Part shown: in pieces, positions 1-64,000 of the stretch | How positions within the stretch are numbered: position 1 is the stretch's first letter | How the letters are laid out: each line of letters begins with the position of its first letter | Assembly: GCA_036338695.1 (NCBI GenBank) | Contig: JAYZBQ010000042.1 | Span: forward strand, 20,696 to 84,695 | Length of the DNA stretch: 64,000 nt | Source of the DNA: Myxococcota bacterium | GTDB taxonomy: Bacteria > Myxococcota > UBA4151 | Direction of reading: 5' to 3' | Program-made: the position numbers and the translations under genes | Notes under the pieces: generated by a model | Told to the model about the DNA's origin: nothing | Database searches by the model: none | Seen by the model: the letters and a program-made list of their open reading frames with translations, nothing else

Positions 1-296
1 AGGTTGCGCATCATCCGCTCAGGCGGATGGCCCCACAACGAGTCCTCCCAGCTGTCGCCCTTTCCCGATCGAACCGCTGGCTCGACTCGATCCAGCGCAG
101 CCGCCATCAACCACTTCGTCAGAAGCGGCTGTTCGCGGTTGATACGATCCCGACCAAAACGCACGATCCGCGTGGCCCCGGCGAGATAGGTCGACTCATC
201 GACCGTGTCACTGTGATGAGCCGCCGTGTAGTCGAGCACACCGACCTGAGCAACGAGCACGACGCAAAGCGCCACGCCGATCCACACCCGCTGCAT
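1..296 (-). CDS. ArnT/PMT-like (GT-C fold) membrane glycosyltransferase, 5' part; truncated by the window edge and not in the ORF track
   Basis: Hand translation from ATG at 296 gives MQRVWIGVALCVVLVAQVGVLDYTAAHHSDTVDESTYLAGATRIVRFGRDRINREQPLLTKWLMAAAL..., open to position 1. N-terminal TM followed by DE-x-x-Y and an N-x-E-Q-P-L-L-x-K motif resembling the (E)HPPL-x-K of GT39/GT83 enzymes. Starts 3 nt after the flippase stop. Confidence 0.7.
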   Translation of the reverse strand, partial: MQRVWIGVALCVVLVAQVGVLDYTAAHHSDTVDESTYLAGATRIVRFGRDRINREQPLLTKWLMAAALDRVEPAVRSGKGDSWEDSLWGHPPERMMRN

Positions 297-298
297 CG

Positions 299-1825
299 TC
301 AGCGCCCGGCGACGCGCCGAGCCAGCGCTAGATCCTCGCCGCCGAGCTCACGCGTGAGCACGAGAAAGACCAAGTTAAAGCTCGCCACCACCGCAAGCGC
401 AGCCACCCCTTGGACCAAGCCGCTCGGCTCCCACACGATGGGGATCAGCAGCGTCAACGCCACTCCAGCGCCGACCCTCAGCGCCGTCTTGAGCGAGAGT
501 GAGGCGCCAAAGATGCGCCACACCATCACCAAAGAGACCAAGGCGCCGAACCAGAGCGCGCCGATCGATGCAGACGCGGCGGCGCGCACGTCCCCCGTCC
601 CCACGCCGAGCGGAACGACGACCGCTGCGAGCCCTGCGATCAAAGCGACCAGTCCCCAGGCCACCAGAGGTCGCCCGGACGCGTTTAAGATGTTCATGGT
701 GATGGTCACGAGCGCAAATGCCATCTGTCCGAGGCAGAGGATCCGAAGGATCGGAACCGCAGGCTCGTAGGCTGCGCCAAAGAGCACAGGCAAAAGCGCG
801 GGCGCAGCGACAAAGATGCCGGCGCTGGTGACCGCCGCCAAGCCAAAGGTAAAGCGGGTGGCGTTGTGGATGTAACGCTTCACCGCCTCGGTGTCGCCCG
901 CAAAGGCGACGGTGCTGAGCATCGGAAAAAGCACCAAGCTGATGCCCATGACCAGGAAGTAAGGCACCCGCGCAAAGTCCATCGCGGCGCTGTACTGCCC
1001 GACCATCACCTGCCCAAGCTCTTCGCCGCCGAGGACCGCTGCGTTGCCTTTGACAACCAGCAGGTCGACCTGCTTGAGCAGCTCAAAGGTCAGGGTGTAG
1101 AGGATGATCCCCCCGGCAAACCGCAGGATCACCTGCCCATCGATGCTCCGAGGCGCCCTCGCCTCTCGACGGACGCGTCGCGTGGCAAAAAAGGCGGCGG
1201 TACAAATGATCGCAGCAGCGCTCGCCCAGCCAAGCAGCCCGCCCACAGCCGCTGCGTTCGCCATGGTCACCCACTGCGGCAGCAGCAACGCGCCCGCCAC
1301 GATGCAGCCCAGCTTCAAGAAGCTAAAGGAGCCGTCAAGGAGCGCCTGAACGTTGAACGCACGCACCCCGTTCACGGTCCCGAGCAGATGGGCGTACAGG
1401 CCGTAAAAGACAGGGATCAGGAAGGCGGCGCGCAAGAGCGGCACCAGCGCCGGATCGTTCAAGCTCGCAGCGATCGACGGCGTCAACAGCTGCGCAGCGA
1501 CGCCGATCGCAAAGACGAGCGGGACGGCGCGGCGAGCCACGTAGCCTACCAAAACACCAGCGGCGGCGCGCTGTTCGGCGCCAAACTTTGAGACCACCTG
1601 AAGGATACTCAGGAGAACCGCCTGAGCCAAAATCGACATCGTCTGCGCCGAGACGCGGTAGCGACCAAACTGAGCCGGGTCCTGATCACCCGCAGCATCC
1701 AGGATGATGCGCGGCATGATGAGGGTGAGGCCTAAACCCGAGACAAGAAAAGTCGCCTTGGCAGCGGCGATGGCGAGCGCGCCTCGTCCCGCCTGCTTGA
1801 CGACATCATCGGCCGGCTGACTCAT
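299..1825 (-). CDS. MOP-superfamily oligosaccharide flippase (Wzx/polysaccharide-biosynthesis type)
   Basis: 508 aa with about 12-14 hydrophobic segments. GQYSAA...RVP...VLFP and LFGAAYEPAVPILRIL motifs typical of Wzx/MATE-like flippases. Confidence 0.8.
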   Translation of the reverse strand: MSQPADDVVKQAGRGALAIAAAKATFLVSGLGLTLIMPRIILDAAGDQDPAQFGRYRVSAQTMSILAQAVLLSILQVVSKFGAEQRAAAGVLVGYVARRAVPLVFAIGVAAQLLTPSIAASLNDPALVPLLRAAFLIPVFYGLYAHLLGTVNGVRAFNVQALLDGSFSFLKLGCIVAGALLLPQWVTMANAAAVGGLLGWASAAAIICTAAFFATRRVRREARAPRSIDGQVILRFAGGIILYTLTFELLKQVDLLVVKGNAAVLGGEELGQVMVGQYSAAMDFARVPYFLVMGISLVLFPMLSTVAFAGDTEAVKRYIHNATRFTFGLAAVTSAGIFVAAPALLPVLFGAAYEPAVPILRILCLGQMAFALVTITMNILNASGRPLVAWGLVALIAGLAAVVVPLGVGTGDVRAAASASIGALWFGALVSLVMVWRIFGASLSLKTALRVGAGVALTLLIPIVWEPSGLVQGVAALAVVASFNLVFLVLTRELGGEDLALARRVAGR

Positions 1826-3915
1826 CGGATGTCCTGGGTCGATGCATGCACCACGCGCGCCGAGAGGTTGACGCTCTCAAGGCGTACCGTCAGCGGATCC
1901 CCGAGGGTCATCGTCGCGCCCGATCGCAGGGTGAGGCGTTGATGGGCGACGTCAAACTCAACCCGTTGCCTCGGGAGGTCCTCGCGCGCCACCATCACCG
2001 TCACGGGCGGATCGAGCAGGCGGACGTAGATCCCCTTGGCGGCCACGCCATCGATCACCCCCTCAAAGGTCTCGCCCTCTCGCCCCTGAAGCAGACGACA
2101 GGCGTAGAGTCGATGCGCGGCTCGCTCCGCCGCGACGCTACGCGCCTCACAGTTGGACGCCTCTTCACAGAACCGATCGAGCGCCTCCCCCTGCGAGAGC
2201 GCCGCGCCACGATCGCCGAGGTGATAGCGCACGGCGCGATGGACCAGGAGATCGGGGTAACGGCGAATCGGGGACGTAAAGTGGAGGTAATGCTCCGAGC
2301 TTAAACCCCAATGCCCCATAGGCTCCGCGTCATACTGCGCTTTGCTCATCGCGCGCAGGAGAACCTGACTCAGCACCGGCTTGAGCGGATCGCTGCCGAG
2401 CTTGGCCATCATCTTGTTCAACTTTGCCGGCGTCGGCGCACCCGTCGGCTTTCGCAGACCAAGCCCGCTCGCCAGCGCCAGAAAACTGCTCAAGCCGGAC
2501 GCCGACGGCGGCTCGTGCACCCGCCAAGGGACCTCGGTCTCCGCCTCGAGCAAGCGCCGGCCGACCTCCTCGTTTGCGGCGATCATACACATCTCCACAA
2601 CCCGCTCGGCGAAGCGCTGGTGGCGCTCGACGACCCCGGTCGGCTCGCCGTCTTGATCGAGCTGGAACCGGAGCTCTCCGCCTGCGATTTCAAGCTGACC
2701 CTTTCGCCCACGAGCGGCGAGCAGCATCCGCGCCGCCTCGCTCAACACGGTGGTCGACTCGCGCAGCGCCTGATCGTCCGGCAGCGCCTCTGCGTCTCCG
2801 TCGATGTACGCCTGGACCTGGTCGTAGTTGAGGTCCGCACGCGACCGGATCGTCCCGAGCCCCCAGTCGCTGCTGATGACGTCCCCCTGATAATCGATCT
2901 CTAGACGCACGAACACGACCGGCCGATCGACCCCGGCGCGCAGCGACGCCGCATCGGCGCTCAACCACTCCGGCAACATGGGCAAGACGCGATCCGGCAG
3001 GTACGTCGAGCAGCCACGTCGCGCCGCGTAATCGTCGAGCGCCGATCCAGGCCGGACAAACCCGGCCACATCGGCGATGGCCACGGTGACCTCGGCGCCT
3101 CGATCCGTCCAGCGAGCGCAGAGCGCGTCGTCGTGATCGCGCGCATCAGCCGGATCGATCGTTGCGAACGGCAGATGGGTCAAATCAAGGCGCGGCGCGC
3201 CCCCATCTTCACAAGCGAGCGCGCCGGGCTCGGCTTCCTGGCTCACCCACTCGAGGCCATGCTCGGCGAGTAAACGCTCGACCTCTACAGCGAAGCCTGC
3301 GCCGTGCTCGAAGACCTTCTCAAGCTCGGTGACCAGGGTCGAGGTGCCCCCATCCCAGCGCGGCGGCTCGACGCCGGTAATGCGTGCGCGGACCATCTGC
3401 CCGCTGCGCAGGTCATCTCGATCCGTGCGCACCTCAATCGGCAGCTCGAGGCGACGGTCCTGTGCGTCGAGGATCCAGCGCTCATAGCCCTCAACCAAAC
3501 GACCGATGATACGGGTCCGGTGCCTCTTGACCAGCTGAAGGTTGACCCCTTCGGGACCTTTTCGGCCGGGGACGAGCTCGGCCTCGACCTCGTCGCCGTC
3601 GAGGAGCCCCTCAAACGCCCCTGGAGCCACAAAGGCAGAGTCGCCCCCGCGCCCGTCGATGAAGGCGAAGCCCCTCGGCGAGACCTTGAGCCGCCCGCGC
3701 AGCACCTTGCGCCGCCGAGCCCGAAGACGCTGCGCCTCCCCCTTACTCAAGACGCCTTGGCGCTGCTGCGCCTTGAGCCAAGCTCGAAACGCCCGGCGGG
3801 CGCCCGGCGCAATCTCCATCGCGTGGATCCGCTGCGCCGGGGTCATGCCGTAGCCGTCCGTCTGCTCGAGCAGCTCGAGCAGCCTTTGGCGGTCAAATGA
3901 TGATGCGTAGCTCAC
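1822..3915 (-). CDS. rnr: Ribonuclease R (VacB/RNB family)
   Basis: Cold-shock domain (GFAFI), TIDPADARDHDDA catalytic motif, HFTSPIRRYPDLLVHR, C-terminal S1 domain. Confidence 0.92.
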   Translation of the reverse strand: MSYASSFDRQRLLELLEQTDGYGMTPAQRIHAMEIAPGARRAFRAWLKAQQRQGVLSKGEAQRLRARRRKVLRGRLKVSPRGFAFIDGRGGDSAFVAPGAFEGLLDGDEVEAELVPGRKGPEGVNLQLVKRHRTRIIGRLVEGYERWILDAQDRRLELPIEVRTDRDDLRSGQMVRARITGVEPPRWDGGTSTLVTELEKVFEHGAGFAVEVERLLAEHGLEWVSQEAEPGALACEDGGAPRLDLTHLPFATIDPADARDHDDALCARWTDRGAEVTVAIADVAGFVRPGSALDDYAARRGCSTYLPDRVLPMLPEWLSADAASLRAGVDRPVVFVRLEIDYQGDVISSDWGLGTIRSRADLNYDQVQAYIDGDAEALPDDQALRESTTVLSEAARMLLAARGRKGQLEIAGGELRFQLDQDGEPTGVVERHQRFAERVVEMCMIAANEEVGRRLLEAETEVPWRVHEPPSASGLSSFLALASGLGLRKPTGAPTPAKLNKMMAKLGSDPLKPVLSQVLLRAMSKAQYDAEPMGHWGLSSEHYLHFTSPIRRYPDLLVHRAVRYHLGDRGAALSQGEALDRFCEEASNCEARSVAAERAAHRLYACRLLQGREGETFEGVIDGVAAKGIYVRLLDPPVTVMVAREDLPRQRVEFDVAHQRLTLRSGATMTLGDPLTVRLESVNLSARVVHASTQDIR

Positions 3916-3990
3916 TGGTCGATCAGTTCCCGTTTGACAGGCTCAACCCCAAAGTCTAGTTGAGCCCCCACCGATGGTTCCCCCGGGTAT

Positions 3991-4077
<87 letters not shown>

Positions 4078-4078
4078 G

Positions 4079-4113
4079 CAAAGCGGCGAAGCATCGCCGC
4101 TTTTGTTGTTTTT
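4079..4113 (+). terminator. Intrinsic terminator after tRNA-Leu(CAG), possibly bidirectional
   Basis: AAAGCGGCG-aagcat-CGCCGCTTT hairpin followed by a T-rich tract. Confidence 0.75.
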
Positions 4114-4146
4114 ACACCAAAGGGCAAGGCTCGAATCACGGCGGCG

Positions 4147-4569
4147 CTAGAGCGCGTAGCGTGAAGTGATCATAGCCAGCGTGCCAAATACAGCGGCGAT
4201 CCCGACCACGACCAGCGCCACCAACAAGGGGCTCCCCTCGCGCCCCCAATCGTAAATTTTAGGTCCTAGCACCGCAGGAACCAGCGCTGTGAGCCACCAC
4301 GGCTCATGAAACACCGCCGGCTCGGTAGCCGTCGAGAGCCGAAAGAGCTCGGTCACGATCACCACGGCGAGCGGTCCGGACGCGTGCCCGAGCAGGACAC
4401 TAAAGTACGGATTCGGTAAGCTCGAGATGCTCAAGACGATGAACCACAGCGCAACCCAACCCATGACCAAGGGGAACGGGAGCTCGAGCGCGCTCATGTT
4501 CAGGAGTTGTTGGTACCCGCCAGGGGTCTCCATGAGCTGCTTGAGCAGCTCGATCGTTGATTCAAGCAC
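4147..4569 (-). CDS. Hypothetical membrane protein (about 4 TM)
   Basis: 140 aa hydrophobic ORF filling the gap between two tRNA-Leu genes. No family recognised. Confidence 0.6.
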   Translation of the reverse strand: MLESTIELLKQLMETPGGYQQLLNMSALELPFPLVMGWVALWFIVLSISSLPNPYFSVLLGHASGPLAVVIVTELFRLSTATEPAVFHEPWWLTALVPAVLGPKIYDWGREGSPLLVALVVVGIAAVFGTLAMITSRYAL

Positions 4570-4679
4570 GCGCAGCCTCCGGCGAACAGCATAGGCTAAT
4601 TTCGCGTTCTAAACATCTTTCACGAACGGTCCTTCTGCCCTAAAGGCTGAAGTGTCGCTGCCGCAGGTGCAGCGGCCGC

Positions 4680-4768
4680 GCTCACCTGGCGGAATTGGTA
4701 GACGCCGGAGACTTAAAATCTTCTGGGCTTGATAGCCCGTCCGGGTTCGAGTCCCGGGGTGAGCACCA
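4680..4768 (+). tRNA. tRNA-Leu(TAA)
   Basis: GCTCACC/GGTGAGC acceptor stem, anticodon arm GGAGA-CTTAAAA-TCTTC, long variable arm, GGTTCGAGTCC, CCA end. Confidence 0.96.
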
Positions 4769-4829
4769 ACTTGAGACGTAAGCCGACGCGTGCCCATGGG
4801 GTGGGGCGGCTTACTGTCTTATTTGGTGA

Positions 4830-7724
4830 CTAAAGCGCCGATCGAGCCTCGGCGATGAGCAGCATCAGCTCTGAATCCGCAGCTGCGCCTAACTGCTCAC
4901 CAATGGTCTCCGCCTCAACGAGTGCTTTCTCGGCTTGGTCTCGAGCCCCTGCTTTTGCTTCGATCAAGCCGCGCCGAGACAGCAGCAACCCCAACTGGAG
5001 CGTATGAACCCCACGCAGTTGCTGCTCACCGTGATTGAAAAGTTCTCGAGCTTCGACGAGCTGACCACTGTCGGCTCTCATCATGGCGAGTATCGAGCGG
5101 AAAGCAGCCGATGCAGGGTGGCTAAACTCATCGCATTGCTCGATGGCTTGTATCAAATAATACTGAGCATTTACTGGCTCATTATGTTCATAGAGCGCTG
5201 AGCCTAAGTTGCCGCTAAATATGGCTGAATTAAGAGGGTTGCCTATTTCTTTGGATAAGCTGATCGCCTGGTGAGCATACTCCAAACATTCGCTTAATCG
5301 ATCTTGGTGTTTCATCAAGACGCTGATGTTATTGAGTAAGATCGCTTTCGCTCGCTGATCATGTAACTGCTCATAGATTGCTTTCGCGTCCAAATAAGTG
5401 CTTTCAGCGTATTCAAATTGCCCCAAGTCCGTATAAATAATGCCTAGATTATTAAGGGCGGTCGCTAGAGCGCGATGGTCCTGAGTCTGTCTCGCCAACT
5501 TACGTGCTTGCTCAAGCGTGGCTATCGATTGCTCAGGGGCTCCATTAAACTTCTCTAGGTTGGAGCGAAGAATCCAGAACCGCGTTTGAAAGAAGTCGTC
5601 ACCTGAAACCGCAATCAGTTGTTCTGCACGGCGAATCAGCTGGGTACATTTATCCATCTCACGGTTTAGTTCACCAGTTACACTGAGTAAGTAGAGCGCT
5701 TCGATCTCAAGAGTCTGGACCGATAAACTTTCTGCTCGTTTCAGCGCGTCAGAAACCACTTCGACAGCTTGCAAGGTACGCGAAGCGCGTATGAGAATGT
5801 CGGCGAACAAAAACTGCAGACGCACTCGCGCAGAACCCTCAGGAACCATACCGATGAGATTTTCAAGCCAGTCTGCGGTCAAACCAAAGGGTCCGCGCCA
5901 AAGAGCACCGTGCCCGACGACCAACGCGCAACCACAAGCCGACTCGAAGTCTGCGACCTGCAGCGCTGCCTGCACCGCAGTTCGGCAGTTGTTAACCTCG
6001 AGTAGCGCCTCGCGAGATCGGTCCACATTACCCATGGAGCGAATCGATTCGAGCGTTCCAAGCTGGGCATAATATTGGGCATGACGGCGGCGAACATCGT
6101 GCTCATCAACACTCTTTTCGAGCGCATAGATTTGAACACTCTTCGTCATCTGATAGCGGACGTGCCCCTCAATCGGCTCCACACGACGCACGAGACTATG
6201 ATCAACGAGTTTTTCAAGCACGTCCATGATCCAAAGATCCGGATCAGTAGCCTCTAAATCAATGACCGCCTCGGCCGCTTCAAGCGTACAGCCCCCCTCA
6301 AAAACAGCCAGTTGGCTCAGCGCTAACTGCTCAACGGGCTGCAACAAACTCCAAGACCAATCGATCGCCGAGCGCAACGTCGCTTGACGTTCGTTTTGCC
6401 GCTTACGCGAGCCTTTCAACAACTTAAAGCGCTGACCTAAACGCTCTAGGATCTGCTCTGCAGACAGCATACGAATACGCGCCGCAGCCAACTCAATAGC
6501 GAGCGGCATCTGATCAAGCTGCTCGACAATCTCTCGTACAACGGTCTCGAGTTCAGGGGTACGAACAAAGCGCTTTTGAATCGCCGATGCGCGATCAAAA
6601 AATAGCTCCATTGCATTATCGACACTCAGCGGCTCGATATCGAAAATATCTTCACCCTCAACCCGAAGAGCGACTTGTGATGCGACTAAAAATACAGCGT
6701 GCGGCGCCCTACGCAGCCAGTCATTTAACGTTTCGCCAGCGACTTGAATGATCTGTTCAAAATTATCAAAAATGATCAAAACGCGCTGGCGACCGCGGAT
6801 GGCATAACTCAGCTGTTCTTGTGGATCGGCTTCGGATAACTGCACATCAAGTGCCGCTGCTGTGGCGACCAATACATCCACAAGAGTTTCCGCACGACTC
6901 AGGTCAACAAACCACACGCCACCAACAAATTCAGCCAACATTTGATGTCCGAACCGCTGATAAAGGCTCGTCTTACCAACACCGCCAAGGCCTAAGCCAG
7001 TGATCAGCCGATGCCCCTCAGCAATTCGTCGTTTTAGTTCATCTAGATCGTGTACACGGCCGACAAATCGATCCACTCGATGAGGCAAATTGGTCTTCTT
7101 TAGGTCAACGGTTTTGATCTTCGGAAAACGTCGTCCTTTAAGACCGTTTGGCAAAATCTGATGCAGATGCTCGTGCTGCTCAAGCCCCTTTAGCCGGTGT
7201 TCGCCTAAGTCGACTACGTCACCACTATCGCTCCGATAGACAACCGACCCGCTGACGAGAACCTGACCCCCATGACCTGCCCCACCAACACGGGCAGCTC
7301 GATTGACCATCCCACCAAAATAATCCATCCGTCCGGTGTTCGGGTCTGGCTGACAAATGGGGTCGCCAGAATGGACGCCCATCCGCACGCGCAAGCCGCG
7401 AAACAAGGGTTTTCCATCCTCGCTGAGGTGCTCCGAAGCCTCCTCTTGAGACAGGATCGCTTCCGGCCACGGAGCCTGCATCAAACGCTCTTGGACACGC
7501 AGACACCAATCAACGGCTTGCTGACCTGTGCTAAACGCAACCATGAAGGCATCGCCTTCAGTTTTCACTTCGTAGCCGCCTGCGGCTAGCAACGTGGCTC
7601 TCATCATCTCATCATGAAGCGCGAGCGCTTGCCTCATAGCACCCGGAACACGATCCCACAGCGCCGTCGAACCCTCGACGTCAGTGAATACGAGAGTAAC
7701 TGTACCAATCGGTGCTTCCATCAA
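4830..7724 (-). CDS. Class III adenylate/guanylate cyclase fused to a STAND (AfsR/MalT-like) NTPase and a TPR sensor
   Basis: Cyclase motifs FTDVEGST, KTEGDAFM, RVRMGVHSG and DYFGGMVNRAARV. Walker A GLGGVGKT, Walker B LIIFDNFE, QMPLAIELAA (GxPLA-like). C-terminal TPRs (ALNNLGIIY). Confidence 0.9.
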   Translation of the reverse strand: MMEAPIGTVTLVFTDVEGSTALWDRVPGAMRQALALHDEMMRATLLAAGGYEVKTEGDAFMVAFSTGQQAVDWCLRVQERLMQAPWPEAILSQEEASEHLSEDGKPLFRGLRVRMGVHSGDPICQPDPNTGRMDYFGGMVNRAARVGGAGHGGQVLVSGSVVYRSDSGDVVDLGEHRLKGLEQHEHLHQILPNGLKGRRFPKIKTVDLKKTNLPHRVDRFVGRVHDLDELKRRIAEGHRLITGLGLGGVGKTSLYQRFGHQMLAEFVGGVWFVDLSRAETLVDVLVATAAALDVQLSEADPQEQLSYAIRGRQRVLIIFDNFEQIIQVAGETLNDWLRRAPHAVFLVASQVALRVEGEDIFDIEPLSVDNAMELFFDRASAIQKRFVRTPELETVVREIVEQLDQMPLAIELAAARIRMLSAEQILERLGQRFKLLKGSRKRQNERQATLRSAIDWSWSLLQPVEQLALSQLAVFEGGCTLEAAEAVIDLEATDPDLWIMDVLEKLVDHSLVRRVEPIEGHVRYQMTKSVQIYALEKSVDEHDVRRRHAQYYAQLGTLESIRSMGNVDRSREALLEVNNCRTAVQAALQVADFESACGCALVVGHGALWRGPFGLTADWLENLIGMVPEGSARVRLQFLFADILIRASRTLQAVEVVSDALKRAESLSVQTLEIEALYLLSVTGELNREMDKCTQLIRRAEQLIAVSGDDFFQTRFWILRSNLEKFNGAPEQSIATLEQARKLARQTQDHRALATALNNLGIIYTDLGQFEYAESTYLDAKAIYEQLHDQRAKAILLNNISVLMKHQDRLSECLEYAHQAISLSKEIGNPLNSAIFSGNLGSALYEHNEPVNAQYYLIQAIEQCDEFSHPASAAFRSILAMMRADSGQLVEARELFNHGEQQLRGVHTLQLGLLLSRRGLIEAKAGARDQAEKALVEAETIGEQLGAAADSELMLLIAEARSAL

Positions 7725-7865
7725 CCGTCTCCACGTGATGCATAATCTATCTCGGAAGTCCGTGTTAAGCGTCCATCACCTGACCAAAAATTTTGAAGGT
7801 AATCGCTTGCTTGTGAGCTATCACACCGTCAACTTCGACGCTCGCTGCTTCTCTTGATGAACCAC

Positions 7866-9446
7866 ATGATGACCAACACTTTTCCAAAGACCGACCTAGC
7901 AACACACGACGTCACCAACCAAGCCGAGGGCTTCGAAGGGGTCTCGCTCTACGAGAGTGACCCGCGCCTAGCTGCGTGGCTGCGCGGGCGCACTGACGAG
8001 GCGCAGCGAGAGCAGATCGAAGCCTTCGGTCAAACCCTCGGGCGCCATGAGTCCTGGCAGCTCGCAGAGCAAGCCAACCGTTTCCCTCCCGAGTTAGCCA
8101 CCTTCGATCGCTCCGGACGCCGGCTCGATGAGGTCCGCTATCACCCGGCCTACCACGAGCTGATGCGGCTGGGCTGCGAAGCGGGCGTTGCGAGCTTGGC
8201 TTGGCGCAGCGGCTCCGGCGGGCATCAAGCGCACGCTGCGCTCGAGTACATGCTCATCCAGGTCGAGCCGGGCGTCTGCTGCCCGCTGACGATGTCCTAC
8301 GCCGGCGCGCCGGTCCTGGCTCAATCTCCCGAGCTAGCGGACTTCCACGAGCGACTGATCACCCCGAGCTACGACGCGAGCAGCCGCCCCTGGCAAGACA
8401 AACGCGCCGTCACGCTCGGTATGGCGATGACCGAGAAGCAAGGAGGCAGTGACCTGCGTCAGACGCAAACGCGCGCCGAGCGCTGCGCGGACGGCTACCG
8501 ATTGACCGGGCACAAGTGGTTCTGCTCAGCGCCGATGTCGGACGCCTTTTTGATGCTGGCGCAAACGGCCGAGGGCTTGAGCTGCTTCTGGGTGCCTCGC
8601 TGGCAACCCGACGGACAGCGCAATGGGATCGAGCTGCAGCGCCTGAAAGATAAGCTCGGCAACCGCGCCAACGCCTCGAGCGAGATCGAGCTTCAGCGAG
8701 CCTATGGGATCTTGATCGGCGAGCCCGGCCGGGGGATCGCCACCATCCTTGAGATGGTCCATCACACCCGGCTCGACTGCGCCGTGGCGGCAGCCGGCTT
8801 GATGCGCCAAGCCGTCGTGCGAGCGATCCACCACGCACGGCAGCGGCAAGCCTTCGGTAAGGCGCTCATCGAGCACGACCTGATGGCGCGGGTCCTGGCG
8901 GCGATCGACCTCGAGGCTGAGGCCGCCACGCTGCTGAGCCTGCGCGCCGCAGAGCTCTGCGATGCAGGGCCAAGCCCGCTGGCGCGGCTCGGCGTCGCGA
9001 TCGCAAAGTACTGGAACAACAAACGCTGCCCGTTGGTGGTCGCCGAAGCGATGGAGGCGCTCGGAGGCGCTGGCTACATCGAAGCGTCCGTGATGCCTCG
9101 GCTGTACAAAGAGGCGCCCCTCAACGGCATCTGGGAGGGCTCTGGCAACGTGATCTGCCTGGACATCCTCAGGACCACCCGGCGCCTGCCTGAGGTCGTC
9201 GACGCCCTGCGGAACGAGCTGGGCGCGCAGGGAGAGTCCGTGCTGGAGTGGCTCCCCTCAGCCGAGCCCGCCGACGCCCGGGCGCTGGCGGGCCAGCTGG
9301 CGCGCGCGTGGCAACGCAGCCTGCTCGAGCGCCACAGCGTGCCTGGCGCAGCCCAACACCTGAGCAGCGCAGTCGGCGCTTTTGGAGAGTGCTTCCCTGT
9401 GGCGGGCGCAGGCGCTCGCTTGCGAGCGAGCTTACCGGAGCTCTAG
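7866..9446 (+). CDS. aidB: AidB-like acyl-CoA dehydrogenase (start uncertain, 7854-7869)
   Basis: THDVTNQ N-terminus, CPLTMSYA, GMAMTEKQGGSD, GHKWFCSAPMSDAF, RLKDKLGNRANASSE, EAPLNGIWEGSGNV. Confidence 0.85.
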   Translation: MMTNTFPKTDLATHDVTNQAEGFEGVSLYESDPRLAAWLRGRTDEAQREQIEAFGQTLGRHESWQLAEQANRFPPELATFDRSGRRLDEVRYHPAYHELMRLGCEAGVASLAWRSGSGGHQAHAALEYMLIQVEPGVCCPLTMSYAGAPVLAQSPELADFHERLITPSYDASSRPWQDKRAVTLGMAMTEKQGGSDLRQTQTRAERCADGYRLTGHKWFCSAPMSDAFLMLAQTAEGLSCFWVPRWQPDGQRNGIELQRLKDKLGNRANASSEIELQRAYGILIGEPGRGIATILEMVHHTRLDCAVAAAGLMRQAVVRAIHHARQRQAFGKALIEHDLMARVLAAIDLEAEAATLLSLRAAELCDAGPSPLARLGVAIAKYWNNKRCPLVVAEAMEALGGAGYIEASVMPRLYKEAPLNGIWEGSGNVICLDILRTTRRLPEVVDALRNELGAQGESVLEWLPSAEPADARALAGQLARAWQRSLLERHSVPGAAQHLSSAVGAFGECFPVAGAGARLRASLPEL

Positions 9447-9946
9447 ACTTGGGTCTGGAGCGTCTGCTTGACGCCGCTCGTCGCCTTCTCGACGACCTTC
9501 GAGGTCAGCTCGAGCTCCTGGCTGAACTTGTATACACCCGCCTGAACGGCGAGCAGCTCGGTGGGGCTAAACGAGCGCCCCGACGTGGCGAGCTTGATGA
9601 TCTTATCGAGCTTGCCCTGGCCATCCATGACGCCGCCAAAGAGCTTCTCGATGCCGGCTTCACCCGCCTTGCTGGGGGCGTTCACCTTGGCGCCGCGACT
9701 CTCGATCAAGCTCCGGACCTTGTTCATTCGCGTCGACTCGGTCTTTTGCGCCTGCTGGACGATGTCCATCCCTTGGATTTTATCCGCCTGTTGCGTCGCC
9801 TCGGCACCGCCGGCCTTGTTGACCATATTGGCGAAATTCGCTTGTCCGGTTCCCTGGGCTTGCTCAGCTTGCGCCGCCTGCTGCTGAATCTGTTGCAGCT
9901 GTTGCAGCATCTGCGAGGGATTTCCGCTTCCAGTGATTCCAGACAT
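9443..9946 (-). CDS. T3SS inner-rod-like protein (SctI/YscI/HrpB2-like)
   Basis: Q/A-rich N-terminus and C-terminal SPTELLAVQAGVYKFSQELELTSKVVEKATSGVKQTLQTQV, matching the P-x-x-LL-x-x-Q...L-x-x-K-x-V-x-K...L-x-x-Q pattern of inner-rod subunits. RBS AAGGAGG. Confidence 0.75.
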   Translation of the reverse strand: MSGITGSGNPSQMLQQLQQIQQQAAQAEQAQGTGQANFANMVNKAGGAEATQQADKIQGMDIVQQAQKTESTRMNKVRSLIESRGAKVNAPSKAGEAGIEKLFGGVMDGQGKLDKIIKLATSGRSFSPTELLAVQAGVYKFSQELELTSKVVEKATSGVKQTLQTQV

Positions 9947-9987
9947 CTCCGCCTCCTTCGAGCGACACGACGCGCCGCTACGTAAAC

Positions 9988-10015
9988 CCTTATCGGCTCC
10001 CGATTACCAAGGTTG
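9988..10015 (-). promoter_or_regulatory. Sigma28/FliA-like promoter for the rod-like gene
   Basis: Minus strand CAACC-N14-CCGATAAGG, containing a perfect GCCGATAA -10 element that overlaps the sigma-factor stop codon. Confidence 0.6.
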
Positions 10016-10715
10016 TGTCATTTAAACGTTTTTCCAACATCTGCCGCAAGCGACCGATCGCTTGGGCGTGCTTGCGGCTCATCCACGACTTGGAGATCCC
10101 CATCTCTTCGCCGAGCTCTTTGAGCGTACGGTCTTCGAAATAGAACCCAAGGATGATGGTGCGATCCTCCTCCTTCATCTCATCCATCACCTCACGGACG
10201 ATCCCCACCATCTGGCGTTTCTCGACCTGGCTGTGGATCTTAGCGCCGCCGTCGTGGCTTGGGTCAAACCCCTCGATGCCCTCGAGCGAGGTCACAAAGA
10301 CGGTCACCAAGTTGGCGATCACGTCGGCGGAGCCTTGCACCTGCTCCTCCAAGGTGCGCTTGTCCTCACCGAGGACCGACGCGTGGCGGTCGGATTCGTA
10401 CGTGAGGTAGTCGGACGCGCCGCGCTCGGCGCGCACGTGCGCGTACTCGGCGCGGTTGAGCCAACCGAATTTACGCAAGCCGTCATAGATCGCGCCCTGG
10501 ATGCGGTAATACGAGTAGGAGGAAAAGCGCGCCCCTCCCTCGGGGTCGAAGCGCTGCGACGCCTCGACGAGACCGACCATGCCATAAGCGATCAGGTCAT
10601 CGAGCTCGAGGTTACGCGGCAGCTTACGGCTGATCTTGTGCGCGATCGCTCGCACGAGGCCTTGATGCTCGTTAACCAGCGCTCGCTGTTCTGCCTCTGT
10701 GGTCTTGGCGCTCAC
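9990..10715 (-). CDS. FliA/WhiG-family (sigma28-type) sigma factor
   Basis: LVRAIAHKISRKLP...DDLIAYGMVGLVEA..RFDP..GARFSSY..YRIQGAIYDGLR (region 2) and TLKELGEEMGISKSWMSRKH (region 4). Confidence 0.9.
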   Translation of the reverse strand: MSAKTTEAEQRALVNEHQGLVRAIAHKISRKLPRNLELDDLIAYGMVGLVEASQRFDPEGGARFSSYSYYRIQGAIYDGLRKFGWLNRAEYAHVRAERGASDYLTYESDRHASVLGEDKRTLEEQVQGSADVIANLVTVFVTSLEGIEGFDPSHDGGAKIHSQVEKRQMVGIVREVMDEMKEEDRTIILGFYFEDRTLKELGEEMGISKSWMSRKHAQAIGRLRQMLEKRLNDTTLVIGSR

Positions 10716-11098
10716 TTTTTACCTCGCTCCGCCAAGCGACGAAACTGATCCGCGAGCCGATCCGCCATGCGTGGGTCGTCATCGAGCACGCGCGCAACCT
10801 GATCCTCGATTTTGCGCACGCCCTTACCCTGCAACCCTTTGAAGCGGTCCTTAATCACCGCCTGGACCGCCCGGCGGATCGCTTCGCGACGATCTTCGAT
10901 ACCACCGTCGCGCAGCTCCTCAGCGATCTGTTGCCAAGCCTCTGAAAGCGCTGAACGCGCCTCGTCTGGGTCGAGCGCGGTCGTTTTGTCGACCTGCTCG
11001 ACCTTGAAGGTCTTGGACGCCTTCCCAGTCTGAGCGGGGCCTTTGACGCCCTTTGGTCCTTTCGGCCCTCGAGGACCGCTACCTCCACCTACTCGCAA
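10712..11098 (-). CDS. Hypothetical protein of the T3SS cassette (yscH position)
   Basis: 128 aa, G/P/K-rich N-terminus and helical C-terminus. Translationally coupled to the genes on both sides. Confidence 0.65.
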   Translation of the reverse strand: MRVGGGSGPRGPKGPKGVKGPAQTGKASKTFKVEQVDKTTALDPDEARSALSEAWQQIAEELRDGGIEDRREAIRRAVQAVIKDRFKGLQGKGVRKIEDQVARVLDDDPRMADRLADQFRRLAERGKK

Positions 11099-11100
11099 AG

Positions 11101-11517
11101 CTAATCCTCCACATCAAAGCAGCCCAACTCTTGGGCTTCTATGAGGTTCGACGCAAACTTCTTGGCGGATCGGTCGGCGCCCGCAATCGAGATGGCGTGG
11201 CGACAGGCTTCGAGCCCCTCGTCGACCTGACCACCCCAGAGCAAGGCTTCGCCGAGATGCGCCCAACAGGCAGCCCGGTCCGGCTCACGCGCCACGGCGT
11301 CGCGCTGGGCTTTCTCGGCGAGAGCGAGCTTCCCCTTGGCGAAATGAAGGTTGCCGAGCAGCATCGGAGGGACGCCGGAGTGCGGCAGCAAATGCCCCAC
11401 ACCATCGAAGACGTCGCTGGCCGGCTTGTGCCGACCCATCTGCGCGAGCAGCTGCCCCGCCTCGAGCAGGAGCGCCACCGTCTGCTGTTCGACCTCAACA
11501 AGTCCCTGTATTTTCAT
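11101..11517 (-). CDS. Small TPR protein, T3SS chaperone-like (YscG/SycD type)
   Basis: 138 aa with about 3 TPRs (LLEAGQLLAQMGRHKPASDVF; LGNLHFAKGK; WAHLGEALLWGG). Confidence 0.75.
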   Translation of the reverse strand: MKIQGLVEVEQQTVALLLEAGQLLAQMGRHKPASDVFDGVGHLLPHSGVPPMLLGNLHFAKGKLALAEKAQRDAVAREPDRAACWAHLGEALLWGGQVDEGLEACRHAISIAGADRSAKKFASNLIEAQELGCFDVED

Positions 11518-11543
11518 CGATTGATTCCTCTTCGCCCTGCGCC

Positions 11544-11588
11544 AAAAAAGGCATCGGCGGAGACTTCATAGCCTCCGCCGTGCCTTTT
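11544..11588 (-). terminator. Intrinsic terminator after the needle-like gene
   Basis: Minus strand GGCACGGCGGAGGC-tatgaa-GTCTCCGCCGATGCC followed by TTTTTT. Confidence 0.75.
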
Positions 11589-11618
11589 GACCATCTACGC
11601 GCTGTGGCTTGTGCCAGC

Positions 11619-12128
11619 CTAGCGGATGTTGTTGATGCTGTTCTTCGTCGTGTCGTGCTTCGTCTTCAGGACGTTCGAGATCGTCGAGAACTGACGGTTC
11701 TCACCCTGCATCTTCTGCTGAAGCGTGAGGTACTGAAGGTTAAAGCTCATCTGCATCTCTTGAAGCTGCTTGGTCTGGTTCATCAGATCCTGCTGGGCGT
11801 TCCCCGTGCTCGCTGGCGCCTGGCCGTTCTGGCTGGTGACGCCAGGACCGGTACCGGGGATGTTCATGGTGCCGCCCTGACCGTAGTCACCGACGCTACC
11901 AGCTGCCGAGTTCGCAGCCCCTGCCATACCCTGCGCTGCTGCGTTCACGACCGCACCACCTGGGACGTAAGGCGCTGCCACCGCCGTCGCACCCGCCATG
12001 GCGTTGGCGCCTGCTGCGACGCCACGGCTAACCATCGACCCGAAGTCGTTACGAGGGGTTTGTCGGTTGACCTGCGGCTGGTTGTTGATTCGAACAGACC
12101 CACCGTTGTTGAGACGATTCACAGACAT
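11619..12128 (-). CDS. T3SS needle/filament-subunit-like protein (SctF-like C-terminus with an extended N-terminus)
   Basis: Start reassigned to ATG 12128 (RBS AAGGAG), 169 aa. C-terminus LQYLTLQQKMQGENRQFSTISNVLKTKHDTTKNSINNIR resembles the ...SN-x-x-K-x-x-x-D-x-x-x-x-I-x-x-N-x-R end of PrgI/YscF needles. Confidence 0.65.
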   Translation of the reverse strand: MSVNRLNNGGSVRINNQPQVNRQTPRNDFGSMVSRGVAAGANAMAGATAVAAPYVPGGAVVNAAAQGMAGAANSAAGSVGDYGQGGTMNIPGTGPGVTSQNGQAPASTGNAQQDLMNQTKQLQEMQMSFNLQYLTLQQKMQGENRQFSTISNVLKTKHDTTKNSINNIR

Positions 12129-12173
12129 GGCATTCTCCTTCTTACACAGTTCCGGCTCATCGCCGTTCACAGA

Positions 12174-12201
12174 CCTTATCGGTGAGCCTACTCCCCGGTT
12201 G
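12174..12201 (-). promoter_or_regulatory. Sigma28/FliA-like promoter for the needle-like gene
   Basis: Minus strand CAACC-N14-CCGATAAGG, with the same boxes and spacing as the motif at 9988-10015. Confidence 0.6.
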
Positions 12202-12427
12202 CGGCCTCGTTGCTCATTTTTTCGCGCAATTCGAACAACTCGTCGAAAAGAGCACGCGCCCGGCGAACCGCCAACTGCGCTCTGCGGGCGCCGGCCTTGG
12301 CTTTCGGGTCTCCGGAGCGCATCAGCTCATCGAGCGCGTCCTCCAGCGGCTGAAGTTGGTCATTAATCCCCGCTTCATCGCCCTCAAGGGCAGCCTCGAT
12401 ACGAGCAAAGATACTGTCGTCAGCCAT
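12188..12427 (-). CDS. Small helical protein in the YscE (needle co-chaperone) position
   Basis: 79 aa predicted helical hairpin immediately upstream of the needle-like gene. TAATG overlap with the upstream gene. Confidence 0.6.
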   Translation of the reverse strand: MADDSIFARIEAALEGDEAGINDQLQPLEDALDELMRSGDPKAKAGARRAQLAVRRARALFDELFELREKMSNEAATGE

Positions 12428-12939
12428 TAAGGTTCTCCCGATTGTTCGGCGATGAGTGGCTCGCGCCCTTCATTACAGTATTCCGCCAAGTTTTCCATCC
12501 CGTCACCGTCGTTATCGCAGACGCTAAAGTTGATCTCGGCCGGCTCAAGGTTTCCGAGACATCGCCGCGTGGCGAGCGCCGGCTGGATGACGACGTTCTG
12601 GCGAGGTTCCTCCACCGAGGTCAAATCGATCCGGCCGCCTTGCTGGGCGAGCACCAGCAGCGCGCCGTCGATCAGCACAAAGTACTCGAGCACAACGGAG
12701 CGCTCCAACCCGGCGCTGATCTCATCGCACTCACCGAGCACCCGGTCCTGCTCACGATCGATGGACAACGGGCAGGCGAGCGCATGGCCGCTCACCCGCA
12801 AGCGCGCCCCGGCGTTTGAGAGGTCTCGCGCACACTCAAGCTTGAGAAAGTCAGGGACCGAGACGCCCGTGGTCGCCACCGACGGCGCCCCGCCGCAAGC
12901 GATCATGAGGCCCATGAACACCATCCACCCCGCCCTCAT
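12427..12939 (-). CDS. Hypothetical lipoprotein with a C-terminal Ca-binding DxDxDG motif
   Basis: Start reassigned to 12939 (ATGA overlap). Lipobox MIAC; DNDGDGMENLAE motif. Confidence 0.7.
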   Translation of the reverse strand: MRAGWMVFMGLMIACGGAPSVATTGVSVPDFLKLECARDLSNAGARLRVSGHALACPLSIDREQDRVLGECDEISAGLERSVVLEYFVLIDGALLVLAQQGGRIDLTSVEEPRQNVVIQPALATRRCLGNLEPAEINFSVCDNDGDGMENLAEYCNEGREPLIAEQSGEP

Positions 12940-13499
12940 GGCGACGCGCTCGCGCTGACCGGGACCAAGGTGACGCTGCTCACCGGACGCGCTCGAAAGA
13001 GGGCGTAGGACCCCCACGCGACTCCGGTCACGGCGAGGGTGCCCACCGCAGCGGTCAGCCAGCGTCGGGGCGGTCGCCGCTGCCACCAGGGCGTCGCGAC
13101 GGTTGGCGGAGGCGCCTGAGTGAGCCCATCCCATGGCCGAAGCGCAGGTAAGACCCCGGTCGGCACGTTCAGCACAAAGGGCACCTCGGCTGAGCCGACA
13201 CGCGTCGGGCCGTTGCCGTGCTCATCAAAAACCTCGAAAAAGTAGCGCAGCCCCGCGCGTGCGGGGACCACCGCCTCGAACCAGCCCTTGGCCACCTCAT
13301 CGGGCTCGATGGTCTTCCATTCCTCCGTCTCAGTGCGCACGTAGAGTGCCGCTCCGAACAGGGGCGACTCATCACGCACCTCAAACCAGAGCCGCCAATT
13401 CCCTTGAGCGTCCGCCATCGTCGGCGGCTCGTGCACCACACGCGGAGGGTTCAGGTCGGCCGCAGGCGCAGCCCAAAGGATCAGAGCGAGTACCATCAC
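12936..13499 (-). CDS. Hypothetical exported Ig-like protein with a C-terminal hydrophobic segment
   Basis: Signal-like N-terminus, PPRVVHEPP...LRYFFEVFD..GN beta-sandwich pattern, PWW...TM tail. Confidence 0.65.
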   Translation of the reverse strand: MMVLALILWAAPAADLNPPRVVHEPPTMADAQGNWRLWFEVRDESPLFGAALYVRTETEEWKTIEPDEVAKGWFEAVVPARAGLRYFFEVFDEHGNGPTRVGSAEVPFVLNVPTGVLPALRPWDGLTQAPPPTVATPWWQRRPPRRWLTAAVGTLAVTGVAWGSYALFRARPVSSVTLVPVSASASP

Positions 13500-13561
13500 A
13501 AGCAGCGCTTACGCCAAAAGGGTGCGTCGTGACTACCGGTCGCACCCGGGCATCACGCCAG

Positions 13562-15343
13562 CTAAGGTCGCTGATGGACAAGCTTGAGACGAAACTCGCC
13601 ATGGCTCGGGTGCCGAAACCGCAAGGTCTCGGTGGCGCCGAGGGAGAGGCTCAGACTCCGCTCCGGTGGGGTTCGCCCCAGCGCAGGCCCTGACTTTCGA
13701 TAGACGATCGCCCAAGGCGCCGCGCGCACCACGAGCTGCATCTGCTGGGCGATGCGGCGCCAGCGCACGGTCACGCGAAACGCGCCCGCACGCGCCGTGA
13801 ACGTCCCGCTTTTTTGACGACGCGCTTCGACGCTCAACCCGCTCACCGTCAACGAGGTGCTGCTCGCCACGAGGAAAGAGGTCTTTGCGCGCGTAGGCTG
13901 AGTAGGTCGTACCCGCGCCTGAGGAGCAGGCGGAGGAGGCGCTTTCGCTCCGGCGTCTACTGTCGGCGGCGCAGCCTGAGCGGTTGCGCCGGCGTCCGGC
14001 GATGGGACCGGAACCGATGCTTGGCTGGCCCCCTCATCCGGTGCGGGCGCGATGCTTTGCGGCGGTGAGTTCTCAGGCTGCCGGAGCCCCCACAGAAGGA
14101 CGGCTGCGGCGATCACCATCACGACCACCCACAGTCTTCGCGACTGCACCACCGCGGCGCGCACAAAGAGACTCGTCGTCAAACCGCTCGGCTCAGGCGA
14201 CCGGCTGGGGGTGGCGCGTGCGACCTCGGGCTGCGGAGCGTCCTGCGGGTCTGCGCGCTCGCTTTCCTCGCTCTCGTCACTCCCCTCACGCCAAAAATCG
14301 GTCCACCCGTCAGGCTTCTCCATACCAGCCGGCAAGGTCGGTAAACTCTCAACAGGAGGATGGGTCAGCCGATCGAGTCGCTTGAGCTCGCCCGGGTCCG
14401 CCTCGGCGAGCACCTGGGTGATGTAGTCTTGCTCCTCGGCAAAGAGCGAGCGCATCAGCTCAGCGATGGAGTCGGCTCGCGGCAACTCCTTGGCGACCCG
14501 CCGCAGCGCATGGGCGAGTTCATCCCCGTCATGATACCGCGCCGCGTTGCTCTTGGCCATGGCTCGCTGCAGGACCGGCTCAAGCGCAAACAAGACAGGG
14601 TCGATCATCGGCGGTAACTCGTCACTCTGGATCGCAGCGAGCGTGCGCGCCAGCGACCCTCGATCAAAGGGGTGACGCCCAAGCAGGGTCTCGTACAAAA
14701 CAATCCCGAGCGAGAAGAGATCCGTCGAGCCGTCGACCGGTTTACCCTCGCTCTGCTCGGGCGACATGTAGAGAAACTTCCCCTTGAGCAGCCCGGTCTC
14801 CGTTTTGCCGTGGTGGAGCTCGCTTTTGGCGATACCGAGGTCGATAATCTTTACCTCGCCCGCCCACGAGACGAGCAGGTTGGCCGGGTTGATGTCGCGA
14901 TGAACCAGATTGAGCGGCTCACCGCCGTGGTCGGTGGCTCGGTGCGCATAGGCGAGCCCCTCGGCGGCTTGCGCAATGAGCTCGCAGGCGATCGCAGGGG
15001 GCAAAGGGCGGCCTTGCGCCTCACAACGCTGCAGCAAGACCTTAAGATCGACCCCGCTGACAAACTCCATCTCCAGATAGAACTCATCACCGATCCGTCC
15101 GGCGTCGTGAACCTGGACGATGCGATCGTGATGGAGCCGAGACGCCAGCCGCGCCTCGGCAAAAAACATCTCTAAGAAGTCGGCTCGATCCGCCAGGTGG
15201 CTGAGCATGCGCTTGACGACGACATGACGACTAAAACCTTCGGCGCCCTCTTTGCGGGCAAGAAAGACCTCACCCATACCGCCTTGAGCGATTTTATGCA
15301 GGAGCAGGTACGGTCCGAACCGATCCCCAACGCGTGCGGGCAC
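13562..15343 (-). CDS. Eukaryotic-like Ser/Thr protein kinase with a TM segment and Pro-rich periplasmic tail
   Basis: IAQGGMGEVF, VVVKRM, HRDINPANLL, DLGIAK, GKFLYMSPEQ, DLFSLG. TM near residues 405-422. Confidence 0.93.
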   Translation of the reverse strand: MPARVGDRFGPYLLLHKIAQGGMGEVFLARKEGAEGFSRHVVVKRMLSHLADRADFLEMFFAEARLASRLHHDRIVQVHDAGRIGDEFYLEMEFVSGVDLKVLLQRCEAQGRPLPPAIACELIAQAAEGLAYAHRATDHGGEPLNLVHRDINPANLLVSWAGEVKIIDLGIAKSELHHGKTETGLLKGKFLYMSPEQSEGKPVDGSTDLFSLGIVLYETLLGRHPFDRGSLARTLAAIQSDELPPMIDPVLFALEPVLQRAMAKSNAARYHDGDELAHALRRVAKELPRADSIAELMRSLFAEEQDYITQVLAEADPGELKRLDRLTHPPVESLPTLPAGMEKPDGWTDFWREGSDESEESERADPQDAPQPEVARATPSRSPEPSGLTTSLFVRAAVVQSRRLWVVVMVIAAAVLLWGLRQPENSPPQSIAPAPDEGASQASVPVPSPDAGATAQAAPPTVDAGAKAPPPPAPQARVRPTQPTRAKTSFLVASSTSLTVSGLSVEARRQKSGTFTARAGAFRVTVRWRRIAQQMQLVVRAAPWAIVYRKSGPALGRTPPERSLSLSLGATETLRFRHPSHGEFRLKLVHQRP

Positions 15344-15368
15344 TCAGCGGTCCCCCATCACCGGCTGA

Positions 15369-18300
15369 TCAGCGGTAACGGAGCAGAGCGTCGAGCTCGG
15401 CTTGTGCGCGCTCGCTGAATTCACCCCGAGGGTCGACCTTCAAGCTCTCGCGCAGCGCCTTCTCGGCTTCGTCGTAGTTCCCTCGCTCTTTCTGAAGCAT
15501 GCCAACGCTCAGGTGCCCGCTGCCCGACTTCGGCTCGTACTGAACGCAGCGAGAGGCTGCACGCATAGCCTGTCGGAAACGCCCCCGATCGATCTGAAGC
15601 TCGGCGATGCGGCAATACGACTTCCCCATGCGCCGGTTGACGCGCACCGCCTGTCGGTAGGAGCGCAGCGCGTTGCGGGTCTGCTCCTTGCCACCCCAGC
15701 GACGATAGACCTCCGCCTTGTCGTAATAGAGCCCGGCGTTGGCACCCCGGATGCGAAGCGCTTGGTCGAGATCGAGCAGCGCCTCCGGGTACTGACCTTG
15801 GTCACGGTACGCTCGGGCGCGCCACTCGCGCGCCTCTGCGGAGGCAGAGTCTGCCTGGATGGATTCCGTCAGCGCGTTGATGGCGTCGAGCAACTGGTTT
15901 GAGCGATAAAATGCCTCGCCCATCGACAGCAGCGTCGGCCCGTGTTTCGGGCGCAGCTGATCGGCCGTTCGCAAGTAACCGAGCGCCTTGTCGGGTTGCT
16001 TCTCGACGAAGGTGACGCCGAGCAAATACGGGATGTTGCCGTTTTTGCGGTCGATACCCGCCGCCGTTGCGAGATAATTGCGCGCCTCGGCGACGCGCTC
16101 ACGCTTGAGCAAGGTCAAGGCGAGCTGGACATAGAATTCGTCCTCCTCCGGCATCAAACGGATCGCGCGTTTCATCAGGTTCGCCGCCTCATCATGTCGC
16201 TTCAACCGGTCGAGAATGCTCGCCTTTTGCACCATGTACTTGGGGTTTCGCTCCTCGATTGAGAGCGCCGTTGCCGCCTCCTTCAGCGCCTCCTCGACGC
16301 GCTTTTGCTCAAGCAGCGCCTTCGCAAGCAGGTAGTGCGCCCGCGGCTCCTTCTCGGCGCGCCGGATCGCCTCACGGTACTCGCGCTCGGCGAGCTCAAA
16401 GTTGTCTTGCGTTCGGTAAAAGTCACCGAAGCCAATATACACCCACGGGTTCTCCGCATCGATGCTACGCGCCGTCTGAAGGCGGCGCGTCGCGACGTCG
16501 AGGTTGCTGTCTTGGATGTCGATACGCGCCATTGCCACGAGCGCCCGCACGAACTGCGGGTCCGTGCGGAGCACCTTCTCGTACATCTCGCGCGCCTCCT
16601 TGCGCTCGTTCATGAGCCACAAGAGCTCGGCGTGCCAGAACTGCGACGCAGCCGACGGTTTCGCCTGCTTGCTGATCAGCTCACGGATGCGCGCTGCGCC
16701 GCGCTCGTAGGCTGCGGTCTGAATAAAGACATCGGCGAGACCGACGATCCCCGCTTCGCTGTTCGGCGCCATCTTGAGCAAAGCCTCCCAAGTGGCCATC
16801 GAGCCGCTGAAGTCGCCGCCCAAACGGAGCACATGCGCGACGCGCTCCACCAGCACCGTGTCCTTGGGCAAGAAGGTGCGCGCCTTCTCGAGAAACTTCG
16901 CCGCAGCGCCAAAATCGGAGCGGCGAAGCTGGATCTCGCCGAGGATCCGAAAGATCTCTGCCTTCCATTGCTTATGGCGCCCGAGCGAGTCGATCTGACG
17001 CCTAGCCTGATTCAGGGTCGACTCGATGGGCTCGAGCTGCTCCTCGGTCAACTCTCGAGGGTCGATCTCTTCAATCTGCTTCCAGGCGACGCGGCTCTGT
17101 CCGAGCCAGGCGTCGGCGCGCGTCGAGTCTCCATCCGTGACCTTAGCGTAGGCCTGACGCGAGAGCTCATGTTCATTCATCCGCTCATACGCTCGCGCCG
17201 CCGTGAAATGGGTTCGCTCGACGTAACCCGGACCGCCTGCCTCCAGCGCCATCTCCCGGCGTTGCTCGAGGAGGTCTTTATCGCCGGCCGCCGCCGCCAC
17301 CAAAATCGAAAGCTGCAGCGCCTCGACGTCCTTCGCCTTGATGTGCTTGGCGAGGTACATCTCCATCTGCCCCTCGTTACGGTTCGCCAGCGAGGCGCAA
17401 GCACGGGCGATGTCGAAGGCGTTGCCTCGGATCATCTCTTCGGTCATGCCTTTGAGCGCGTTGGTCATCTTCATGCGCTCGAGCGGCAGATCAAATCGCA
17501 CGAACAGATCGCAGGCGATTCGAGCCGAGGCGACCCTCGCCTCGAGGTCCTCATTTGAACTCTTCGTCACGGCGTTGCGCAGGAGCGTGCCTCGCTTCAT
17601 GATCGCAGCCAGGCGATCTTCTTTAAGCACATCGTTGATGCGCGCAAAGCGAGACGAGGTCGTCGCCACGCCGGCGCGGCTGCGCGGTGCGCTCGTGCCT
17701 GCGGCGCCTCCACCCGAGCTGTCCAAAACGCCCAGCTGCCATGCTGCCACACCCCCCAGCACCAAGATGCTTGCGGCGCCGATGAGCAGCTTACGACGCC
17801 CGCCCGAAGCCTTAGCTGGCGCCTCTTCATGCATCACCTCGATCTCTGGGCTGTCGTCCATGACGCGCACCTGCACGCCCACGAGCTCCGGCAGGTCTCC
17901 CTGATCGGTGGCGCCGCTTGCGAACTGCGGCGCGTCATCCACTGCGCTCGAGAAGTTGCCACCATCGACGAAGGCTGAGAACTCAGGGTGGGCGCCCAGA
18001 GGCTGCCAGTCCTGACCGTCTGCGCTGATCTCCTCGTTGCCTAAGAGCATCCCAGTGCGCAGCATGTTCTCGACGCGATCGCCCATGTAGGGGCCTACGA
18101 CGTCGCCTGTCGCCATGCGCAGGTGGTACATCATCTGGTCCGGCTCTTCGAGGAACTCTTCGAGCTCGCCGCCGAGTACGTTCAGCAGCGGATCATCGCC
18201 CTCGTCCAACGAGAAGCTGAAGTCATCGGACCCGCCATCAGCGATCTCCGTTTCGACGATATCCGGCGAATCAAAGCCGTCGTCATCGAAGCCCTCGAGT

Positions 18301-18914
18301 GGGTCGTCGTCAAAGCCTGCGAGCGGATCGCTCGACGTCTCGGGTGAGACGACGGTTGCGACCTCGTCAACCGCGACAGGAGCGCTCACCTCCACGACGG
18401 GCGCTGGCGCCTCAGCCTCATCGACGTCACCAAAGAGGGCGTCGAGATCTTCCTCCTCAAGCGACGACGCCTCGCCCGTTCCGGGCAACGCGATCAGCGC
18501 GTCATCATCGTCATCAAAGAATCCGTCCAGATCGAGGCTGTCGTCGCTCTCTACCGCCTGCGGCGGGTTACTCGAGGGCAGCGGCACGCGCTCCTCACCG
18601 TCCACAACGATCGTCGCCGCGAGGTCGAGGTCGTCCTCGCCGACGCTGACCTCATCGGCCGAAGCAGCCAGCTCCGGCGCGTCGTCATCGCCGAAGAGGT
18701 CATCAAGATCGACCTCGCCGCCGGCGTCACCGCCGTCGCTTTGCCCGGGTAGAGGGATGAAGTCATTGGTCCCCAAGTCACCAAAATCGCCCAGATCCTC
18801 GAACAGATCCTCCTCGGAGACCGAGTCACTAGCGAGCGAAGCGCCACAAGCTGGGCAATCGACCAACTCGGGATCTTCAACCAACGTTCCGCACGACGGA
18901 CAGTTTCGCTCCAT
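15369..18914 (-). CDS. Zinc ribbon, acidic linker, GYF_2-like domain, TM and long TPR array (myxobacterial AgmX/AgmK-like architecture)
   Basis: Start reassigned to MERNCPSCG (18914). CPSC..CPAC; about 250 aa D/E-rich region; GPY...MLRTGML..NEEIS.DGQDWQPL GYF-like motif; single TM; more than 12 TPRs. Confidence 0.8.
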   Translation of the reverse strand: MERNCPSCGTLVEDPELVDCPACGASLASDSVSEEDLFEDLGDFGDLGTNDFIPLPGQSDGGDAGGEVDLDDLFGDDDAPELAASADEVSVGEDDLDLAATIVVDGEERVPLPSSNPPQAVESDDSLDLDGFFDDDDDALIALPGTGEASSLEEEDLDALFGDVDEAEAPAPVVEVSAPVAVDEVATVVSPETSSDPLAGFDDDPLEGFDDDGFDSPDIVETEIADGGSDDFSFSLDEGDDPLLNVLGGELEEFLEEPDQMMYHLRMATGDVVGPYMGDRVENMLRTGMLLGNEEISADGQDWQPLGAHPEFSAFVDGGNFSSAVDDAPQFASGATDQGDLPELVGVQVRVMDDSPEIEVMHEEAPAKASGGRRKLLIGAASILVLGGVAAWQLGVLDSSGGGAAGTSAPRSRAGVATTSSRFARINDVLKEDRLAAIMKRGTLLRNAVTKSSNEDLEARVASARIACDLFVRFDLPLERMKMTNALKGMTEEMIRGNAFDIARACASLANRNEGQMEMYLAKHIKAKDVEALQLSILVAAAAGDKDLLEQRREMALEAGGPGYVERTHFTAARAYERMNEHELSRQAYAKVTDGDSTRADAWLGQSRVAWKQIEEIDPRELTEEQLEPIESTLNQARRQIDSLGRHKQWKAEIFRILGEIQLRRSDFGAAAKFLEKARTFLPKDTVLVERVAHVLRLGGDFSGSMATWEALLKMAPNSEAGIVGLADVFIQTAAYERGAARIRELISKQAKPSAASQFWHAELLWLMNERKEAREMYEKVLRTDPQFVRALVAMARIDIQDSNLDVATRRLQTARSIDAENPWVYIGFGDFYRTQDNFELAEREYREAIRRAEKEPRAHYLLAKALLEQKRVEEALKEAATALSIEERNPKYMVQKASILDRLKRHDEAANLMKRAIRLMPEEDEFYVQLALTLLKRERVAEARNYLATAAGIDRKNGNIPYLLGVTFVEKQPDKALGYLRTADQLRPKHGPTLLSMGEAFYRSNQLLDAINALTESIQADSASAEAREWRARAYRDQGQYPEALLDLDQALRIRGANAGLYYDKAEVYRRWGGKEQTRNALRSYRQAVRVNRRMGKSYCRIAELQIDRGRFRQAMRAASRCVQYEPKSGSGHLSVGMLQKERGNYDEAEKALRESLKVDPRGEFSERAQAELDALLRYR

Positions 18915-19053
18915 CACACCCTCACGAACCAATATCTGCGCTAGTCCATCATGCGCGGGGCCGCAGGTCAATTTTGCTGCTCACGACCTCCTGTGAGCGC
19001 ACAGCCTGCGCGGCTTTTGTTGGCTTGACCGCTCGAGTACGCAGCGCCACACT

Positions 19054-19950
19054 ATGACCATGCGATGTGCCCTTTTGTTCCTCAGTCTATCCGGTCTGGC
19101 TTGCGGTGACGGCGAGACGCTGATCGCCAACCGCTCCCCCCAAGCCTTTGCGGGCTTCGACCAAATCCTCGTTCAAGGTGGCTCCCTGCTCTTGGACGGG
19201 AGCCACAGCTTCGACCCCGACGACAATGGGCTCACCTACCGCTGGTCCTTGATCAGCGCGCCAACGGGCGTGACGCTGAGCGGCGACGACGAGGCGCAAG
19301 CCGAGCTCAGCGCCACCGCTCAGGCGCAGGGGACGGCGATCGTAGCGCTCGAGGTCAGCGATGGTCCGACCTGGTCATCCCCCGATTGGCTGCAGGTGCG
19401 TATTATCGCGCAGAGCGAGCGAGCGCGGCCAGTGGCGAAAGCCGGCTTTAATCGACACATGCGTTCCGGTGAGCCCGTGATCCTCGACGGCGACGCCAGC
19501 CAAGGCTCCGTCGACACCTACCGTTGGGTCCACCTGCGCAGCCCCGACGGCGATCATCGGGTCATACCGGATGGCGTCACGGCGCTCGTCAGCGACCTTG
19601 AGGTAGGCTTACACGTCTTCGGCTTGAGCGTGGCCCAATCTGGGCGCTGGTCGGTCATGGACTGCGTCTCGATCATGGTCTCTCAAGACGGCGGTCAGAC
19701 GGCGTTTCCCGAGGTGACCGTCGAGCAGCAGTCCGACGGCTCGGTCACGCTCGCTGCAGCCTCGGACACGCAGGTCAGCTGGGCGCTCGTCAGTGACCCG
19801 GCTGGCGCCTCGACTCAGCTTGACGGAATAGGTGACAACGGGACCCGTCTGGAGTACCGGTCGAACGCAAACGGAACGCATCTTTTCTCCGCAACCCTGG
19901 CAAACGGACTCTCGGACTGGGTAGCGGTGGAGCTGGAGAATACCCCATGA
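19054..19950 (+). CDS. Lipoprotein with PKD/K319-like Ig repeats
   Basis: Lipobox GLAC. Two repeats of A.AG.D/N...LDG..S.D....YRW. Confidence 0.8.
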   Translation: MTMRCALLFLSLSGLACGDGETLIANRSPQAFAGFDQILVQGGSLLLDGSHSFDPDDNGLTYRWSLISAPTGVTLSGDDEAQAELSATAQAQGTAIVALEVSDGPTWSSPDWLQVRIIAQSERARPVAKAGFNRHMRSGEPVILDGDASQGSVDTYRWVHLRSPDGDHRVIPDGVTALVSDLEVGLHVFGLSVAQSGRWSVMDCVSIMVSQDGGQTAFPEVTVEQQSDGSVTLAAASDTQVSWALVSDPAGASTQLDGIGDNGTRLEYRSNANGTHLFSATLANGLSDWVAVELENTP

Positions 19951-21167
19951 CGACCCTCAGCTTTGTATTGTTGGCGCCGATCTTTCTGACGCCCAGCGAG
20001 GAGGGCCCCGCCGTCGTCACCCCAGACGGTCTGGCGTGGCACCAGCTCGAGGCGAAGGCTCAGCGAGACTTCACCGTTCCGCGTACAGGTCAGCTCGTGC
20101 TGCTGGTGCGTCGCCTCGACCCAAAGCAAGGACCGGAGACGGTCAAGGTCGCCGTGACCCAAGGTGAGACAGCCATCTGGGAGACCGCGCTCAAGCAAGG
20201 GCGAGGGACCCAGCTGGGCGGCGTGGTCGCAGGGCGAGCCCAGCGCGGCACCTCCAAAGAGATGGTGCAGCAAGGCGTCATCACCGTGAATGTCCCGGAT
20301 GAAGGGCATGCCGGCGTGCTTGTGCAGATCGAGTTAATCCCCGATCTCGGTGAGCCCGCCCAGGATGCTGCCACCGCAAGGCTCGAGGCGGGCGCCAACC
20401 CGTCGGCGACACCGGCGCTCAAGGCTCCACAGCCTGCGCTGATCCAGCCCGGAACCCCGGAGCCAACGAGCGGTGCCATCACCGTCGCCAAAGCGGCGGT
20501 CCCCCCCCAAGGCACGCCGATCGCTGCGGCACCAGCGGCGCCGGCTGCTTCGACGCCCGAAGCCAAACCGGCGCTCCCGCCAGCGGCTGACGAGGTGATG
20601 CCAGCGCCTGCGAGTGCATCCAAGAAGCCCCTACCGGTCAGCGGCGTCGACGGCGGCGTCGGCTTCCGGCAAGCGGTCGGTGGGATCATGCAGAGCAACG
20701 CCAGCTTCCGGCTTGGTACCGATCTTCGCCAGGAGCTGCTCCCCAACATCAAAATGGGTCTGGAGCTGCGCCTCTCGTTCCTCGGTGCCCAGGGCAACGC
20801 CGCCATCCCGATGGCGGGGATGGTGAGCACCTCCGGCGTCACCACCCGTGAGGTTCAGGTCAGCGGCTGGAGTCTGCCGGTGCTGGTCCGGCTCACGCAG
20901 GCTGGCAACAGCGCACTGCAGACCATCCTGCTGGTCGGGCCTGCCTTCGGTGGCTTGTCGGTCACGCCAGGCTCACGTGCGGCACAGAGTCACAGCATGG
21001 CGGGCCTTGCAGGCATCGTTCGCCTGCAACCCAAAGAGGGGATCGCGCTCGGCCCCACACAGCTCCGGATCGGCGCTGAGCTGGGCTGGCAGGGTCTCTG
21101 GTCCGACAAGGTAAGCGCAAGCCGCGGCTTTGTCGGCGTGGACCTCGGGTTTCCCTGGAGCCTGTAA
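19947..21167 (+). CDS. Hypothetical exported protein with an A/P-rich linker and a probable C-terminal outer-membrane beta-barrel
   Basis: ATGA-coupled. Alternating hydrophobic strands at the C-terminus ending ...GVDLGFPWSL. Confidence 0.6.
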   Translation: MTTLSFVLLAPIFLTPSEEGPAVVTPDGLAWHQLEAKAQRDFTVPRTGQLVLLVRRLDPKQGPETVKVAVTQGETAIWETALKQGRGTQLGGVVAGRAQRGTSKEMVQQGVITVNVPDEGHAGVLVQIELIPDLGEPAQDAATARLEAGANPSATPALKAPQPALIQPGTPEPTSGAITVAKAAVPPQGTPIAAAPAAPAASTPEAKPALPPAADEVMPAPASASKKPLPVSGVDGGVGFRQAVGGIMQSNASFRLGTDLRQELLPNIKMGLELRLSFLGAQGNAAIPMAGMVSTSGVTTREVQVSGWSLPVLVRLTQAGNSALQTILLVGPAFGGLSVTPGSRAAQSHSMAGLAGIVRLQPKEGIALGPTQLRIGAELGWQGLWSDKVSASRGFVGVDLGFPWSL

Positions 21168-21586
21168 TGCGCTGGGCTCTCGTCAGCATTGCGCTCCTCA
21201 CGGCGTGCGCTCCTGAGGCGACGATCGAGGTGATCGCTCCACCGTTTCTGGTGGATAGCTACCCGGGTAATGGCAGCGTCATCCCCGCCGATCAGGCGAG
21301 CCCGCTGCTGTTTCGATTCTCCAAAGACATTGCAGACGCAGCGACCGCTAATCAGCACATCACGCTGGAGGTCATGGGCGATGGCAACGAGGCGACGGGC
21401 ACACTTCCCGTCGGTTCGTGCAGCACGCCCACCCAGCCGATGTTGCTCGAGTGCTCGATCGATGCGGCGCTCGATGCGGGGACCCGCTACCGAGTCACCA
21501 TCGGCACCGGGCTGAACTTCCTCACCGGAGAGGCGCTGCTAAGCCCCCACCAGCGCTGGTTCCAGACGCTCCCGAGCTCGGACTAG
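21167..21586 (+). CDS. Ig-like (Big_5 type) lipoprotein
   Basis: Lipobox LTAC. P.LVDSYPGNG...FRFSKDI...LDAGTRYRVTI..GL pattern. Confidence 0.75.
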   Translation: MRWALVSIALLTACAPEATIEVIAPPFLVDSYPGNGSVIPADQASPLLFRFSKDIADAATANQHITLEVMGDGNEATGTLPVGSCSTPTQPMLLECSIDAALDAGTRYRVTIGTGLNFLTGEALLSPHQRWFQTLPSSD

Positions 21587-22362
21587 TCGACACGCAGCTG
21601 TGTGAAGCGCACGGCACGACGCATCGAGTTCGAGTGGCTTGCGGCGAAGAGGACGAGCCGTCCGCGTGCGAATCCGAGGGACGCCTTGACGCTCACCGGC
21701 GCCCTCCCCTCCTCTTCGATGCGGATCAAGTCTGCGCTCACCACCAACCTGACGGAGACGCTCTTGAGGTGACGCCCCTCTCGCTCGACCTCAGGCCAGC
21801 CCTCGGTATCCCGCGCCAGCTCCTGCCCTTGTCGCTGGACCAACAGCTCGCGGCGCGCCGTCGCGCCAGGACCGACCCCGATAAAACTCAGGTGCGTGAC
21901 CTTAGGTAGGTCGCGCGGGTCGCCTTTGAGTTCAGCATCTTCGGGGACGATCGCTAAGCCCGCCGAGAGATACGATGCGTTGCTGTCTTCAAGCCAGTCG
22001 AGCTCGACCGTCATCGTCTGGGCTTGCGCCGAAAAGTCGAGCGCTTCCTTCCAGGCGGCGGCGGTGACGCTCACCTCTGCGTGCGGCCTCCCGTAGGTCT
22101 CGAGTTCCATACGCAGCCCGCGCTCATCCAAACGAATTTCACCTTGTTGCGCATCCAGCTGATGCGTCCAGGTCACCCAGTCGCTCGTCAGCGGCTGATC
22201 AAAACGATGAACCCATCGCGCCGAATCAGCGCCTGCATCCGGCGCAGCCGGAGTTGCGGAGGCTTCCTCGACAGGCTCTGCTACCGGACTCGGCGCCTGG
22301 GCGGAGCCGCAGTATGAACAGCCGCTAAGGGCGAGTCCCATGAGCGGCCACCAGCCCCTCAC
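21583..22362 (-). CDS. Hypothetical lipoprotein (beta-sandwich)
   Basis: Lipobox LSGC, A/P linker, beta-rich domain. Confidence 0.6.
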   Translation of the reverse strand: MRGWWPLMGLALSGCSYCGSAQAPSPVAEPVEEASATPAAPDAGADSARWVHRFDQPLTSDWVTWTHQLDAQQGEIRLDERGLRMELETYGRPHAEVSVTAAAWKEALDFSAQAQTMTVELDWLEDSNASYLSAGLAIVPEDAELKGDPRDLPKVTHLSFIGVGPGATARRELLVQRQGQELARDTEGWPEVEREGRHLKSVSVRLVVSADLIRIEEEGRAPVSVKASLGFARGRLVLFAASHSNSMRRAVRFTQLRVD

Positions 22363-22368
22363 GATGAT

Positions 22369-23199
22369 CTACTTGGCGAGCATCATGTACGCGCCCGCAC
22401 CAGCGACGGCGATCCCCGGAAACATCAACAGGTCAGCGATCAGCGCGGTTTCTTTCATGTCGGAGACCTTTGCCTCCCGGTCTGACTCGCTCATGGGCTC
22501 GGTGAGCTCATTGTGGAGACCCAGCGCGCTCATACCGAAATACGCACCGCCCCCGATCATTGCGACGCCGCCGCCGATCAAAGCGTACGACAAGGTCTTA
22601 TCGCTCGAGGCGGTTGTGGCAGGCGTTGCGACGGCTGGCGCTTGCTCAGGCGCTGCCGCTGCAGCCGCCTCTTCAGCGGGGGCAGCCGGTTGACCTGCAG
22701 CCGGCGCCTCAGCCGCCTTGGGCGCTGCCTCGGCGGCAGCCACTGCTGGCTCCGGTGCGGGCTCCGGTTCAGGTGCTGGGGCGGGGATGGCTGCGACGAG
22801 CGCTTCACCGAGCTTGTCATCAATCGGACCGCTCGCCCCACCGATTTTCTTCATGGTGGCGAGATCGAACAAGCCGACCTCACCCAGGCGCTTGTTTTTC
22901 AACGCCCACACGACGATCACGACGGCGTAGCCCAGCTTACCCGCGGCGATCTTCGCCAAACAATCAACGTTGCCTTTGCACGCCAGCGCCTTCTTCCCCG
23001 CGTCGCCACCGAGCGCCGTGAGGTTGTGTCCCGCCTTCTTGGCGGCGGCCTGAACGATCTTCTCAAGTTGAGCGGCAGCCTTCCAGTCAGCACCCTTCGC
23101 CTTCTTGCCGGCGACGATAGCTGGGATTTGGGACAACTCGGCAGCTCCTGCCGGGACCGCTAAACTGAGACTCAAAAGCGCGAACGCACAACGCATCAT
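22369..23199 (-). CDS. Hypothetical exported protein with an A/P/E linker and a Gly-rich hydrophobic C-terminal hairpin (like myxobacterial PEGA-associated proteins)
   Basis: Start reassigned to 23199 (GGAG RBS). Signal peptide, C..NVDCLA motif, C-terminal IGGGVAMIGGG...GIAVAGAG. Confidence 0.65.
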   Translation of the reverse strand: MMRCAFALLSLSLAVPAGAAELSQIPAIVAGKKAKGADWKAAAQLEKIVQAAAKKAGHNLTALGGDAGKKALACKGNVDCLAKIAAGKLGYAVVIVVWALKNKRLGEVGLFDLATMKKIGGASGPIDDKLGEALVAAIPAPAPEPEPAPEPAVAAAEAAPKAAEAPAAGQPAAPAEEAAAAAAPEQAPAVATPATTASSDKTLSYALIGGGVAMIGGGAYFGMSALGLHNELTEPMSESDREAKVSDMKETALIADLLMFPGIAVAGAGAYMMLAK

Positions 23200-23251
23200 G
23201 AATGGACTCCGATCATCGTTGAACCCCCATACCTTTCGCGCCACCAAAAGG

Positions 23252-23274
23252 AAAAGCCGGCATCGCCGGCTTTT
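23252..23274. terminator. Intrinsic terminator (symmetric) downstream of the giant gene
   Basis: AAAAGCCGGC-atc-GCCGGCTTTT. Confidence 0.75.
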
Positions 23275-23303
23275 CCACAAATCATGATGATTTGTTCTCG
23301 CTG

Positions 23304-26300
23304 CTACTGGCAGTATTCCGCCTCGTCGATCTCCGCCAACAGCGGATCTTCTTCGTCGTACCAGTAGCGGTTGTACAACCGAACGATACGACAGCGGTTC
23401 GCCATGTAGCGGTTGAGCGCACCATCGACGTCACCGCTCTGCAACTGCTCCATCCCAGCGCGCCACTCGGCGATACCGGTCAGAGCCATCTGATCTTCAC
23501 GGTAATCCAGCTCGTCTTCCTCATCACCGTCGAAGGTGGTGAGGGCGTTGAGGCTGTAGTGCAACGACACATCGAGCATGGCGTACACGGTGTGCGCCAG
23601 CGTGGTGCGCCAGTGCGTCGTATCCACCAACGCGCTCTGGATCTCACGGAAGTAGTCCACGACCTCGACGATGTTCAGGTAACACAAGGTGAACTGGCGA
23701 TCGTTGAGGCCCTGAAGGATCAACTGGTCAGTACACCGGGTCACGTTGCCCATCTTCTCGATGGCGCCTTGGAGCTGGGTGTAGCCCACTCGGCTCACGT
23801 CTCGAGCCGTGCGCAGCTGCTCACGGAAGACCCACTGAAGGAATCGCTGGATCGCAACGGTCAGGCCGATGCGAGCCTCGTCGAGTTCTTCGGCATCCGA
23901 GTCTTCGTTCCCAAACACGCTCATCGCCGTCTGGCGAGTCTCTTGAACACGGGAGTACAGATCGTACTCGAGCTCGTAGAGGTGAGCGAGCAGGTTGTAA
24001 CCGTCACGAGCCCGTGCAGCCTGGACCGAGCCGATGTTGCTCTGACGACCGCTCGCCAGCTGAGCGTTCGCACGGCCGATGTAGTTGCTCCACCACTCGA
24101 GGGCGAGATCGCTCTCGGAGCGCAGCTCCTCCATCGTGCTGACATACATCGTCATCTCACCCAACATCGCCGAGCCGATGTCCTTGGAGAACGTCGACAG
24201 GACCCGAGGACCGTCGTTGCGACGGGCAAGCAGCAAGGTGTTCGCTGCGTTGACCGCACGGCTAAAGCTCGGGCTCCAAGCGATCTGACGATCACGGAAA
24301 CCAGGCCCAGCGTTTTCACGAGTTCGTGCGTCCCAGTAGCCGAGCGACTCGGTCAAGTGCGTCACCGTGCTGTTGAGGTCATCTTCGTAGTCCTCGCCAC
24401 CGGCACCCTCGAGCATGGTTTCGACCCGTGCTTTCACGTCGACCAGGCTGCTGCGGTAGTCACGCAGCAGGAAGTATCGGTCGGTCGTGTTCACGTTGCC
24501 CGCGAAGTCACGAATCTGCAGCCGCAAGCGGTGCTGGTTCGTGCGGTCGTCGTCGAAGGTCCGCAGTCGAGCCATGTCGAGATACGGACGTTCGTTCGCC
24601 GTCACGCAGATCTCGGAGCCTGGCACGCAGTCCAGACCCGACACCTCACGCGAGCCAGTGATGAGCACGCCACGACCACGGACCGTGTGCCGAAGCAGGT
24701 TCGCCTCACCGCCCCACGGACGGCCTGGGTCACCCGGGTTCAAGATCATCGTGATCGACTGAATACCCGAACGCTCGTCGTTCATCGTCACGCCGCCCAA
24801 GTCGAGTCGGTTCCCGACGAACTGGCGCAGGAAGGTGTCGACATTGTCCGGATCCACGGCGTTGTTGATGAGCTTCTCGAAGTCATGCGTTGGCGCAATC
24901 GTGTCGATGCCGAAGCTCAAGTCCGGTATGAGCGCAAACTCGTCACAGTGCCAGACCATCACGTAGCCGCCGATGTAGTTCCCGTCCTCGGCGAAGATAC
25001 CGGTGAACAGGTTCTGATTCGGCTGTTGGATCACGCGCGTCGGGATCGGGATCCAGTCCCATTGCCCGGTGCGTGGGTCCTCGTTACAGTTCTGGTTACG
25101 AGTCAACAAGGTGACCTGGACCGAGACGTCGTCACGGACGTAGGTGCCCATCTCAACTTCAGCTCCGCCGCTGGTGACGCGCACTCGAGCGGTGAGCGTC
25201 GGGCGCCGCACCTCAACACGCATGTTGGTGCTGCGGCTGTTGCCCTGCGGATCGGCGATCGTCCAGCGCACGGTGTGCACGCGGATGTCGCCTTCCATGA
25301 CGCCGCCTTCGTTCCAACATGTGCCACCCTGATCTTCCGGACCGTCCGGATGCGACTTGGTCAGCGTCAGGCGGTTGTTCGGGTAGCTGTTGTCGAGCAC
25401 GCTCGGCCGCGGCAGGTACGCCGTCACGCAACCATCACGCAGACCCACGATCGCACGCGGCACCAAGGTAAAGGTCGGCGCCGTCGTATCGACGATGCGG
25501 ACCGGGTAGGTGCCCACGGTCATGTTCCCCGAGTCATCACGCACACGGACACGGACGGTGTGGTCACCCACGCCATCCGGGTTCGTCGAGCGAGCGAAGC
25601 GGTGCGTCGCCGCCGAGACGTAGCGTCCGTTGACCAAGGTCTCCTGCGTCACGTCGAGGCGTGCATCGCAAGCATCGGTCGCTTGGAAGTTGTTGGCATC
25701 CGGCGCGTTGGTCGTCAGGTTCTTGAGCGTGACGATCGTCCCAGCGACGCTCTGTGCTTCGACGATCTTAACCGGTCCGCCGCTGTACGCCGGGCGGGTC
25801 GTGTCACGCACGTCGAAGCGCTGGAAGGCGCTGAAGCCTTCGTTGCCCGCCGCATCCACGCCGCGCCAGCGGACGTAGTGCGTACCCTTCTGACGGAACG
25901 CCGACTCGTCCCAAGCCACGCAGCTCTGAGCGACCTGTCGTGGGCAGTAGAACGGCGTCGCCACCAGGCTGATCCCTTCCACAGCGTCGTCGACGCGCGG
26001 GGTACCCAAACGGGCGATCGCGATCCGGCTACCCGCTTGCACGTCCTGCTCGTACACTCGGTACGAAGGAGGCGTCACGCGCGGCGCCGTGCGGTCGAAG
26101 ACGAAGTGGCGAGAGGGACCTTGGATCACGGTACGCCACGGCTGCCCACGGCTGTGCTCCGCGACCACGCGCCAGCAGTAGTAGGTGTTGTCGTTGAGGT
26201 TTGCGATCCTCGCCGTGTGCGAGCCACGCGAGTCGCCCGTTGCGAGCGTCTGCCAGTTACCCCCAGCGCATCCGGTGAACCGGTTGGTCCCAGCTGCTCG

Positions 26301-29300
26301 ATACTGAACCGAAGCGTGAGCGTCCGGCGCCACCGAGAAAGCCAGGCTGGCGGTACGGTTCGCTTTGTCGATCGAGACGACGCGCTCGCCGCTGATCGCC
26401 GGGAACCGGCGTTCGATCCAAGGCGTGCTCGCCTGCCCCGCAAGGTTCGTCGCCGTCATCCGGGTGAAGTACGGCCGCCCCGCCGTGATGGCGTTGCTTC
26501 GGATCACACGGTTCCCCGTGCCGGTGTTGCGAACCTGACCGGCGTTGTCGGTCGCGATCACGTTGTTCGTGGTCGGCGCAGCGACCTGCGTGACCACGCC
26601 CACCGTGGTGTTCGGCTGCATCGACCAGGTGACCGTACCGGTGCTCCCGGCTTTGACGTACGGACCGTCGACTTCGTACCAGTCGACGACCGTGTTTCGG
26701 TCACCGCGTCCGAGGCCGTCCGGATTCCCGCCACAGCCACCGCACCAGTCGTTGTCAAAGCGAGCGCGGAAGGTGTGACGACCCGCCGTGACGTTCGCCA
26801 CCACCTGAAGCTCGTTGAAGTCAGACTGGCTCGTCGAGAAGAGCTCTCGCCGACCGATGCTCTGCCCATCGAGCTCGAAGGTGAAGTGTGCGTTCTCGGG
26901 GCCTGCCTGCGTCGCGGAGGCGCGCAGCTTGAAGACGTACTGTCCCTCTTCAGGCGCCGTGAAGGTGTAGACACGACCGCCCGCGCCGCACTGGTGAATG
27001 TTGCCGTTGACCGGAGTACATTCGCCATCACCTGCCGGGAGCGTCTCAATCTGGACACGGCGTTGTGTTGCGTTCGCCGTGGCAGCGAGGCGCACGTCGT
27101 TGCGCAGGATCCTCGGGATCAGCTGCAGCTCCGGCGTCACCACTGCGCCAACACCGGTTCCGGCCGTGTTCTCGGACTGGACACGGACGCAGTAGGTCGT
27201 GCCTCGAGTCAAGCGGGTGAAGTTGTGGGAGATCGACGTCGCCCGACCATTGGTCCGGTACGCCGCATGGAACGCCCCACCAGCGCAGGCGTTGCCGCCA
27301 CCGCCACGGTAGATACGAATCTCCATGTCACCCGGTACGTGCGAGCGACCTGAGACCTGCATCGACGCTTGCGGGTGGTTCAGCACCGCAGTGACCCCGC
27401 TGACGCGCGGTAGTTCTTCTTCGTACCGCGGGTTGCGCATCGAGACGACGGCACCCGACGAGACCGCTGCCGGCAACAACCGACCGTTGAGGTTCACGCT
27501 GTTGTTGCCCGAGCTCATCCCCTGCTTGACCCATCCGCCGCCACGGAAGCGGGCGAAGTGGACATCACGATAGCGGTAGATGATGTGGTTGCGACCGCGA
27601 ACGAAGACCGTCTGGAACTCGACGCGCGAGCCATTCGCACGCTCACGGCAGTCCCAGCTGATGATGAAGCGTTCCGGCGCGCCGCGCAGGTGCTTCCACA
27701 TCAACCGGTTGCAGTAGAGGTTCGCAAACATCGGCGCGATCAGGTTGTTGGGATCACCCGGGCTGCCGAAGTTGGCTGGTGCGGTGTCGACGCCAATGTT
27801 GGCGCCGCCCATCGACATCCAGCCGTCGGTCGAGGCGACCAAGCGGTTGTAGATGGTGCCGAAGTAGATGAACTTGAACGGTAAGCCGATGTTCACCGTG
27901 CGGTCGTCTTGATTCACGATCTGGCTCGGGCGCAGGTCAGCGATGTTGTCCCAGCCGCGCGAGTTGTTGATCGTGGCGGTGTAACCCGCCGACGAGACCG
28001 TCGCCGCGAAGGCGTCGACGTTCGCAGCCTGGGACACCGAGAGCGGTCCGTTGATCGCACGCACCTTCACGCAATGCGTCGTGCCCTGGCTGACCGGCGC
28101 CGTGCGCCAGTCTAGGAAGCCTGCGTTGCCGGTGCGGTTCGCGATACGCGATCCTGAGCAGTTACCGCCCGATGCGCTGCCGCGGTAGACCTCAGCCTCC
28201 CAGCTAGCAGCATGACGGAACTGCGAGGCAAGGTGGATGCCCATACCCGCTTGGTTACCCGTTCCTTGGAAGAAGGTGATCTGCGGGTAGTGCAACACGA
28301 ACTCGGTGCGCAGCGAGCGCCGATCACCGCCCGTATTGAGCCGCAGGATGATGCAGTAGTGGTAGCCGCGCGCGACCGACCACGTGCGGTTCATGCTGCC
28401 TTCGCTCGGGAAGGAGCTGCTCGCCTGCAAGCCCTGCGTGTTGTTGCAGCCACCGTTTGCCGGCGAACCACCGCGGTACAAGTGCACCGTGTACGCCGAG
28501 CTGTAGGTCCAGTCAGCCGTGACATTAATACGGCCGCTGTACTGGTTCACGCTCGCACGCATCCACTGAATCTCGGGATTAAACAGGGTCCCCAAGTTGG
28601 TCGTGCGTACATCTTGCCCCAGCGCCAAGCGGGCGCAATACTGATAGCCACGCCGAATACCGGGTGTGTTCCCTGGCGTGAAGGTGTAGTCCAAGCTGCT
28701 CTGACGGTTCCAGGCGATCGGCACGACCTTGATCGGCCCGCCCGTGCAGTTGCCGTTACGATACAGCGACAGGTTGGCGTCGGCTGCGGCGTATCGGCGC
28801 CAGCGGGCGCGGACCGTAAAGCTCGCCGCTTCCTGGTTGATGCTGCCCGTCAGGCTGTGCGGTGTACCGCGACTGCTACGTACCATATGTCCTGCGACTC
28901 GGTTTCCGCCGTCGCGCGTCACCGCCTGCAAGCAGTAGTTCGTGTGCCGCGCGATGCGTGGCCACGCGTTCGTGTTCGTAAACGTGCGGGTGAACGAGCT
29001 GCTCGCCCCATAGCGCTGCCGGAACACCTCCTGGCCGTTGACACAGCGACCGTTCGAGAGCGCGCCGCCTTTGTACAAATACATATCGATCGGCGCCGCA
29101 AAGCTCGTGTTCACCTGAGCGCGAAGCTGTGGATAGTCCGGGTTGATGGCGTCAAGCCGCACATTCGTGAGGCGAGCGTAATCCACGACAGGCGTCATCC
29201 AGGCGTGCTGATACTCACGCCCTGGCCCACGATAGTTGACCAAATGAACGCAGTAACGATGCCCGCGGTACAAGCCGCTAAAGTCGTAACTAAACGACGA

Positions 29301-30359
29301 TCCCGAGAAGTTAACCTGCCAGTAGCTACCATAGCCAGACCGGACGGGGTGTGAGTAGTCACGGCACGCGTTGCCGCTCCCGTGCGAGTAGGTCCGCCCG
29401 CCTCGATACAGCCGAACGTAGCCGGACGACGGCCTGTCGAGGTTGATACGCACCCTGACGGTCGCTCGCGGTCCATCCACGGATATGTTCCTGCTCGTCA
29501 CCCTGTTTCCAAGGATCGGCGAGGTCATGCCCGACCAAACCGTTCTATGACCGCCATCGAAGTTGCGTATGTGTACGCAATATCTTTGCCCCGAGTAGCG
29601 ACCATCTGACGACCACCCTAGACCGCCAAAGGTCTGGTTGATGCTCGAACTTGTGGTCGTCCAAGTCTGCCTGTGCGAGCCACGGTGACAGTAACCGCCC
29701 GAGGCTGACCCGCCACGGTATATGTAGACCCTTGAGGTGGGATCTCCATAACCCGCAGTATAGTAGTGTCTGTACGCCTGCTGATATCTCTGTTGGTACG
29801 CCTCAAGGTAGCGCTCGCGGTAAGCCACCCTAACACGCACCTGGCGCCTCCTAAGCACCGCCACGTAGACACGCCGGAGCTCGCGCCGGTAGCCCCAGCT
29901 CCAGTAGTAGTACCAGTAGCAACGCGTGTAGCAGTAGGTTCGCCAACCGCAGCGACGCCACCACCAGCCACCCCAGCAAGAGTAGCGGCGGTAGCAGTAA
30001 CGGTAGCAGCGGTAGCCACGTCTCAGCACCCGGTAGCGAACGTACACCCAGCGATACTGCCACTCATAGGACCAGTAGTACTGCCAGCGGTATTCCCAGC
30101 GGTAAGACCAGCGATACGCCCAGCGGTATGCGGTGCGATACGCCCAGCGATAACGGATCTCGTAGTTCCGCTTGGTACCCCGGTTGAAGTTGTACCGGAC
30201 ATTAAGCCGCATGTTGTGTTGATCATGACTAACCCGGACGCTGCTAATATTCGGCGCAGGCTCCCACCACCACGCGTCCGCATCACCCGCCCAAAGACAG
30301 ATCACAAACGCCGCCGCTATGGGTGCGCTACGAACTATCGATCGTGCCAAGTTAACCAT
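23304..30359 (-). CDS. Giant (2351 aa) secreted multidomain protein: about 8 Cys-bridged Fn3-like repeats, NIDO-like and CBM60-like modules, HYR/Ig-like repeats, an acidic helical C-terminus and a Y/R/W hairpin insert
   Basis: Start reassigned to ATG 30359 (RBS GAGGAGG). Signal peptide ...GDADA|WWW. Repeats (I/L)YRGG..C...(Y/H)C; NIDO-like IGLPFKFIYFG...STDGW...IAPMFANL; CBM-like GRHTFRARFDND...DRNTVVDW; repeated DTTAP/ATDACD. Confidence 0.85.
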   Translation of the reverse strand: MVNLARSIVRSAPIAAAFVICLWAGDADAWWWEPAPNISSVRVSHDQHNMRLNVRYNFNRGTKRNYEIRYRWAYRTAYRWAYRWSYRWEYRWQYYWSYEWQYRWVYVRYRVLRRGYRCYRYCYRRYSCWGGWWWRRCGWRTYCYTRCYWYYYWSWGYRRELRRVYVAVLRRRQVRVRVAYRERYLEAYQQRYQQAYRHYYTAGYGDPTSRVYIYRGGSASGGYCHRGSHRQTWTTTSSSINQTFGGLGWSSDGRYSGQRYCVHIRNFDGGHRTVWSGMTSPILGNRVTSRNISVDGPRATVRVRINLDRPSSGYVRLYRGGRTYSHGSGNACRDYSHPVRSGYGSYWQVNFSGSSFSYDFSGLYRGHRYCVHLVNYRGPGREYQHAWMTPVVDYARLTNVRLDAINPDYPQLRAQVNTSFAAPIDMYLYKGGALSNGRCVNGQEVFRQRYGASSSFTRTFTNTNAWPRIARHTNYCLQAVTRDGGNRVAGHMVRSSRGTPHSLTGSINQEAASFTVRARWRRYAAADANLSLYRNGNCTGGPIKVVPIAWNRQSSLDYTFTPGNTPGIRRGYQYCARLALGQDVRTTNLGTLFNPEIQWMRASVNQYSGRINVTADWTYSSAYTVHLYRGGSPANGGCNNTQGLQASSSFPSEGSMNRTWSVARGYHYCIILRLNTGGDRRSLRTEFVLHYPQITFFQGTGNQAGMGIHLASQFRHAASWEAEVYRGSASGGNCSGSRIANRTGNAGFLDWRTAPVSQGTTHCVKVRAINGPLSVSQAANVDAFAATVSSAGYTATINNSRGWDNIADLRPSQIVNQDDRTVNIGLPFKFIYFGTIYNRLVASTDGWMSMGGANIGVDTAPANFGSPGDPNNLIAPMFANLYCNRLMWKHLRGAPERFIISWDCRERANGSRVEFQTVFVRGRNHIIYRYRDVHFARFRGGGWVKQGMSSGNNSVNLNGRLLPAAVSSGAVVSMRNPRYEEELPRVSGVTAVLNHPQASMQVSGRSHVPGDMEIRIYRGGGGNACAGGAFHAAYRTNGRATSISHNFTRLTRGTTYCVRVQSENTAGTGVGAVVTPELQLIPRILRNDVRLAATANATQRRVQIETLPAGDGECTPVNGNIHQCGAGGRVYTFTAPEEGQYVFKLRASATQAGPENAHFTFELDGQSIGRRELFSTSQSDFNELQVVANVTAGRHTFRARFDNDWCGGCGGNPDGLGRGDRNTVVDWYEVDGPYVKAGSTGTVTWSMQPNTTVGVVTQVAAPTTNNVIATDNAGQVRNTGTGNRVIRSNAITAGRPYFTRMTATNLAGQASTPWIERRFPAISGERVVSIDKANRTASLAFSVAPDAHASVQYRAAGTNRFTGCAGGNWQTLATGDSRGSHTARIANLNDNTYYCWRVVAEHSRGQPWRTVIQGPSRHFVFDRTAPRVTPPSYRVYEQDVQAGSRIAIARLGTPRVDDAVEGISLVATPFYCPRQVAQSCVAWDESAFRQKGTHYVRWRGVDAAGNEGFSAFQRFDVRDTTRPAYSGGPVKIVEAQSVAGTIVTLKNLTTNAPDANNFQATDACDARLDVTQETLVNGRYVSAATHRFARSTNPDGVGDHTVRVRVRDDSGNMTVGTYPVRIVDTTAPTFTLVPRAIVGLRDGCVTAYLPRPSVLDNSYPNNRLTLTKSHPDGPEDQGGTCWNEGGVMEGDIRVHTVRWTIADPQGNSRSTNMRVEVRRPTLTARVRVTSGGAEVEMGTYVRDDVSVQVTLLTRNQNCNEDPRTGQWDWIPIPTRVIQQPNQNLFTGIFAEDGNYIGGYVMVWHCDEFALIPDLSFGIDTIAPTHDFEKLINNAVDPDNVDTFLRQFVGNRLDLGGVTMNDERSGIQSITMILNPGDPGRPWGGEANLLRHTVRGRGVLITGSREVSGLDCVPGSEICVTANERPYLDMARLRTFDDDRTNQHRLRLQIRDFAGNVNTTDRYFLLRDYRSSLVDVKARVETMLEGAGGEDYEDDLNSTVTHLTESLGYWDARTRENAGPGFRDRQIAWSPSFSRAVNAANTLLLARRNDGPRVLSTFSKDIGSAMLGEMTMYVSTMEELRSESDLALEWWSNYIGRANAQLASGRQSNIGSVQAARARDGYNLLAHLYELEYDLYSRVQETRQTAMSVFGNEDSDAEELDEARIGLTVAIQRFLQWVFREQLRTARDVSRVGYTQLQGAIEKMGNVTRCTDQLILQGLNDRQFTLCYLNIVEVVDYFREIQSALVDTTHWRTTLAHTVYAMLDVSLHYSLNALTTFDGDEEDELDYREDQMALTGIAEWRAGMEQLQSGDVDGALNRYMANRCRIVRLYNRYWYDEEDPLLAEIDEAEYCQ
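30045..30152 (-). repeat. Degenerate 12-bp tandem repeat (TAY CGC TGG NNN) x9 encoding (Y-R-W-x)9
   Basis: Translation YRWA YRTA YRWA YRWS YRWE YRWQ YYWS YEWQ YRWV. Confidence 0.85.
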
Positions 30360-30396
30360 GTCTCTCATCCTCCTCTTTGCGCCTACCGCTAAGCGC

Positions 30397-31773
30397 CTAA
30401 GGGCAATCTGCCGGGATGCGGCAATGCCCTTGAATACCTTGTCCGTTCGCCACACAGCATGAGCCTGCGAGCTCATTGGTGCAGGTGGCTTGATTCTGCG
30501 TCACGCAAGCGAGCGTGCAGTACCATCTCGTGGGGTCATCAACACCCTGCAAGCACACCCCGCCACGCTGCTGACACGCCATGGGGTTGTTGCGAAACTC
30601 TGTGCAATCCGTGCCGATGAAGACACGCGGCCCAGCATCGTCGGGAGGCGGCGTTGCGTCAAAGGCGCCAAGATCCGGAATAGGACCGTAATCGAAGTTT
30701 GACGCGTCCGGCCTTGGGCCCTGACCAAAATCTGGAATCGGTCCGTCAAAGCCTGGAGGCAGAGTGTCGCCGATGATCTGAGCATCTGGCAGCGGCGGGG
30801 GCGGCGCGCCGTCTGGACATTCCCGAGCGTCTGCACACCCAGTACCCCACCAACCCATGTCTGGCTGAGGACCTGCGTCCTCGTTAAACCAACCGTAATC
30901 CGGGCGCGGCCCAATGTCCGCAGGCGGTTCGGCGTCTGGGAAGCCCAGATCCGGCAAGCCACCCTCGGGCGGGCCTTGATTGCCAATGTCTGGAAAGGGA
31001 CCCAGGTCCATCATGCCAGCATCCGGAGCCCAGAGGTCATCCACCGGAACGTCTGGCAACCCACCGTCAGCGTTGCCGATGTCGAGCCGCGCACCGTAGT
31101 CGGGGATACCGCCGTCGGCGAAGCCGTAGTCAGGAAGACCGGGACCATCAAAAACGCCCACATCGTTGTAGCCGCCAAGGTCCATACGTCCCGTATCGAT
31201 CATCGCAACATCGCCCGTGTCCCAGACCAACACATCCGGTAGCGCATCCACGTCGCGCCCGAGCATGAACTCCCCCGTGGTGTTGATGGCGGCCACGAAC
31301 TCGCCGTCAACGTAGGTCGACTCCACGGACTCCCACAGCTCACCGGCTTGGCTTCGATGCCACACCTTATAGCGCGCCAGCTCACCGACATCGAAGTTGT
31401 CCGGAACAACGATCGTGACCGTCGCCTCAACCGTGAGGCTCATGAAGGGGCGGACTCGCCACCCGTTGCCCTGGTGCACCACACCGACGGTTGGCGGGTT
31501 GTCCCAAACGGGGAAGGTATCGATAAGGCAATCGATCTCGTCGATACTGTGATACTGGATCCGAAACACGCCGCCCGCCGCAGCGCAGGCCTTGAAACCT
31601 GCGTCGTTCGCTCGGTTCCGCGGATCCGGCTCACCAGCAGCGACACAGCTACCGTCTCGGCAAATATACCCCGGACGGCAGTCTCCAGCGCCGACACACG
31701 TCCCTGAGCTGCCTACTGTGCAGCCTGCTCCAGCACCTAACATTGCGCTCAACACCACCAGATTGCGCAGCAC
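30397..31773 (-). CDS. Cys-rich lipoprotein with a ZU5-like domain and a long acidic P-D-x-G repeat linker
   Basis: Lipobox GAGC. N-terminal C-x5-C-x4-C-x4-C module, more than 15 PDxG/DxG units, C-terminal Cys-rich module. Ends 37 nt upstream of the giant gene. Confidence 0.75.
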   Translation of the reverse strand: MLRNLVVLSAMLGAGAGCTVGSSGTCVGAGDCRPGYICRDGSCVAAGEPDPRNRANDAGFKACAAAGGVFRIQYHSIDEIDCLIDTFPVWDNPPTVGVVHQGNGWRVRPFMSLTVEATVTIVVPDNFDVGELARYKVWHRSQAGELWESVESTYVDGEFVAAINTTGEFMLGRDVDALPDVLVWDTGDVAMIDTGRMDLGGYNDVGVFDGPGLPDYGFADGGIPDYGARLDIGNADGGLPDVPVDDLWAPDAGMMDLGPFPDIGNQGPPEGGLPDLGFPDAEPPADIGPRPDYGWFNEDAGPQPDMGWWGTGCADARECPDGAPPPPLPDAQIIGDTLPPGFDGPIPDFGQGPRPDASNFDYGPIPDLGAFDATPPPDDAGPRVFIGTDCTEFRNNPMACQQRGGVCLQGVDDPTRWYCTLACVTQNQATCTNELAGSCCVANGQGIQGHCRIPADCP

Positions 31774-31819
31774 CTTTGCCCCTTTCGTCGAACTCGACGG
31801 ACGCGTTCACGCCCAATAA

Positions 31820-31835
31820 TGCACAAACCATGCCG
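31820..31835 (-). promoter_or_regulatory. Sigma54 (-24/-12) promoter candidate for the lipoprotein/giant-protein operon
   Basis: CGGCAT-GGTTT-GTGCA (GG-N10-GC). Palindrome TGTGCA-N5-TGCACA at 31908-31924 is a candidate enhancer. Confidence 0.55.
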
Positions 31836-31953
31836 GCCTAAGCAGGCGAGCACAAGCCGTCCACACCCCTTATTTACGCTCATCGACACAATCGCGACGA
31901 CGTCCGCTGTGCAAATCCTGCACATAGGTCAGCGCAGAATGCGTCGATACGGC

Positions 31954-31990
31954 AAAAAAAGGAAACCCCCGCCGAAGCGAGGGCTCCTTT
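31954..31990 (-). terminator. Intrinsic terminator
   Basis: Minus strand GGAGCCCTCGC-TTCG-GCGGGGGTTTCC followed by TTTTTTT. Confidence 0.8.
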
Positions 31991-32009
31991 CTGCCGTGCC
32001 GTCGCAGAC

Positions 32010-35000
32010 CTACGGCGCGCTGACCCCGTAGAAGACGTCCTTGTCGTCTTCACGGTTCGCCCGCTTCTCCCAGACGGCGTGAATCGCGCCCCCCGGATCC
32101 ACAGCTGCGCTCGGCTTGTAGTCGTCTTGCTGGTCGTTGTCCTCGCCGTCGCGAGACTCAGTCATCACGACCACAGCCGGCTGCTCTCCGCCACCATCAT
32201 AGCTGCGATCGTAACGCCGTAAGACGATGTCCTTGTCGCCGCCTGCGCCGCGCGTCGGCGCGTCGGTTTGCCAAATCACCGAGACGGTCTGCGTCGTCAT
32301 GTCGCCTTCGACGCTGTGCACCACGATCTCCGGGCGGCGGTTAGCCGCGGTCGTGAACTCATCGCCTGCCGACGCCAGGAACGCACCTTCACCGTCCGTG
32401 CCACTCGTAAACGGAGCGCCCTGCTCGGTGTAGGCCCAGCGTACCGCTGTATTTTGACCGGCGCCACAACCGCCCTCAGCTAGCCACGCCACGTAGGCTC
32501 GCCCGTTGGGGTCCTCGGGATCAACAGCGACCACAGGGCTCGAGGTCTCCCGGATCGGGAACCCGTCCTCATCAAGGTTGCCCGCCTGACCGCAGTTTCC
32601 GTTGACCAACAGCGCCTCATTCCCAACGCCCGTATTCACGTAGAGGATGTCCACGTCATTCTCAGCGTCGCCGTCGAGGTCGCCATCATCTTCCCACACG
32701 ACGTGCGCAGCGCCTGAACCGTCCATCGCGATGTCCGGCTTGTCAGCGCCGTCTTCGCCGCCAGCCGTGTTGTCCGAGATGATCTGAGGCGTCCAAGCGC
32801 CTTCTTGGCTGGTCGCTAGGTACACCTCATACGCGCGCCCGGTGTTCTCGGACTGCGTGTCCACAACAAAGACGACCTGCGGCCCCATCGAACCAACGGC
32901 GATGCGCGGGTAGGTGGCGTCCATGCCAGAGATCCCTTGGGAAGTCAGCGAGGTGACATCCCCGAGACCGCCCTGAGCCTGTATAAACCCAGCCCAGCAA
33001 ACACCCGGCGTCTCAGGACTCTGCGGCTGCGGCGTCGCTCCCGCGTTGTTGCAGCTTGTATCGGAGATCGTTGGCGCTGTACCATCCCACGTCGTGTAGA
33101 CGACATTGGCTGATCCGTCGCGTCCACCGACACGCCCGGAGTCCGTCCAGACAAAGTGCCCGACCCCGTTTTCGTCGACGGCGACGTCCGGGGTGCTCCC
33201 ATTCGCCGAGTTGCGGACGTTGAGGATCACGGGGTCGCCCCACGTCCCATCCTCACCCAAGTGAGCCGCAGCGATCAACTCCATCTCACAAGCGTTCAGC
33301 CCGATACAGGTTTCCCACGTCGCGTAGACATCACCGTTCGGACCCACGCCGATGCGCGGCACCTGCGAGTTCCAGCTGTCTTGCTCGTTTGAGACGATCA
33401 ACGGCTCGCCGCTGCGGAACACAGCGATCTCGGAGCGGGTCTCCGTCCCTAAGCCGTCCGCTGCCACCACCCAGAGTTCGATACGAGCACCCTCTTCCGG
33501 GATCTGAATCACGCCAGTGTAGCGGCCGTCGTCTTCACCGGTCGGCTCAAGCGCCACGCCGTCACCTTCGCCGATTCCGACCCGGACGCTGTCGACGCCA
33601 TTGTAGGCGTCATACGCCTCCACCACGACGTTCGTGGCGCCCGTGTTGACCCACGAGTTCGCCCGGGGAGTGATCCACGTCACCACCGGGCCGGTGTTGT
33701 CCACGTTGAACAGACGCGCCGGGTTGTCTTCCTCGGCGGAGACGTTGCGCGCCATGTCGATCGCCGACAGGTAGATGTTGTTGTCGCCCTCAGCGAGGTC
33801 TACCGTCAGGCAGAACGCGCCGTCTGCGTCAGCGCTCCCCGAAGCCTGCGCTTGAATCACGCCGCCGGTGTCGGTGTTCTCGAGGCTCACCTCAGCATGC
33901 GGCTCCGTCGTCCCGCAGACCTCAATCGAGGCACCCGCCGTCGAGGTGGCATCTTCAGCGATCGGATTGCCGTCTTCATCTTTGTACACCACATCGGAGA
34001 AGGTTGGCGGGGTGAAATCCGTCGTAACCCACACATGCCGCTTACGCGTCTCGCGCTCACCTAAGACCGCCCAGACGCGCACGTGCTGAGTGACCTCTGC
34101 CGTGTCATCCGCAGCGTCGCAGGTCGTGCACTCCTTGGTGATATCCTGGCTCCACTGCACCTCATCGATCGCCTCGCGGAACTGCAACTCTGAGCTTCCA
34201 TCGATGCTCCCCTTGACCTCGGCGTCTTCACAGACCACCCCGATCATCGGGTACATCGAATAGCGATCATCGCCGGCGCCACCGACTAAGCTTGTCCAGA
34301 CACACAGACCAGCCTGTTCTTCACCGTCGACCGTCTTGGTGCAGTCCTTCTCGCTGTACTCGAGCGGTCGATTCTGGCGAATATTTCCCTCGCCGTCATA
34401 GGTCCGGTTGGCGATCGTCAACTGGCAGCCTACGTCATCGTAATCGACCTCTTTCGAGATCGGCGCCGAGCGCACATTCTGGGCGGTGACCGCAAAGAAG
34501 GTGAAGTTGTTCACATTCCGCGCTGGGTCGTCGGTGGTCTGGAGGTTCGCTCGCGCTTCCCAAGTCGTCGCCGCGTCTGGCGCCACAAGCAATGCATCGA
34601 CCACGACCTCGCCCTCAACCTGCTGGACCATGTAGACGCCAGTACCAGCCGGCTTGGTGCCGCCCCAGGTGATGCTCTGCTCTGCATACACAAAGACATC
34701 GCTGACCTCCGGAGCCGTGACGGTCACGGGATCCGGACGTACGGCGAGCAGGATCTCTACGCGTGTCTTTTTGCTTTTGTTGCCCGCGTTATCCACTGCG
34801 CGCAGCTCGAAGCTGTTCATCCCTTCAGCGAGCGTCACCTCGAAACTGAACTCGGTGGTCTCATCGAGCGGGGTCACCTCGGTGTCGCCGTTGTGGACCG
34901 CAACGCTGGCCTGCTTGATGCCAAAGATCGTGACCACGTCAGCGCAGCCGTCCGCTTCGCATTTGATCACGACGGAGGGCACATCCGGCGATACGATCGG

Positions 35001-35099
35001 CGCTTCGGGCGCCGAGTCATCGACCGTGCTATCGCCGCAGCCTGCGACGAGGGCAAATGGTGAGATCATTAAAGACAGCTTTAACAGGCGCCAGTTCAT
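32010..35099 (-). CDS. Large acidic lipoprotein with Ig-like repeats and a C-terminal beta-propeller
   Basis: Start reassigned to 35099. Lipobox VAGC; repeated L.EG.N...L.A.D.AGN.S Ig motif; repeated P.(I/V)AVD..G..H.VW blades. Confidence 0.8.
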   Translation of the reverse strand: MNWRLLKLSLMISPFALVAGCGDSTVDDSAPEAPIVSPDVPSVVIKCEADGCADVVTIFGIKQASVAVHNGDTEVTPLDETTEFSFEVTLAEGMNSFELRAVDNAGNKSKKTRVEILLAVRPDPVTVTAPEVSDVFVYAEQSITWGGTKPAGTGVYMVQQVEGEVVVDALLVAPDAATTWEARANLQTTDDPARNVNNFTFFAVTAQNVRSAPISKEVDYDDVGCQLTIANRTYDGEGNIRQNRPLEYSEKDCTKTVDGEEQAGLCVWTSLVGGAGDDRYSMYPMIGVVCEDAEVKGSIDGSSELQFREAIDEVQWSQDITKECTTCDAADDTAEVTQHVRVWAVLGERETRKRHVWVTTDFTPPTFSDVVYKDEDGNPIAEDATSTAGASIEVCGTTEPHAEVSLENTDTGGVIQAQASGSADADGAFCLTVDLAEGDNNIYLSAIDMARNVSAEEDNPARLFNVDNTGPVVTWITPRANSWVNTGATNVVVEAYDAYNGVDSVRVGIGEGDGVALEPTGEDDGRYTGVIQIPEEGARIELWVVAADGLGTETRSEIAVFRSGEPLIVSNEQDSWNSQVPRIGVGPNGDVYATWETCIGLNACEMELIAAAHLGEDGTWGDPVILNVRNSANGSTPDVAVDENGVGHFVWTDSGRVGGRDGSANVVYTTWDGTAPTISDTSCNNAGATPQPQSPETPGVCWAGFIQAQGGLGDVTSLTSQGISGMDATYPRIAVGSMGPQVVFVVDTQSENTGRAYEVYLATSQEGAWTPQIISDNTAGGEDGADKPDIAMDGSGAAHVVWEDDGDLDGDAENDVDILYVNTGVGNEALLVNGNCGQAGNLDEDGFPIRETSSPVVAVDPEDPNGRAYVAWLAEGGCGAGQNTAVRWAYTEQGAPFTSGTDGEGAFLASAGDEFTTAANRRPEIVVHSVEGDMTTQTVSVIWQTDAPTRGAGGDKDIVLRRYDRSYDGGGEQPAVVVMTESRDGEDNDQQDDYKPSAAVDPGGAIHAVWEKRANREDDKDVFYGVSAP

Positions 35100-35277
35100 A
35101 GGAAACGCTCCAAGGCCTAATACCATTGGGGTGGAGTTTGTCAGGCGAAGTCCCGACGCGCAACCCATCCCGTGATGTCGTTGTGAACCAGTGAGCGACA
35201 TGACGCCGACAAACCTTTAGCTCGAAAGGTCACGGCGAGTCCTTCACGAACGCTCTTGTCTTCAGTACATCTACCCT

Positions 35278-37179
35278 ATGAGCGACCACGTCTTTCTCAT
35301 CATCGACGGCCAAACCAAAGGCCCCTTCTCGCAGCAGCAGATCCGCGACGGCCTGAGCTCAGGCACGATCAACCCCCAGACGCTCGGAGCACTCAGAGGC
35401 GGGGCGGAGTGGAAACCGGTCGCCGAAGTGCTCGACGACCTCGCTCAAGGTGCCGGTGCGCCCAGCGCGACGGAGAACCTGCTCGCTGCGCTGCGCGACC
35501 GGCTCCGTCAGCAAGGCCCGCTCGAGCGGCTCGGCTTATCAGGCGATCCTTCGCCGATGGTTGTCGACAAGACCTACCAACGCCTCAAGGCTCAACTCAA
35601 AGAGCGCTTAGCGAGCTCGCCCACGCCGCGCGGTAAAGCGCTGGCGAAGGAAGCGCTCACGTACCTGAAAGCGGCGGTCGAGCAACTGCGCGACCCGAAA
35701 GAGCGCTTCATCCTCAAGCGCGCTGCCGATCTGGGAGTGGATCCGGCGAAGGATGAGAACCGCAGCTACCTCTCCACGCTCTACTACCGCGACGAGGCTC
35801 AGGCGGCGTTTGATGCAGGGCGTATGAGTGAGGCGCTCGGCTTGTTCGACCAGCTGCTTGAACTCCAACCCGACAACGCTGACGCCGTCTGGCAGCGCGC
35901 CCTCGCCCTGTACCGCAGCGACCCACTGCGCACGCAGGAAGCGCTCAGCGAGCTCAAGCGCTGCTCCAGCACCTGGCCCGACAAAGTGGAGCCGGTCCGT
36001 AGCCTCGCCACCTTACACCTCGAGCTCGGACGGCGCGACGAGGCGAAATCGCTGGCGCGCTCGGCGCTCGAGATCGCCCCGAACGACGCAGAGTCCAAGC
36101 GACTCCTCGATATCCTCTCGGGTAAAATGTCCGCCAGCGCGGCGTCGTCCAGCGGACAACCCGACGTGTCGGGCGAGTTCGCAAACATCAAAGGTGAGGC
36201 CGCGACCAAGTCGAAAAAGCAACGTAAAAAGGGCTCAAAAAAGGCACCAAAAACGAAGGGCTCAGGGGGCGAATCATCGACAGACTCTCTTGGCTTTGCA
36301 AAAGTCGCGGTCGTCTGTGCGCTCGTGTTCGGCGGGCTCTTCCAGATGGCGCACCAGACCCCGGACTCATGCTTTCCACAGGGCGACCAAGAGTACTTCT
36401 TTCAGCCGGACACCTATTACGATTTTCGAGACCTGCAAGCCGAACAGCTCCCCGGCCAGGCCTGCGCGCCGAGCCTTCACCCCCCTGAAGGCAGCGGTTA
36501 CTTTATCCAGTTCGAAGCGCAGCTCGCGTGTGAGGAGAATCTGGAGGCGGACAACCCGTCCGTGTCTGCGGAGGCGGTGGCAGCCGAGTGCACCTCCATC
36601 CCCGTCGCATCGCCTGGCCACCCGCGGTCATCGGAGACCTCGTTCTTTTACGTTCGCCGCGGCATCTTACTCGGCGCCGGCATCTTATGCATTGCGCTCC
36701 TCGGATCCGGACGAAGCATCGGCGAGCGCTTTAAAAATCTAGGTTTTGAGCTCGACGGAACGGTGGGTGTTGCGCTTGGGTTCGGCCTGCTTGTCGGCTT
36801 TTTCTCCCCGCTCCAGTTTACCCTTGCGCCCCTTGGCACCTTGCTGGCGCTGACCGCGTTTCATGTGCTGTGCGAGGAGATATTTTTTCGAGGGTTTGTG
36901 ACCCGCAAGCTGCTCGACAGCTTTGCAACGCCGCTTGCGCCGGTGGTCCTATCGGGGCTGCTCTTCGGTGTGTACCATATCACCTTCACCAGCTTTTGGT
37001 GGATCACCCCGATGGCGATCCCAGCTTGGGTCGGGATGGTCACAATCGGCGCCGGTATACCGTACGCAGCCTTGTATGCGCGAAGTAACTCGATCCTGGT
37101 ACCGCTGGCAGCTCACCTCTGCGTCAACCTCTTGATGATGTTCCGATCACACGGCGCCGTGAGCGGCCTGTTGGCATAA
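35278..37179 (+). CDS. GYF_2, J-like helical region and TPRs fused to a CPBP (CAAX/Abi) intramembrane protease
   Basis: DGQTKGPFS...WKPV GYF_2 motif; TPRs; CPBP motifs EEIFFRG, FGVYH and AHLCVN. Confidence 0.85.
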   Translation: MSDHVFLIIDGQTKGPFSQQQIRDGLSSGTINPQTLGALRGGAEWKPVAEVLDDLAQGAGAPSATENLLAALRDRLRQQGPLERLGLSGDPSPMVVDKTYQRLKAQLKERLASSPTPRGKALAKEALTYLKAAVEQLRDPKERFILKRAADLGVDPAKDENRSYLSTLYYRDEAQAAFDAGRMSEALGLFDQLLELQPDNADAVWQRALALYRSDPLRTQEALSELKRCSSTWPDKVEPVRSLATLHLELGRRDEAKSLARSALEIAPNDAESKRLLDILSGKMSASAASSSGQPDVSGEFANIKGEAATKSKKQRKKGSKKAPKTKGSGGESSTDSLGFAKVAVVCALVFGGLFQMAHQTPDSCFPQGDQEYFFQPDTYYDFRDLQAEQLPGQACAPSLHPPEGSGYFIQFEAQLACEENLEADNPSVSAEAVAAECTSIPVASPGHPRSSETSFFYVRRGILLGAGILCIALLGSGRSIGERFKNLGFELDGTVGVALGFGLLVGFFSPLQFTLAPLGTLLALTAFHVLCEEIFFRGFVTRKLLDSFATPLAPVVLSGLLFGVYHITFTSFWWITPMAIPAWVGMVTIGAGIPYAALYARSNSILVPLAAHLCVNLLMMFRSHGAVSGLLA

Positions 37180-37223
37180 ACGAAGATTGTGCTTTGCTAT
37201 GAAACGCGGCAACAGGCGCTCAA

Positions 37224-37298
37224 GGGCCGGTAACTCAGTGGTAGAGTGTCGCCTTTACACGGCGGGTGTCGCTGGTTCGAACCCTGCCCGGCCCACCA
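37224..37298 (+). tRNA. tRNA-Val(TAC)
   Basis: GGGCCGG/CCGGCCC acceptor stem, anticodon arm TCGCC-TTTACAC-GGCGG, GGTTCGAACC, CCA. One T-T mismatch in the T-stem. Confidence 0.92.
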
Positions 37299-37304
37299 GG
37301 CTGG

Positions 37305-38090
37305 TCACGCTCGGCGCTCAGCGAGGCGTCGAGCGATGACCGCCATCCCAAAGACAGCGATCGCAAAGACGACGTAACCGGGTAGGTCGTGGACCCATCC
37401 GTCCCACGGGCCGCGCGCCACCCACCGACCGATCCAAACCGACAACGCAACGCGCACGCCGTTGACGACGACAGCTAGGACCGGCGCAGCCGCCAAAAAG
37501 ATCAGGTCATGACGCCAACTCAAGCCCGTGCCCAACAACAACAAGACCGCGCCCGTCAAAGCGAAGAGGCCTTCGACCTGATTGAGGCCAGCGCACTGCT
37601 CGTTGATACGAAGTGGTTCGTACCCCACCTGTCCGGCCGCCACGTTGTGGTGCGCAATGTCGCAAAAGCTCGCACAAGGGATCTTTAGATAGACGGTATC
37701 GCCGTGGAGCGCGTGGTTCAGCTCGTAACTCGGGTCAATCCCAGCCAGCGCACCACCGAGCTCGGCTGTAACCACCTGCAGCGGCCACTGAACAGACGCC
37801 GCGATCCACGGGTCCCAAGGCAGCGCAAGCAGCGCCATGACCACGGCAGGCCAGCGCTCGATGCGTCGCCATGCGATCCAAGCGACCGAAAAAACAGCGG
37901 CGGGCATCCAGAAGATGCCCGCAACAGTCACCAAACTGACCACCCCTCCCGGGATGGCGCTGGAGCGGTCCGAACCAGGCGCCCTGACCACGATCACGAG
38001 CAGTGCAAGCACCACCGCGATGCGAAAGGTCAGCAGCGGGTCGGCCGGCTCGAGCCAAATATGCCAGATCGTCGCCCCGCAGGCGACCAT
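37305..38090 (-). CDS. Exosortase/archaeosortase-family transpeptidase
   Basis: Multi-TM protein with the catalytic triad motifs INEQCAGL (Cys), NGVRV (Arg) and VHDLPG (His). Start moved to 38090 to clear the small upstream gene. Confidence 0.85.
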   Translation of the reverse strand: MVACGATIWHIWLEPADPLLTFRIAVVLALLVIVVRAPGSDRSSAIPGGVVSLVTVAGIFWMPAAVFSVAWIAWRRIERWPAVVMALLALPWDPWIAASVQWPLQVVTAELGGALAGIDPSYELNHALHGDTVYLKIPCASFCDIAHHNVAAGQVGYEPLRINEQCAGLNQVEGLFALTGAVLLLLGTGLSWRHDLIFLAAAPVLAVVVNGVRVALSVWIGRWVARGPWDGWVHDLPGYVVFAIAVFGMAVIARRLAERRA

Positions 38091-38113
38091 CCACTCAGCG
38101 AGCTGGCGGAGGC

Positions 38114-38281
38114 TCAGCGGCGAGCAGCCCAGAGGCTCGCTGCGCCAACGCCAAGCAGCCACAATGCGGCCGGCTCAGCGCCACCACCGCCGCCACCGCC
38201 GCCGCCGCCGCCGCCTGCAAACGCAGCAGCCGAGACAAGGACCAGCGCAAAGCCGAACACGGGTGCAAAGGTGCGAATCAT
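38114..38281 (-). CDS. 55-aa minimal PEP-CTERM-like protein (signal peptide, Gly12, AEP-TM-RR); not in the ORF track
   Basis: Hand translation MIRTFAPVFGFALVLVSAAAFA-GGGGGGGGGGGG-AEPAALWLLGVGAASLWAARR*. RBS GAGGAG 5 nt upstream; adjacent to the exosortase. Confidence 0.85.
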   Translation of the reverse strand: MIRTFAPVFGFALVLVSAAAFAGGGGGGGGGGGGAEPAALWLLGVGAASLWAARR

Positions 38282-38349
38282 GAGAACTCCTCTTCCGGCT
38301 TGTCTTGAGAGACATGCCCGTCATGTTTGGTCAACTGTTTCCTCTACGC

Positions 38350-38365
38350 CGCAAGACTTGTGCCA
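38350..38365 (-). promoter_or_regulatory. Sigma54 promoter for the mini-CTERM/exosortase pair
   Basis: TGGCAC-AAGTC-TTGCG matches TGGCAC-N5-TTGC. Confidence 0.75.
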
Positions 38366-38422
38366 GTGACGCAATTATGACGAAACCCCCCTACAAATGG
38401 GGTTCGAGTCCGACCCTCGACA

Positions 38423-38451
38423 CTCAAGTTGACAGAATTCGTCAACTTGAG
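38423..38451. promoter_or_regulatory. Perfect 11-bp inverted repeat; candidate enhancer-binding site or lon 3' hairpin
   Basis: CTCAAGTTGAC-AGAATTC-GTCAACTTGAG, about 60-85 bp upstream of the sigma54 box and 3 nt past the lon stop. Confidence 0.5.
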
Positions 38452-38453
38452 GC

Positions 38454-40787
38454 TCAAGCATCGACAGGCTCAGGCGCACGCACCGCTCGACTCGTGGGGT
38501 CACCCCATAACACCTCGAGCGCTTCGAAGTAGCTCGCCACAGGGACAAGCTCGAGCGTCGTCGTCAGCTTCTTTGGGAGCGCAGCGACCTCCGCTTGATT
38601 TCGCTCGGGATAGATCACCCGAACCAAACCTTGCCGCTGCGCAGCCAGCAGCTTCTCCCGCAAGCCACCGATGGGCAGAACCAAACCCGTCAGCGTGAGC
38701 TCGCCAGTGATCGCTGTATCGAGGGGTAAGGCTCGATCGCTGAACGCGCTCCAGGCGGCGAGCGCCAACGCGAGCCCGGCGCTTGGCCCCTCCTTAGGCT
38801 GCGCCCCTTCAGGCAAGTGATAGTAGAGGTCCAAGGCGCCAAAATTGACGTCGCTTAAACCCAGCCGCTGCGCGTGAGCACGCAAGAAACCCCACGCGAG
38901 CTCCGCCGACTCGCGCATGACCGCGCCGAGACTACCTGTGGCGTGGAGCCGACCGCTGCCAGCCACTTGCGCCACCTCAACGCGTAGCACGGAGCCGCCG
39001 ATCTCGCTCCAGGCAAGCCCGAGTGTCACCCCAGGCACCTGACCACCGCGCTGAGGAAGACGCATCGGCTTGGGCACCCCGAGGTATCGACTCACGCGCG
39101 CCAGGCTGAGGGTCTGTCGACCGTGTGTGCTGACGTGATCGCCGCCCCCACGCTCCAAGCACTCGACCGTTAAGCGACGCGCACAGCGGGCGAGCGCCCG
39201 ATCCAACTGTCGAACCCCCGCCTCCTCGGTGTAGGCGCGTACGATCTGAATGAGCGCCGGCTGCGTGACGTGAACTTGTCCCGGCGCAAAGCCCGCTTCA
39301 CGAAACTGCTTGGGCAGGAGAAAGCGCCTTGCGATCGCTACCTTCTCATCCTCTGAGTAGCCCGCTAAGCGCAGCACCTCGAGCCGGTCCAAGAGAGGCG
39401 GCGGTAGCCGAGACTCCTGATTCGCTGTACACAAGAAGACCACCTCGGACAGATCGACACCGAGCTCAAGGTAATGATCTCGGAAGCTGTGGTTCTGCTC
39501 CGGGTCCAGCACCTCGAGCAACGCCGAGGCCGGGTCACCACGCCGGTTCTGATCGAGCTTATCGATCTCGTCGAGCAACAGCACCGGGTTGCGGCTGTTG
39601 GCGCGCTGCAAAGCGGCGACGATGCGCCCTGGCATCGCTCCCACATACGTGCGGCGGTGACCACGGATCTGTGCTTCATCCGCCACTCCCCCTAAGGCGA
39701 CACGAACAAACTCTCGCCCCATCGCCTCTGCGGTCGACCGCGCCAGCGATGTTTTGCCTACACCGGGCGGTCCCACCAGGCACAACACCGGGCCGCCCGC
39801 CGTCGGGCTCTGTGAGCGCACCGCGAGATACTCAAGAATACGGGCCTTGGGCTCGTTGAGCCCATGATGTGCGCTATCCAAGATGGATGAGGCTTCGTCG
39901 AGCGCCAGCCGGTCCTCCGTGCAGCGCGCCCAGGGCACCTGCAAAACATGCTCAATCCACTGCCGCAGAATGTTCGCCTCAGCGCTCATGTCGTGCATGC
40001 GCTCAAGACGCCGGAGCTCTCGCTCAACTCGATCGCGCGCCGCATCGGGCAGCTCGGCCTCTGCAACCTCCGCCCGGAGTTCGTCCAGCTCGTCGCCTGG
40101 CTCACGCTGGTCTGTGCCCCGCTCACGCCCCCGAGCTGCTCGTCTGCGCGACTCGGCGCGCCGCTGCTCTTGCCGGTGTGATGCGAGCTCAACCTCCAGC
40201 GCTAAAGCGACCGCCCGTGCACGCGCCGCCAAGTCGAGCTCCTCCAGCAGCTCCTGACGCGCCAACGTGTCGAGGTAGAGCATCTGACACCCCCGGTCGA
40301 TGACGCGGTCAAAACGACTCTCCGAGACCAACTCCACCGTTGCATAGCGTTGGCTCACCAGACGATTCACCTCGTTGAGCTTGCTGATGATCAAACGCCG
40401 GGCGTCGCGACCTTGCGTCAAGGGAAGCGTCCCCTGCTCCAATCGCTCCACCATCGCAAAGTATCCGGCTGGGTCGCGATCAAACTCAGCCAGACGCAGC
40501 CGCCGCTCGACCACCAACTCGACCTCACGTGCCCCCTCGGCCGAGTCAGCGTCCACAACGCGGGCGATCCGAGCCTGTACACCGATCGTAAACACATCGG
40601 CAGCAACCGGGTCATCGACCCTGCGGTCCACCTGCGACACCAGCGCCAGCCTGTGCGTCTCGCTTACGCTCGCTGCGGCCAGCGCCTCGAGCGAAGCCTG
40701 ACGCCCCACCCGCAAGGTGGCGGTGGCACCCGGGAACAGCACCAGCTCGCGTAAGGGCAGAACCGGCAAACGCTCCGTTGCCGTCAT
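38454..40787 (-). CDS. lon: ATP-dependent Lon protease
   Basis: [13 protein letters not shown]-domain, [23 protein letters not shown] catalytic Ser, GGLREK. Confidence 0.95.
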
Positions 40788-42028
40788 ACGGCCTCTGCGA
40801 GCTCTTCCCGAATCACAACCGGCGCTTCTTGCTCCAGCACCGTGCCCGGTGTGACCACCAACTTGGACACCGTCGGATCGCCCGGAAGATCAAACATCGG
40901 CTGCATCAGCGCCTCCTCGAGGATCGCTCGAAGCCCGCGTGCGCCCGTGCCGCGATCAAGCGCCTTCTCAGCGATCGCTTCGCAGGCTTCGTCGTCCACG
41001 ACGAGCTCAATCTCATCCATCTCAAACAGCGCCTGATACTGCCGCAGCAGCGCGTTGCGCGGCTCGCGCAGGATCCGCACAAGCCCCTCTTTTTGGAGCG
41101 GCTCAAGCGCCGCTGCCACCGGCAACCGGCCGACAAACTCAGGGATCAGGCCATAGGCTAAGAGATCCTCTTGCGTCACCTGGGCGAACAGCTCTGTGGA
41201 GGCTTCGACGCGCTTCGATTGGGCTCCAAACCCGATCTTAGCTCCGCCTAAGCGGCGCGCAATGATCTGCTCAAGCCCCGAAAACGCACCGCCGCAGATG
41301 AACAGGATCTGCGAGGTGTCCACGCGAAAAAAATCGCCATGCGGATGCTTGCGGCCGCCTTTTGTCGGGACCTGAGCGATCGTCCCTTCCATGATCTTGA
41401 GCAACGCTTGCTGCACGCCTTCCCCGCTGACGTCACGGGTGATCGACGTATTCTCAGACTTACGCGCCACCTTATCGATCTCATCGATGTAGACGATGCC
41501 ACGCTCTGCGCGCGCCACGTCGCCATCCGCTGCGTGCACGAGCGCGCCGATCACATTCTCCACGTCGTCACCAACATAGCCCGCTTCCGTCAGAGACGTG
41601 GCGTCAGCGATCGCAAAGGGGACGTCAAGGAAGCGCGACATCGTCCGAGCGAGATGGGTTTTCCCCGTGCCCGTCGGACCGATCAGTAAGATGTTGCTCT
41701 TTTCGAGCTCGACGTCGTCTTCGTCGGGCTCTTGCAACAGCTTGAGCCGCTGATAGTGGTTGTGCACCGCCACCGCGAGCACCTTTTTCGTGTGATCTTG
41801 ACCGACCACATACTCATCGAGCGCCGCCGTGATCTCAGAGGGCGGCGGCAGATCGCTCAGGATGTCTCGTTTTGCCGACGCCTCGGACCCAGAGTCCTCC
41901 AGCAAGTCGGCGCAGAGTTGAACGCATGAATCACAGATCTGAGCCCCTGGCCCGGCGATCAAGTGACGAACTTCAGCCTGAGCCTTTCGGCAGAAGCTGC
42001 AGGTCTTGGCGCGCCCTTCCTCGGTCAC
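40784..42028 (-). CDS. clpX: Clp protease ATPase subunit ClpX
   Basis: CSFC...C..C zinc finger, [21 protein letters not shown] and IGF loops. Confidence 0.97.
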
Positions 42029-42627
42029 GACGCCTCTTCCTCGTCACGCCGTGCGATCACTTGGTCGATCAAACCGTACGCTGCAGCCTCTTCCGCGCTC
42101 ATGTAGTAGTCGCGGTCAGAGTCTTCATGGATCTGCTCCACCGTCTTGCCGCTGGCTTCGGCGAGCAAACCGGCTAAAATTTCTTTGAGCTTCTGGATCT
42201 CTTGCGCCTGAATCTGGATGTCCGACGCCTGCCCCCGGGCACCTCCGAGCGGCTGGTGGATCATCACGCGGCTGTGCGGCAACGCCGAGCGCTTGCCCTT
42301 GGTACCTGCTGCGAGCAGCACGGCGCCCATCGAGGCGGCCTTGCCGTAACAGATCGTTGCGACGTCCGGCTTGACGTAGTTCATCGCATCGAGGATCGCT
42401 AAACCGTCGTCGACCACGCCGCCCGGGCTGTTGATCATCATGGTGATGTCGGCCTTCGGGTCCTGACTCTCCAAAAACAACAGCTGAGCGACCACCGAGT
42501 TGGCGACGTGTTCGTTGATGGCGCCGCCGATAAAGATCAGCCGATCCTTGAGCAAGCGCGACCAGATGTCATAGCTTCGCTCGCCGCGGTGGTCTTGTTC
42601 AATGACGATAGGGGTCAACAGGCTCAT
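42025..42627 (-). CDS. clpP: Clp protease proteolytic subunit
   Basis: [30 protein letters not shown]. Confidence 0.97.
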
Positions 42628-43943
42628 GCTTCTTCTTCCTCGCTCGACTCGGCGGGCTCTTCGGTCGCCTCGGCGGCCTCACTCGGGCGGGCAGCGTCGA
42701 GCACGAAGGCCAGCGCCTTTCGTTGACGAAGCTCACCGACGATTTGTTCCATCACCTCAGGCCGGCGCAGCTGCGCCTGCACCTTCGCGAGCGGCTCGCC
42801 GCTGCGCTGGGCGAGCGCTACCATCTCATTAGCGACGTCCTGCGGGCCGGGCTGCAGGTCCTCGGCGTCTGCGATCTCGTCGAGCAGCAGACCCGCCTGG
42901 ACCGAGCGAAGCGCCTGTGGCCGCATCTGGTCACGGAACGCGTCGAGGTCCACGCCCATGTCTTTGAGCTGGTCTGGGCTGACGCCTGGCATGGCGCGCG
43001 CCAAGCTGGAATCGAGCTGCCGCTGCACCAGCCCCATCGGCACCTCAAAGGGGTTCGCATCGATCAGCGCCTCGAGCACTGCGTCCTCGAACTGGCGCTC
43101 GCTATTTTGCTTCGCCATCGCCTCGAGCCGCTCCTTCACGGCGGTCGTCAGCGCCTCCAAATCCTCCGCCTCAAACCCCTTGGCGAACGCATCATCAAGC
43201 TCGGGCAAGGTGGCCGTCTCGAGCTTCTCGACGGAGAAGCTGTGCTTGACGACTTCGCCCGCAAGGTCAGGGTTGGCGTTGTCCTCGGAGAAGGTGATGT
43301 CGGCTTCGACCGTTTCGCCGACCTTCGCGCCGAGCAGCGCCGCGCGGATTTGCTCTTCGAGGTCGGGATCGCCGAGGTAGAAGGAGCGCTCCTCGCCGTC
43401 AGCGAGCTGCTTGTCCCCTTGGAAGGCGTCAAACTTCACCGTGACCTTGTGGCTGTCGGTAGCGGCTGCGCCCTCGTCAGCCTCAGCGTACTCAGCTTTC
43501 GACTGCCGCAGACGCTGAAGCTCGCCTTGGACGTCGTCGTCGCCGATCACTTTGGTCTCGGCGATGATGTCAAACCCGCTGATCTTCTTAAGCTCGATCT
43601 CAGGACGCACCTCGACGGTGATCGCAAAGCGAAACGGCTGGCCTTCATGGCAACTCGGTTGCCCCTCAACCTGAGGGGGCGTCACGGGCTGCAGCGCCTC
43701 TTGCTGAACCGCCTCGCGGTAGGCGCGCTCGATGATCACCTCCGAGACCTCGTGCACCACCTGGCTCTGGATCTGCTTCTTGATCCGCCGGACCGGCACC
43801 TTGCCTGGACGGAACCCAGGCAACCGCGCACGCGCCGCATAGGCTCTATACGCATTGTTGAGTTCACGATCGCACTCTGAAGCGCTCACCTCGAAATTGA
43901 GGCGCAGTTCGACAGGGCCTAAACGCTCTACGTTCACTTCCAC
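42624..43943 (-). CDS. tig: Trigger factor
   Basis: PGFRPGKVP ribosome-binding motif; position upstream of clpP-clpX-lon. Confidence 0.93.
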
Positions 43944-43984
43944 TGAAAATTCTCCCGACGACGCTGCGGTCGTCTTTCATCGAT

Positions 43985-44069
43985 TGGTACGAGCGAAGGG
44001 ACTCGAACCCCCACGAGTTGCCTCACCAGGACCTAAACCTGGCGCGTCTACCAATTCCGCCACGCTCGC
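43985..44069 (-). tRNA. tRNA-Leu(TAG)
   Basis: Reverse complement GCGAGCG...CCAGG-TTTAGGT-CCTGG...GGTTCGAGTCC..CGCTCGTACCA. Confidence 0.96.
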
Positions 44070-44129
44070 TCTGTCCGCTGCTCTTGCAAGCCCTCACCGG
44101 GCAAATCAAGCAAACAAATCAGAACCGAC

Positions 44130-45053
44130 TCAGGCGTTCGTTACTGCGCTCAGCGCAGCAATGGTCTGTAAGGCGAGGTCCGGCCCGCCGGCGGCGAGGA
44201 TCTCCTCCACTCCGGTTGGGCTGGTCACGTTGATTTCGGTCAGTCGACCGCCGATCAGGTCGATCCCGACAAAAAAGAGTCCGTGCTCACGAAGGAAGGG
44301 CGCGAGCGCTGAGCAGACGCGGCGGTCGCTCTCCGACACCGGCACCCATTCAGCCTGTGCGCCCACGTGCATATTGCAGCGGTGATCATCGGGGCCGGCG
44401 ACCCGATTGAGGACCCCCAGCGGTTCGCCGTCGATCAACAGCACGCGCCGGTCGCCGTCAGCGACCTCTGGTAGATAAGCTTGAATCATCAGAGCGACCT
44501 CAGCGGCGCAGCTCATCTCGATGAGCGAATTGAGGTTCCGATCCTCGGCATCGAGCACCAGCACCCCGCGGCCGCCGTTGCCATCGAGCGGCTTGATCAC
44601 CGCCCGCTGGTGCCGCGTCACAAAGGCGCGCAGGTGGTCAGGGTCCCCAGACACCATGGTCTCGGGGATGAGCTCGGGGAACCGCAGGATCAGCGTCTTC
44701 TCGTTCGCCCAGGTCAGACTACTTGGCGAGTTCACAACCCGGACGCCTTGCTGTGCGGCGGCGTCGAGGAGCCACAAACCCGCCATGTAGGCGGCGTCAA
44801 CCGGTGGATCGGTCCGCACAAACACCAGGCTCTGTGATGCGATCGGCCGCCACGTCCCCTCGTTGAGCGTCTGCGCTTCATCAAAGGGCCGAATCCGAGC
44901 GAACAAGGCGTCGCCTCGCCACTCGAGCTCACGCATCAGGCACCAGTTCGAGCGATGCCCAAGTAGACGGCTCGAGCGAGCGAGCGCCAGGGTCGTATCA
45001 GCGCCCGGAATCAACTGATCGACGGGGTCACAGATGTACAAGTGCTCGGCCAA
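44130..45053 (-). CDS. gshB: Glutathione synthetase
   Basis: DTTLAL, RTDPP, VNSP...NEK, KPLDGNGG.G, GDRRVLL, EINVTSPTG. Confidence 0.93.
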   Translation of the reverse strand: MAEHLYICDPVDQLIPGADTTLALARSSRLLGHRSNWCLMRELEWRGDALFARIRPFDEAQTLNEGTWRPIASQSLVFVRTDPPVDAAYMAGLWLLDAAAQQGVRVVNSPSSLTWANEKTLILRFPELIPETMVSGDPDHLRAFVTRHQRAVIKPLDGNGGRGVLVLDAEDRNLNSLIEMSCAAEVALMIQAYLPEVADGDRRVLLIDGEPLGVLNRVAGPDDHRCNMHVGAQAEWVPVSESDRRVCSALAPFLREHGLFFVGIDLIGGRLTEINVTSPTGVEEILAAGGPDLALQTIAALSAVTNA

Positions 45054-45198
45054 CGGCGTCTCCTAATCGGCGCACCTAGCTGTATCTCAGTTCGTCGGAT
45101 GCCGCCAACAATCCGTTGACCAAAGCGCCTCATCGAAATGGTGGTCTCTTGAGCCAGATTTCGTTAAGCGCTCTCTCCCTAGGGGAGTAGCCGGCGCG

Positions 45199-46509
45199 AT
45201 GAACCTGACCGACGTTTTCACTGAGGGCGAACGCCACGCAGGCGCCACGCTGATCGGCGCGGAGCACGAGCTGCTGTGCCTCGATCAAAACGGACGCGTC
45301 CCCGGTTACGGTGGCGCTGACGGGATCGCTGCGGTCCTGAACGGACTGAGTGAAGCCCTCGGCTGGCATCCCGTGCGCGAGGGCAGCGCCGTCATCGGGC
45401 TCGAGGGCCCCAGCGCGAGCGTCACGCTTGAGCCTGGTGGACAGCTGGAGCTCGCAGGGAGCCCCCTTGGGGATCTCCACGCCGTGGCGGACGAGACCCG
45501 CGCCTTCCAACACACCCTGCAAGAGGTTGCGCGCCCGCTCGGGCTGACCTTCATGGGCATGGGGCTGCGGCCTCGGACGCGCCTGTGTGATGTCCCGATG
45601 ATGCCCAAGTCGCGCTATGCGATCATGAAGGAGCTCATGCCGCAGCTGGGGCGACGAAGCCTGGAGATGATGTTCGGCACCGCCACCATCCAGACCAACC
45701 TCGACTATGTCGATGAGGCCGATATGGCGAAGAAGTTCCGCGTGGCGGCGTGTTGGTCCCCGGTTGTCGCCGCCTTGTTCGCCAATTCGCCCTACCAAAA
45801 TGGAGCGCCAAGCGGCCGCATGACAGAACGCTACGCGATCTGGGACCACACGGACGTCCAGCGCTCCGGCCGCTTCGATTGGATGCTGGATCCTCAGCTC
45901 ACCTATCACCAATACGCCGAATGGGCCGCGGCGCAGCGCATGCTGTTCCTGTACCGAGACGGTGCCTACATCCCTGCACCGAACGTGAGCTTTCTCGAGC
46001 ACGCCCGCAGCGATCAGTTCGAGCCGCGCGATTGGCTGCAACACCTAGGCGGCGTCTTCCCCGAGACGCGCCTGAAATCCTTCATCGAGCTCCGCAGCGC
46101 AGACGCCGGCTGCGGTCAAATGGTCGTGGCGCTCAGCGCGCTCTGGACGGGCTTGTTCTACGACCAAGAATCGCTCGATACAGCGCATGAACTGACCCGT
46201 GAGTGGACCTCGGCGAGCTGGCAAAACCTGGCTCATATGGCTGCCCGCAAAGGACTCTCTGGGCGCTGTGACCTCGGCAGCTTGAATGAACTCGCCTCCA
46301 CGCTCGTTAGCTTATCGGCGGCCGGGCTTGGCCGGCGCGCCCGGCGCAACGCGCAGGGCGACGACGAGCAAGTCCATCTTGCGCCCTTGCAACGGCTGGT
46401 CCATGGGGGCGCCAGCCAGGCGGAGCTGATGATCGATCGCTTCGGCGATGACGTGGGCGCCGCCGTCCAGTTTGTCTCCAGAGATCTTTGGGAGTTTCCA
46501 TGGTCCTAA
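45199..46509 (+). CDS. gshA: Glutamate-cysteine ligase (GCS2, plant/alphaproteobacterial type)
   Basis: IGAEHE, TLEPGGQLELAG, MPKSRYAIM, QTNLDY, ALFANSP, FPETRLK.FIELRSAD. Confidence 0.92.
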   Translation: MNLTDVFTEGERHAGATLIGAEHELLCLDQNGRVPGYGGADGIAAVLNGLSEALGWHPVREGSAVIGLEGPSASVTLEPGGQLELAGSPLGDLHAVADETRAFQHTLQEVARPLGLTFMGMGLRPRTRLCDVPMMPKSRYAIMKELMPQLGRRSLEMMFGTATIQTNLDYVDEADMAKKFRVAACWSPVVAALFANSPYQNGAPSGRMTERYAIWDHTDVQRSGRFDWMLDPQLTYHQYAEWAAAQRMLFLYRDGAYIPAPNVSFLEHARSDQFEPRDWLQHLGGVFPETRLKSFIELRSADAGCGQMVVALSALWTGLFYDQESLDTAHELTREWTSASWQNLAHMAARKGLSGRCDLGSLNELASTLVSLSAAGLGRRARRNAQGDDEQVHLAPLQRLVHGGASQAELMIDRFGDDVGAAVQFVSRDLWEFPWS

Positions 46510-47510
46510 GAACGCTTGCGCTCGGACTCCTTCTTCAATCGAGCCTTGCGCTCGGCGCCGGCGTCGGCGTTCAGGTCGACCTGAACCCCATCGTTCCGCT
46601 GGGTAAGAAACCCACGCTCAACGTCGTCATCAAAGAGCGTCTCAAGCTGATCGAGGTCCGCCTGAAACGTAGCGACGGCACGGTGATCAAACGCCAGCAC
46701 AAGAACCCCAAGCGCGGCACCCGCGTGCGCTTCGCCCTCCCTCAGCCCGAAGGGACTCAGCACTACACGGGCGAGATGACCGTTCACTTTCGCAACGGTT
46801 TCGTTGGCAAAATCCCGCTCGAATTTGACGCCTCGGTCCATGGGCCGCTCAAGATCGTGGTGGAGGACAACGGGCTCGATCTCAAGGCGAGGCGCCTGAC
46901 GCTGACCGTCAGCCGCCCGTGCGTCCGCGTCGCCTACAAGATCATCAGCGTCACCGGCAAAAAGTTGGCGAACGAAGAAGAGCTCTTCGAGACCCCGCGC
47001 GCCGCCGGGCAGCCCTTTAGTATTCCCTTGTTGGGGCGGGAAGGGACCATCCTAAAGATCTCGCTCACCGCGTACGACGAGCAAGGCTTCTTCCAGGCCA
47101 TCGATCTGTTCCCATGGAAGGTCGAGATCCCGCATGAGGACGTCGTTTTTGCGAGCGGAAAGGCGAAGATTGTGGCGAGTGAACGCCCCAAACTCGACGC
47201 AGCGGTCAAGCTGATCAAGCCGCAGGTCAAGGTCGCTAAGCGTTGGGCTCCGGTGAAGCTGTTCGTGATCGGTCACACCGACACGGTCGGCGACGCCGCC
47301 AGCAACCGTGCGCTCTCGCTCAAGCGGGCGCGCGCCATCGCCCGCTACCTCAAACAAAAGGGGCGGCTCAACATCCCGGTCCGCTACACCGGTTTGGGCG
47401 AGGACCGCCCCAAGGTTTCGACAGCGGACGAGACGGATGAGCCTGCGAACCGGCGCGCCGAGTACTATCTCGCCATTCAGCCACCCATCACGGGCGTCCG
47501 CTGGCACTAA
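46500..47510 (+). CDS. Exported OmpA-C (peptidoglycan-binding) domain protein
   Basis: Signal peptide; GHTDTVG...N..LS..RA; G.GE..P; NRRAEY. Confidence 0.88.
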   Translation: MVLRTLALGLLLQSSLALGAGVGVQVDLNPIVPLGKKPTLNVVIKERLKLIEVRLKRSDGTVIKRQHKNPKRGTRVRFALPQPEGTQHYTGEMTVHFRNGFVGKIPLEFDASVHGPLKIVVEDNGLDLKARRLTLTVSRPCVRVAYKIISVTGKKLANEEELFETPRAAGQPFSIPLLGREGTILKISLTAYDEQGFFQAIDLFPWKVEIPHEDVVFASGKAKIVASERPKLDAAVKLIKPQVKVAKRWAPVKLFVIGHTDTVGDAASNRALSLKRARAIARYLKQKGRLNIPVRYTGLGEDRPKVSTADETDEPANRRAEYYLAIQPPITGVRWH

Positions 47511-48088
47511 GGCGACGACGCCTGATTGACGATCTGTTGATGGGTCAGCAGCTCACTGATCTGCCCGTCCCGAAAGCGCACCTCTGCGATGCGTTCGAGC
47601 CCAGGACGCTTTCGGCAAGGCGGTAAATCCAACACGCGCCAACGCTCGGCGTCACCACCGACCGGCTGAAAGCAGCCCAACCAGTAGCGCTCGAAGTCGG
47701 CTCGAAACGAGCCGACCTGCAGCGCTTTCATCCAGATCGCCTCAGTCGGGTCTGCGCTCGCTAGTTGAGGCAGCGCCTCTTCGCCGGCGCCGTCAAAGAC
47801 ATCCTCAGCGCGCAGCGCCTCCTCCTCGATCGGGTTGCGCGCTTGCGTCCTGCGGATGCGCGCCGCCAGGGCGATCGCCTCATCGCGCACGGTATCCGGC
47901 CCCTCAAACTGGTCCAGCGCACGTAAAACCCGCGCAACCTCCTCGCCATGCAAACCGCTGACGAAGTCCTGCTTGATCGCCGCGGAGTACGCCGTCCTGA
48001 TGTCATCGAGGCGCCGCTGGGCTTCGCCCTCGTCGGCACAACCAAGCGCCAACGTGAGCAGGGCGAGCGACAAGAAGCAGCGGCGCAT
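47507..48088 (-). CDS. Hypothetical lipoprotein following pilY1
   Basis: Start 48088 (TGATG overlap with the pilY1 stop); lipobox ALGC. Confidence 0.7.
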   Translation of the reverse strand: MRRCFLSLALLTLALGCADEGEAQRRLDDIRTAYSAAIKQDFVSGLHGEEVARVLRALDQFEGPDTVRDEAIALAARIRRTQARNPIEEEALRAEDVFDGAGEEALPQLASADPTEAIWMKALQVGSFRADFERYWLGCFQPVGGDAERWRVLDLPPCRKRPGLERIAEVRFRDGQISELLTHQQIVNQASSP

Positions 48089-51000
48089 CAGTACACTTCG
48101 CGCCAATGCATGATCAGGTTCTTAGGCCGCGACTGATTCGGCTGCGTCTCCGGGGTGGCGTTGTTGTTGAATCCGTCCACAGGAACCAGCTCGACCCCGG
48201 CGTTGGTGACACGTCCCAAGGTCTTGAGCTGCCCCGAGTTGTAATAATACAAGCGCCCGTCCGCTAAGAAGGTTGGCGGCGCAGGCTCGGAGGAGCAGGT
48301 GGTCTCGCGCGGATCGCAGATGATCTCGTTGCAGGTCTCGGTGCAGGTATCGAGGTCGACGCAGCGCATCCGCTGGATCGCGCCGGCGCAGCCTCCACCC
48401 CCTTGAACCGTGGTGTAGATAGCGACCCCTTTCGAGACGATCGGTGATGAGACCGCGTACTCCTGCGCTCCCAGTCGTGCGTTGCGAGCTCGCGTCAGGT
48501 CGCACCCGGCGCGCAACGCCGAACCACGTGGGTCGCGCGGCTGCTGCTCTCGCAGGACGCGCACGGTCCCGCGCCGCACCGGCCGGCCTTGCCCCCCGAC
48601 GTCGGCCGCCGTTGCGATCAAGTTGAACTGGGCTGCGTCCCGCTCGCGCATGTCGATAACCGGCGCGCCTAGCTGCGCTCGGCGGCCCAAAAGACCGTCA
48701 GCGCCTGTACGCTCCGTCAAGCGCCACGCCGCGCCGTCCGTTCGCCCTCGCCCGTGCAGATCGAGGGTCAACATCCGCCCGCTGGTGGTCCCGACGTATG
48801 CAAGGTCGAGCGCCCCGTCGCCATCACGATCGATCGCTGAGACGTCGGTCATGATGCCCTCGCCGCGGAACTGCGAGAGCACGTAGCGATGCATGACCCG
48901 ACCGGTCGTCAGGTCCACGACCATCACCGCCGGCAGATCCCGGCACCAATCTTTCGGACAGCCAGCACCTCGCGGGTATTGTCCGTTTCCGATGCCCGAC
49001 GCGACGATCATCACCGGCTTAGTCCGGTCGCCGCCAATATCCACATAGCCCACGGCGGGGGTCGAGTGGACCTCGCCGAGGAAGCGATCGCCAAACTCGA
49101 ACACCGGCACGGGCTCGAGCGGCTTGGAGACGTCCAAGACGACGATCTTCTTCGCGCCCACCGCCGGGCAGATAAGCAACGACGACCAGCCCCCGCGTTC
49201 TTCGGCTTGCTCGAGGTTGAGCTTGGCTTCAAAGGCTCGGCAGCGCCCGTTCATCAGGCTCGGCTTGTCACCACGAAACCCTGCAAAGTCAGCCGTAAAG
49301 ACATCTCGTAGCAGCTTGTGGTTGGCGCGCGGCAGGTAAGCCCACGCCTCCTCGCCCGCCTCATGCGTCTGGCGCTGGGGCGCAAAGCCGTCAGCGCTCG
49401 ACGCGTTCAAAAAGAAGGCGTGGATCAGGTGCCCTGCACCGACATAAGCCATGGGCGGATTACCGCCTACGACCGATGCGTAGAGCTTATAGCTTGCGTC
49501 CGTATCTTGGCGCGTCGTGTTACGACCAAAGCGCGGCGTCACGGGTGAGCTGTGCACTAGCGGGCCCAGCTTCCAGACCCCATCGTCGTCGATAAACCCA
49601 CGGCGCTTATCCACGATCTCATCGCCCACGCGAGCATCCGGCTGGGTCGTGTCGATGTGGGCGCCGCGCAGCTTCATGATCATACGCGACATGGCGACGC
49701 GCCGGTCATAGTCGTCGCTTGCGTTTCCGTTCTCGTTCAAATCGGGGACATCCCAACAGCGCGCATTGTTGGGCGCATTGAGCGGACAACGAAGGTCGAA
49801 TGAGCGGTACCACTGCATCCGCTCACGCCGCGGGATGGGCCAGATGACCTCTGATCGCTTGAGCGACCCCGTCCGCCAGTTCGCTGGGGGGGTGTCGCTC
49901 TCTTGCACCTCGATCCCCGTGTAAATACGGCGCGGCGTCCGCACGCTCGCCCGCCCAGACCGGTCCGGATAGCTCGTGCGTCGAGACAAGCGCTCGCCAG
50001 CGTCCCAGAGGATGCTCGGATCGCCTCGAAAGGTCCACTCGCCCGAGAACGGCTGGTCCTCATGAAACAAGCGAAAGGCGTACAGCCGACCACGGTTCCC
50101 TGGCTGCTGGACAATCGGCACGAGGATCCCGTTATCGACCACACGCCCCACGTCACTCGGGACCGTCCACAGCGTCGTCACCTCTGCTCGACCGCCCTGG
50201 TACTCGCCGCTCAAGGCCGTCTGAACGGCATCTTCGAGGACATTGTGGAGCTCCTCAGGGGTTCGCGCATAGAGCGCTCGACCCACATTGTTGTTCACGA
50301 CGTATGGCATCGTCGGGTGAATCGCCTGCCCGCCCGTGCGCGCCAGCGCATCGAGATTGCTGCGCGCCGTGACGTTGAGGTAGTGCGGACCAAAGCCGAC
50401 CACGATGGTGTCGGAGGCAGCGACACCGAGCGAGCGGCTCCGGTTCTGGCTGATCGTATTTTGAATCTGCGAGACGCTGTTGTTCGCGGTCGAGCATGTG
50501 CTCAAGCCCCGGTGGTCCCAACTGTCCGTGATCAACATCGTGAAGTGCTTGCGACATTGCTCATCCGCTGCCGAGCCGCGCTGCACGTTGCGCTGGTGCA
50601 CATACCGAGCCGCCATCATCATGCCCTGCACGTTACTTGCGCCCAGCCCGCGCATCTCCACCGGCCCTTGAGCGTCGACCCACGAGACAAACTCGCTGCG
50701 GTTGTTCTCGATCGGTTGCGAATCGACCGAGATGAAGTTCCGCCGGACGTCGCGCCGGTTGAAGTCACCGACCGAGCGACCCCAGCAGCACTGATTCCTT
50801 GAGTTGCACCGGCTGTTACTCCCTTCGGGACCCCACATCGGCAGGCTCTGACGCGCCCCGCGCGGTCCCGCGGGGTAGCGATAATTCGCGGCCTCGGCCG
50901 TCTGCCCAAGGTCTGCGTTCTGCCCCGGCCTCAAGAGGGTCATACGGAGCCCCTCAGCGGTCTCAAACTGACCGCGTAACGCCGTGCGCAGATGCTGCAA

Positions 51001-51252
51001 ACGAGAGCGCCCTTCGCCCAGGCGGCACAGCGTCCGACCCCCACGAAAACGCGGGTTTCGATCGCCGTCACCATAGACCTGGTTGCGCTCAAATGAACCG
51101 CACCAATCGTACGTCATAGAGGCGTGGTTATCGACGGCGATCACGAGGTCGGGCTCGACCGCCTGTTCGACCGTTCGAGGCTTGTAGTCGGCCGAGGCGG
51201 TGCCCGCCGAGACGAGGATGATGATGGCGAGCGCACGAAACAGCATGGTCAC
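48088..51252 (-). CDS. pilY1: PilY1/PilC-like pilus tip adhesin (vWA-like N-terminus plus beta-propeller)
   Basis: WDAGERL, WKLGPLVHSSP, GEEAWAYLP, Ca loop DRDGDGALD; follows the minor pilin genes. Confidence 0.85.
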   Translation of the reverse strand: MTMLFRALAIIILVSAGTASADYKPRTVEQAVEPDLVIAVDNHASMTYDWCGSFERNQVYGDGDRNPRFRGGRTLCRLGEGRSRLQHLRTALRGQFETAEGLRMTLLRPGQNADLGQTAEAANYRYPAGPRGARQSLPMWGPEGSNSRCNSRNQCCWGRSVGDFNRRDVRRNFISVDSQPIENNRSEFVSWVDAQGPVEMRGLGASNVQGMMMAARYVHQRNVQRGSAADEQCRKHFTMLITDSWDHRGLSTCSTANNSVSQIQNTISQNRSRSLGVAASDTIVVGFGPHYLNVTARSNLDALARTGGQAIHPTMPYVVNNNVGRALYARTPEELHNVLEDAVQTALSGEYQGGRAEVTTLWTVPSDVGRVVDNGILVPIVQQPGNRGRLYAFRLFHEDQPFSGEWTFRGDPSILWDAGERLSRRTSYPDRSGRASVRTPRRIYTGIEVQESDTPPANWRTGSLKRSEVIWPIPRRERMQWYRSFDLRCPLNAPNNARCWDVPDLNENGNASDDYDRRVAMSRMIMKLRGAHIDTTQPDARVGDEIVDKRRGFIDDDGVWKLGPLVHSSPVTPRFGRNTTRQDTDASYKLYASVVGGNPPMAYVGAGHLIHAFFLNASSADGFAPQRQTHEAGEEAWAYLPRANHKLLRDVFTADFAGFRGDKPSLMNGRCRAFEAKLNLEQAEERGGWSSLLICPAVGAKKIVVLDVSKPLEPVPVFEFGDRFLGEVHSTPAVGYVDIGGDRTKPVMIVASGIGNGQYPRGAGCPKDWCRDLPAVMVVDLTTGRVMHRYVLSQFRGEGIMTDVSAIDRDGDGALDLAYVGTTSGRMLTLDLHGRGRTDGAAWRLTERTGADGLLGRRAQLGAPVIDMRERDAAQFNLIATAADVGGQGRPVRRGTVRVLREQQPRDPRGSALRAGCDLTRARNARLGAQEYAVSSPIVSKGVAIYTTVQGGGGCAGAIQRMRCVDLDTCTETCNEIICDPRETTCSSEPAPPTFLADGRLYYYNSGQLKTLGRVTNAGVELVPVDGFNNNATPETQPNQSRPKNLIMHWREVY

Positions 51253-51815
51253 CTCCGCTCAGGCGGGGTCGGCAGCGTCACGCCACCTCCACCGCTCGCT
51301 ACTTGCGTCTGCAGCGCCTCAGCGCTCAAACCGCCTTGTGACTCCCGATCCAACACGGCGCTGGTGGGGTCAAACTGTTCCAACGTCACCGAGACGCTGC
51401 TGCTAGCGAGGATGCGATCCCCTCGCTTCACCTCACCGATGCTCGTGACTCGGATTTGGTTCGAAGGCAGCCTCGAGCCATCAGGCCGGCAGCAAAACCC
51501 GACCTGGACGCGGTAGTGGCCGCGTCGCGTGTTGGCGTTGCCGTCGACGGGCGTCGACGTGATGATCTCGTAATTTTCTCGCCCGCCCGCTGTCGAAGCG
51601 ACCTGGTCTGGGCCCATCCCAAGCGAGACAAAATGGGTCAGCCCCGCCTCCGCAGCGAAACGCGCCGCCTTGGCGCGGCGGCGGTTAGCGGACAGGCCGA
51701 TCTCGTCCCAGGTCACGGCGCTTAGGCCCATCGCCAGCATGGCGATCATGGTCGTCATCACCACCGTGATAATCAGCGCCATCCCGCGACGCTCTGTCGG
51801 GTCACGCCACATCAT
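51249..51815 (-). CDS. pilX: PilX-like minor pilin
   Basis: RRG|MALII (no Glu5), A..AAEAGL motif. Start set at 51815 by ATGA overlap. Confidence 0.8.
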   Translation of the reverse strand: MMWRDPTERRGMALIITVVMTTMIAMLAMGLSAVTWDEIGLSANRRRAKAARFAAEAGLTHFVSLGMGPDQVASTAGGRENYEIITSTPVDGNANTRRGHYRVQVGFCCRPDGSRLPSNQIRVTSIGEVKRGDRILASSSVSVTLEQFDPTSAVLDRESQGGLSAEALQTQVASGGGGVTLPTPPERR

Positions 51816-52738
51816 CCGCGCCGCCCCTCGATGTACGCCCGCCACGTCAAAAGGTTCTTCGTCGTCAGACCGACCTCAACCAGACGCAGGTTGTTGCTCG
51901 AGCGGCGCATGTTCTCCGGGTTGCAAGTATAGCCCCGACCGCCCGGCAAGTCGCGGCCGTCACTCACGCAGAAGCGGACGTGCATCCCAGCGATCAGGCT
52001 GCCCGTCGTGAGCGCCTCATAGTCTCGAACATCCACGCCGCCGCGCCCGTCGACCTCGAACAGGTCGTTGGGGACCCGCTGCCCGTTAGGCGTCTGGACG
52101 GCGCGCCCGACCGGGTTCGCCAGGTTGAGGTGCCGGTCCACCTCGCGCCGCCCTCGCCGCGTGACCAAGACGTCGTAGCGGAACGGCTTCCCGTCGTCGG
52201 GAATCACCAAGTTCTCAAGCAGCGTCATGCACTGCCAGCCGTTGTTGACCCCCGTCCGGTACGCTCGACGCAGCCGCCAGAGGTTGCGCGGCTGGTCGTA
52301 GCGCTCAAAGACGTAAACGACCTCCTCATCGAGCCCCTCAAGGCGACCGTCAGGCACCTGGTTTCGTTGACCCATCTGAAAGCCCTGGACCTCGCTCGGG
52401 AAACGATCCGAGCGCAGCACGACCTGCTGCGGTCCCGGGATCAAGCCCACGCTCGGGCTACGCGCCATCGCTCGAGCGTCTACTGAGCAGAAGTCGCCGC
52501 CGGGGAAGTTATCGCGACGATCCACCTCACCGCCTCCCCAGCGGTGACCCGCCAGCTCGACGTCCGCTCGCAGCAGATCCATGGCGGACTGCGCCGCCGA
52601 GTTCTGGTCGACCTTCCGGTTGATCTTCTCTGCGCCGCCTTGAAGGTTGACGGCGATCGAGAAGATGAGCGACATCAACACCATGGACAGCGACACGGCG
52701 ATCATCAACTCGTTCAGGCTGTGTCCGCGGCGCATCAT
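51812..52738 (-). CDS. pilW: PilW-like minor pilin
   Basis: RRG|HSLNELMIA prepilin helix; Q...AQ.AMD.L..D..LAG motif. Confidence 0.78.
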   Translation of the reverse strand: MMRRGHSLNELMIAVSLSMVLMSLIFSIAVNLQGGAEKINRKVDQNSAAQSAMDLLRADVELAGHRWGGGEVDRRDNFPGGDFCSVDARAMARSPSVGLIPGPQQVVLRSDRFPSEVQGFQMGQRNQVPDGRLEGLDEEVVYVFERYDQPRNLWRLRRAYRTGVNNGWQCMTLLENLVIPDDGKPFRYDVLVTRRGRREVDRHLNLANPVGRAVQTPNGQRVPNDLFEVDGRGGVDVRDYEALTTGSLIAGMHVRFCVSDGRDLPGGRGYTCNPENMRRSSNNLRLVEVGLTTKNLLTWRAYIEGRRG

Positions 52739-53235
52739 CTCGCCACCCTCACCACGCCCTTGACCGAGCGAACACGCCCCTTGCCACGGCGCCAGCTCAC
52801 GGTCACGGTCACGTTATCAATCGCAGGCGCACCCGCCATACGGTCTTCTCGCTTGGTCTCCCATTGGATGGTGTAGCGGTCGTCGATGTCCGAGCGAGAG
52901 ATCAAGTTGTTGTCACCGATCACCGTACAGTCCCGTGGCGTCGGCGCTCGCCGGTCATCGGAGCGCAGGTAGTAGCACTGCGTTCCGCTGTCGGGCGCTC
53001 GCGAGACGTCAGCAGGGAACCCGTTGGGTCCCGGCAGCTTGGCGCCGATCTGTCGGGCGCCGACTACCCGATCCATGACCATCGTCAGCGCCTCATTCGC
53101 TCGCCCCATATCGTAGCTATTCCGCCCCGAGTTGGCGCTCATCAGCACCAGCGGGAGCGTCCCCATCAGAATGAGGATGAAGACCACCGACGACACCAAC
53201 ACCTCGATCAGCGTAAACCCCTGCTTCAGCGCCAT
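52735..53235 (-). CDS. pilV: PilV-like minor pilin
   Basis: QG|FTLIEVLV; C-terminal VTVTVSW. Confidence 0.8.
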   Translation of the reverse strand: MALKQGFTLIEVLVSSVVFILILMGTLPLVLMSANSGRNSYDMGRANEALTMVMDRVVGARQIGAKLPGPNGFPADVSRAPDSGTQCYYLRSDDRRAPTPRDCTVIGDNNLISRSDIDDRYTIQWETKREDRMAGAPAIDNVTVTVSWRRGKGRVRSVKGVVRVAR

Positions 53236-53876
53236 GCGTCACCTCGCCAGGCGTAGATGCGGCTCGAGCCCGTCATACCGTTGAAAGCCACGACGCGGGT
53301 CAGCCAGACCCTCTGAAAACCCCCGTTCGCCTTGCGTGCCACCGAGAAAGACCCCACCACCGGCCTGCCACCGAAATCGACGAAGCGACCTTTGGGGGTT
53401 GCAAAGATGACGTAACCACCTGTGCAAAAACTGCACGACTTGGGGTCCAATCCTGCATACACCTCAGGCAGCGGTCCGAGGCTGTCGATCACCGTGCCGT
53501 CCCCGATGTGCACGTTCTTCGGCCAATCCTTCTTGTCCTCACCCCGCCTCAGACGCGCCGTCAGAATGCGCAGCGTGACGTGGAAACGCGGGTTGAACAT
53601 CGAGAAGTCGCTGGCGCTGCGCGTGACGAACACGCGGATCTCATTTCGGTCTCTATCTAACTGAATCGCCACGTTCTTTTGCTGTCGTATCGCCTCACTT
53701 CGTGCCAACCGGAACGCCATCATCGCTTGCCGCGCAGCGGAGTTTGCGGCGCGCCGATCGCGCCCACCGGTGAGGTTGGGCATCGCCATCACGGCGAGCA
53801 TACCGGTCACGGCTACGACCGTCAGCAACTCCACCATGGTCATCCCTTTGCGACGCAAAACTTCACCGCTCCTCAT
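53226..53876 (-). CDS. fimU: FimT/FimU-like minor pilin
   Basis: KG|MTMVELL...AMP; ARSEAI motif. Confidence 0.82.
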   Translation of the reverse strand: MRSGEVLRRKGMTMVELLTVVAVTGMLAVMAMPNLTGGRDRRAANSAARQAMMAFRLARSEAIRQQKNVAIQLDRDRNEIRVFVTRSASDFSMFNPRFHVTLRILTARLRRGEDKKDWPKNVHIGDGTVIDSLGPLPEVYAGLDPKSCSFCTGGYVIFATPKGRFVDFGGRPVVGSFSVARKANGGFQRVWLTRVVAFNGMTGSSRIYAWRGDAWR

Positions 53877-53896
53877 GCGATTCTCGCCGTGGAAAG

Positions 53897-53912
53897 TGCA
53901 GACTTCGTGCCA
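53897..53912 (-). promoter_or_regulatory. Sigma54 promoter for the fimU-pilVWX-pilY1 operon
   Basis: TGGCAC-GAAGT-CTGCA in the 42-nt intergenic gap. Confidence 0.7.
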
Positions 53913-53918
53913 GCTTGA

Positions 53919-55106
53919 TCAGGTCTCGAGTAATGACCGATACAGCGCTGCGTGCATCGGCGTGACGTGACGCGCATCAAAAGCGTCCAACCCCCTGTGT
54001 GCCTGCGCGGCGATCTGCGCGCGACGCTCCGGATCGTTCCAGAGTGAGCGCAGCGCAGCGGCGGCTTGATCCGGCCGACGAGGATCAACGATGGCGCCCA
54101 AGCGACCGTAGTCGATCGCCTCCGGATTGCCGCAAGTCTCGCTGACGACGCAGGGCACGCCCGCGGCGCGCGCCTCAAGGAGGCTGCGAGGCAAACCCTC
54201 CCACAGGCTGATCAACAAAAACAGGTCGATGGCGCTGAGCATGTCCACGACCCGGTCGCTCCAACCGAGCAGGTGCACTCGGCTCGCAAGCTGAGGGTCT
54301 TGCGCCAAGCGAGTGCGCACGCTGTGCATCTCATCGCCGTCGCCGATCCAAACAAAATGGGCGGTTGGCTGATGTGCGAGGAACGCAGCGAACGCTTCAA
54401 CGTGATCCAGAGGCGCTTTCTGCGGCTTGAAGCACGCAACCGTCCCGATCACCGGTACCGCCTCCGGGATCCCCAGCTCAGCCCGCAGCGCGGCGCCGAG
54501 CTCGGGCTTGCGGGCATACGCTGCGACGTCGATCCCCGAGCGGATCACGCTGCTGCGCGCCTCGGTCATGAGCCCCTTGGCGATCCCAAACTGCCGATCA
54601 GCTTGGGCGACCGTCAGCACCCAATCCGAGAAAAAGCGCATCCCCTGCTCGACCCGAAGCAGCGCAGCTCGGGTAACGTCGGACCCTCCTGCGTGAAAGC
54701 CGAAACCGTGCACCGTGTGGACGACCGAATGCGCGCCTGCTAGCTTCGCCGCCACCCGACCGATCACGCCCGCTTTCGAGCTGTGGGTGTGGACGATCAC
54801 CGGTCGCTCGGAACAATGAGGTCTCAGCGCACGTACTGTCTGCATCAGCCCGCGTAGGTCCGAGGCGGCGCCCATATCTCGCTGTAAGGCAGGCAGCGGC
54901 ATCAGCGACAGGTCCTCGACAGCGAGCGCTTGATCGTCGAGGAACCCGCCGGGACCATACGCAAGCCCGACGTCGAATTCAGTTCTTGGGAGTTCGCGCA
55001 CGATCTGCAATGTCTGACGCTGCGCACCGCCGTTCTCAAGACGCGTGACCATGTGGACGATTAACGGGCGCAATGGAGAGTCCTCTTGAGGTGGCGAGAC
55101 CTGCAT
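53919..55106 (-). CDS. GT4-family glycosyltransferase
   Basis: GGAQ, VHTHSSKAG, HTVHG, S.WEGLP..LLEA.A.G.P. Confidence 0.9.
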   Translation of the reverse strand: MQVSPPQEDSPLRPLIVHMVTRLENGGAQRQTLQIVRELPRTEFDVGLAYGPGGFLDDQALAVEDLSLMPLPALQRDMGAASDLRGLMQTVRALRPHCSERPVIVHTHSSKAGVIGRVAAKLAGAHSVVHTVHGFGFHAGGSDVTRAALLRVEQGMRFFSDWVLTVAQADRQFGIAKGLMTEARSSVIRSGIDVAAYARKPELGAALRAELGIPEAVPVIGTVACFKPQKAPLDHVEAFAAFLAHQPTAHFVWIGDGDEMHSVRTRLAQDPQLASRVHLLGWSDRVVDMLSAIDLFLLISLWEGLPRSLLEARAAGVPCVVSETCGNPEAIDYGRLGAIVDPRRPDQAAAALRSLWNDPERRAQIAAQAHRGLDAFDARHVTPMHAALYRSLLET

Positions 55107-56027
55107 AAAGCAAACGGTGCGCCGAGCCTACTCCCGGCGTTGGGCGCAGCGGTTTTGATCGCCTCAGTGGTGGTCTGGTTTGTCTCCAACAACAACTCGA
55201 TCTTTTTGCGCCAGCATGTCCACAAGCACACTCGCGCCATCCCTCAACCGATCCCGCGCATGCTCGCGCTCGCTGATTCGGTCGCAGACGTCCCGTCCGA
55301 CTACCTCGGCCGCATCGGCTGGCTCCCCCGCATCCCGAACTCCATCTCGAAGCGGGCGTTTAATCACGCCGAGCGCAGCCAACTCCTGCGCGTCTATCTG
55401 CGACTTGGCGAGATCGAGAGTCGACCGGTCAGCTGGTGTCCGGTCCCGGGTAAGCCCTGCAACGACCTCGTCTTTGTCGAATATGGGGACGAGCAAATTC
55501 TGCTCGATCCTGCGCGCGGCGGCGCGCTCAAACAGCGCGGCGCGTTCGTCCGACCCGGCGACCTCAAAGGGAGCTGGAGTTTCTGGCCGAGCGAGGTCCC
55601 TGAGCTGGTTTCCGCCCTTCGGCGCAGCGGGTTCATCGACGCGTGGCCGCGCGCTGTGGACCGAATCGACCAGCTGCTCGCTCAGCTCCTGACCGGTGCC
55701 TTTTTAGTCATCATCGTCTTGCTTCGCTTGCAGCGCCGGCAGCGCAACCAAGCCAAGAAACAAGGCAGCGGCCAGGGCGATGATCAGCGCCTGAGCGGCG
55801 CGCTCGAGACCAGCAAAGTAGAGTCCGAGCAGCGCCGCCACGATGAAGACGAGCTGCAGCGCGCCCTGGATGACCACCACGGCGACGCGGCCTGCGCCAC
55901 GATCGAGGAGCCGATGGGCGATGTGGTGTCGGCTCCCCCTGAAGGGGTTGAGACCCAAGCGCAGCCTGGTCACGATCAGTTGACCCACCTCGATAAACGG
56001 CAACGCGATCAAGGCGATCGGGACTAG
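55086..56027 (+). CDS. Membrane protein with a degenerate transglutaminase-like domain (ends uncertain)
   Basis: N-terminal TM, NHAERSQLLRVYLRLGEIESRPV...VFVEYGDEQILLDP, second TM plus a basic stretch. Only ORF spanning the whole 55107-55703 gap; its 3' end overlaps the wecA-like gene. Confidence 0.55.
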   Translation: MRWRDLHKANGAPSLLPALGAAVLIASVVVWFVSNNNSIFLRQHVHKHTRAIPQPIPRMLALADSVADVPSDYLGRIGWLPRIPNSISKRAFNHAERSQLLRVYLRLGEIESRPVSWCPVPGKPCNDLVFVEYGDEQILLDPARGGALKQRGAFVRPGDLKGSWSFWPSEVPELVSALRRSGFIDAWPRAVDRIDQLLAQLLTGAFLVIIVLLRLQRRQRNQAKKQGSGQGDDQRLSGALETSKVESEQRRHDEDELQRALDDHHGDAACATIEEPMGDVVSAPPEGVETQAQPGHDQLTHLDKRQRDQGDRD

Positions 56028-56762
56028 GTAGGGCATCCACCCACTCTGACCATCGTAGCGCGCCATCAGCGCGAGCATCGCCAAGCTGCTCCCTAGAAAA
56101 AGCGCGCCGGTATCGCCGAGGTATTGGCGCGCAGGCGGGCGGTTGATGCGCAGGAACCCGAACGCAGCGCCCGCAATGGCGGCGGCGAGTACGGCGAGCC
56201 GGAAATCGCCGACCATCCAGCCCAAGACACAAAACCCAAGCGCGCTCAGACCGCTCAAGCTGGCGGCGAGACCGTCATGAACATCGACCAAGTTTACGGC
56301 GTTGCAGCAGGCCAGCACCCACAGCACCGTCAAGCCGACCTGAGCCGCCTGCGGCAAGCTGATGAGGTACACAGCCACCCCAGCCTTGATGAGCACGGCG
56401 CACGCAAGCAGCTGACCCAACAACTTATCACGGGGCGTGAGCTGGGTCAGGTCGTCGAGTAGCCCGACCGCCATAAACAGGGTGCCTCCCAGCAACATCC
56501 CGAGCACCTGTGGGTCATCAAAGAGATCATTGGGCGCTTTGTCGCCGATCGGCAAGGTCACTGCGAGCGCGGTGAGGACGCTGATGTAGACCGCAAGCCC
56601 GCCCAGATAAGCGACCGGCTCGCTCTGGGTTTTGAGCGCCTGATCCGGAGCATCCACCACCCCATAGCGCCGGGCAGCGTCTGCGAGCTTAGGCGCCAGA
56701 TAAACGCAGCTGATGAGCGCCAGAGCGAAGGTGGCGACGAGCGAGGCGACGGCGCTGATCAT
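55704..56762 (-). CDS. WecA/MraY-family polyprenyl-phosphate sugar-1-phosphate transferase
   Basis: P.AYLGGLA, GLLDD, NAVNLVDVHDGL, NRPPARQYLGDTGA, HIAHRL. Start 56762 by ATGA overlap. Confidence 0.9.
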   Translation of the reverse strand: MISAVASLVATFALALISCVYLAPKLADAARRYGVVDAPDQALKTQSEPVAYLGGLAVYISVLTALAVTLPIGDKAPNDLFDDPQVLGMLLGGTLFMAVGLLDDLTQLTPRDKLLGQLLACAVLIKAGVAVYLISLPQAAQVGLTVLWVLACCNAVNLVDVHDGLAASLSGLSALGFCVLGWMVGDFRLAVLAAAIAGAAFGFLRINRPPARQYLGDTGALFLGSSLAMLALMARYDGQSGWMPYLVPIALIALPFIEVGQLIVTRLRLGLNPFRGSRHHIAHRLLDRGAGRVAVVVIQGALQLVFIVAALLGLYFAGLERAAQALIIALAAALFLGLVALPALQAKQDDDD

Positions 56763-57811
56763 GCGGTCGCCAAGTTGCGATACATCAGCGCCAGCCTGGG
56801 TGCCCAATGCTCAACACTGTAGGCTTGCGCCACGAGCTCGCGACCTTGCTCGGCGAGCCGTCGCCGAAGGCTACCCGATCGAAGGCGAAGGAGCGCAGCC
56901 GCCCACTCCTCGCTCGTCTCCGCCAACATGACGCCCCCTTGTGGCGAGAGCTTGACGTTCATTCCGACAGGCGAGGCGACCGCCGGCAGCCCAGCCGCCT
57001 GGTATTGCAGCAGCTTGAGCGCACACTTCCCCTCCGCCCAGGGCGTATCCGGTAGCGGCATCAAGCCCACGTGCGCGGCGCGCATCGCTCGGCGCTCGGC
57101 GTCCTCACTCCAGGCCACGACCTGCGCATCGAGACCGTCGAGGTCGACCTTCGGGTCCGTCACCACGGTCAAACGCACCAAACCCTCTCGGATCAGCGGC
57201 GAGAGCGCCTCGCGCACCGTCAGGAGCTGAGCCACGTTCGCCGGCAGGCCGACCCAGACCAACCGCAGCGGCTCCGCAGCCTCGAGCTCGTCGTGCGCAG
57301 CGAGCTGGTCGCTCGGGTAGTGATCGAGGTTCACACAGGTTGGGACCACCAACGGTCTCCCGCCCGCCTGCCTGACCGCCTGCGCCAACACCTCATTGCC
57401 GACTATCACCGCATCAGCCGATCCAAACCACGCCTCCATTTTGGCGCGTCGATGCGGCACGAGGTGATGCGCGTCATCGAGCTCGATGACCACCGGCGCT
57501 TGGGCGCCGAGCAGCAAACGTTCCACGCCGACAGGCAGCAAAGGCACCAGCTCTTGCTCGATAACCAGCAGGTCGGCGCGCTGCGGCCGAGCGCTGCTCA
57601 CCAGCCGTGACAGCCCGTAAAAAGCGCCGAGCGACAGCCGCCGCCAGGCTCCTCCGCCGGGGCGTCCGCTGCGCATCCAAGAGGCGCCGAACATCGGCTC
57701 GATGTTCAGCTCAACACCCTCTTCGGACAGAGCCGCAGCGAACTGATAGGCTCGATAGCGACTCGACGGGTAGCTGCGCTCGCCCTTGCTGAAGTAGCGC
57801 ACCCTGAGCAT
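56759..57811 (-). CDS. GT4-family glycosyltransferase
   Basis: PSSRYR, ELDDA, GKCALKLLQYQAAGLPAVASPVG. Start 57811 by TGATG overlap. Confidence 0.88.
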   Translation of the reverse strand: MLRVRYFSKGERSYPSSRYRAYQFAAALSEEGVELNIEPMFGASWMRSGRPGGGAWRRLSLGAFYGLSRLVSSARPQRADLLVIEQELVPLLPVGVERLLLGAQAPVVIELDDAHHLVPHRRAKMEAWFGSADAVIVGNEVLAQAVRQAGGRPLVVPTCVNLDHYPSDQLAAHDELEAAEPLRLVWVGLPANVAQLLTVREALSPLIREGLVRLTVVTDPKVDLDGLDAQVVAWSEDAERRAMRAAHVGLMPLPDTPWAEGKCALKLLQYQAAGLPAVASPVGMNVKLSPQGGVMLAETSEEWAAALLRLRSGSLRRRLAEQGRELVAQAYSVEHWAPRLALMYRNLATA

Positions 57812-58755
57812 CAAAAATCCTTTAGGTCCTTGAGAATCTGCCGGAACGCCGCATTGCGACTTTTGCGCACCTCCGGCGTCAACCCCAGCTGTCTGCCCAG
57901 CACCGTCCACGCGCCCATGCGAAGCGCCGCCCCGCCGATCACCATAGTCTTCACGGCGTTCGCCGACCACGGGCCATGCGCTTTACGGTAATAACGAATC
58001 ATCGACTCGAAGAAGTGGTGGATCGCTCGACCCCAGACCTGGTCGGCGCTGCGCCCCGCAAGGTGCTGAACCTGCGCGCCGGACAGGAAACGAATCCGCC
58101 GCCCGGCTGCGAGCACTCGGCGACACCAATCCACCTCTTCGAAATACAAGAAAAACCGCTCGTCCAGCTCGCCGATCTGGCTCAGGAGCTCGCAGCAGAA
58201 AAGGAGGGCTGCCCCCTGAGGTTGGTCGACGTCTCGGTCGCTGCGGTGGTCAAAGGCGTGCATCATGTAGTCGCCAACACGCGGGAGCGACGGGAAGGCC
58301 TTGTCGAGATAACTCAGATGCCAAAACGCCGACTCAAGGGTCGGCAGCTGGCGACAGGACGGGCTCACCTCGCCCGCCTCATCCAGCAGCTGCGGCGCGC
58401 AGGCGCCGAGCTCGGGGTCCTCGTCCATCGCCTCGATCATCACGCTCAGGGCATCGCCGACCACGCGACAGTCTGGGTTGAGCAGCATAAAGTAGCGCCC
58501 CTGCGCCTGCCGCAGCGCCTGATTGTTCGCCGCCGCAAAACCTCGGTTGTCCTCATTGCGAATCGAACGCACCAACGGGTGATGCTCGAAGTCATCGAGG
58601 ACCGCCTGCGTCGGTGCGCCGCTTGCGTTGTCCACGACGATGACCTCGAGACGATGTCTCGGCGCCGACTCCACGACCGAGTCCAGGCAATCACGCAGCT
58701 CATCCGCTACATGGTAACTCACGATGCTGACCGTTAGGTCGACGCGATCGGTCAT
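57811..58755 (-). CDS. GT2-family glycosyltransferase (WbbL-like)
   Basis: VVDNAS, NRGFAAANN, LLNPD, LDERFFLYFEEVDWC. Confidence 0.9.
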   Translation of the reverse strand: MTDRVDLTVSIVSYHVADELRDCLDSVVESAPRHRLEVIVVDNASGAPTQAVLDDFEHHPLVRSIRNEDNRGFAAANNQALRQAQGRYFMLLNPDCRVVGDALSVMIEAMDEDPELGACAPQLLDEAGEVSPSCRQLPTLESAFWHLSYLDKAFPSLPRVGDYMMHAFDHRSDRDVDQPQGAALLFCCELLSQIGELDERFFLYFEEVDWCRRVLAAGRRIRFLSGAQVQHLAGRSADQVWGRAIHHFFESMIRYYRKAHGPWSANAVKTMVIGGAALRMGAWTVLGRQLGLTPEVRKSRNAAFRQILKDLKDF

Positions 58756-59522
58756 TTCAGATCTCGACGCTCAAAGGTCCAGCAAGCGATGGTGAGCATC
58801 ACGGCGACATACAGGAGCCCGTAGGCAAAGAGCATGGCGACGTGACCACCGTCCGGAGGCTGGCTGTGAATCAACAGGTTCATGGGGTCGAGGCGGCCGA
58901 GGTTAGGGAGCACCGTATAGGAGGCCTTCATCGCCGCGGCGAGCCCGTCGTTCTTGGCGAGCGCAGCGAGCTCCTGAAGCTCGACGCTCAGCCTCCCAAT
59001 CACCCAAAAGCAGAACCCGAACGTCGCCGATAAGGTCGGCGTCGAGAACGATGAGAACACCACCGAGATCGAGAGCACGACCAGCATCTCGACGTAGATC
59101 AAGCCGAGGCTGACGACGAAGTGATCGAACGCGGGCCAATTGCTGACCATCAGCACCACCTTGACCAACATCCCCCCGACGATGGTGTTGATGGCGAGCA
59201 CGACGGCTAACCCCAGATAGCGCCCGAGCACGAACACGTAGCGCCGGATCGGTCGGCTCACGATCGTGTAGAGCGTCCTTCGCTCGACCTCATGGGCGAT
59301 CAAACCCGCCCCGAGGAACACGGCGAGGAGGTTGCCAACGACCGCAAGCACCGTGAAGCTCACCGTGTGGATGACGCGCTGGTGCTGACCGATGGTCAGA
59401 CCGGTCATCAAGAGGCTGACCCCGACCATCAAGGCTGCAAAGACCGCAAGGTTCACGAAGACGCGTTTGCGAAACGCCTCGCGTACGGTGAGCTGTGCGA
59501 TCGCAAGTACCGAGCCGGTCAC
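58752..59522 (-). CDS. ABC transporter permease, myxobacterial PilI-like
   Basis: About 6 TM; EVERRTLYTIVSRPI.R...LGRYLG; C-terminal FERRDL. Confidence 0.85.
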   Translation of the reverse strand: MTGSVLAIAQLTVREAFRKRVFVNLAVFAALMVGVSLLMTGLTIGQHQRVIHTVSFTVLAVVGNLLAVFLGAGLIAHEVERRTLYTIVSRPIRRYVFVLGRYLGLAVVLAINTIVGGMLVKVVLMVSNWPAFDHFVVSLGLIYVEMLVVLSISVVFSSFSTPTLSATFGFCFWVIGRLSVELQELAALAKNDGLAAAMKASYTVLPNLGRLDPMNLLIHSQPPDGGHVAMLFAYGLLYVAVMLTIACWTFERRDLK

Positions 59523-60418
59523 GACGCGCCCCCCTCACCAAAGTCATCGAAGAACAGCTCTTCAAGGCTCCTTCGTTCACGCTGACAACGCAAGACGCTG
59601 ACGCCCGCCCGCTGGAGTTCACCGAGCAGCGCCTGCGCCGACCCCTCATCGTCGCAGAAGCGGTGAAAGCCCTCCGCCGTCTTGACCCATTCACCCTCGG
59701 CGGGCTGCTGGCGCGTGACCACCTCAAACCGCTGCCCGGAGAGCAAGGACTCGATCGTCCCCGACAGGACATTGCGCCCCTGACGAACGACGGTGATCCG
59801 ATCGGCTACCTCCTCCACGTCATTGAGCACATGAGAGCTAAACAAAACCGTCTTCCCTTGCGCCTTGAGCCCCTCCATCAATCGCCGAACGTCGCGCCGG
59901 CCGACCGGGTCAAGACCGGACATAGGCTCATCGAGTATGACCAGATCGGGGTCGTGCAACACGGCCTGCGCCAGCCCAATGCGCTGCAGCATCCCCTTCG
60001 AGAAGCCGCGCAGCGGTCGGTCCTGCACACCGGGTAACCCGACGAGGTTGAGCACCTCATCGATCCGGCCGGGCAGGGCGTCGCGCGCCATCCCCGAGAG
60101 GACGCCGTAAAACGTAAGGAACTCCTCAGCACGTAGGAAGTCATGGAAGGTCGGAAACTCGGGCATAAAGCCCAAAATCCGGCGCGCTTGCGGCGAGCCG
60201 ACGGGCTCTCCTGCGATGGTCGCCGACCCGGCGCTCGCCTGAATGATGCCCGTCAGGATCTTCAAGGTGGTGCTTTTGCCAGCACCGTTTGGGCCCAAAA
60301 ATCCAAAGATCTCGTTGGACTCAACGGTCAAGTCCAGGTGTTCAAGCCCCACCACCTCACGACGCAAGAAGGGCGAGCGGTACACTTTCTTGAGGCCACG
60401 AATTTCAATCACGCTCAT
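59519..60418 (-). CDS. ABC transporter ATPase, myxobacterial PilH-like
   Basis: GPNGAGKST, FSKGM signature, ILDEP, SSH. Confidence 0.9.
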   Translation of the reverse strand: MSVIEIRGLKKVYRSPFLRREVVGLEHLDLTVESNEIFGFLGPNGAGKSTTLKILTGIIQASAGSATIAGEPVGSPQARRILGFMPEFPTFHDFLRAEEFLTFYGVLSGMARDALPGRIDEVLNLVGLPGVQDRPLRGFSKGMLQRIGLAQAVLHDPDLVILDEPMSGLDPVGRRDVRRLMEGLKAQGKTVLFSSHVLNDVEEVADRITVVRQGRNVLSGTIESLLSGQRFEVVTRQQPAEGEWVKTAEGFHRFCDDEGSAQALLGELQRAGVSVLRCQRERRSLEELFFDDFGEGGAS

Positions 60419-61308
60419 TTGAGTATCTCAGCAAAACCCGGGGGACCGAGCTCACAACTGTCTCCGATTTCGTAGGGCGCGCCCGAGGGACTACGCGGGA
60501 TCTGAGTCAACCGATTATCGATCAACTCGGCAAGGTCTGAAGGGCAGGCCATCTCTTCACCCCGGCGCGCTCGGTACCGTTCCAGCGCGCCCTTTAGCGC
60601 CGTGAGGTCCAGCTCCATCTGCAACGCGCTCAGGCGCTCCTCCACCCTGAGCTTGAGCAACGGGTCGTCGGTGTTCTCGACCAGGCGCGCCAGCAGATCA
60701 AAAGCCTCCGTCGCACGCGCCTGCGCTTTAAGGTGACGACTTGCGAGGAGCCCGAGCCACTCGGGACTCTCAGGCAGCGCTGCCGCCGCCGAGAACCCTT
60801 CGGCCATGCAGCGCTGGTCGCCCGTGTGCTGCAAACAATTCGAGGCTCGGATGTACGGGATCTTCCAGACGTCGGGGCGCGCCTGATGCCCGCGCTGCAA
60901 CAACCTGTTCGCTGCGTCGACGTTCTCTCCCGACGGACCGACCGCCGCCACACCACCAAAGCGATAAGCATACTCAAACAACGGATCGAGCGCGACGACC
61001 CGCTCAAGGAACGGAACCAACAAACGAAAGTGGCCATCTTCGACGTTCCGCTGCGCGCCATAATACTGAATCGACGCCAGCCACATCATGTCGGAGGCGA
61101 AGTGACGAAACCCCAAGGAACTGAGCTTGAGCGCCAGCTCTGGCGGGGGATCCGGCCAGGGCTGCGCCTGCGCGCGAGCCGCCTCACGACGGTCGAGATC
61201 GGCATGAGCCCACAACGTCACCGGCACCCAGAGCGCCAGGAGCGCAACCCAAGCAGCGCCCCTCACCTTGACGCCCCAGGCCATGGAGCGAGCGGCGGTC
61301 GCGGCCAC
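60415..61308 (-). CDS. Myxobacterial PilG/XapA-like pilus accessory protein (start uncertain)
   Basis: N-terminal TM; SLGF....SD..WL..IQYYG; LDP.F..AY; C-terminal CP..L.EL...P..P.G..Y; located upstream of the pilH/pilI-like genes. Confidence 0.75.
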   Translation of the reverse strand: MAATAARSMAWGVKVRGAAWVALLALWVPVTLWAHADLDRREAARAQAQPWPDPPPELALKLSSLGFRHFASDMMWLASIQYYGAQRNVEDGHFRLLVPFLERVVALDPLFEYAYRFGGVAAVGPSGENVDAANRLLQRGHQARPDVWKIPYIRASNCLQHTGDQRCMAEGFSAAAALPESPEWLGLLASRHLKAQARATEAFDLLARLVENTDDPLLKLRVEERLSALQMELDLTALKGALERYRARRGEEMACPSDLAELIDNRLTQIPRSPSGAPYEIGDSCELGPPGFAEILK

Positions 61309-63137
61309 GAAGCAAAGCGCTCGACCACTGCAGACCGGTCGTTCGCGTCAACAAGGTCACCCAAAAGCTTGATCTCCAGGCGTGTCATCACCCGCCCAAG
61401 GTGGATTTTGCACTCGCTTTGACGATCTTCGCAATAGCGCGTGAGCATCTGGCGCCGAATTGCCGCGGCAGCCTCGAGGTGCGCCTCCGCTTCGAGCGGG
61501 TGGAGCCCTGCGAGCGCCAGGAAACCCAGCCTAAAGTTGGGCTCGAGCCGAACGGCCATCGCCAATGCACTGCGAGCTGCCTGAGCATAGCCGAGACCGA
61601 GCGCTGCCTGCGCATACGCATAGCGATCCAGCGCCTGCATGGGCTGCAGCTGCAACAAGACCTGTCCATGCTCGAGACGCCGCAAGGCCGTTGCGACACT
61701 GCCGGCGCCGTGTGCGGCGGCTCGAGCATACGTGGCCATCGCCAGGCGGCGTAGCTCGGGTCGAGCGGGCGCTCGGCGAACCGCGGCCTCGATCTGACGA
61801 GAAGCGCCCTCCCAATCTTGCGCACGCACATGAATGCTGGCTGCTGCGGCGAGCGGATCGGGATCCAGCGGGTTCCACTCACCTGCGCGCCGCAGACGCG
61901 CCAGGGCTCGCCCGTCGATCACGCCCTGTCGAGCGGCGAGGCGATCCAACCTGAGCGCCTGGCGCTCAAGGACCTGCGCATAGCCGACCGGCGCGGCGCA
62001 GGCGACCATCACGCTCACCGGCGCCCAGAACAAACCCACTGGCACACGCCATGGTAGCGCGGGTCCTAAGCGCCAAAGCGCCATCGCGTGCACCAGCAAA
62101 AGCGTCCGAACGGTGCCGCTCTGCCAGGTCCCGTCGACCGCAGCGTGAGCGAGCATGCCGCTCAGCGCCAGAACCTCGGGCGCACGCCTGAGATGAACCA
62201 AGCTGGCGCCTGCGCAGAGCAACAAAAGCGCCACACCCAGAGGGCTGTGATCGACGAGGAGCTGAAGCCACTCGCTGTGAGCCGACTCGCCGGCTTCGCC
62301 TCGCAGGTAACGGTAGACCGGACCGTCGGCCGGGACGCGCCGCTTGAGGCCATACCAACCAAACTGACGCGTTCCGACGCCGGCGGGAACGTCCTGGCTG
62401 ACCTGCCATGCGGAGCGCCACCACATGGCGCGGCCGTGGGCGTGGGGATCCTCCGCCAAGCGCGCCAAGCGGTGCGCGGCGAAAGGCACCATCAACAGCG
62501 AGAGCGAGAGCGCAGCCAGCCACGCGCGGCGATCGCCACGCTGCGAGATCACGTAGACTCCGACCATGATGAGCGCGGCGAGCATCCCGCCGCGCGAACC
62601 CGTTGCAGCCAGTCCCCCCAGGCAAAGCGCCGCTACGATCACCTGGTCACGGCGAGCCTCAAGATACAGGCTTAGCGGGACGATGCCGACCAAAACAGCG
62701 GCGCTGACGTTGGGGTTGGTGAACAAGACGGCGGCGCGTGCCGAGCCGGCAGCATAAGCAAGCAGGTGCGCTCCGCCGAGCCCTGCGCCCAACCACGCCA
62801 CGCCCCGTAAACTCGCCACCCGGCTCGCCCCGGAACGCGCGACGACGAAACCCGCCGCAACCGGGCCTGCCCAGCCGAGCGTCCAGGTCCATGCGCTGGC
62901 CGGATCCACCACGCCGAACGCATCGCTGACCCAAACGCATCCGATGCTCACCGCTGCAAGCCCTGAGAGCGTTGCGCGCAGCGATCGCACGGACTCACCG
63001 CCCCGCACGATGAGGAGCGCAGCGATCAGCCAGGTTAGACCAATCGCAGCGCTTGCGAGCTCTGGGCTCCACCGCGTGGACAAGAACGTAACCACCCACG
63101 CCGCTGTGATCACATACGATGCGAAGCGTTCAAACAT
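61263..63137 (-). CDS. O-antigen-ligase-like (Wzy_C) oligosaccharyltransferase with C-terminal TPRs
   Basis: About 12 TM; FTNPN, TGSRGG, R...W, P.GVG...F, AHSEWLQ; directly downstream of pilA. Confidence 0.85.
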   Translation of the reverse strand: MFERFASYVITAAWVVTFLSTRWSPELASAAIGLTWLIAALLIVRGGESVRSLRATLSGLAAVSIGCVWVSDAFGVVDPASAWTWTLGWAGPVAAGFVVARSGASRVASLRGVAWLGAGLGGAHLLAYAAGSARAAVLFTNPNVSAAVLVGIVPLSLYLEARRDQVIVAALCLGGLAATGSRGGMLAALIMVGVYVISQRGDRRAWLAALSLSLLMVPFAAHRLARLAEDPHAHGRAMWWRSAWQVSQDVPAGVGTRQFGWYGLKRRVPADGPVYRYLRGEAGESAHSEWLQLLVDHSPLGVALLLLCAGASLVHLRRAPEVLALSGMLAHAAVDGTWQSGTVRTLLLVHAMALWRLGPALPWRVPVGLFWAPVSVMVACAAPVGYAQVLERQALRLDRLAARQGVIDGRALARLRRAGEWNPLDPDPLAAAASIHVRAQDWEGASRQIEAAVRRAPARPELRRLAMATYARAAAHGAGSVATALRRLEHGQVLLQLQPMQALDRYAYAQAALGLGYAQAARSALAMAVRLEPNFRLGFLALAGLHPLEAEAHLEAAAAIRRQMLTRYCEDRQSECKIHLGRVMTRLEIKLLGDLVDANDRSAVVERFASWPRPPLAPWPGASR

Positions 63138-63163
63138 GACGACTCGGAGTCCCTGGCTTTAGC

Positions 63164-63202
63164 AAAAAAAGCAAACCCCCTGGACATGCCAGGGGGTCGC
63201 TT
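63164..63202 (-). terminator. Intrinsic terminator after pilA
   Basis: Minus strand GCGACCCCCTGG-catgt-CCAGGGGGTTTGC followed by TTTTTTT. Confidence 0.85.
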
Positions 63203-63252
63203 CACGCAGACACAGGCGCTCGAGGATCACCTGCGTCAGCTTGACGTGACGA

Positions 63253-63750
63253 TTAGACGCAGTCGTTGTCGTCGTTAGTCAGGCTGTTTGCGTCGGTCAT
63301 ACGCCACGAATCGATATCTTCGTTGTTATCGATGTTACCCGTTGCGCAGCTGGTGAACATGTCGTTCGCCGCCTCTGCTTGGGTGTGGTTCGGCGGAGTG
63401 CTGCAGTTGTTCTGAGTCGTGGTCACGCCGTTGCACATGGCACGCGGGAAGCCGGAGTTCGACTGCGGGCCCTGCTCACACGGACGGCAATCACGAGGGG
63501 TGTTGCAGTAGGTGTAGCGGTTACCTGGCTCCGGATCGAAGCCGATGGTGTTGAGCGCCGAGTACTCATCATACTCTGCGAAGTAAGACTTCTGAGCCTG
63601 GAAGAGCGCCTTCAGGTTGCTCTTGGCTTCCGACTGCTTCGCGCGGCACTGGAACTTGATGAAGTTCGGGATGGCGATCATCGCCAAAATACCAATAATC
63701 GCAACCACGATCATCAGCTCGATCAAAGTAAAGCCCTTTTTAATCTTCAT
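63253..63750 (-). CDS. pilA: Type IVa major pilin
   Basis: KKG|FTLIELMIVVAIIGILAMIAIPNFIKFQ.RAKQSEAK.NLKA (myxobacterial PilA-like). Start 63750 with RBS AGGAAGG. Confidence 0.95.
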   Translation of the reverse strand: MKIKKGFTLIELMIVVAIIGILAMIAIPNFIKFQCRAKQSEAKSNLKALFQAQKSYFAEYDEYSALNTIGFDPEPGNRYTYCNTPRDCRPCEQGPQSNSGFPRAMCNGVTTTQNNCSTPPNHTQAEAANDMFTSCATGNIDNNEDIDSWRMTDANSLTNDDNDCV

Positions 63751-63845
63751 GTTAGGCTTCCTTCCTTTCATGGACCTTGTAAAACAGTCCGGTGTGAGTC
63801 CTCGATGCCCACAGCGGACATCGCTTCTGTTTCGCTTATCTTAGC

Positions 63846-63861
63846 AGCAAATGACGTGCCA
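63846..63861 (-). promoter_or_regulatory. Sigma54 promoter of pilA
   Basis: TGGCAC-GTCAT-TTGCT, a consensus match. pilA is sigma54/PilR-dependent in Myxococcus and Pseudomonas. Confidence 0.85.
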
Positions 63862-64000
63862 ACTCACATCACAACTGCATTATCAACAACTTATACTTCT
63901 TTGATCCTCATTGAGACGCTCCAACTGACCAAAATGGGCACCTTTCTCGCAACCTGCGACGCGGGGATCGTCACCCCTTGTCACTCGGGAGTGTAGACAC

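Follow-up and report, generated by a model that had tools for sequence, protein, structure and literature searches.

A candidate divergent, chaperoned SctF homolog at the head of the long T3SS* locus of myxobacteria

Predatory Myxococcus xanthus needs T3SS*, the myxobacterial type III secretion system, for prey lysis, and because this system has been described as needleless, its delivery route has been left open. Passages of four papers state that the needle subunit SctF is absent from myxobacterial T3SSs (PMC3459982, PMC10433427, PMC12075869, PMC12428579), and the evolutionary account of injectisomes, as set out in part of PMC3459982, rests on SctF loss in the basal myxobacterial branch. A six-gene cassette within a 64,000-nucleotide stretch of a Myxococcota genome (contig JAYZBQ010000042.1; hereafter, the window) had been read in the first-pass annotation as an orphan cassette and a possible needle or filament module, and raised the question of whether such systems encode a needle-type subunit.

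Analyses of the open reading frames indicated that all six genes are real and lie on the minus strand at the places and sizes first given, with the convergent aidB gene (7854-9446) bounding the cassette against the end of its last gene. In transcription order they encode a 79-aa helical protein (12188..12427), a 169-aa protein (11619..12128), a 138-aa TPR protein (11101..11517), a 128-aa protein (10712..11098), a 241-aa FliA/WhiG-like sigma factor (9990..10715) and a 167-aa SctI inner-rod homolog (9443..9946). The last five recur in the same order in the M. xanthus T3SS* locus (MXAN_2434-2464), which is the long Myxo NF-T3SS of Abby and Rocha 2012, as MXAN_2434 (F-like), MXAN_2435 (TPR), Q1D9L7 (128-aa), MXAN_2437 (listed as a sigma-70 factor) and MXAN_2438 (SctI). 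The 169-aa protein was 31% identical over 181 aa to MXAN_2434, the product of the first gene of the "needleless" T3SS*. Given this orthology and order over MXAN_2434-2438 and a genome that also encodes SctJ, L, N, O, Q, R, T and U, the cassette corresponds to the leading part of the long T3SS* locus of myxobacteria, which in this lineage is broken up.

Whole-genome searches placed every sctJ-, sctR-, sctU-, sctN- and FlhA-type match on contigs other than that of the window, so the cassette is an orphan within the window only. An export apparatus is present elsewhere (sctJ/L/N/O, sctQ/R/T and sctU), and, unlike in M. xanthus, the genes of the system are spread across at least four places, namely the window contig (C42) and contigs C59, C45 and C74, with sctV unassembled. 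SctV searches of the 93.6%-complete assembly identified only FlhA, and the regions flanking sctV in relatives could not be placed at contig ends; SctV scored above cut-off in all four relatives. Contamination as the source of the scattered T3SS contigs was rejected because their G+C and tetranucleotide profiles agree. The genome also differs from that of M. xanthus in carrying a full flagellar set, and searches of it found neither a short T3SS locus nor the 74-aa gene described below. As in M. xanthus, no secretin was found at any of the T3SS loci identified; the neighbours of the three secretins in this incompletely assembled genome point to type IV pilus-like, T2SS and Tad-like surroundings. 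An SctP-position gene, SctU, SctX/Y-like genes and LcrH chaperones have been kept.

Among 80 related loci, 11 reached sctJ; eight of these had the order F-TPR-sigma-sctI-sctJ-K(-L-N-O-P-Q), and three, of the short Anaeromyxobacter type, had F-sctI-sctJ, the E/G partners and the promoter motif being absent from short loci. Both locus types in the complete genome G102 carry one copy of the 169-aa family, beside or just upstream of sctI. In the short loci the gene lies next to sctI-sctJ, and in the cassette it lies between the candidate E and G chaperone genes. The family was identified in 258 of 301 sampled Myxococcota genomes, far beyond Cystobacterineae. A strong SctJ match (E<=1e-21) was present in 253 of the 258 family-positive genomes compared with three of the 43 family-negative ones, kin not being independent in these counts. 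In about 26 of the 80 loci, the same tail was borne by stand-alone proteins outside Myxococcota, and four of five such genomes tested gave no FlhA/SctV match.

Profile comparisons bore out the earlier claim that the 169-aa protein has an SctF-like C-terminus. A tail profile (44 rows) covering the predicted helix at the very C-terminus (residues ~130-169; 11622..11741, minus strand) matched 33 proteobacterial SctF sequences in hhalign at 92.6% (E 4.5e-7, score 35.6), over 34 columns only and with a four-residue gap. By comparison, 60 column shuffles had a mean score of 10.2 and a maximum of 15.1, the reversed profile scored 8.3, and the match to SctI was 0.5%. In gapless register with the SctF consensus the tail shared Q, SN, K, D, I, N and R, scoring 27.5 at shift 0 with the next best at 10.5. 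Together, these data point to a C-terminal polymerisation helix homologous to that of SctF. A flagellar axial protein (Flg_bbr_C or flagellin D0 helix) was considered and rejected, as hhalign gave at most 0.7% against six flagellar axial C-termini of the same genome, taken as single sequences, and neither family was among the 25 shown for the 44 tails.

In searches with curated models, every needle-family score fell below the cut-off. Pfam T3SS_needle_F, run over five whole genomes, ranked the long-locus ortholog first in all four Myxococcaceae (E 0.004-0.12, below cut-off), where 11 of the 12 matches were to the 169-aa family or SctI; in the fifth genome (G055), the best match was another protein. 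The only Pfam and the only NCBIfam matches of MXAN_2434 at E<=1 were needle models (E 0.017 and 0.019), and the orthologs scored 13-21 bits, below the curated cut-offs of 29.4 and 41.7 (PF09392 / TIGR02105). The window protein itself had no needle match in Pfam or NCBIfam at E<=1 and ranked 13th (E 13) in an SctF-profile search of its own genome, where three flagellins and a 365-aa protein encoded on C74 were among those ahead of it. When the 44 tails were searched, Pfam matched six to the needle model and 16 to an unrelated helical bundle, and NCBIfam matched two to SctF and eight to GldL. Sequence searches of the PDB gave no match to the full-length profile and only V-ATPase D and HEN1 to the tail profile (E 0.6-1.2).

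The 169-aa protein is about twice the length of the usual SctF hairpin (~70-110 aa), and no counterpart of that hairpin's N-terminal helix was shown in it. The extension of about 100 G/A/N-rich N-terminal residues described at first is present, but it is not only low-complexity: R22, F29, G36, A52, P53 and P56 were invariant among 83 homologs, and the AlphaFold model has, at low confidence, an N-terminal helical hairpin (29-72) and a separate helix (111-168). The G/A hairpin is conserved and mildly hydrophobic (19-residue hydropathy 1.25-1.9). This AlphaFold2 model (pLDDT 54, pTM 0.18) was of too low a quality to be relied on, and a Foldseek search returned nothing.

The genes on either side of the 169-aa gene encode its candidate chaperones. 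The 138-aa protein matched NCBIfam CdsG (E 5e-5, below cut-off) and six YscG/SsaH-position proteins in hhalign (83%, E 1e-5); these comparisons argue for a TPR fold with needle-chaperone homology of the YscG/PscG/CdsG type, as first proposed. Its M. xanthus ortholog scored better on LcrH/SycD than on CdsG. The YscE-like reading of the 79-aa protein remained weak. Its orthologs were matched in 30 of the 80 loci (two being spurious opposite-strand matches), and YscE-type was its best match among the compared profiles, at a weak 6% (E 0.006, 65 columns) against 11 proteins upstream of proteobacterial sctF, making it a candidate YscE-type co-chaperone. With YscE- and YscG-type HMMs of 11 and 6 sequences, the cassette genes were not among the genome's top 8.

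Multimer modelling predicted the proposed E-F-G complex, with residues 145-169 of the 169-aa protein in the groove of the TPR protein and a score of 0.91, compared with 0.01 for the best of three controls. Of 157 solved pairs, 116 reach the mark for this score, as do 2 of 215 mismatched pairs, and three chains with custom-made alignments lie outside the tool's calibration. Separate runs had 82% or more of their contacts in common, partner pLDDT was 73 or higher, and the modelled 79-aa protein touches the tail by residues 3-6 only. The arrangement is like that of PscE-F-G, where the needle C-terminus lies in the chaperone groove according to part of PMC3084799, and the pass may stem from likeness to solved E-F-G complexes. 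Based on the sequence comparisons and this model, we assign the 169-aa protein as a divergent, chaperoned SctF homolog. The comparisons find a putative SctF homolog as the first gene of the "needleless" cluster, in contrast to the absence of SctF stated in the papers cited above.

The 167-aa protein showed weak YscI/SctI matches (E 0.011/0.038), was the best-scoring of the genome's 28,937 six-frame ORFs with a 12-sequence proteobacterial SctI profile (E 0.007), and has an M. xanthus counterpart annotated as YscI/HrpB family, supporting its earlier SctI-like assignment. The YscH-like assignment of the 128-aa protein found no support. Conserved in 29 of the 80 loci, this protein has a disordered N-terminus and four helices in its model (pLDDT 62); it had no Pfam or NCBIfam family match and no Foldseek match, and the best hit in VIA (Z 6.1) was among unrelated chains, with YopR not among the matches listed; a YopR-type fold may nonetheless be present. 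Our guess is that it is a candidate secreted anti-sigma factor.

The sigma factor had FliA as its best NCBIfam match (E 2e-36, below cut-off) and is not the genome's flagellar FliA, which lies on contig C76. The 169-aa gene has its own promoter and terminator, as had been noted: a sigma28-type site (GCAAC-N16-CGATAA, 12176..12202, minus strand) precedes it, and an intrinsic terminator-like hairpin with 11 pairs, 8 of them G-C, and a T run follows it (11555..11580, minus strand). The motif was found before 38 of 47 orthologs, with none on the reverse strand and at most one before four other tested cassette genes. A second such site (9990..10016, minus strand) precedes sctI, as in 19 of 28 sctI orthologs, the motif thus being common to the F-like and sctI genes. 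A sigma70 promoter scan returned no site. In this family a Tad pilin operon carries the promoter as well.

As the cassette matches the T3SS* front end and the needle-like tail is predicted to lie in a neighbouring chaperone, the machine likely builds a needle or short filament, and the needleless label is likely wrong. We favor, as the probable reading, that the 169-aa protein is a divergent SctF whose tail is predicted to be held in the TPR groove and which would be exported and likely add onto the SctI rod as a needle or short filament. The cassette-encoded sigma factor would fire both promoters, so needle and rod subunits would be made together, and the chaperone pair would block premature assembly, as in Yersinia and Pseudomonas. 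The tail would form the tube core, with the N-terminal hairpin and G-rich linker facing outward. Because there is no T3SS secretin, the filament would stay periplasmic or leave through a borrowed one, most plausibly Tad/Kil.

This module is like YscEFG, PscEFG and AscEFG of Yersinia, Pseudomonas and Aeromonas in components (a small helical protein, an SctF-type tail and a TPR chaperone, here with the tail in the TPR groove by model) and in order (E-F-G, one gene, then sctI). It differs in its double-length subunit (conserved hairpin at the N-terminus, G-rich linker), its weak E match, the sigma factor inserted before sctI, the lack of SctC and scores below family cut-offs. In Bordetella, too, the T3SS locus has a dedicated sigma factor, and a second filament protein may be a further shared feature (Bsp22 tip filament, BtrS/BtrA sigma-anti-sigma control; part of PMC7498569); the sigma factor here is FliA-type, not ECF, and the likeness is one of description. 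More tentatively, and with less confidence than in the needle itself, we speculate that the earliest-branching non-flagellar T3SS kept its needle, with a chaperoned, N-terminally extended SctF (the MXAN_2434 family) and paralogous filament subunits in most Myxococcota, a filament that has no secretin of its own and passes through the Tad/Kil secretin, one shared sigma28-type regulon and lytic cargo delivered into bacterial prey, and that the tail module has also passed, as a domain that assembles itself, to phyla without a T3SS.

Paralogous SctF-like tails compete for the needle role and count against this assignment. A 74-aa protein of Myxococcaceae has ordinary needle size and 2-8 copies per genome and matched SctF at 94%. 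The 365-aa protein, which tops the SctF-profile search of the window genome, matched at 91% and weakly matched the translocon protein SseD; the tail of the 365-aa protein may resemble Bsp22. It is therefore conceivable, if rather unlikely, that one of these forms the bulk needle (the 365-aa protein in this lineage) and that the 169-aa protein, with its mildly hydrophobic hairpin, is an SctF paralog with a Bsp22/EspA- or translocator-like part as tip, adaptor or membrane-contact subunit, given that in Bordetella a Bsp22 tip filament exists alongside BscF (part of PMC7498569). However, the E/G-type chaperones flank, and are predicted to bind, the 169-aa family; no other SctF-like gene was seen in the short locus, and the family occurs in 258 of 301 genomes compared with the 58 of 301 matched by the 74-aa query, a less sensitive single-sequence search.

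We consider it less likely still that the 169-aa protein is needle-derived in a functionally needleless machine, forming a few periplasmic turns (a rod extension or plug switching or sealing the export gate) or acting as a secreted checkpoint substrate, with cargo handed to the Tad/Kil pilus. The missing secretin, the large N-terminal extension, the promoter shared with a Tad pilin operon in this family and a published model in which Kil tips substitute for the needle (part of PMC12075869) are consistent with this, whereas the retained SctP-position, SctU, SctX/Y-like and LcrH genes oppose it, and an own promoter, terminator and chaperone pair fit a high-copy polymer. Finally, a convergent, generic amphipathic helix on a protein that is an ordinary substrate of the T3SS, or a secreted protein of some unrelated kind, is very improbable, since the sub-threshold scores, unrelated helical matches and tails in T3SS-less genomes that suggest it are countered by the shuffle, reversal and register controls, the top genome-wide needle-model rank of orthologs, the cognate matches of three neighbours and the complex model.

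If MXAN_2434, with MXAN_2435 as its chaperone, and the 74-aa paralogs are taken to be needle-type subunits, the delivery question can be addressed gene by gene in a model organism, and the conserved promoter offers a way to list candidate substrates. The published deletion of mxan_2438-2451 is no test of MXAN_2434, because it leaves that gene intact (part of PMC12075869). RNA-library contigs, which cannot rank expression, covered the 169-aa gene in four of four runs, these having been chosen for containing this stretch and DNA carry-over being possible; in two studies the contigs end at 12154, some 20 bases beyond the promoter, which is no more than a weak hint. In the supplement of PMC11804543, MXAN_2434 is transcribed, with about 6,000-7,000 normalised counts in M. 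xanthus alone and a log2FC of +0.82 with B. subtilis.

Re-reading of the sequence located all six minus-strand open reading frames of the cassette as they had been described in the first-pass annotation. Family scans identified the 138-aa protein as a TPR protein (best T3SS model CdsG, E 5e-5), the sigma gene product as FliA-type, under the cut-off, and the 167-aa protein by weak YscI/SctI matches, and gave no informative match for the 79-, 169- and 128-aa proteins. The earlier reading of these genes as E-F-G-x-sigma-I was largely right, with the exception of the assignment of the 128-aa protein to YscH and of the cassette's orphan status. The model of the 128-aa protein had a disordered start and then four helices, and fold and family searches gave no clear match to anything. 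Upstream of the cassette (window 12427-15343) are genes for a lipoprotein-like protein of 170 aa, a 187-aa protein and a Ser/Thr kinase, which keep their synteny with it across many lineages; the 170- and 187-aa genes had matches in 13-17 loci outside the family and none of the three were seen upstream in the complete genome G102.

Profile comparisons indicated that the C-terminal helix (tail) of the 169-aa protein, F, is very probably homologous to the needle subunit SctF. The profile of 44 tails matched (92.6%, E 4.5e-7 in a single comparison, 34 columns) a profile built from 33 needle sequences. These came from 37 proteobacterial loci with a PF09392 match, four having been filtered out, and several of the sequences are near-identical. 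The same tail profile reached at most 0.6% against the SctI, E and G profiles and at most 0.7% against six flagellar axial C-termini. The tail-SctF score was 35.6, as against 10.2 ± 2.2 (maximum 15.1) for sixty column shuffles and 8.3 for the reversed comparison. Without gaps, the residues Q, SN, K, D, I, N and R that are conserved in the tail and SctF came into a single register (score 27.5 at shift 0, the next 10.5), in a comparison that was anchored on the common K-x3-D and is hence partly circular; Q, S, N, K, D and N were invariant among the 44 tails. When the SctF profile was run over 685 ORFs of myxobacterial loci, the first six were five F orthologs and one SctI, and when the tail profile was run over 296 ORFs of needle loci, SctF proteins filled most of the top 30. 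PF09392 was present on 11% of the members of one cluster of look-alikes in the ESM Atlas (score 0.90). The SctF-like C-terminus noted earlier was thus upheld by a profile match beyond the shuffle, reversal and flagellar controls, with every family-model score, including all needle-family scores, below the cut-off.

Against the homology, the window's 169-aa protein ranked 13th in its own genome with the SctF profile, among the 44 tails the needle model obtained fewer member matches than unrelated helical families, and PDB and fold searches with the protein or its tail returned no needle match. It is reasonably likely that F is also the main needle or filament subunit. The putative chaperones pointed towards a needle-type partner. 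The TPR protein matched proteins encoded downstream of proteobacterial sctF (83%, E 1e-5), in agreement with its YscG-type reading, and the 79-aa protein, a candidate YscE-type co-chaperone, had a weak match to proteins encoded upstream of sctF (6%, E 0.006, 65 columns). A complex of the TPR protein, the 79-aa protein and the last 62 residues of F was predicted, as the E-F-G proposal had anticipated, with a score of 0.91 compared with 0.01 for the best control; among solved pairs, 116 of 157 attain the mark for this score, as do 2 of 215 mismatched ones, and a three-chain job with custom alignments lies outside the tool's calibration. Contact agreement between runs was at least 82% and partner pLDDT at least 73. 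Residues 145-169 of the modelled F packed against the TPR protein, touching its invariant E19 and E90. This predicted arrangement resembles PscE-F-G, where the needle C-terminus sits in the PscG groove (PMC3084799), and the score may have passed because of that likeness. F is predicted to work with chaperones as SctF does, but differs in its size and in falling short of the formal family cut-off.

A contig scan found 378 relatives, and the best 80 of the 378 were kept for locus comparison. These 80 loci contained orthologs of the TPR protein (44), sigma factor (32), sctI (31), 79-aa protein (30, two spurious), 128-aa protein (29) and sctJ (11), counts that are affected by contig ends, as many loci were cut. 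Also among the best 80, the cassette ran straight into sctJ-K and beyond in eight long loci, of the M. xanthus T3SS* type, and three short Anaeromyxobacter-type loci had the order F-sctI-sctJ. G102 had both a long locus (79aa-F-TPR-128aa-sigma-sctI-J-K-L-N-O-P-Q-fliO-R-S-T-U...sctV) and a short one (F-sctI-J...R-S-T-U-V). The long-locus F protein shared a 90%-identity cluster with the M. xanthus DK1622 entry "hypothetical protein MXAN_2434", to which the window's protein aligned along the full length of both (31% over 181 aa), and MXAN_2435, 2437 and 2438 are the TPR, sigma and SctI-type genes, respectively. Needle models were the sole matches of MXAN_2434 at E ≤ 1 in both Pfam and NCBIfam. 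Over five whole genomes, the Pfam needle model placed the long-locus ortholog first in four Myxococcaceae and not first in G055. Of the 301 Myxococcota genomes sampled, 258 encoded the F family, those of the largest family usually in two copies. A strong SctJ match (E ≤ 1e-21) occurred in 253 of the 258 family-positive versus 3 of the 43 family-negative genomes, figures tallied by hand in which kin are not independent and one unpublished genome (G164), on which nothing else here depends, enters as a single count. One long locus contained a tandem pair of F-like genes with identical tails (L094:9395-10764). Myxobacterial SctI (e.g., L105:9857-10432 and L108:14622-15107) is widely labelled "ATP-dependent helicase HrpB" in databases, a mix-up with the T3SS HrpB.

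The cassette is not an orphan, as export-apparatus genes were present in the same genome, G000 (3.36 Mb, 99 contigs, 93.6% complete), whose close homologs carry Myxococcota labels. The composition of the scattered T3SS contigs gave no sign of an origin by contamination. Besides a flagellar set (C76, C48), a search for sct genes elsewhere found J, L, N, O, Q, R, T and U in non-flagellar parts on C59 (sctJ, a K-position gene, L, N, O), C45 (a P-position gene, sctQ, a fliO-like gene, sctR above cut-off, sctT) and C74 (sctU above cut-off, an X-position gene, a SctY-like gene and a 365-aa gene). SctV was absent from the 93.6% complete assembly and above cut-off in four of four relatives. No secretin was found at any T3SS locus; the three secretins of G000 have pilus, T2SS and Tad-like neighbours. 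Beside the scattered T3SS, this small marine-type genome carries its full flagellar set, which includes three flagellins and a FliA of its own.

The proposal that the 169-aa gene has its own promoter and terminator agreed with a putative sigma28-type motif upstream and a terminator-like hairpin 3' of the gene. The motif, [GAC]CAAC-N15-17-CGATA[AC] (spacer 16-17), whose -10 part resembles the sigma28 box, was upstream of 38 of 47 F and 19 of 28 sctI orthologs, compared with no more than 1 of the 29-44 orthologs of the other cassette genes. It was absent before the short-locus copies examined. As it was derived from these very sites, gene and strand specificity serve as the controls. We infer that the cassette's own sigma factor reads the motif. 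G000 had 39 sites, versus 17-22 with wrong spacings; about half of the 39 are expected by chance. Sites preceded the 365-aa gene, two genes adjoining LcrH-type chaperones and an operon with TadE-like and Tad-domain pilin genes (L201:2204-4850 on C53). The site of this pilin operon was kept in three relatives, G002, G004 and G005, and reduced to its -10 part in another, and Tad tips and T3SS are possibly co-regulated. Eight sites preceded unannotated genes with low-complexity N-termini (C8:21611, C92:23822, C48:354112, C48:205380, C73:2668, C80:22631, C81:15175, C22:45201), two of them adjoining LcrH-type chaperones; their products are candidate T3SS substrates.

Two further proteins had SctF-like tails. 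A 74-aa gene of the Myxococcaceae long locus (2-8 copies per genome, 58 of 301 genomes, not found in G000; Q1D9J3 in M. xanthus) encodes a tail matching SctF at 94% and the F tail at 97%, and is a candidate second needle or filament subunit. In G102, two identical copies (L106:5251-5475 and 7666-7890) are antisense to the operon and adjoin LcrH-type chaperones. The 365-aa gene of G000 (C74:17535-18632, equal to L018:14121-15218) follows sctU-X-Y, with a glycine-rich stretch and a sigma28-type promoter; the tail of its product matched SctF, the F tail and the 74-aa tail, and the protein had a weak SseD match and ranked first in G000 for the SctF profile. There are thus at least two SctF-type paralogs, any one of which may form the bulk filament.

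The probable needle-type identity of F bears directly on an unsettled question in the model predator M. xanthus. Abby and Rocha described Myxo systems as lacking SctF through loss, and their Fig. 5 marks sub-threshold matches (PMC3459982). The MXAN_2434-2464 system has been termed needleless, needed for lysis and recruited by Kil (PMC10433427, PMC12075869, PMC12428579), and both M. xanthus clusters are given in PMC10196010. Among the papers that our literature search found, none named a needle subunit for MXAN_2434-2464; an earlier remark may exist. The supplementary tables of PMC11804543 list MXAN_2434 as transcribed, with a modest rise with two prey, and under the UniProt name "Type III secretion protein", so that a general association with T3SS has already been recorded.

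Further SctF-like tails were observed elsewhere. Other Myxococcota families had a further conserved variant at the end of longer proteins (open frames of 118-530 aa), several per genome (L189-L191, L195, L200). In about 26 of the best 80 of the 378 loci, labelled Bacteroidota, Acidobacteriota and others, the tail was borne by stand-alone proteins, many of which begin with what by eye resembles a signal peptide, and a FlhA/SctV match was absent in four of five such genomes tested, which may be incomplete. These tails (about 55 aa, 60-70% identical; L073, L079, L080, L082-L084, L086-L091, L093, L095-L101, L104) occurred in Chitinophagaceae, Acidobacteriota, proteobacteria and Verrucomicrobiae, where a coiled coil frequently precedes them, and would represent reuse of a needle-type helix.

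Follow-up and report, generated by a model that had tools for sequence, protein, structure and literature searches.

The 57-residue loop of the Vibrio cholerae adhesin Bap1 (Bap1-57aa) is an aromatic and basic segment of a secreted protein, in which the central aromatic motif inserts into lipid as a β-hairpin (PMC12965690) and the flanking pseudo-repeats add avidity (PMC12965690; PMC10102183). As portrayed there, the core shows high conservation and acquires its fold upon lipid binding; among homologues the loop as a whole has been gained or lost, and it was found only in Vibrio (PMC12965690). Bovine antibodies with an ultralong CDR-H3 carry a loop insert of up to 70 residues in the V domain; stalk strands of about 11 residues, reported as more conserved than the knob, present a Cys-containing end with diverse disulfide patterns (PMC12009342). 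In phage T4, the gp37 needle is described as an elongated insertion (882-1009) with two stem segments of ~50 residues and a receptor-binding tip of ~28 residues that binds LPS and OmpC, the whole being a trimer held by His-coordinated iron (PMC6957217). The β-hairpin antimicrobial peptides tachyplesin, capitellacin and arenicin are characterized as free peptides of ~20 residues, cut from precursors, with nested cross-strand Cys pairs and a core of aromatic residues and Arg (PMC7761999). The window analyzed here, 64,000 nucleotides of a contig from a Myxococcota bacterium, encodes a giant adhesin-like protein (P0001) with an insert that shares features with each of these systems (Table 1).

Table 1 Features of the giant gene, its insert and its neighbors (positions in the window)
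Feature	Position (nt)	Strand	Basis or remark
Giant gene, 2351 aa (P0001)	23304..30359	(-)	Likely secreted, adhesin-like protein of a marine bacterium
Likely Sec signal peptide, residues 1-29, ending ADA	30273..30359	(-)	Sequence and hydropathy scan, inferred
First Fn3-like repeat, N-terminal two strands (before insert)	30177..30263	(-)	Repeat alignment, AlphaFold model, fold comparison
Y/R/W insert, 141 aa (P0001 62-202), net charge +29	29754..30176	(-)	Sequence
Outgoing arm, 56 aa, aromatic at nearly every second position	30009..30176	(-)	
Core, 30 aa, six Cys spaced 3-5-8-5-3, predicted three-rung disulfide ladder	29919..30008	(-)	
Inner loop of core	29949..29978	(-)	
Return arm, 55 aa, distal V/R alternation, proximal Y-x-E/Q-x tetrads	29754..29918	(-)	
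Continuous β-hairpin as modelled (P0001 86-131 and 134-179, 46 residues per strand)	29823..30104	(-)	AlphaFold
Variable distal zone (P0001 111-155)	29895..30029	(-)	Boundaries chosen after viewing the alignment
First Fn3-like repeat, C-terminal part with the repeat family's conserved Cys pair	29511..29753	(-)	Alignment and model
Five sister Fn3-like repeats without insert, net basic	28011..29507	(-)	Repeat alignment
Nidogen (NIDO)-like domain, weak and indirect	27435..27992	(-)	BLASTP via G057 protein
Seventh Fn3-like repeat	27129..27410	(-)	Repeat search
CBM60-like carbohydrate-binding module	26634..26933	(-)	Pfam E 7.3e-06, under cut-off
Eighth Fn3-like repeat, weak	26115..26402	(-)	Repeat search
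HYR / Ig-like stretch	24507..26006	(-)	HYR E 1e-04
Acidic C-terminal module, no known family	23307..24506	(-)	Sequence comparison, composition
Cys-rich, Asp/Pro-rich gene, lipobox-like N-terminus, upstream of giant gene	30397..31773	(-)	
Ig-repeat and BNR-propeller gene, lipobox-like motif, upstream	32010..35201	(-)	Synteny kept

The insert lies between VRYNFNRG and GYGDPTSRVYIYRGG of the first Fn3-like repeat. The sequence-only reading had recognized about 140 residues at this site (nt 29757-30176), which is borne out with a corrected border and a length of 141 aa. In the repeat alignment the insert forms a 145-column block that is gapped in 25/25 chosen sister repeats, again as anticipated. 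The proposed dominance of Tyr, Arg and Trp holds as well, these residues (R34, Y33 and W16) accounting for 83/141 positions, and the insert contains a single His and no HxH motif in 3/3 sequences. The outgoing arm, earlier written as (YRWx)9, does consist of nine tetrads, but only six match YRWx exactly (YRTA, YYWS and YEWQ make up the rest); the four-residue period attributed to the return arm is restricted to its proximal ~24 residues, the remainder alternating Val and Arg. The six Cys (ORF-track residues 157/161/167/176/182/186) are spaced as claimed, with all three nested pair sums equal to 343. Such palindromic spacing alone is not rare, being shared by 69 of the 3103 six-Cys clusters that the long reading frames of the genome contain, 48 of them with even steps. 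A register scan of the arms placed every odd register above every even one, with 263 and 265 as the best of 21, and the two-residue alternation had a shuffle p of 0.0005 (ad hoc pair score). It is this alternation, together with the invariance of length and Cys in 2/2 full-length orthologues, that is beyond chance.

Most often, runs of YRWx arise as the shadow frame of a Thr/Gly linker. In viral contigs the YRWx pattern returned 121 loci, and 81 of the 92 readable hits have another frame that is equally or longer open; the pattern C-W-G-x-W-x-W lay in a shadow frame in 11/11 hits. Database fragments of the giant gene (P0002-P0008) are moreover frameshifted. These observations speak for an artefact, either an assembly error or a shadow frame of a Thr/Ala/Gly linker, but the explanation is refuted by several independent data and retains a negligible probability. 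Independent contigs from 8/24 listed sequencing runs together cover the insert, with 0-1 differences and without an indel; no single one of these covers it completely, whereas the metagenome orthologues L030 and L031 each do, in frame. Of the arm differences among the sequences, 38/42, 49/61 and 49/57 affect the third codon position when read in the YRW frame, and both other same-strand frames across the insert hold stops in 3/3 sequences. The insert is thus real and coding, as the sequence-only reading had assumed. RNA runs X10 and X12 yielded contigs over parts of it, which were not counted as transcription for want of a silent-stretch control.

The start of the giant gene was placed at 30359 and not at the ORF-track start 30476. 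The sequence GAGGAGG (30369-30375) precedes it by 9 nt, and L030 and L031 start at the same Met. The most hydrophobic 19-residue windows of P0001 are located in the putative signal peptide, and none later scores higher in the hydropathy scan. No enzyme or toxin family was detected in P0001 above cut-off in Pfam and NCBIfam. The net charge falls from +31 in the N-terminal 200 residues to -17 at the C-terminal end, where the acidic module, a candidate cell-side anchor, is common to several unrelated-looking secreted proteins of the same bacterial family. The NIDO-like region has no Pfam hit of its own and was assigned by a BLASTP match (E 8e-08) to a region of the G057 protein, which in turn matches NIDO at 1.9e-17. 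The synteny of the Cys-rich upstream gene is kept in L030, L031 and L016. When the model of the insert-bearing repeat was compared with solved Fn3 modules, 84-95 residues were aligned at an rmsd of 2.2-3.1 A (Z 8.4-9.5); many Fn3 rows were tied with other Ig-like sandwiches, and Pfam fn3 gave weak matches only. As modelled, the host repeat thus qualifies as an Fn3-like β-sandwich.

AlphaFold was run with an alignment in which the insert has three rows only. The insert was modelled as a hairpin in the Cys register on the Fn3-fold domain, with a pLDDT of 81-95 over P0001 93-172, and the register sum of the strands 54-99 and 102-147 (model numbering) equals that of the Cys pairs. Overall confidence was limited (pTM 0.38; mean pLDDT 71 reached by 2/5 models only), and a single-sequence prediction gave low-confidence helices. 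A three-copy complex prediction of the insert scored 0.00 in two runs and was counted neither way; a fold search of BFVD returned no match at E 0.001. The register match and the Fn3 Z of about 9 support the long hairpin with nested disulfide register, projecting from an Fn3-like repeat, that had been proposed earlier, and Cys spacing and model register agree on three nested disulfides that are predicted to close it. A ribbon of 20-25 nm, as estimated before, can serve as an upper bound, because the proximal ~22 residues of each arm were modelled as helices with a pLDDT of 60-70; confident β-structure extends over ~46 residues per strand, i.e., about 15-16 nm. The insert is therefore predicted to fold into a two-stranded rod of roughly 15-24 nm.

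Both orthologues keep the insert length and all six Cys, with net charges of +21 and +24. Identical arm lengths are shared by all 3 full sequences, and no length variants were present among the homologues found. The arms differ at 0/96 residues between L030 and L031 (pS about 0.6) and at 5/96 from the window sequence, compared with 28-29/177 in the Fn3 parts (p about 0.01); judged from these substitutions, they are under strong purifying selection. The fragment P0005 may stem from a more distant relative whose arm repeat differs, but it breaks off in a frameshift. Beyond these sequences the searches returned few relatives. The N-terminal 261 aa matched 1/41 genomes, namely their own, a tip profile matched 3/401 genomes of the phylum, all three being profile inputs, and searches of G001-G003 (completeness 92, 85 and 59%) with the profile and P0005 gave nothing credible. 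Protein-database screens for insert relatives returned 0/534, 4/4905 and 2/23 candidates, and five matches among 1.84 billion representatives; all of the matches are frameshifted fragments of close relatives. An insert relative was carried by 0/142 viral contigs, 1/69 genome contigs matched by the C-terminal part only, the ESM Atlas had no usable match for the insert, and PDB sequences, Pfam and NCBIfam had none. In G004 and G005 the long insert is missing from the syntenic orthologues, which have, as a parallel within the family, a short two-Cys WGWWWFG loop extension in an N-terminal PPC-like domain. The likeness of this loop to the tip reached a score that was also attained by 24 to 380 of 2000 shuffles (six comparisons), so that homology was not established.

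We give an even chance to the reading of the insert as a stand-off adhesive probe, a predicted ribbon with three nested disulfides at the outer end of the likely secreted adhesin, whose aromatic tip would sink into the surface of a membrane or organic film. The giant protein would be exported by Sec, its Cys oxidized by a DsbA/VKOR-type route, and the product passed through the outer membrane by a secretin. Searches of the genome assembly (G000, 93.6% complete) recovered 3 secretins, 6 DsbA-like matches and no DsbB or VKOR; VKOR is present in 3/3 family relatives tested. The acidic C-terminal module, the two upstream lipoprotein-like products, or both may retain the protein at the cell. In the predicted hairpin the two arms direct their aromatics to different faces, where these lie across from Arg, Gln or Ala on the other strand, and therefore both faces would be cation-π ladders that stiffen the free-standing ribbon. 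By analogy with Bap1-57aa, the Trp/Tyr tip may insert shallowly at a lipid-water or particle interface without forming a pore, the Arg/Tyr/Trp shaft would add grip, and the disulfides might pre-form the hairpin that Bap1 adopts only on binding. Variation of the tip could then reflect a tuned surface preference or a looser constraint. Prey cells are possible targets, given the Kil-like Tad genes of the genome.

The adhesin-like domains of the host protein (Fn3-like repeats, NIDO-like, CBM60-like and HYR) are consistent with an adhesive probe. So is the constancy of the 30-mer core, which keeps 11-13 aromatics and a summed interfacial hydrophobicity of -10 to -11 kcal/mol while its net charge shifts (+7, +3 and +5 in the three sequences). 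Several points argue against the adhesive probe, besides the limited confidence of the model and the lack of a DsbB or VKOR match in the assembly: over the 12-residue tip one orthologue is much less hydrophobic (-4.4 vs -8.1 and -8.4), the core is the most conserved part in Bap1 and the most variable one here, and a generic glue has no obvious need of arms that are more conserved than the host domain. A constant stalk with an exchangeable tip for a particular receptor, such as a prey outer-membrane protein, LPS, an algal glycan or kin, is an unlikely alternative. The distal 45 residues differ at 13/45 positions between L030 and L031 versus 6/273 elsewhere (Fisher p 2.5e-8, post hoc window), and against L030 they form the most divergent 45-aa window over 1950 residues, with a narrow lead (16/45 vs three windows at 15/45). 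The strain-level variants P0004 and P0007 also differ in this zone, and WGGWWWRR, put forward earlier as the functional tip, is replaced by WGSWWWQQ and YGSWRWRR in the orthologues. The stalk-and-tip insertions of bovine antibodies and gp37 offer precedents for such a design. In addition, the genome contains a gene cluster made up of a secretin, an FHA-fused CpaF-type ATPase and an FHA gene, plus a further T2SSF-family gene pair; secretin, CpaF-type ATPase, FHA and T2SSF features are listed for the Kil predation system (PMC8460266). Against a specific ligand, pN (0.22-0.27) stays under pS (0.51-0.77) in the distal zone, so that positive selection at the tip is not demonstrated, the differences listed for eight same-population runs include one synonymous tip change only, and the genome has neither a diversifying cassette nor a paralogous tip. 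A bolder version is also unlikely, in which a free-living marine predator uses a single-chain reach-and-recognise device in the manner of an antibody or phage needle; here a rigid cation-π ribbon of ~20 nm, grown from an Fn3 loop, would carry a disulfide-locked tip whose diversification among lineages selects the surfaces of prey or particles.

Alternatively, the shaft itself could be the working part, zipping onto other copies, DNA or sulfated polysaccharide and thereby building matrix or capturing gel particles. The greater conservation of the arms, a net charge of +21 to +29, the exposure of aromatics and Arg on both faces, and the reported aggregation of Bap1-57aa (PMC12965690) would agree with such a rod. 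It is nevertheless improbable, given that the Cys ladder and the aromatic apex are kept although a shaft function does not need them, and that in-register cross-strand pairing also accounts for the conservation of the arms. The sequence-only reading had favored a tachyplesin-like spear that pierces prey membranes or oligomerizes into a β-barrel pore. The Cys-laddered Arg/aromatic 30-mer does resemble β-hairpin antimicrobial peptides, of which capitellacin is likewise described as not amphipathic and yet entering bilayers (PMC7761999). The Kil-like genes suggest a predator, and the top Foldseek rows are pore-state toxin hairpins, although none of these rows reaches significance (E ≥ 0.037, TM ≤ 0.16, rmsd 23-46 A). 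At the tip, hairpins of β-pore-forming toxins have an unbroken hydrophobic face that is free of charges and spans both strands. Here, both faces of the insert carry Arg and aromatics; near the tip there is no Arg-free face in 3/3 sequences, neither face is aliphatic, and the charge of the inner loop is +2, 0 and +3, falling to 0 in L030. The element is furthermore tethered at both ends in a 2351-aa adhesin-like protein. The case for piercing or a barrel is weak because of the Arg on both faces and the inner-loop charges, and a weapon is very improbable.

If the model of the adhesive probe holds, the insert would be a free two-stranded β-ribbon that exceeds the bovine CDR-H3 stalk several-fold in length and belongs to no barrel or trimer. 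It would embody a simple sequence code for stiff single-chain nanorods, with aromatics on opposite faces paired with Arg, Gln or Ala, and offer a natural scaffold whose disulfide-locked tip can be swapped. The principle of Bap1, described as restricted to Vibrio, would then also hold in an unrelated marine lineage by convergence on wet adhesion, and the attachment of uncultured planktonic myxobacteria to particles or prey would gain a testable handle. The reach of these statements is limited by rarity, because three full sequences and fragments are available, all from one narrow clade.

No description of the protein or its design was found in a literature search of titles and abstract openings that covered few subscription journals. 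The earlier statement that no bacterial protein of such a design was known is only partly right, because the insertion, the chemistry and the predicted hairpin are shared with Bap1-57aa as published (PMC12965690; PMC10102183). Both are aromatic/basic loops inserted in a β-domain of a secreted adhesin of an aquatic bacterium, absent from sister domains here, with a central aromatic motif between pseudo-repeats (here the tetrads). The present insert is 2.5 times longer, its host is Fn3-like and not a β-prism/β-propeller protein, and it has six invariant Cys, whereas the word disulfide is absent from the main text of PMC12965690. The WFFG core and the WbpKpnmY repeats of Bap1 occur in 0/3 inserts; the G004 and G005 loops read WWFGW and WWFGY. 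In contrast to the Bap1 core, the tip is variable and predicted to be pre-folded.

The likeness to the bovine ultralong CDR-H3, also pointed out before, fits in that a β-sandwich loop insert combines a conserved stalk with a diverse distal part. The insert is longer than the CDR-H3 loops described, with strands of about 46 residues or more, and a fixed ladder, identical in Cys pattern in 3/3 sequences, continues the ribbon in place of a knob with diverse disulfides. Antibody V domains owe their diversity to somatic processes, while here a single bacterial gene with an Fn3-like host is concerned. The proportions of the gp37 needle are, as reported, very close to the 56+30+55 residues of the insert, which uses Cys and has no His-coordinated metal sites along the stem in 3/3 sequences. 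With the antimicrobial peptides the core shares its net cationic, aromatic-rich character, but it is held at both ends between conserved arms, and its charge varies. The pore-state hairpins of the PA pore, lysenin and aerolysin are comparably long and two-stranded; the insert differs from them in having no significant match, no lipid-facing face and no toxin scaffold.

The giant gene has a likely start that lies 9 nt behind GAGGAGG and is shared by both full-length orthologues (L030 and L031, metagenome stretches). The insert, of which 83 of 141 residues are Y, R or W, occupies a loop of the first Fn3-like repeat; in sister repeats chosen from the same gene and its relatives this loop is short in every case (25 of 25). 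Its six cysteines lie in the central 30-mer between two long arms, and every nested pair sums to 343. The sequence-only reading had described both the insert and the short sister loops, and its observation was borne out. A second copy was absent from the 18750 reading frames of at least 80 aa in the genome.

A YRWx run usually arises as the shadow frame of a Thr/Gly linker, which would favour an artefact. Among 121 viral-contig loci returned for such runs, 92 had a readable match, and in 81 of these a rival frame was open equally long or longer; matches to the pattern C-W-G-x-W-x-W were shadow frames in 11 of 11. Such viral loci (L040-L160, L170-L180) consist mostly of Thr/Gly/Ala linker shadow frames, a general trap in reading raw sequence. 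For the insert, however, nucleotide differences in the arms fall at third positions of the YRW frame (38/42, 49/61 and 49/57), and the other two same-strand frames are both interrupted by stops. The stretch was present, whole or in part, in 20 of 24 listed runs, from marine and seawater metagenomes. Independent contigs from 8 of the 24 tile the insert without an indel, and the differences listed include one synonymous change at most; an artefact has a negligible chance. Contigs from RNA runs also cover parts of the insert, coverage alone being no proof of transcription.

L030 and L031 were the only orthologues among 68 candidate stretches of the metagenome scan; they are 83-84% identical, and in both the insert has the same length and retains its six cysteines. 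In the arms (P0001 62-110 and 156-202) none of 96 residues differs between them at a pS of about 0.6, and 5 of 96 differ from the window sequence; the flanking Fn3 parts differ more (28-29 of 177). Delimited after inspection of the data, the distal zone (111-155) shows 13, 16 and 17 differences in 45 residues among the three sequences. Its lead against L030 over 1950 residues is narrow (16 differences versus 15 in three other windows), and its pN is below pS throughout. The 30-mer holds a steady 11-13 aromatics, but the charge of its inner loop varies (+2, 0, +3). Further relatives were only frameshifted fragments of close relatives, and nothing was found in the other genomes searched. A database fragment from a more distant relative (P0005) shares the WWWEPAP start and the arm opening YRWAYRTAYR before shifting to another frame, which suggests that further arm variants exist. 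The insert is a genuine and unusual element under strong constraint, with a narrow known range.

Locations of the features discussed
Feature	Location	Strand	Remark
Giant gene	start 30359 (window)	minus	2390-codon frame; P0001, 2351 aa
Insert	29754-30176 (window)	minus	141 aa (56 + 30 + 55)
WGWWWFG two-Cys loop	L016 12854-12970	minus	PPC-like domain of family orthologue
WGWWWFG two-Cys loop	L017 12868-12984	minus	PPC-like domain of family orthologue
Acidic module	23307-24506 (window)	minus	C-terminal in P0001
Acidic module locus	L018 5124-10109
Acidic module locus	L036 422-3142
Acidic module locus	L032 3-8537		G060
Acidic module locus	G000:C26:69243-70169
Kil-like row	L185 5446-10052 (G000:C95)		secretin frame reaches contig end
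Lipoprotein-like gene	30397-31773 (window)	minus
Cyclase/NB-ARC/TPR gene	4830-7724 (window)	minus
Gene with weak PilY1 match	48088-51252 (window)	minus	1054 aa

AlphaFold run on the single sequence returned helices of low confidence. With an alignment (three full rows and 25 sister repeats; mean pLDDT 72, pTM 0.38), it predicted a continuous hairpin of residues 86-131 and 134-179 (pLDDT 81-95 over 93-172). The register of this hairpin has the same sum as the cysteine pairs, and three nested disulfides are predicted. The host domain matches Ig-like modules, Fn3 among them (Z 8.4-9.5, rmsd 2.2-3.1 Å). The arms also show a strict alternation that does not depend on the model: the aromatics of one lie on one face and those of the other on the opposite face, each facing Arg, Gln, Ala or Glu of the partner. 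In an ad hoc register score every odd register exceeded every even one, and the cysteine register ranked in the top two of 21 (shuffle p 0.0005). By standard rises, the insert would be 19-24 nm long overall, of which about 15-16 nm is the confident part. The proposed hairpin of some 20-25 nm finds support in fold and register, but its length is confidently modelled only in part, the proximal ~22 residues per arm being helical at pLDDT 60-70.

The rest of P0001 looks like an adhesin, with Fn3-like repeats, a NIDO-like domain, a CBM60-like module, HYR/Ig repeats and the acidic C-terminal module; no enzyme or toxin family scored above cut-off in Pfam or NCBIfam. Net charge falls along the protein, from +31 N-terminally to -17 C-terminally, a trend shared by the syntenic orthologues of two family relatives (G004 and G005). 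These are 37-47% identical, have no long insert and instead start with PPC-like domains. The first carries an 11-residue loop extension with two cysteines around WGWWWFG, a similar chemistry at the same protein end as the insert tip; homology of loop and tip was not established, the score being reached by 24 to 380 of 2000 shuffles. The loop is close in wording to the WFFGW core of Bap1. The G004 protein falls in a cluster whose members are named Myxococcales bacterium. One titled record, whose C-terminal part is 91% identical, was labelled Candidatus Hydrogenedens by its submitter; the assignment to the myxobacteria is based on that cluster and on the gene content.

The acidic module, without a Pfam family, is a mobile unit found in 10 of 401 genomes of the phylum (two matches weak). 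It lies centrally before RCC1-like repeats in paralogues and N-terminally before a propeller-like region in L036, and is a candidate for an undescribed anchor or assembly domain. The Fn3-like repeat of the giant gene recurs in L032 as about 20 acidic copies, in alternating long and short pairs; the window's own copies are basic. The lipoprotein-like gene has Cys-rich ends around a long Asp/Gly/Pro-rich spacer and no Pfam or NCBIfam match; its synteny with the giant gene extends to L030, L031 and L016. Elsewhere in the window, an adenylate/guanylate cyclase, NB-ARC and TPR gene in a low-GC island (about 0.50-0.55 versus 0.63) is a candidate for STAND-type signalling or defence, perhaps acquired, and a gene with a weak PilY1 propeller match lies upstream of OmpA and glutathione synthesis genes.

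The genome has three secretins and six DsbA-like matches; neither VKOR nor DsbB was found in its assembly, and all three family relatives tested have VKOR. A secretin gene stands in a row with an FHA-fused CpaF-type ATPase and a double-FHA gene, features that are also listed for the Kil predation system (PMC8460266). The row suggests contact-dependent predation in this 3.4-Mb marine genome, and because of this match the surface targeted by P0001 may be that of prey.

We give an even chance to a role in attachment, by analogy: P0001 would be held at the cell surface, with a stiff ribbon projecting from its outermost repeat. The ribbon's aromatic tip would dip shallowly into a membrane or organic film, and its shaft would contribute avidity. 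A probe for a specific ligand is an unlikely alternative use of such a ribbon, and a cohesion or polyanion rod somewhat less likely again. The piercing or barrel-forming weapon of the sequence-only reading is quite improbable. Capitellacin, non-amphipathic, still enters bilayers (PMC7761999), but in all three sequences Arg occupies both faces near the tip, the tip charge is not conserved, and all toxin rows of the fold comparison were non-significant. The earlier interpretation is supported in part.

In its working, the attachment role makes the insert most like the 57-aa loop of Vibrio cholerae Bap1, a secreted adhesin. That loop is rich in aromatic and basic residues; it anchors in lipid through a central motif that forms a β-hairpin, derives avidity from its pseudo-repeats, and is gained or lost as a whole (PMC12965690; PMC10102183). 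The insert falls outside that family, since it has neither WFFG nor the Bap1 repeat consensus, and differs in host fold, fixed cysteine ladder and variable core. Bovine ultralong CDR-H3 resembles it in conservation pattern (PMC12009342) and the T4 gp37 needle in proportions (PMC6957217), but the insert lacks the defining features of each. No published description of P0001 or such an insert was found, supplements and most subscription journals lying outside the scope of the search. The claim that no bacterial protein of this design had been described holds, within that search, for the protein and its insert, but the Bap1 loop shares the proposed way of working. The insert is best filed as a previously undescribed variation, of putative function, on the principle of the Bap1 loop.

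Follow-up and report, generated by a model that had tools for sequence, protein, structure and literature searches.

A conserved polyglycine micro-substrate gene paired with a dedicated exosortase in Myxococcota: a candidate ribosomal lipopeptide

Several dedicated exosortases with tiny substrates have been catalogued, namely XrtJ with its TM-motif-TM target, XrtE with VPEID-CTERM proteins, and XrtX with PID-CTERM proteins. Oligoglycine has an established role as a nucleophile in the chemistry of sortase A. In the model described for ArtA, the tail of the substrate is swapped for a membrane lipid (accessible text of PMC7157517), and a rhombosortase substrate is reported to end in glycerophosphoethanolamine (accessible text of PMC6219818). 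One-step transpeptidation by bacterial exosortases is regarded as unproven in the accessible part of a recent preprint (Haft 2023, 10.1101/2023.06.07.544157). AatD, an Lnt homolog, acylates an N-terminal glycine that has been exposed by SPase I, and more glycines lead to more acylation (accessible text of PMC7943197). We found no paper that brings together exosortases and Lnt-type N-terminal lipidation, in a literature search outside which most subscription journals lay, including Haft 2012.

Here we describe a locus in the genome of a Myxococcota bacterium (GCA_036338695.1; 3.36 Mb, 93.6% complete). The window, that is, the whole stretch of DNA analysed, is 64,000 nucleotides long (JAYZBQ010000042.1:20696-84695). 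A sequence-only reading of the window had proposed a selected micro-substrate with a cargo of about 12 glycines, its own exosortase, and a sigma54 promoter, all of which our analysis supports.

The micro-substrate gene, its exosortase, and its promoter

The genes are arranged in the order tig-clpP-clpX-lon, peptide, exosortase, followed by a tRNA-Val gene and a converging gene for a GYF2-TPR-CPBP protease (Table 1). The translation of the 55-codon open reading frame matches the earlier one exactly, and the mixed GGC/GGT glycine codons and the GAGGAG ribosome-binding site were found as previously described. The micro-gene is real and under strong purifying selection. Across nine loci, the last eight glycine codons show 154 synonymous and no non-synonymous pairwise differences; when the tail is included, the counts are 458 synonymous versus 144 non-synonymous pairwise codon differences.

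Table 1. Features of the locus and its surroundings (positions within the window)
Feature	Position	Strand	Basis
pilA (ATG 63750) with its own sigma54 box at 63846-63861	63253..63861	-	context
Inverted repeat with 11-bp arms; core TGAC-N7-GTCA at 38430-38444	38423..38451	.	conservation of core
Sigma54 -24/-12 promoter, TGGCAC-N5-TTGCG	38350..38365	-	consensus match, conservation
Shine-Dalgarno GAGGAG, 5 nt 5′ of ATG	38287..38292	-	sequence reading
Micro-substrate gene, 55 aa: signal peptide, Gly12, AEP, TM, RR	38114..38281	-	ORF translation and family conservation
Predicted Sec/SPase I signal peptide, 22 residues, ending A-F-A	38216..38281	-	A-x-A rule
Gly12 cargo; Gly(+1) is the predicted acylation site	38180..38215	-	codon counts and alignment
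PEP-CTERM-like tail: AEP signature, transmembrane helix, RR	38114..38179	-	profile score and family alignment
Dedicated exosortase, 270 aa from a CTG overlapping the peptide stop; Cys175, Arg222, His243	37305..38117	-	profiles, alignment
tRNA-Val(TAC), bystander between the exosortase and CPBP genes	37224..37298	+	tRNA search
GYF2-TPR-CPBP glutamic intramembrane protease, recurrent exosortase neighbour	35278..37179	+	profiles and similarity
Ig-repeat lipoprotein, neighbour in the host genome, G004/G005, and G057	32010..35201	-	similarity, E 3e-16

SPase I would cut the precursor at Ala22|Gly23, leaving an invariant glycine after an A-x-A site and no lipobox; cleavage sites were assigned throughout by the A-x-A rule rather than by SignalP, and those of two genomes (G045 and G112) are open to other readings. 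The tail carries alanine in place of the first proline of Pro-Glu-Pro and scores just under the PEP-CTERM profiles (19.1 against a cut-off of 20.7 for PF07589, and 12.9 against 16 for TIGR02595). It is the sole PF07589 match in the genome, and the genome-wide scan for other PEP-CTERM proteins that had been suggested accordingly returned this one tail and no second substrate. Elsewhere in the genome (G000:C57:39429-39974, + strand), a putative lipoprotein of 149 aa carries a Gly8 run close to its N-terminus.

The neighbouring enzyme passes the exosortase family cut-offs (57.8 versus 25.7 bits for PF09721; 50.9 versus 23 for TIGR04178) and is the only exosortase detected in a genome-wide search. 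Its intact Cys/Arg/His motifs, noted earlier, correspond to Cys175, Arg222, and His243, and Asn219 is also present; in a 12-row alignment C175 and R222 are invariant and H243 is present in at least 90% of rows. The suggested HMM classification placed it within the exosortase family and in no named subfamily, and it falls outside the XrtE clade in an exosortase tree that omits 4 of 39 rows (L358, L351, L166, and L221) in which the core pattern could not be located. Structure prediction gave a helical membrane protein (pLDDT 83.6), for which Foldseek returned no match in the PDB at E up to 0.001. By analogy with ArtA and rhombosortase, the enzyme would cleave the sorting signal near AEP.

The most probable start codon of the exosortase is CTG 38117, rather than GTG 38162 or ATG 38090. 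In all 13 loci a CTG in the exosortase frame overlaps the TGA of the peptide gene. The frame is closed one codon 5′ of this CTG in G004 and G005, which have no ATG, GTG, or TTG before codon 34, and codons 1-33 are identical at 25 of 33 positions in the exosortase frame compared with 12-13 in the other frames. Together, the closed frame and the codon identities point to reinitiation at the CTG, by which the enzyme would be kept low relative to its substrate; the pairing of a strong ATG with a weak CTG likewise suggests that substrate is in excess over exosortase. A programmed frameshift fusing the two products appears less likely, as the junction lacks a slippery sequence.

The sigma54 box that had been recognized upstream was confirmed. 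The strict consensus has only four matches in the 3.36-Mb genome, one before the micro-gene and another before pilA, and the box is present in nine of ten family loci examined, the tenth being broken off upstream. The 11-bp palindrome reported further upstream is also present, with the qualification that only its core, TGAC-N7-GTCA, is conserved in relatives. This core is kept in 9/9 promoter-bearing loci, 77-79 bp (seven loci) or 129 bp (two loci) upstream of the -24 box. Since the outer arms are not conserved, the element reads as a likely activator site. It was also considered as a terminator hairpin, a reading that we rejected on account of the missing T run, the lack of conservation in the outer arms, and a folding energy of only -2.5 kcal/mol in G002. 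Seven sigma54 activator-like proteins are encoded in the host genome. The best match to the PrsR regulator model (TIGR02915) in the host genome scores 388 bits against a cut-off of 502.6, and none of four genomes exceeds it. Sigma54 boxes were not seen at the related loci of families f24 and f2, so sigma54 control would be specific to the host's family.

Conservation, genomic neighbours, and the Lnt paralog

A mini-ORF conserved upstream of related exosortases had been anticipated, and the peptide gene indeed lies directly 5′ of the exosortase gene in 8/8 metagenome loci encoding exosortase relatives, as it does in the family genomes G004 and G005. The full peptide gene is kept in all 13 family loci, several of which are near-identical; about ten distinct peptides were seen. 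AEP is invariant within the family. The cargo occurs as Gly11, Gly12, or Gly-Ser/Ala-Asp-Asn-Gly8; thus its length (11-12 residues) and first residue are kept despite changes in composition. In G001 and G002 the contig bearing lon stops within the peptide gene, ahead of the glycine repeat, and no trace of the locus was found in G003, a genome that is 59% complete. The breaks (L241 and L242, respectively) fall at the polyglycine repeat, which implies that the gene is systematically lost from metagenome-assembled genomes (MAGs).

Outside the family, the pattern G6-x-EP-xx-LxLL gave 23 matches across GTDB, of which two (L141 and L153, in MAGs labelled Myxococcales) are of the peptide type and the other 21 are off-frame or unrelated. 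Full-length matches to the family profile were found in 3 of 401 genomes of the phylum. Given so few true matches, the pure Gly-AEP form looks family-restricted. Among the listed matches of the pattern G8-x-E-P in viral contigs (at least 120 stretches, judged by eye), none combined a signal peptide with a tail.

Glycine-rich micro-substrates, some of them fused to an exosortase, nevertheless occur in five other Myxococcota families, and the recurring architecture was recorded in f2, f5, f17, f23, f24, and f28. A database protein related to the peptide (P0025) pointed to G057, a genome of another family, in which the gene order is pilA, a glycine-rich micro PEP-CTERM gene, a TPR-CPBP protease gene, an Ig-repeat lipoprotein gene, an Lnt-like gene, and an exosortase gene. 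Reading upstream of short exosortases revealed micro-substrates in six further genomes (G060, G121, G095, G100, G075, and G006), and substrate-exosortase fusions were found in four (G073, G112, G130, and G138). The substrate is detached from the exosortase in G045, and in G050 an exosortase is present and no substrate was found. An alignment of 12 unfused substrates from four families shows no invariant positions other than Ala(-1) and Gly(+1), with Ala(-3) nearly invariant. The tail motifs differ among families, and several f24 substrates have no E-P/P-E-P-like motif. Monophyly of the module exosortases was not established in the tree.

Several further observations were made at these loci. 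In G130 (L311:682-4521) and G138 (L351), a single long frame spans the micro-substrate, the exosortase, and a large repeat-containing surface protein that is Cys-rich and has Gly-Glu repeats. Two tandem exosortases occur in G112 (contig C69; L233/L268), the second with a fused substrate. In families f23 and f24, the CPBP and exosortase genes flank a gene for a conserved protein of 235 aa that matches no NCBIfam model (L263:1235-1942, L262, L261, L264, L265, L266, and L309); this protein is absent from the host genome. Seven database PEP-CTERM proteins of 58-73 aa with a short glycine-rich cargo (P0016, P0017, P0022-P0025, and P0027) come without genomic context and were not counted.

The GYF2-TPR-CPBP protein shares 36% identity with its counterpart in G057 (E 6e-33). 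Its family is found in 21 of the 401 phylum genomes, and an exosortase is present in 18 of these 21, compared with 98 of 401 overall; ten of the 21 genomes seeded the profile, and among the other 11 an exosortase is present in eight. The CPBP catalytic motifs are intact in the host genome and lost in G095, G073, and G112, which indicates that the module can dispense with proteolysis by this protein; the protein (35278-37179; L262, L267, and L268) is likely a pseudo-protease in some lineages. G065 retains the CPBP gene, and the exosortase, the substrate, and the Lnt paralog were all not found there. A predicted complex of the exosortase with the CPBP domain scored 0.00 and gives no verdict. The Ig-repeat lipoprotein had no tblastn match in 22 loci other than those named in Table 1. 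The intervening tRNA-Val gene was considered as an integration site, which is unsupported, the order lon-peptide-exosortase-CPBP being kept across the family.

The micro-gene directly follows pilA in a single genome, G057. From this adjacency and the promoter type common to the micro-gene and pilA, the product is most likely linked to pili. Positions 48088-63861 (- strand) form a type IV pilus region that by eye contains PilY1-like and minor pilin genes, glycosyltransferase genes, and an ABC system, as well as an O-antigen-ligase-like gene (TIGR03097, 29.5 bits, under the cut-off); its content suggests pilin glycosylation. Elsewhere in the window, positions 23304-31773 (- strand) encode a secreted protein of 2390 aa whose N-terminal segment is of low complexity and rich in Arg, Tyr, and Trp. 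A 458-aa lipoprotein containing Asp-x-Gly repeats is also encoded there and is conserved in G004 and G005.

An Lnt-family gene adjoins the exosortase gene in six genomes from four families (G057, G060, G121, G075, G006, and G073). The host genome encodes a standard Lnt on contig C50 (244 bits) and a second Lnt (G000:C48:116609-118027; 59 bits) with an intact E/K/C triad. The second is unlinked to the exosortase in this family, the exosortase locus being on C42, and in two trees it clusters with the paralogs found beside exosortases and is separated from the standard Lnts (support 100/99 in one tree, and SH 100 in the other, which has 29 rows). Among 80 genomes searched, 61 from a relatives set and 19 hand-chosen, the paralog clade comprises 15: all six of the host's family, G006, G057, G060, G073, G075, G095, G100, G121, and G082. 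The Lnt of G082 is paralog-like on a long branch, and neither exosortase nor substrate was found within 9 kb of it. None of the plasmid matches listed (25 of 64) is annotated aatD, all annotated rows being lnt, and no neighbour of the paralog was recognized by eye as an aat gene. Judged from the plasmid-match annotations, the paralog is probably not closely related to AatD.

Every genome with both the paralog and a full substrate (11/11) has glycine at the +1 position. In the genomes that yielded no paralog, which are MAGs 88-98% complete, the +1 residue is Leu (G045), Gln (G130 and G138), or an ambiguous Trp/Gly (G112), so that Gly(+1) stands at 0/3 if the ambiguous fourth is set aside. One genus holds both G073, with glycine and the paralog, and G130 and G138, with glutamine and no paralog found. 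As background, Gly(+1) follows 12 of 136 heuristically predicted signal peptides in the host genome and was seen by eye in 5 of the 16 substrates adjacent to XrtE. Fisher's exact test of 11:0 versus 0:3 gives p = 0.003, uncorrected for kinship, a value that overstates the association because the 11 genomes represent about five lineages against two or three and because the sites were read by rule.

Proposed product and alternative explanations

A conserved Gly12 gene preceding the sole exosortase, together with the Lnt neighbour in relatives, makes a short lipid-tagged glycine peptide the likely product. Among the products offered by the sequence-only reading, an oligoglycine lipopeptide is retained as the best, with the change that the evidence for lipidation points instead to the Lnt paralog acting at the N-terminal glycine. 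With about even chances of being correct, we propose that the precursor would be acylated at Gly1 by the paralog and have its tail removed by the exosortase, yielding an N-acyl-Gly12 lipopeptide of the envelope. Sigma54 and some activator bound at TGAC-N7-GTCA would transcribe the peptide and exosortase genes together, the strong ribosome-binding site and ATG driving synthesis of the peptide and the weak overlapping CTG coupling in little enzyme. The cut by SPase I would bare Gly1, and the paralog would acylate its alpha-amine while the C-terminal helix still holds the peptide, a step suggested by co-location, co-occurrence, and the AatD precedent. By analogy with ArtA and rhombosortase, the exosortase would then cut at or near AEP, and the peptide would be either joined to an amino-lipid (phosphatidylethanolamine, for example) or freed by hydrolysis. 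At the surface, the product would most likely act alongside type IV pili, and the TPR-CPBP protein may be an accessory factor. More tentatively, and probably not correct in full, the system could represent a class of ribosomal lipopeptides in which the paralog acylates the N-terminal glycine and the exosortase places the C-terminus on a phospholipid, so that an oligoglycine of fixed length, anchored at both ends, would act with pili or bridge membranes.

The locus could also be an ordinary dedicated pair, in which replacing the tail by a membrane lipid takes only the exosortase, the amine of Gly1 is left unmodified, and the Lnt paralog has some other target. Such a pair would fit the known logic of the exosortase family and the ArtA model (accessible text of PMC7157517), and it sits well with the unlinked paralog of the host's family and the four related systems in which no paralog was found. 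Nevertheless, the recurrent adjacency of paralog and exosortase and the way in which Gly(+1) follows the presence of the paralog make this explanation unlikely in our view. We give rather little credence to the small protein being an uncleaved membrane subunit or regulator of the exosortase. The fusions to the exosortase N-terminus in four genomes, the variable signature motif (no E-P in f24, f2, and f23), and the translational coupling of both genes could all be explained in this way; the tripartite tail with its invariant AEP in the host's family, the lack of any other substrate in the genome, and the apparent excess of substrate suggested by the two start codons speak against it.

A released, agr-like peptide signal, with the TPR-CPBP protein as its maturation protease or receptor, is similarly improbable. 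The CPBP neighbour recurs in six families, its motif losses would suit a protein that only binds, sigma54 control would be appropriate, and AgrB/MroQ offer an analogy. Polyglycine, however, has almost no identity information, and the CPBP gene persists in G065. The sortase-like nucleophile of the sequence-only reading fared worst. Here the free N-terminal glycine would resolve the exosortase thioester, giving a (Gly12-Ala-Glu)n product that is cyclic or polymerised head to tail, or else would serve as the acceptor to which other proteins are joined. This would exploit the classic transpeptidase nucleophile and account for a cargo length held at 11-12, but no sortase was found in 4/4 family genomes, the scan gave no second substrate, and three related systems have no Gly(+1), their exosortase substrates starting with Gln or Leu. 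Acylation would moreover block the amine, and we consider this alternative very improbable.

If the paralog does acylate Gly1, glycine N-acylation would be a property not just of enteric AatD but also of a free-standing Myxococcota clade, and exosortase sorting would be tied to N-terminal lipidation. With a single enzyme, a single substrate, and a product of ~14 residues, every added group would be visible by mass spectrometry, and the product would therefore be small enough to reveal exosortase chemistry.

Comparison with described systems

The small size of the substrate had been considered unusual, a view that we do not share, since substrates next to XrtE-type exosortases of the same phylum have cargos of 11-14 residues (L167, L180, and L183) and XrtJ targets are ~57 aa long. 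XrtJ (TIGR04199, TIGR04200, PF27850) resembles the present system in being a dedicated exosortase with a ~57-aa target that has two hydrophobic segments and a short motif, a likeness drawn from model names and lengths. An atlas feature match of 0.90 (153 of 256 features) is likewise a lead only. XrtJ differs in being 522 positions long, and the host cargo differs in being polyglycine. TIGR04199 and TIGR04200 exceeded their cut-offs in none of five genomes and had no match at the locus.

With XrtE (TIGR04162) the locus shares one small low-complexity substrate 5′ of the enzyme and a CPBP protease in the system. It differs from XrtE in that the host CPBP is a separate GYF2-TPR protein, the motif is AEP, and an Lnt paralog belongs to the module. 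TIGR04162, which L009 exceeds (154.3 versus a cut-off of 150), did not match the 270-aa host exosortase. The VPEID-CTERM model (TIGR04161) had no match in the host genome, and three XrtE-bearing control genomes were also under its cut-off. At L167, L180, L183, and L234, substrates with cargos of at most 14 residues lie upstream of XrtE-type exosortase/CPBP fusions, with the VPEID-CTERM model under cut-off. The XrtX/PID-CTERM models NF046080 and NF046081 did not match the locus at E up to 1. The resemblance of the tail to a GlyGly-CTERM/PEP-CTERM hybrid, also raised in the sequence-only reading, was not borne out, the best rhombosortase match (TIGR03902) scoring 44.8 against 84 bits and none of four genomes exceeding the cut-off.

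The PEP-CTERM/XrtA (EpsH) system with PrsK-PrsR-PrsT is similar in tail architecture, in the Cys/Arg/His enzyme, and in the sigma54 box with an upstream activator motif (accessible text of PMC1569441). It differs in substrate number, the host having one compared with a median of eight in the same text, and the host exosortase scores 37.1 against a cut-off of 208 bits with the XrtA model (TIGR03109). AatD and CexE/Aap likewise combine an Lnt homolog bearing the E/K/C triad with a glycine-rich start whose invariant glycine follows a predicted SPase I site (accessible text of PMC7943197 and PMC8689077), whereas the host target is a 12-residue peptide that is held by its C-terminal helix and has an exosortase as its partner. 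DAG-RiPPs, as far as the accessible text of PMC13056109 describes them, are also ribosomal peptides with a signal peptide that borrow lipoprotein-type lipidation; theirs involves Cys/diacylglycerol and MNIO enzymes, in contrast to the host peptide, which lacks both Cys and a lipobox and carries a sorting tail. What the locus adds to the known tiny-substrate pairs is the link between the Lnt paralog and Gly(+1), together with the wider module.
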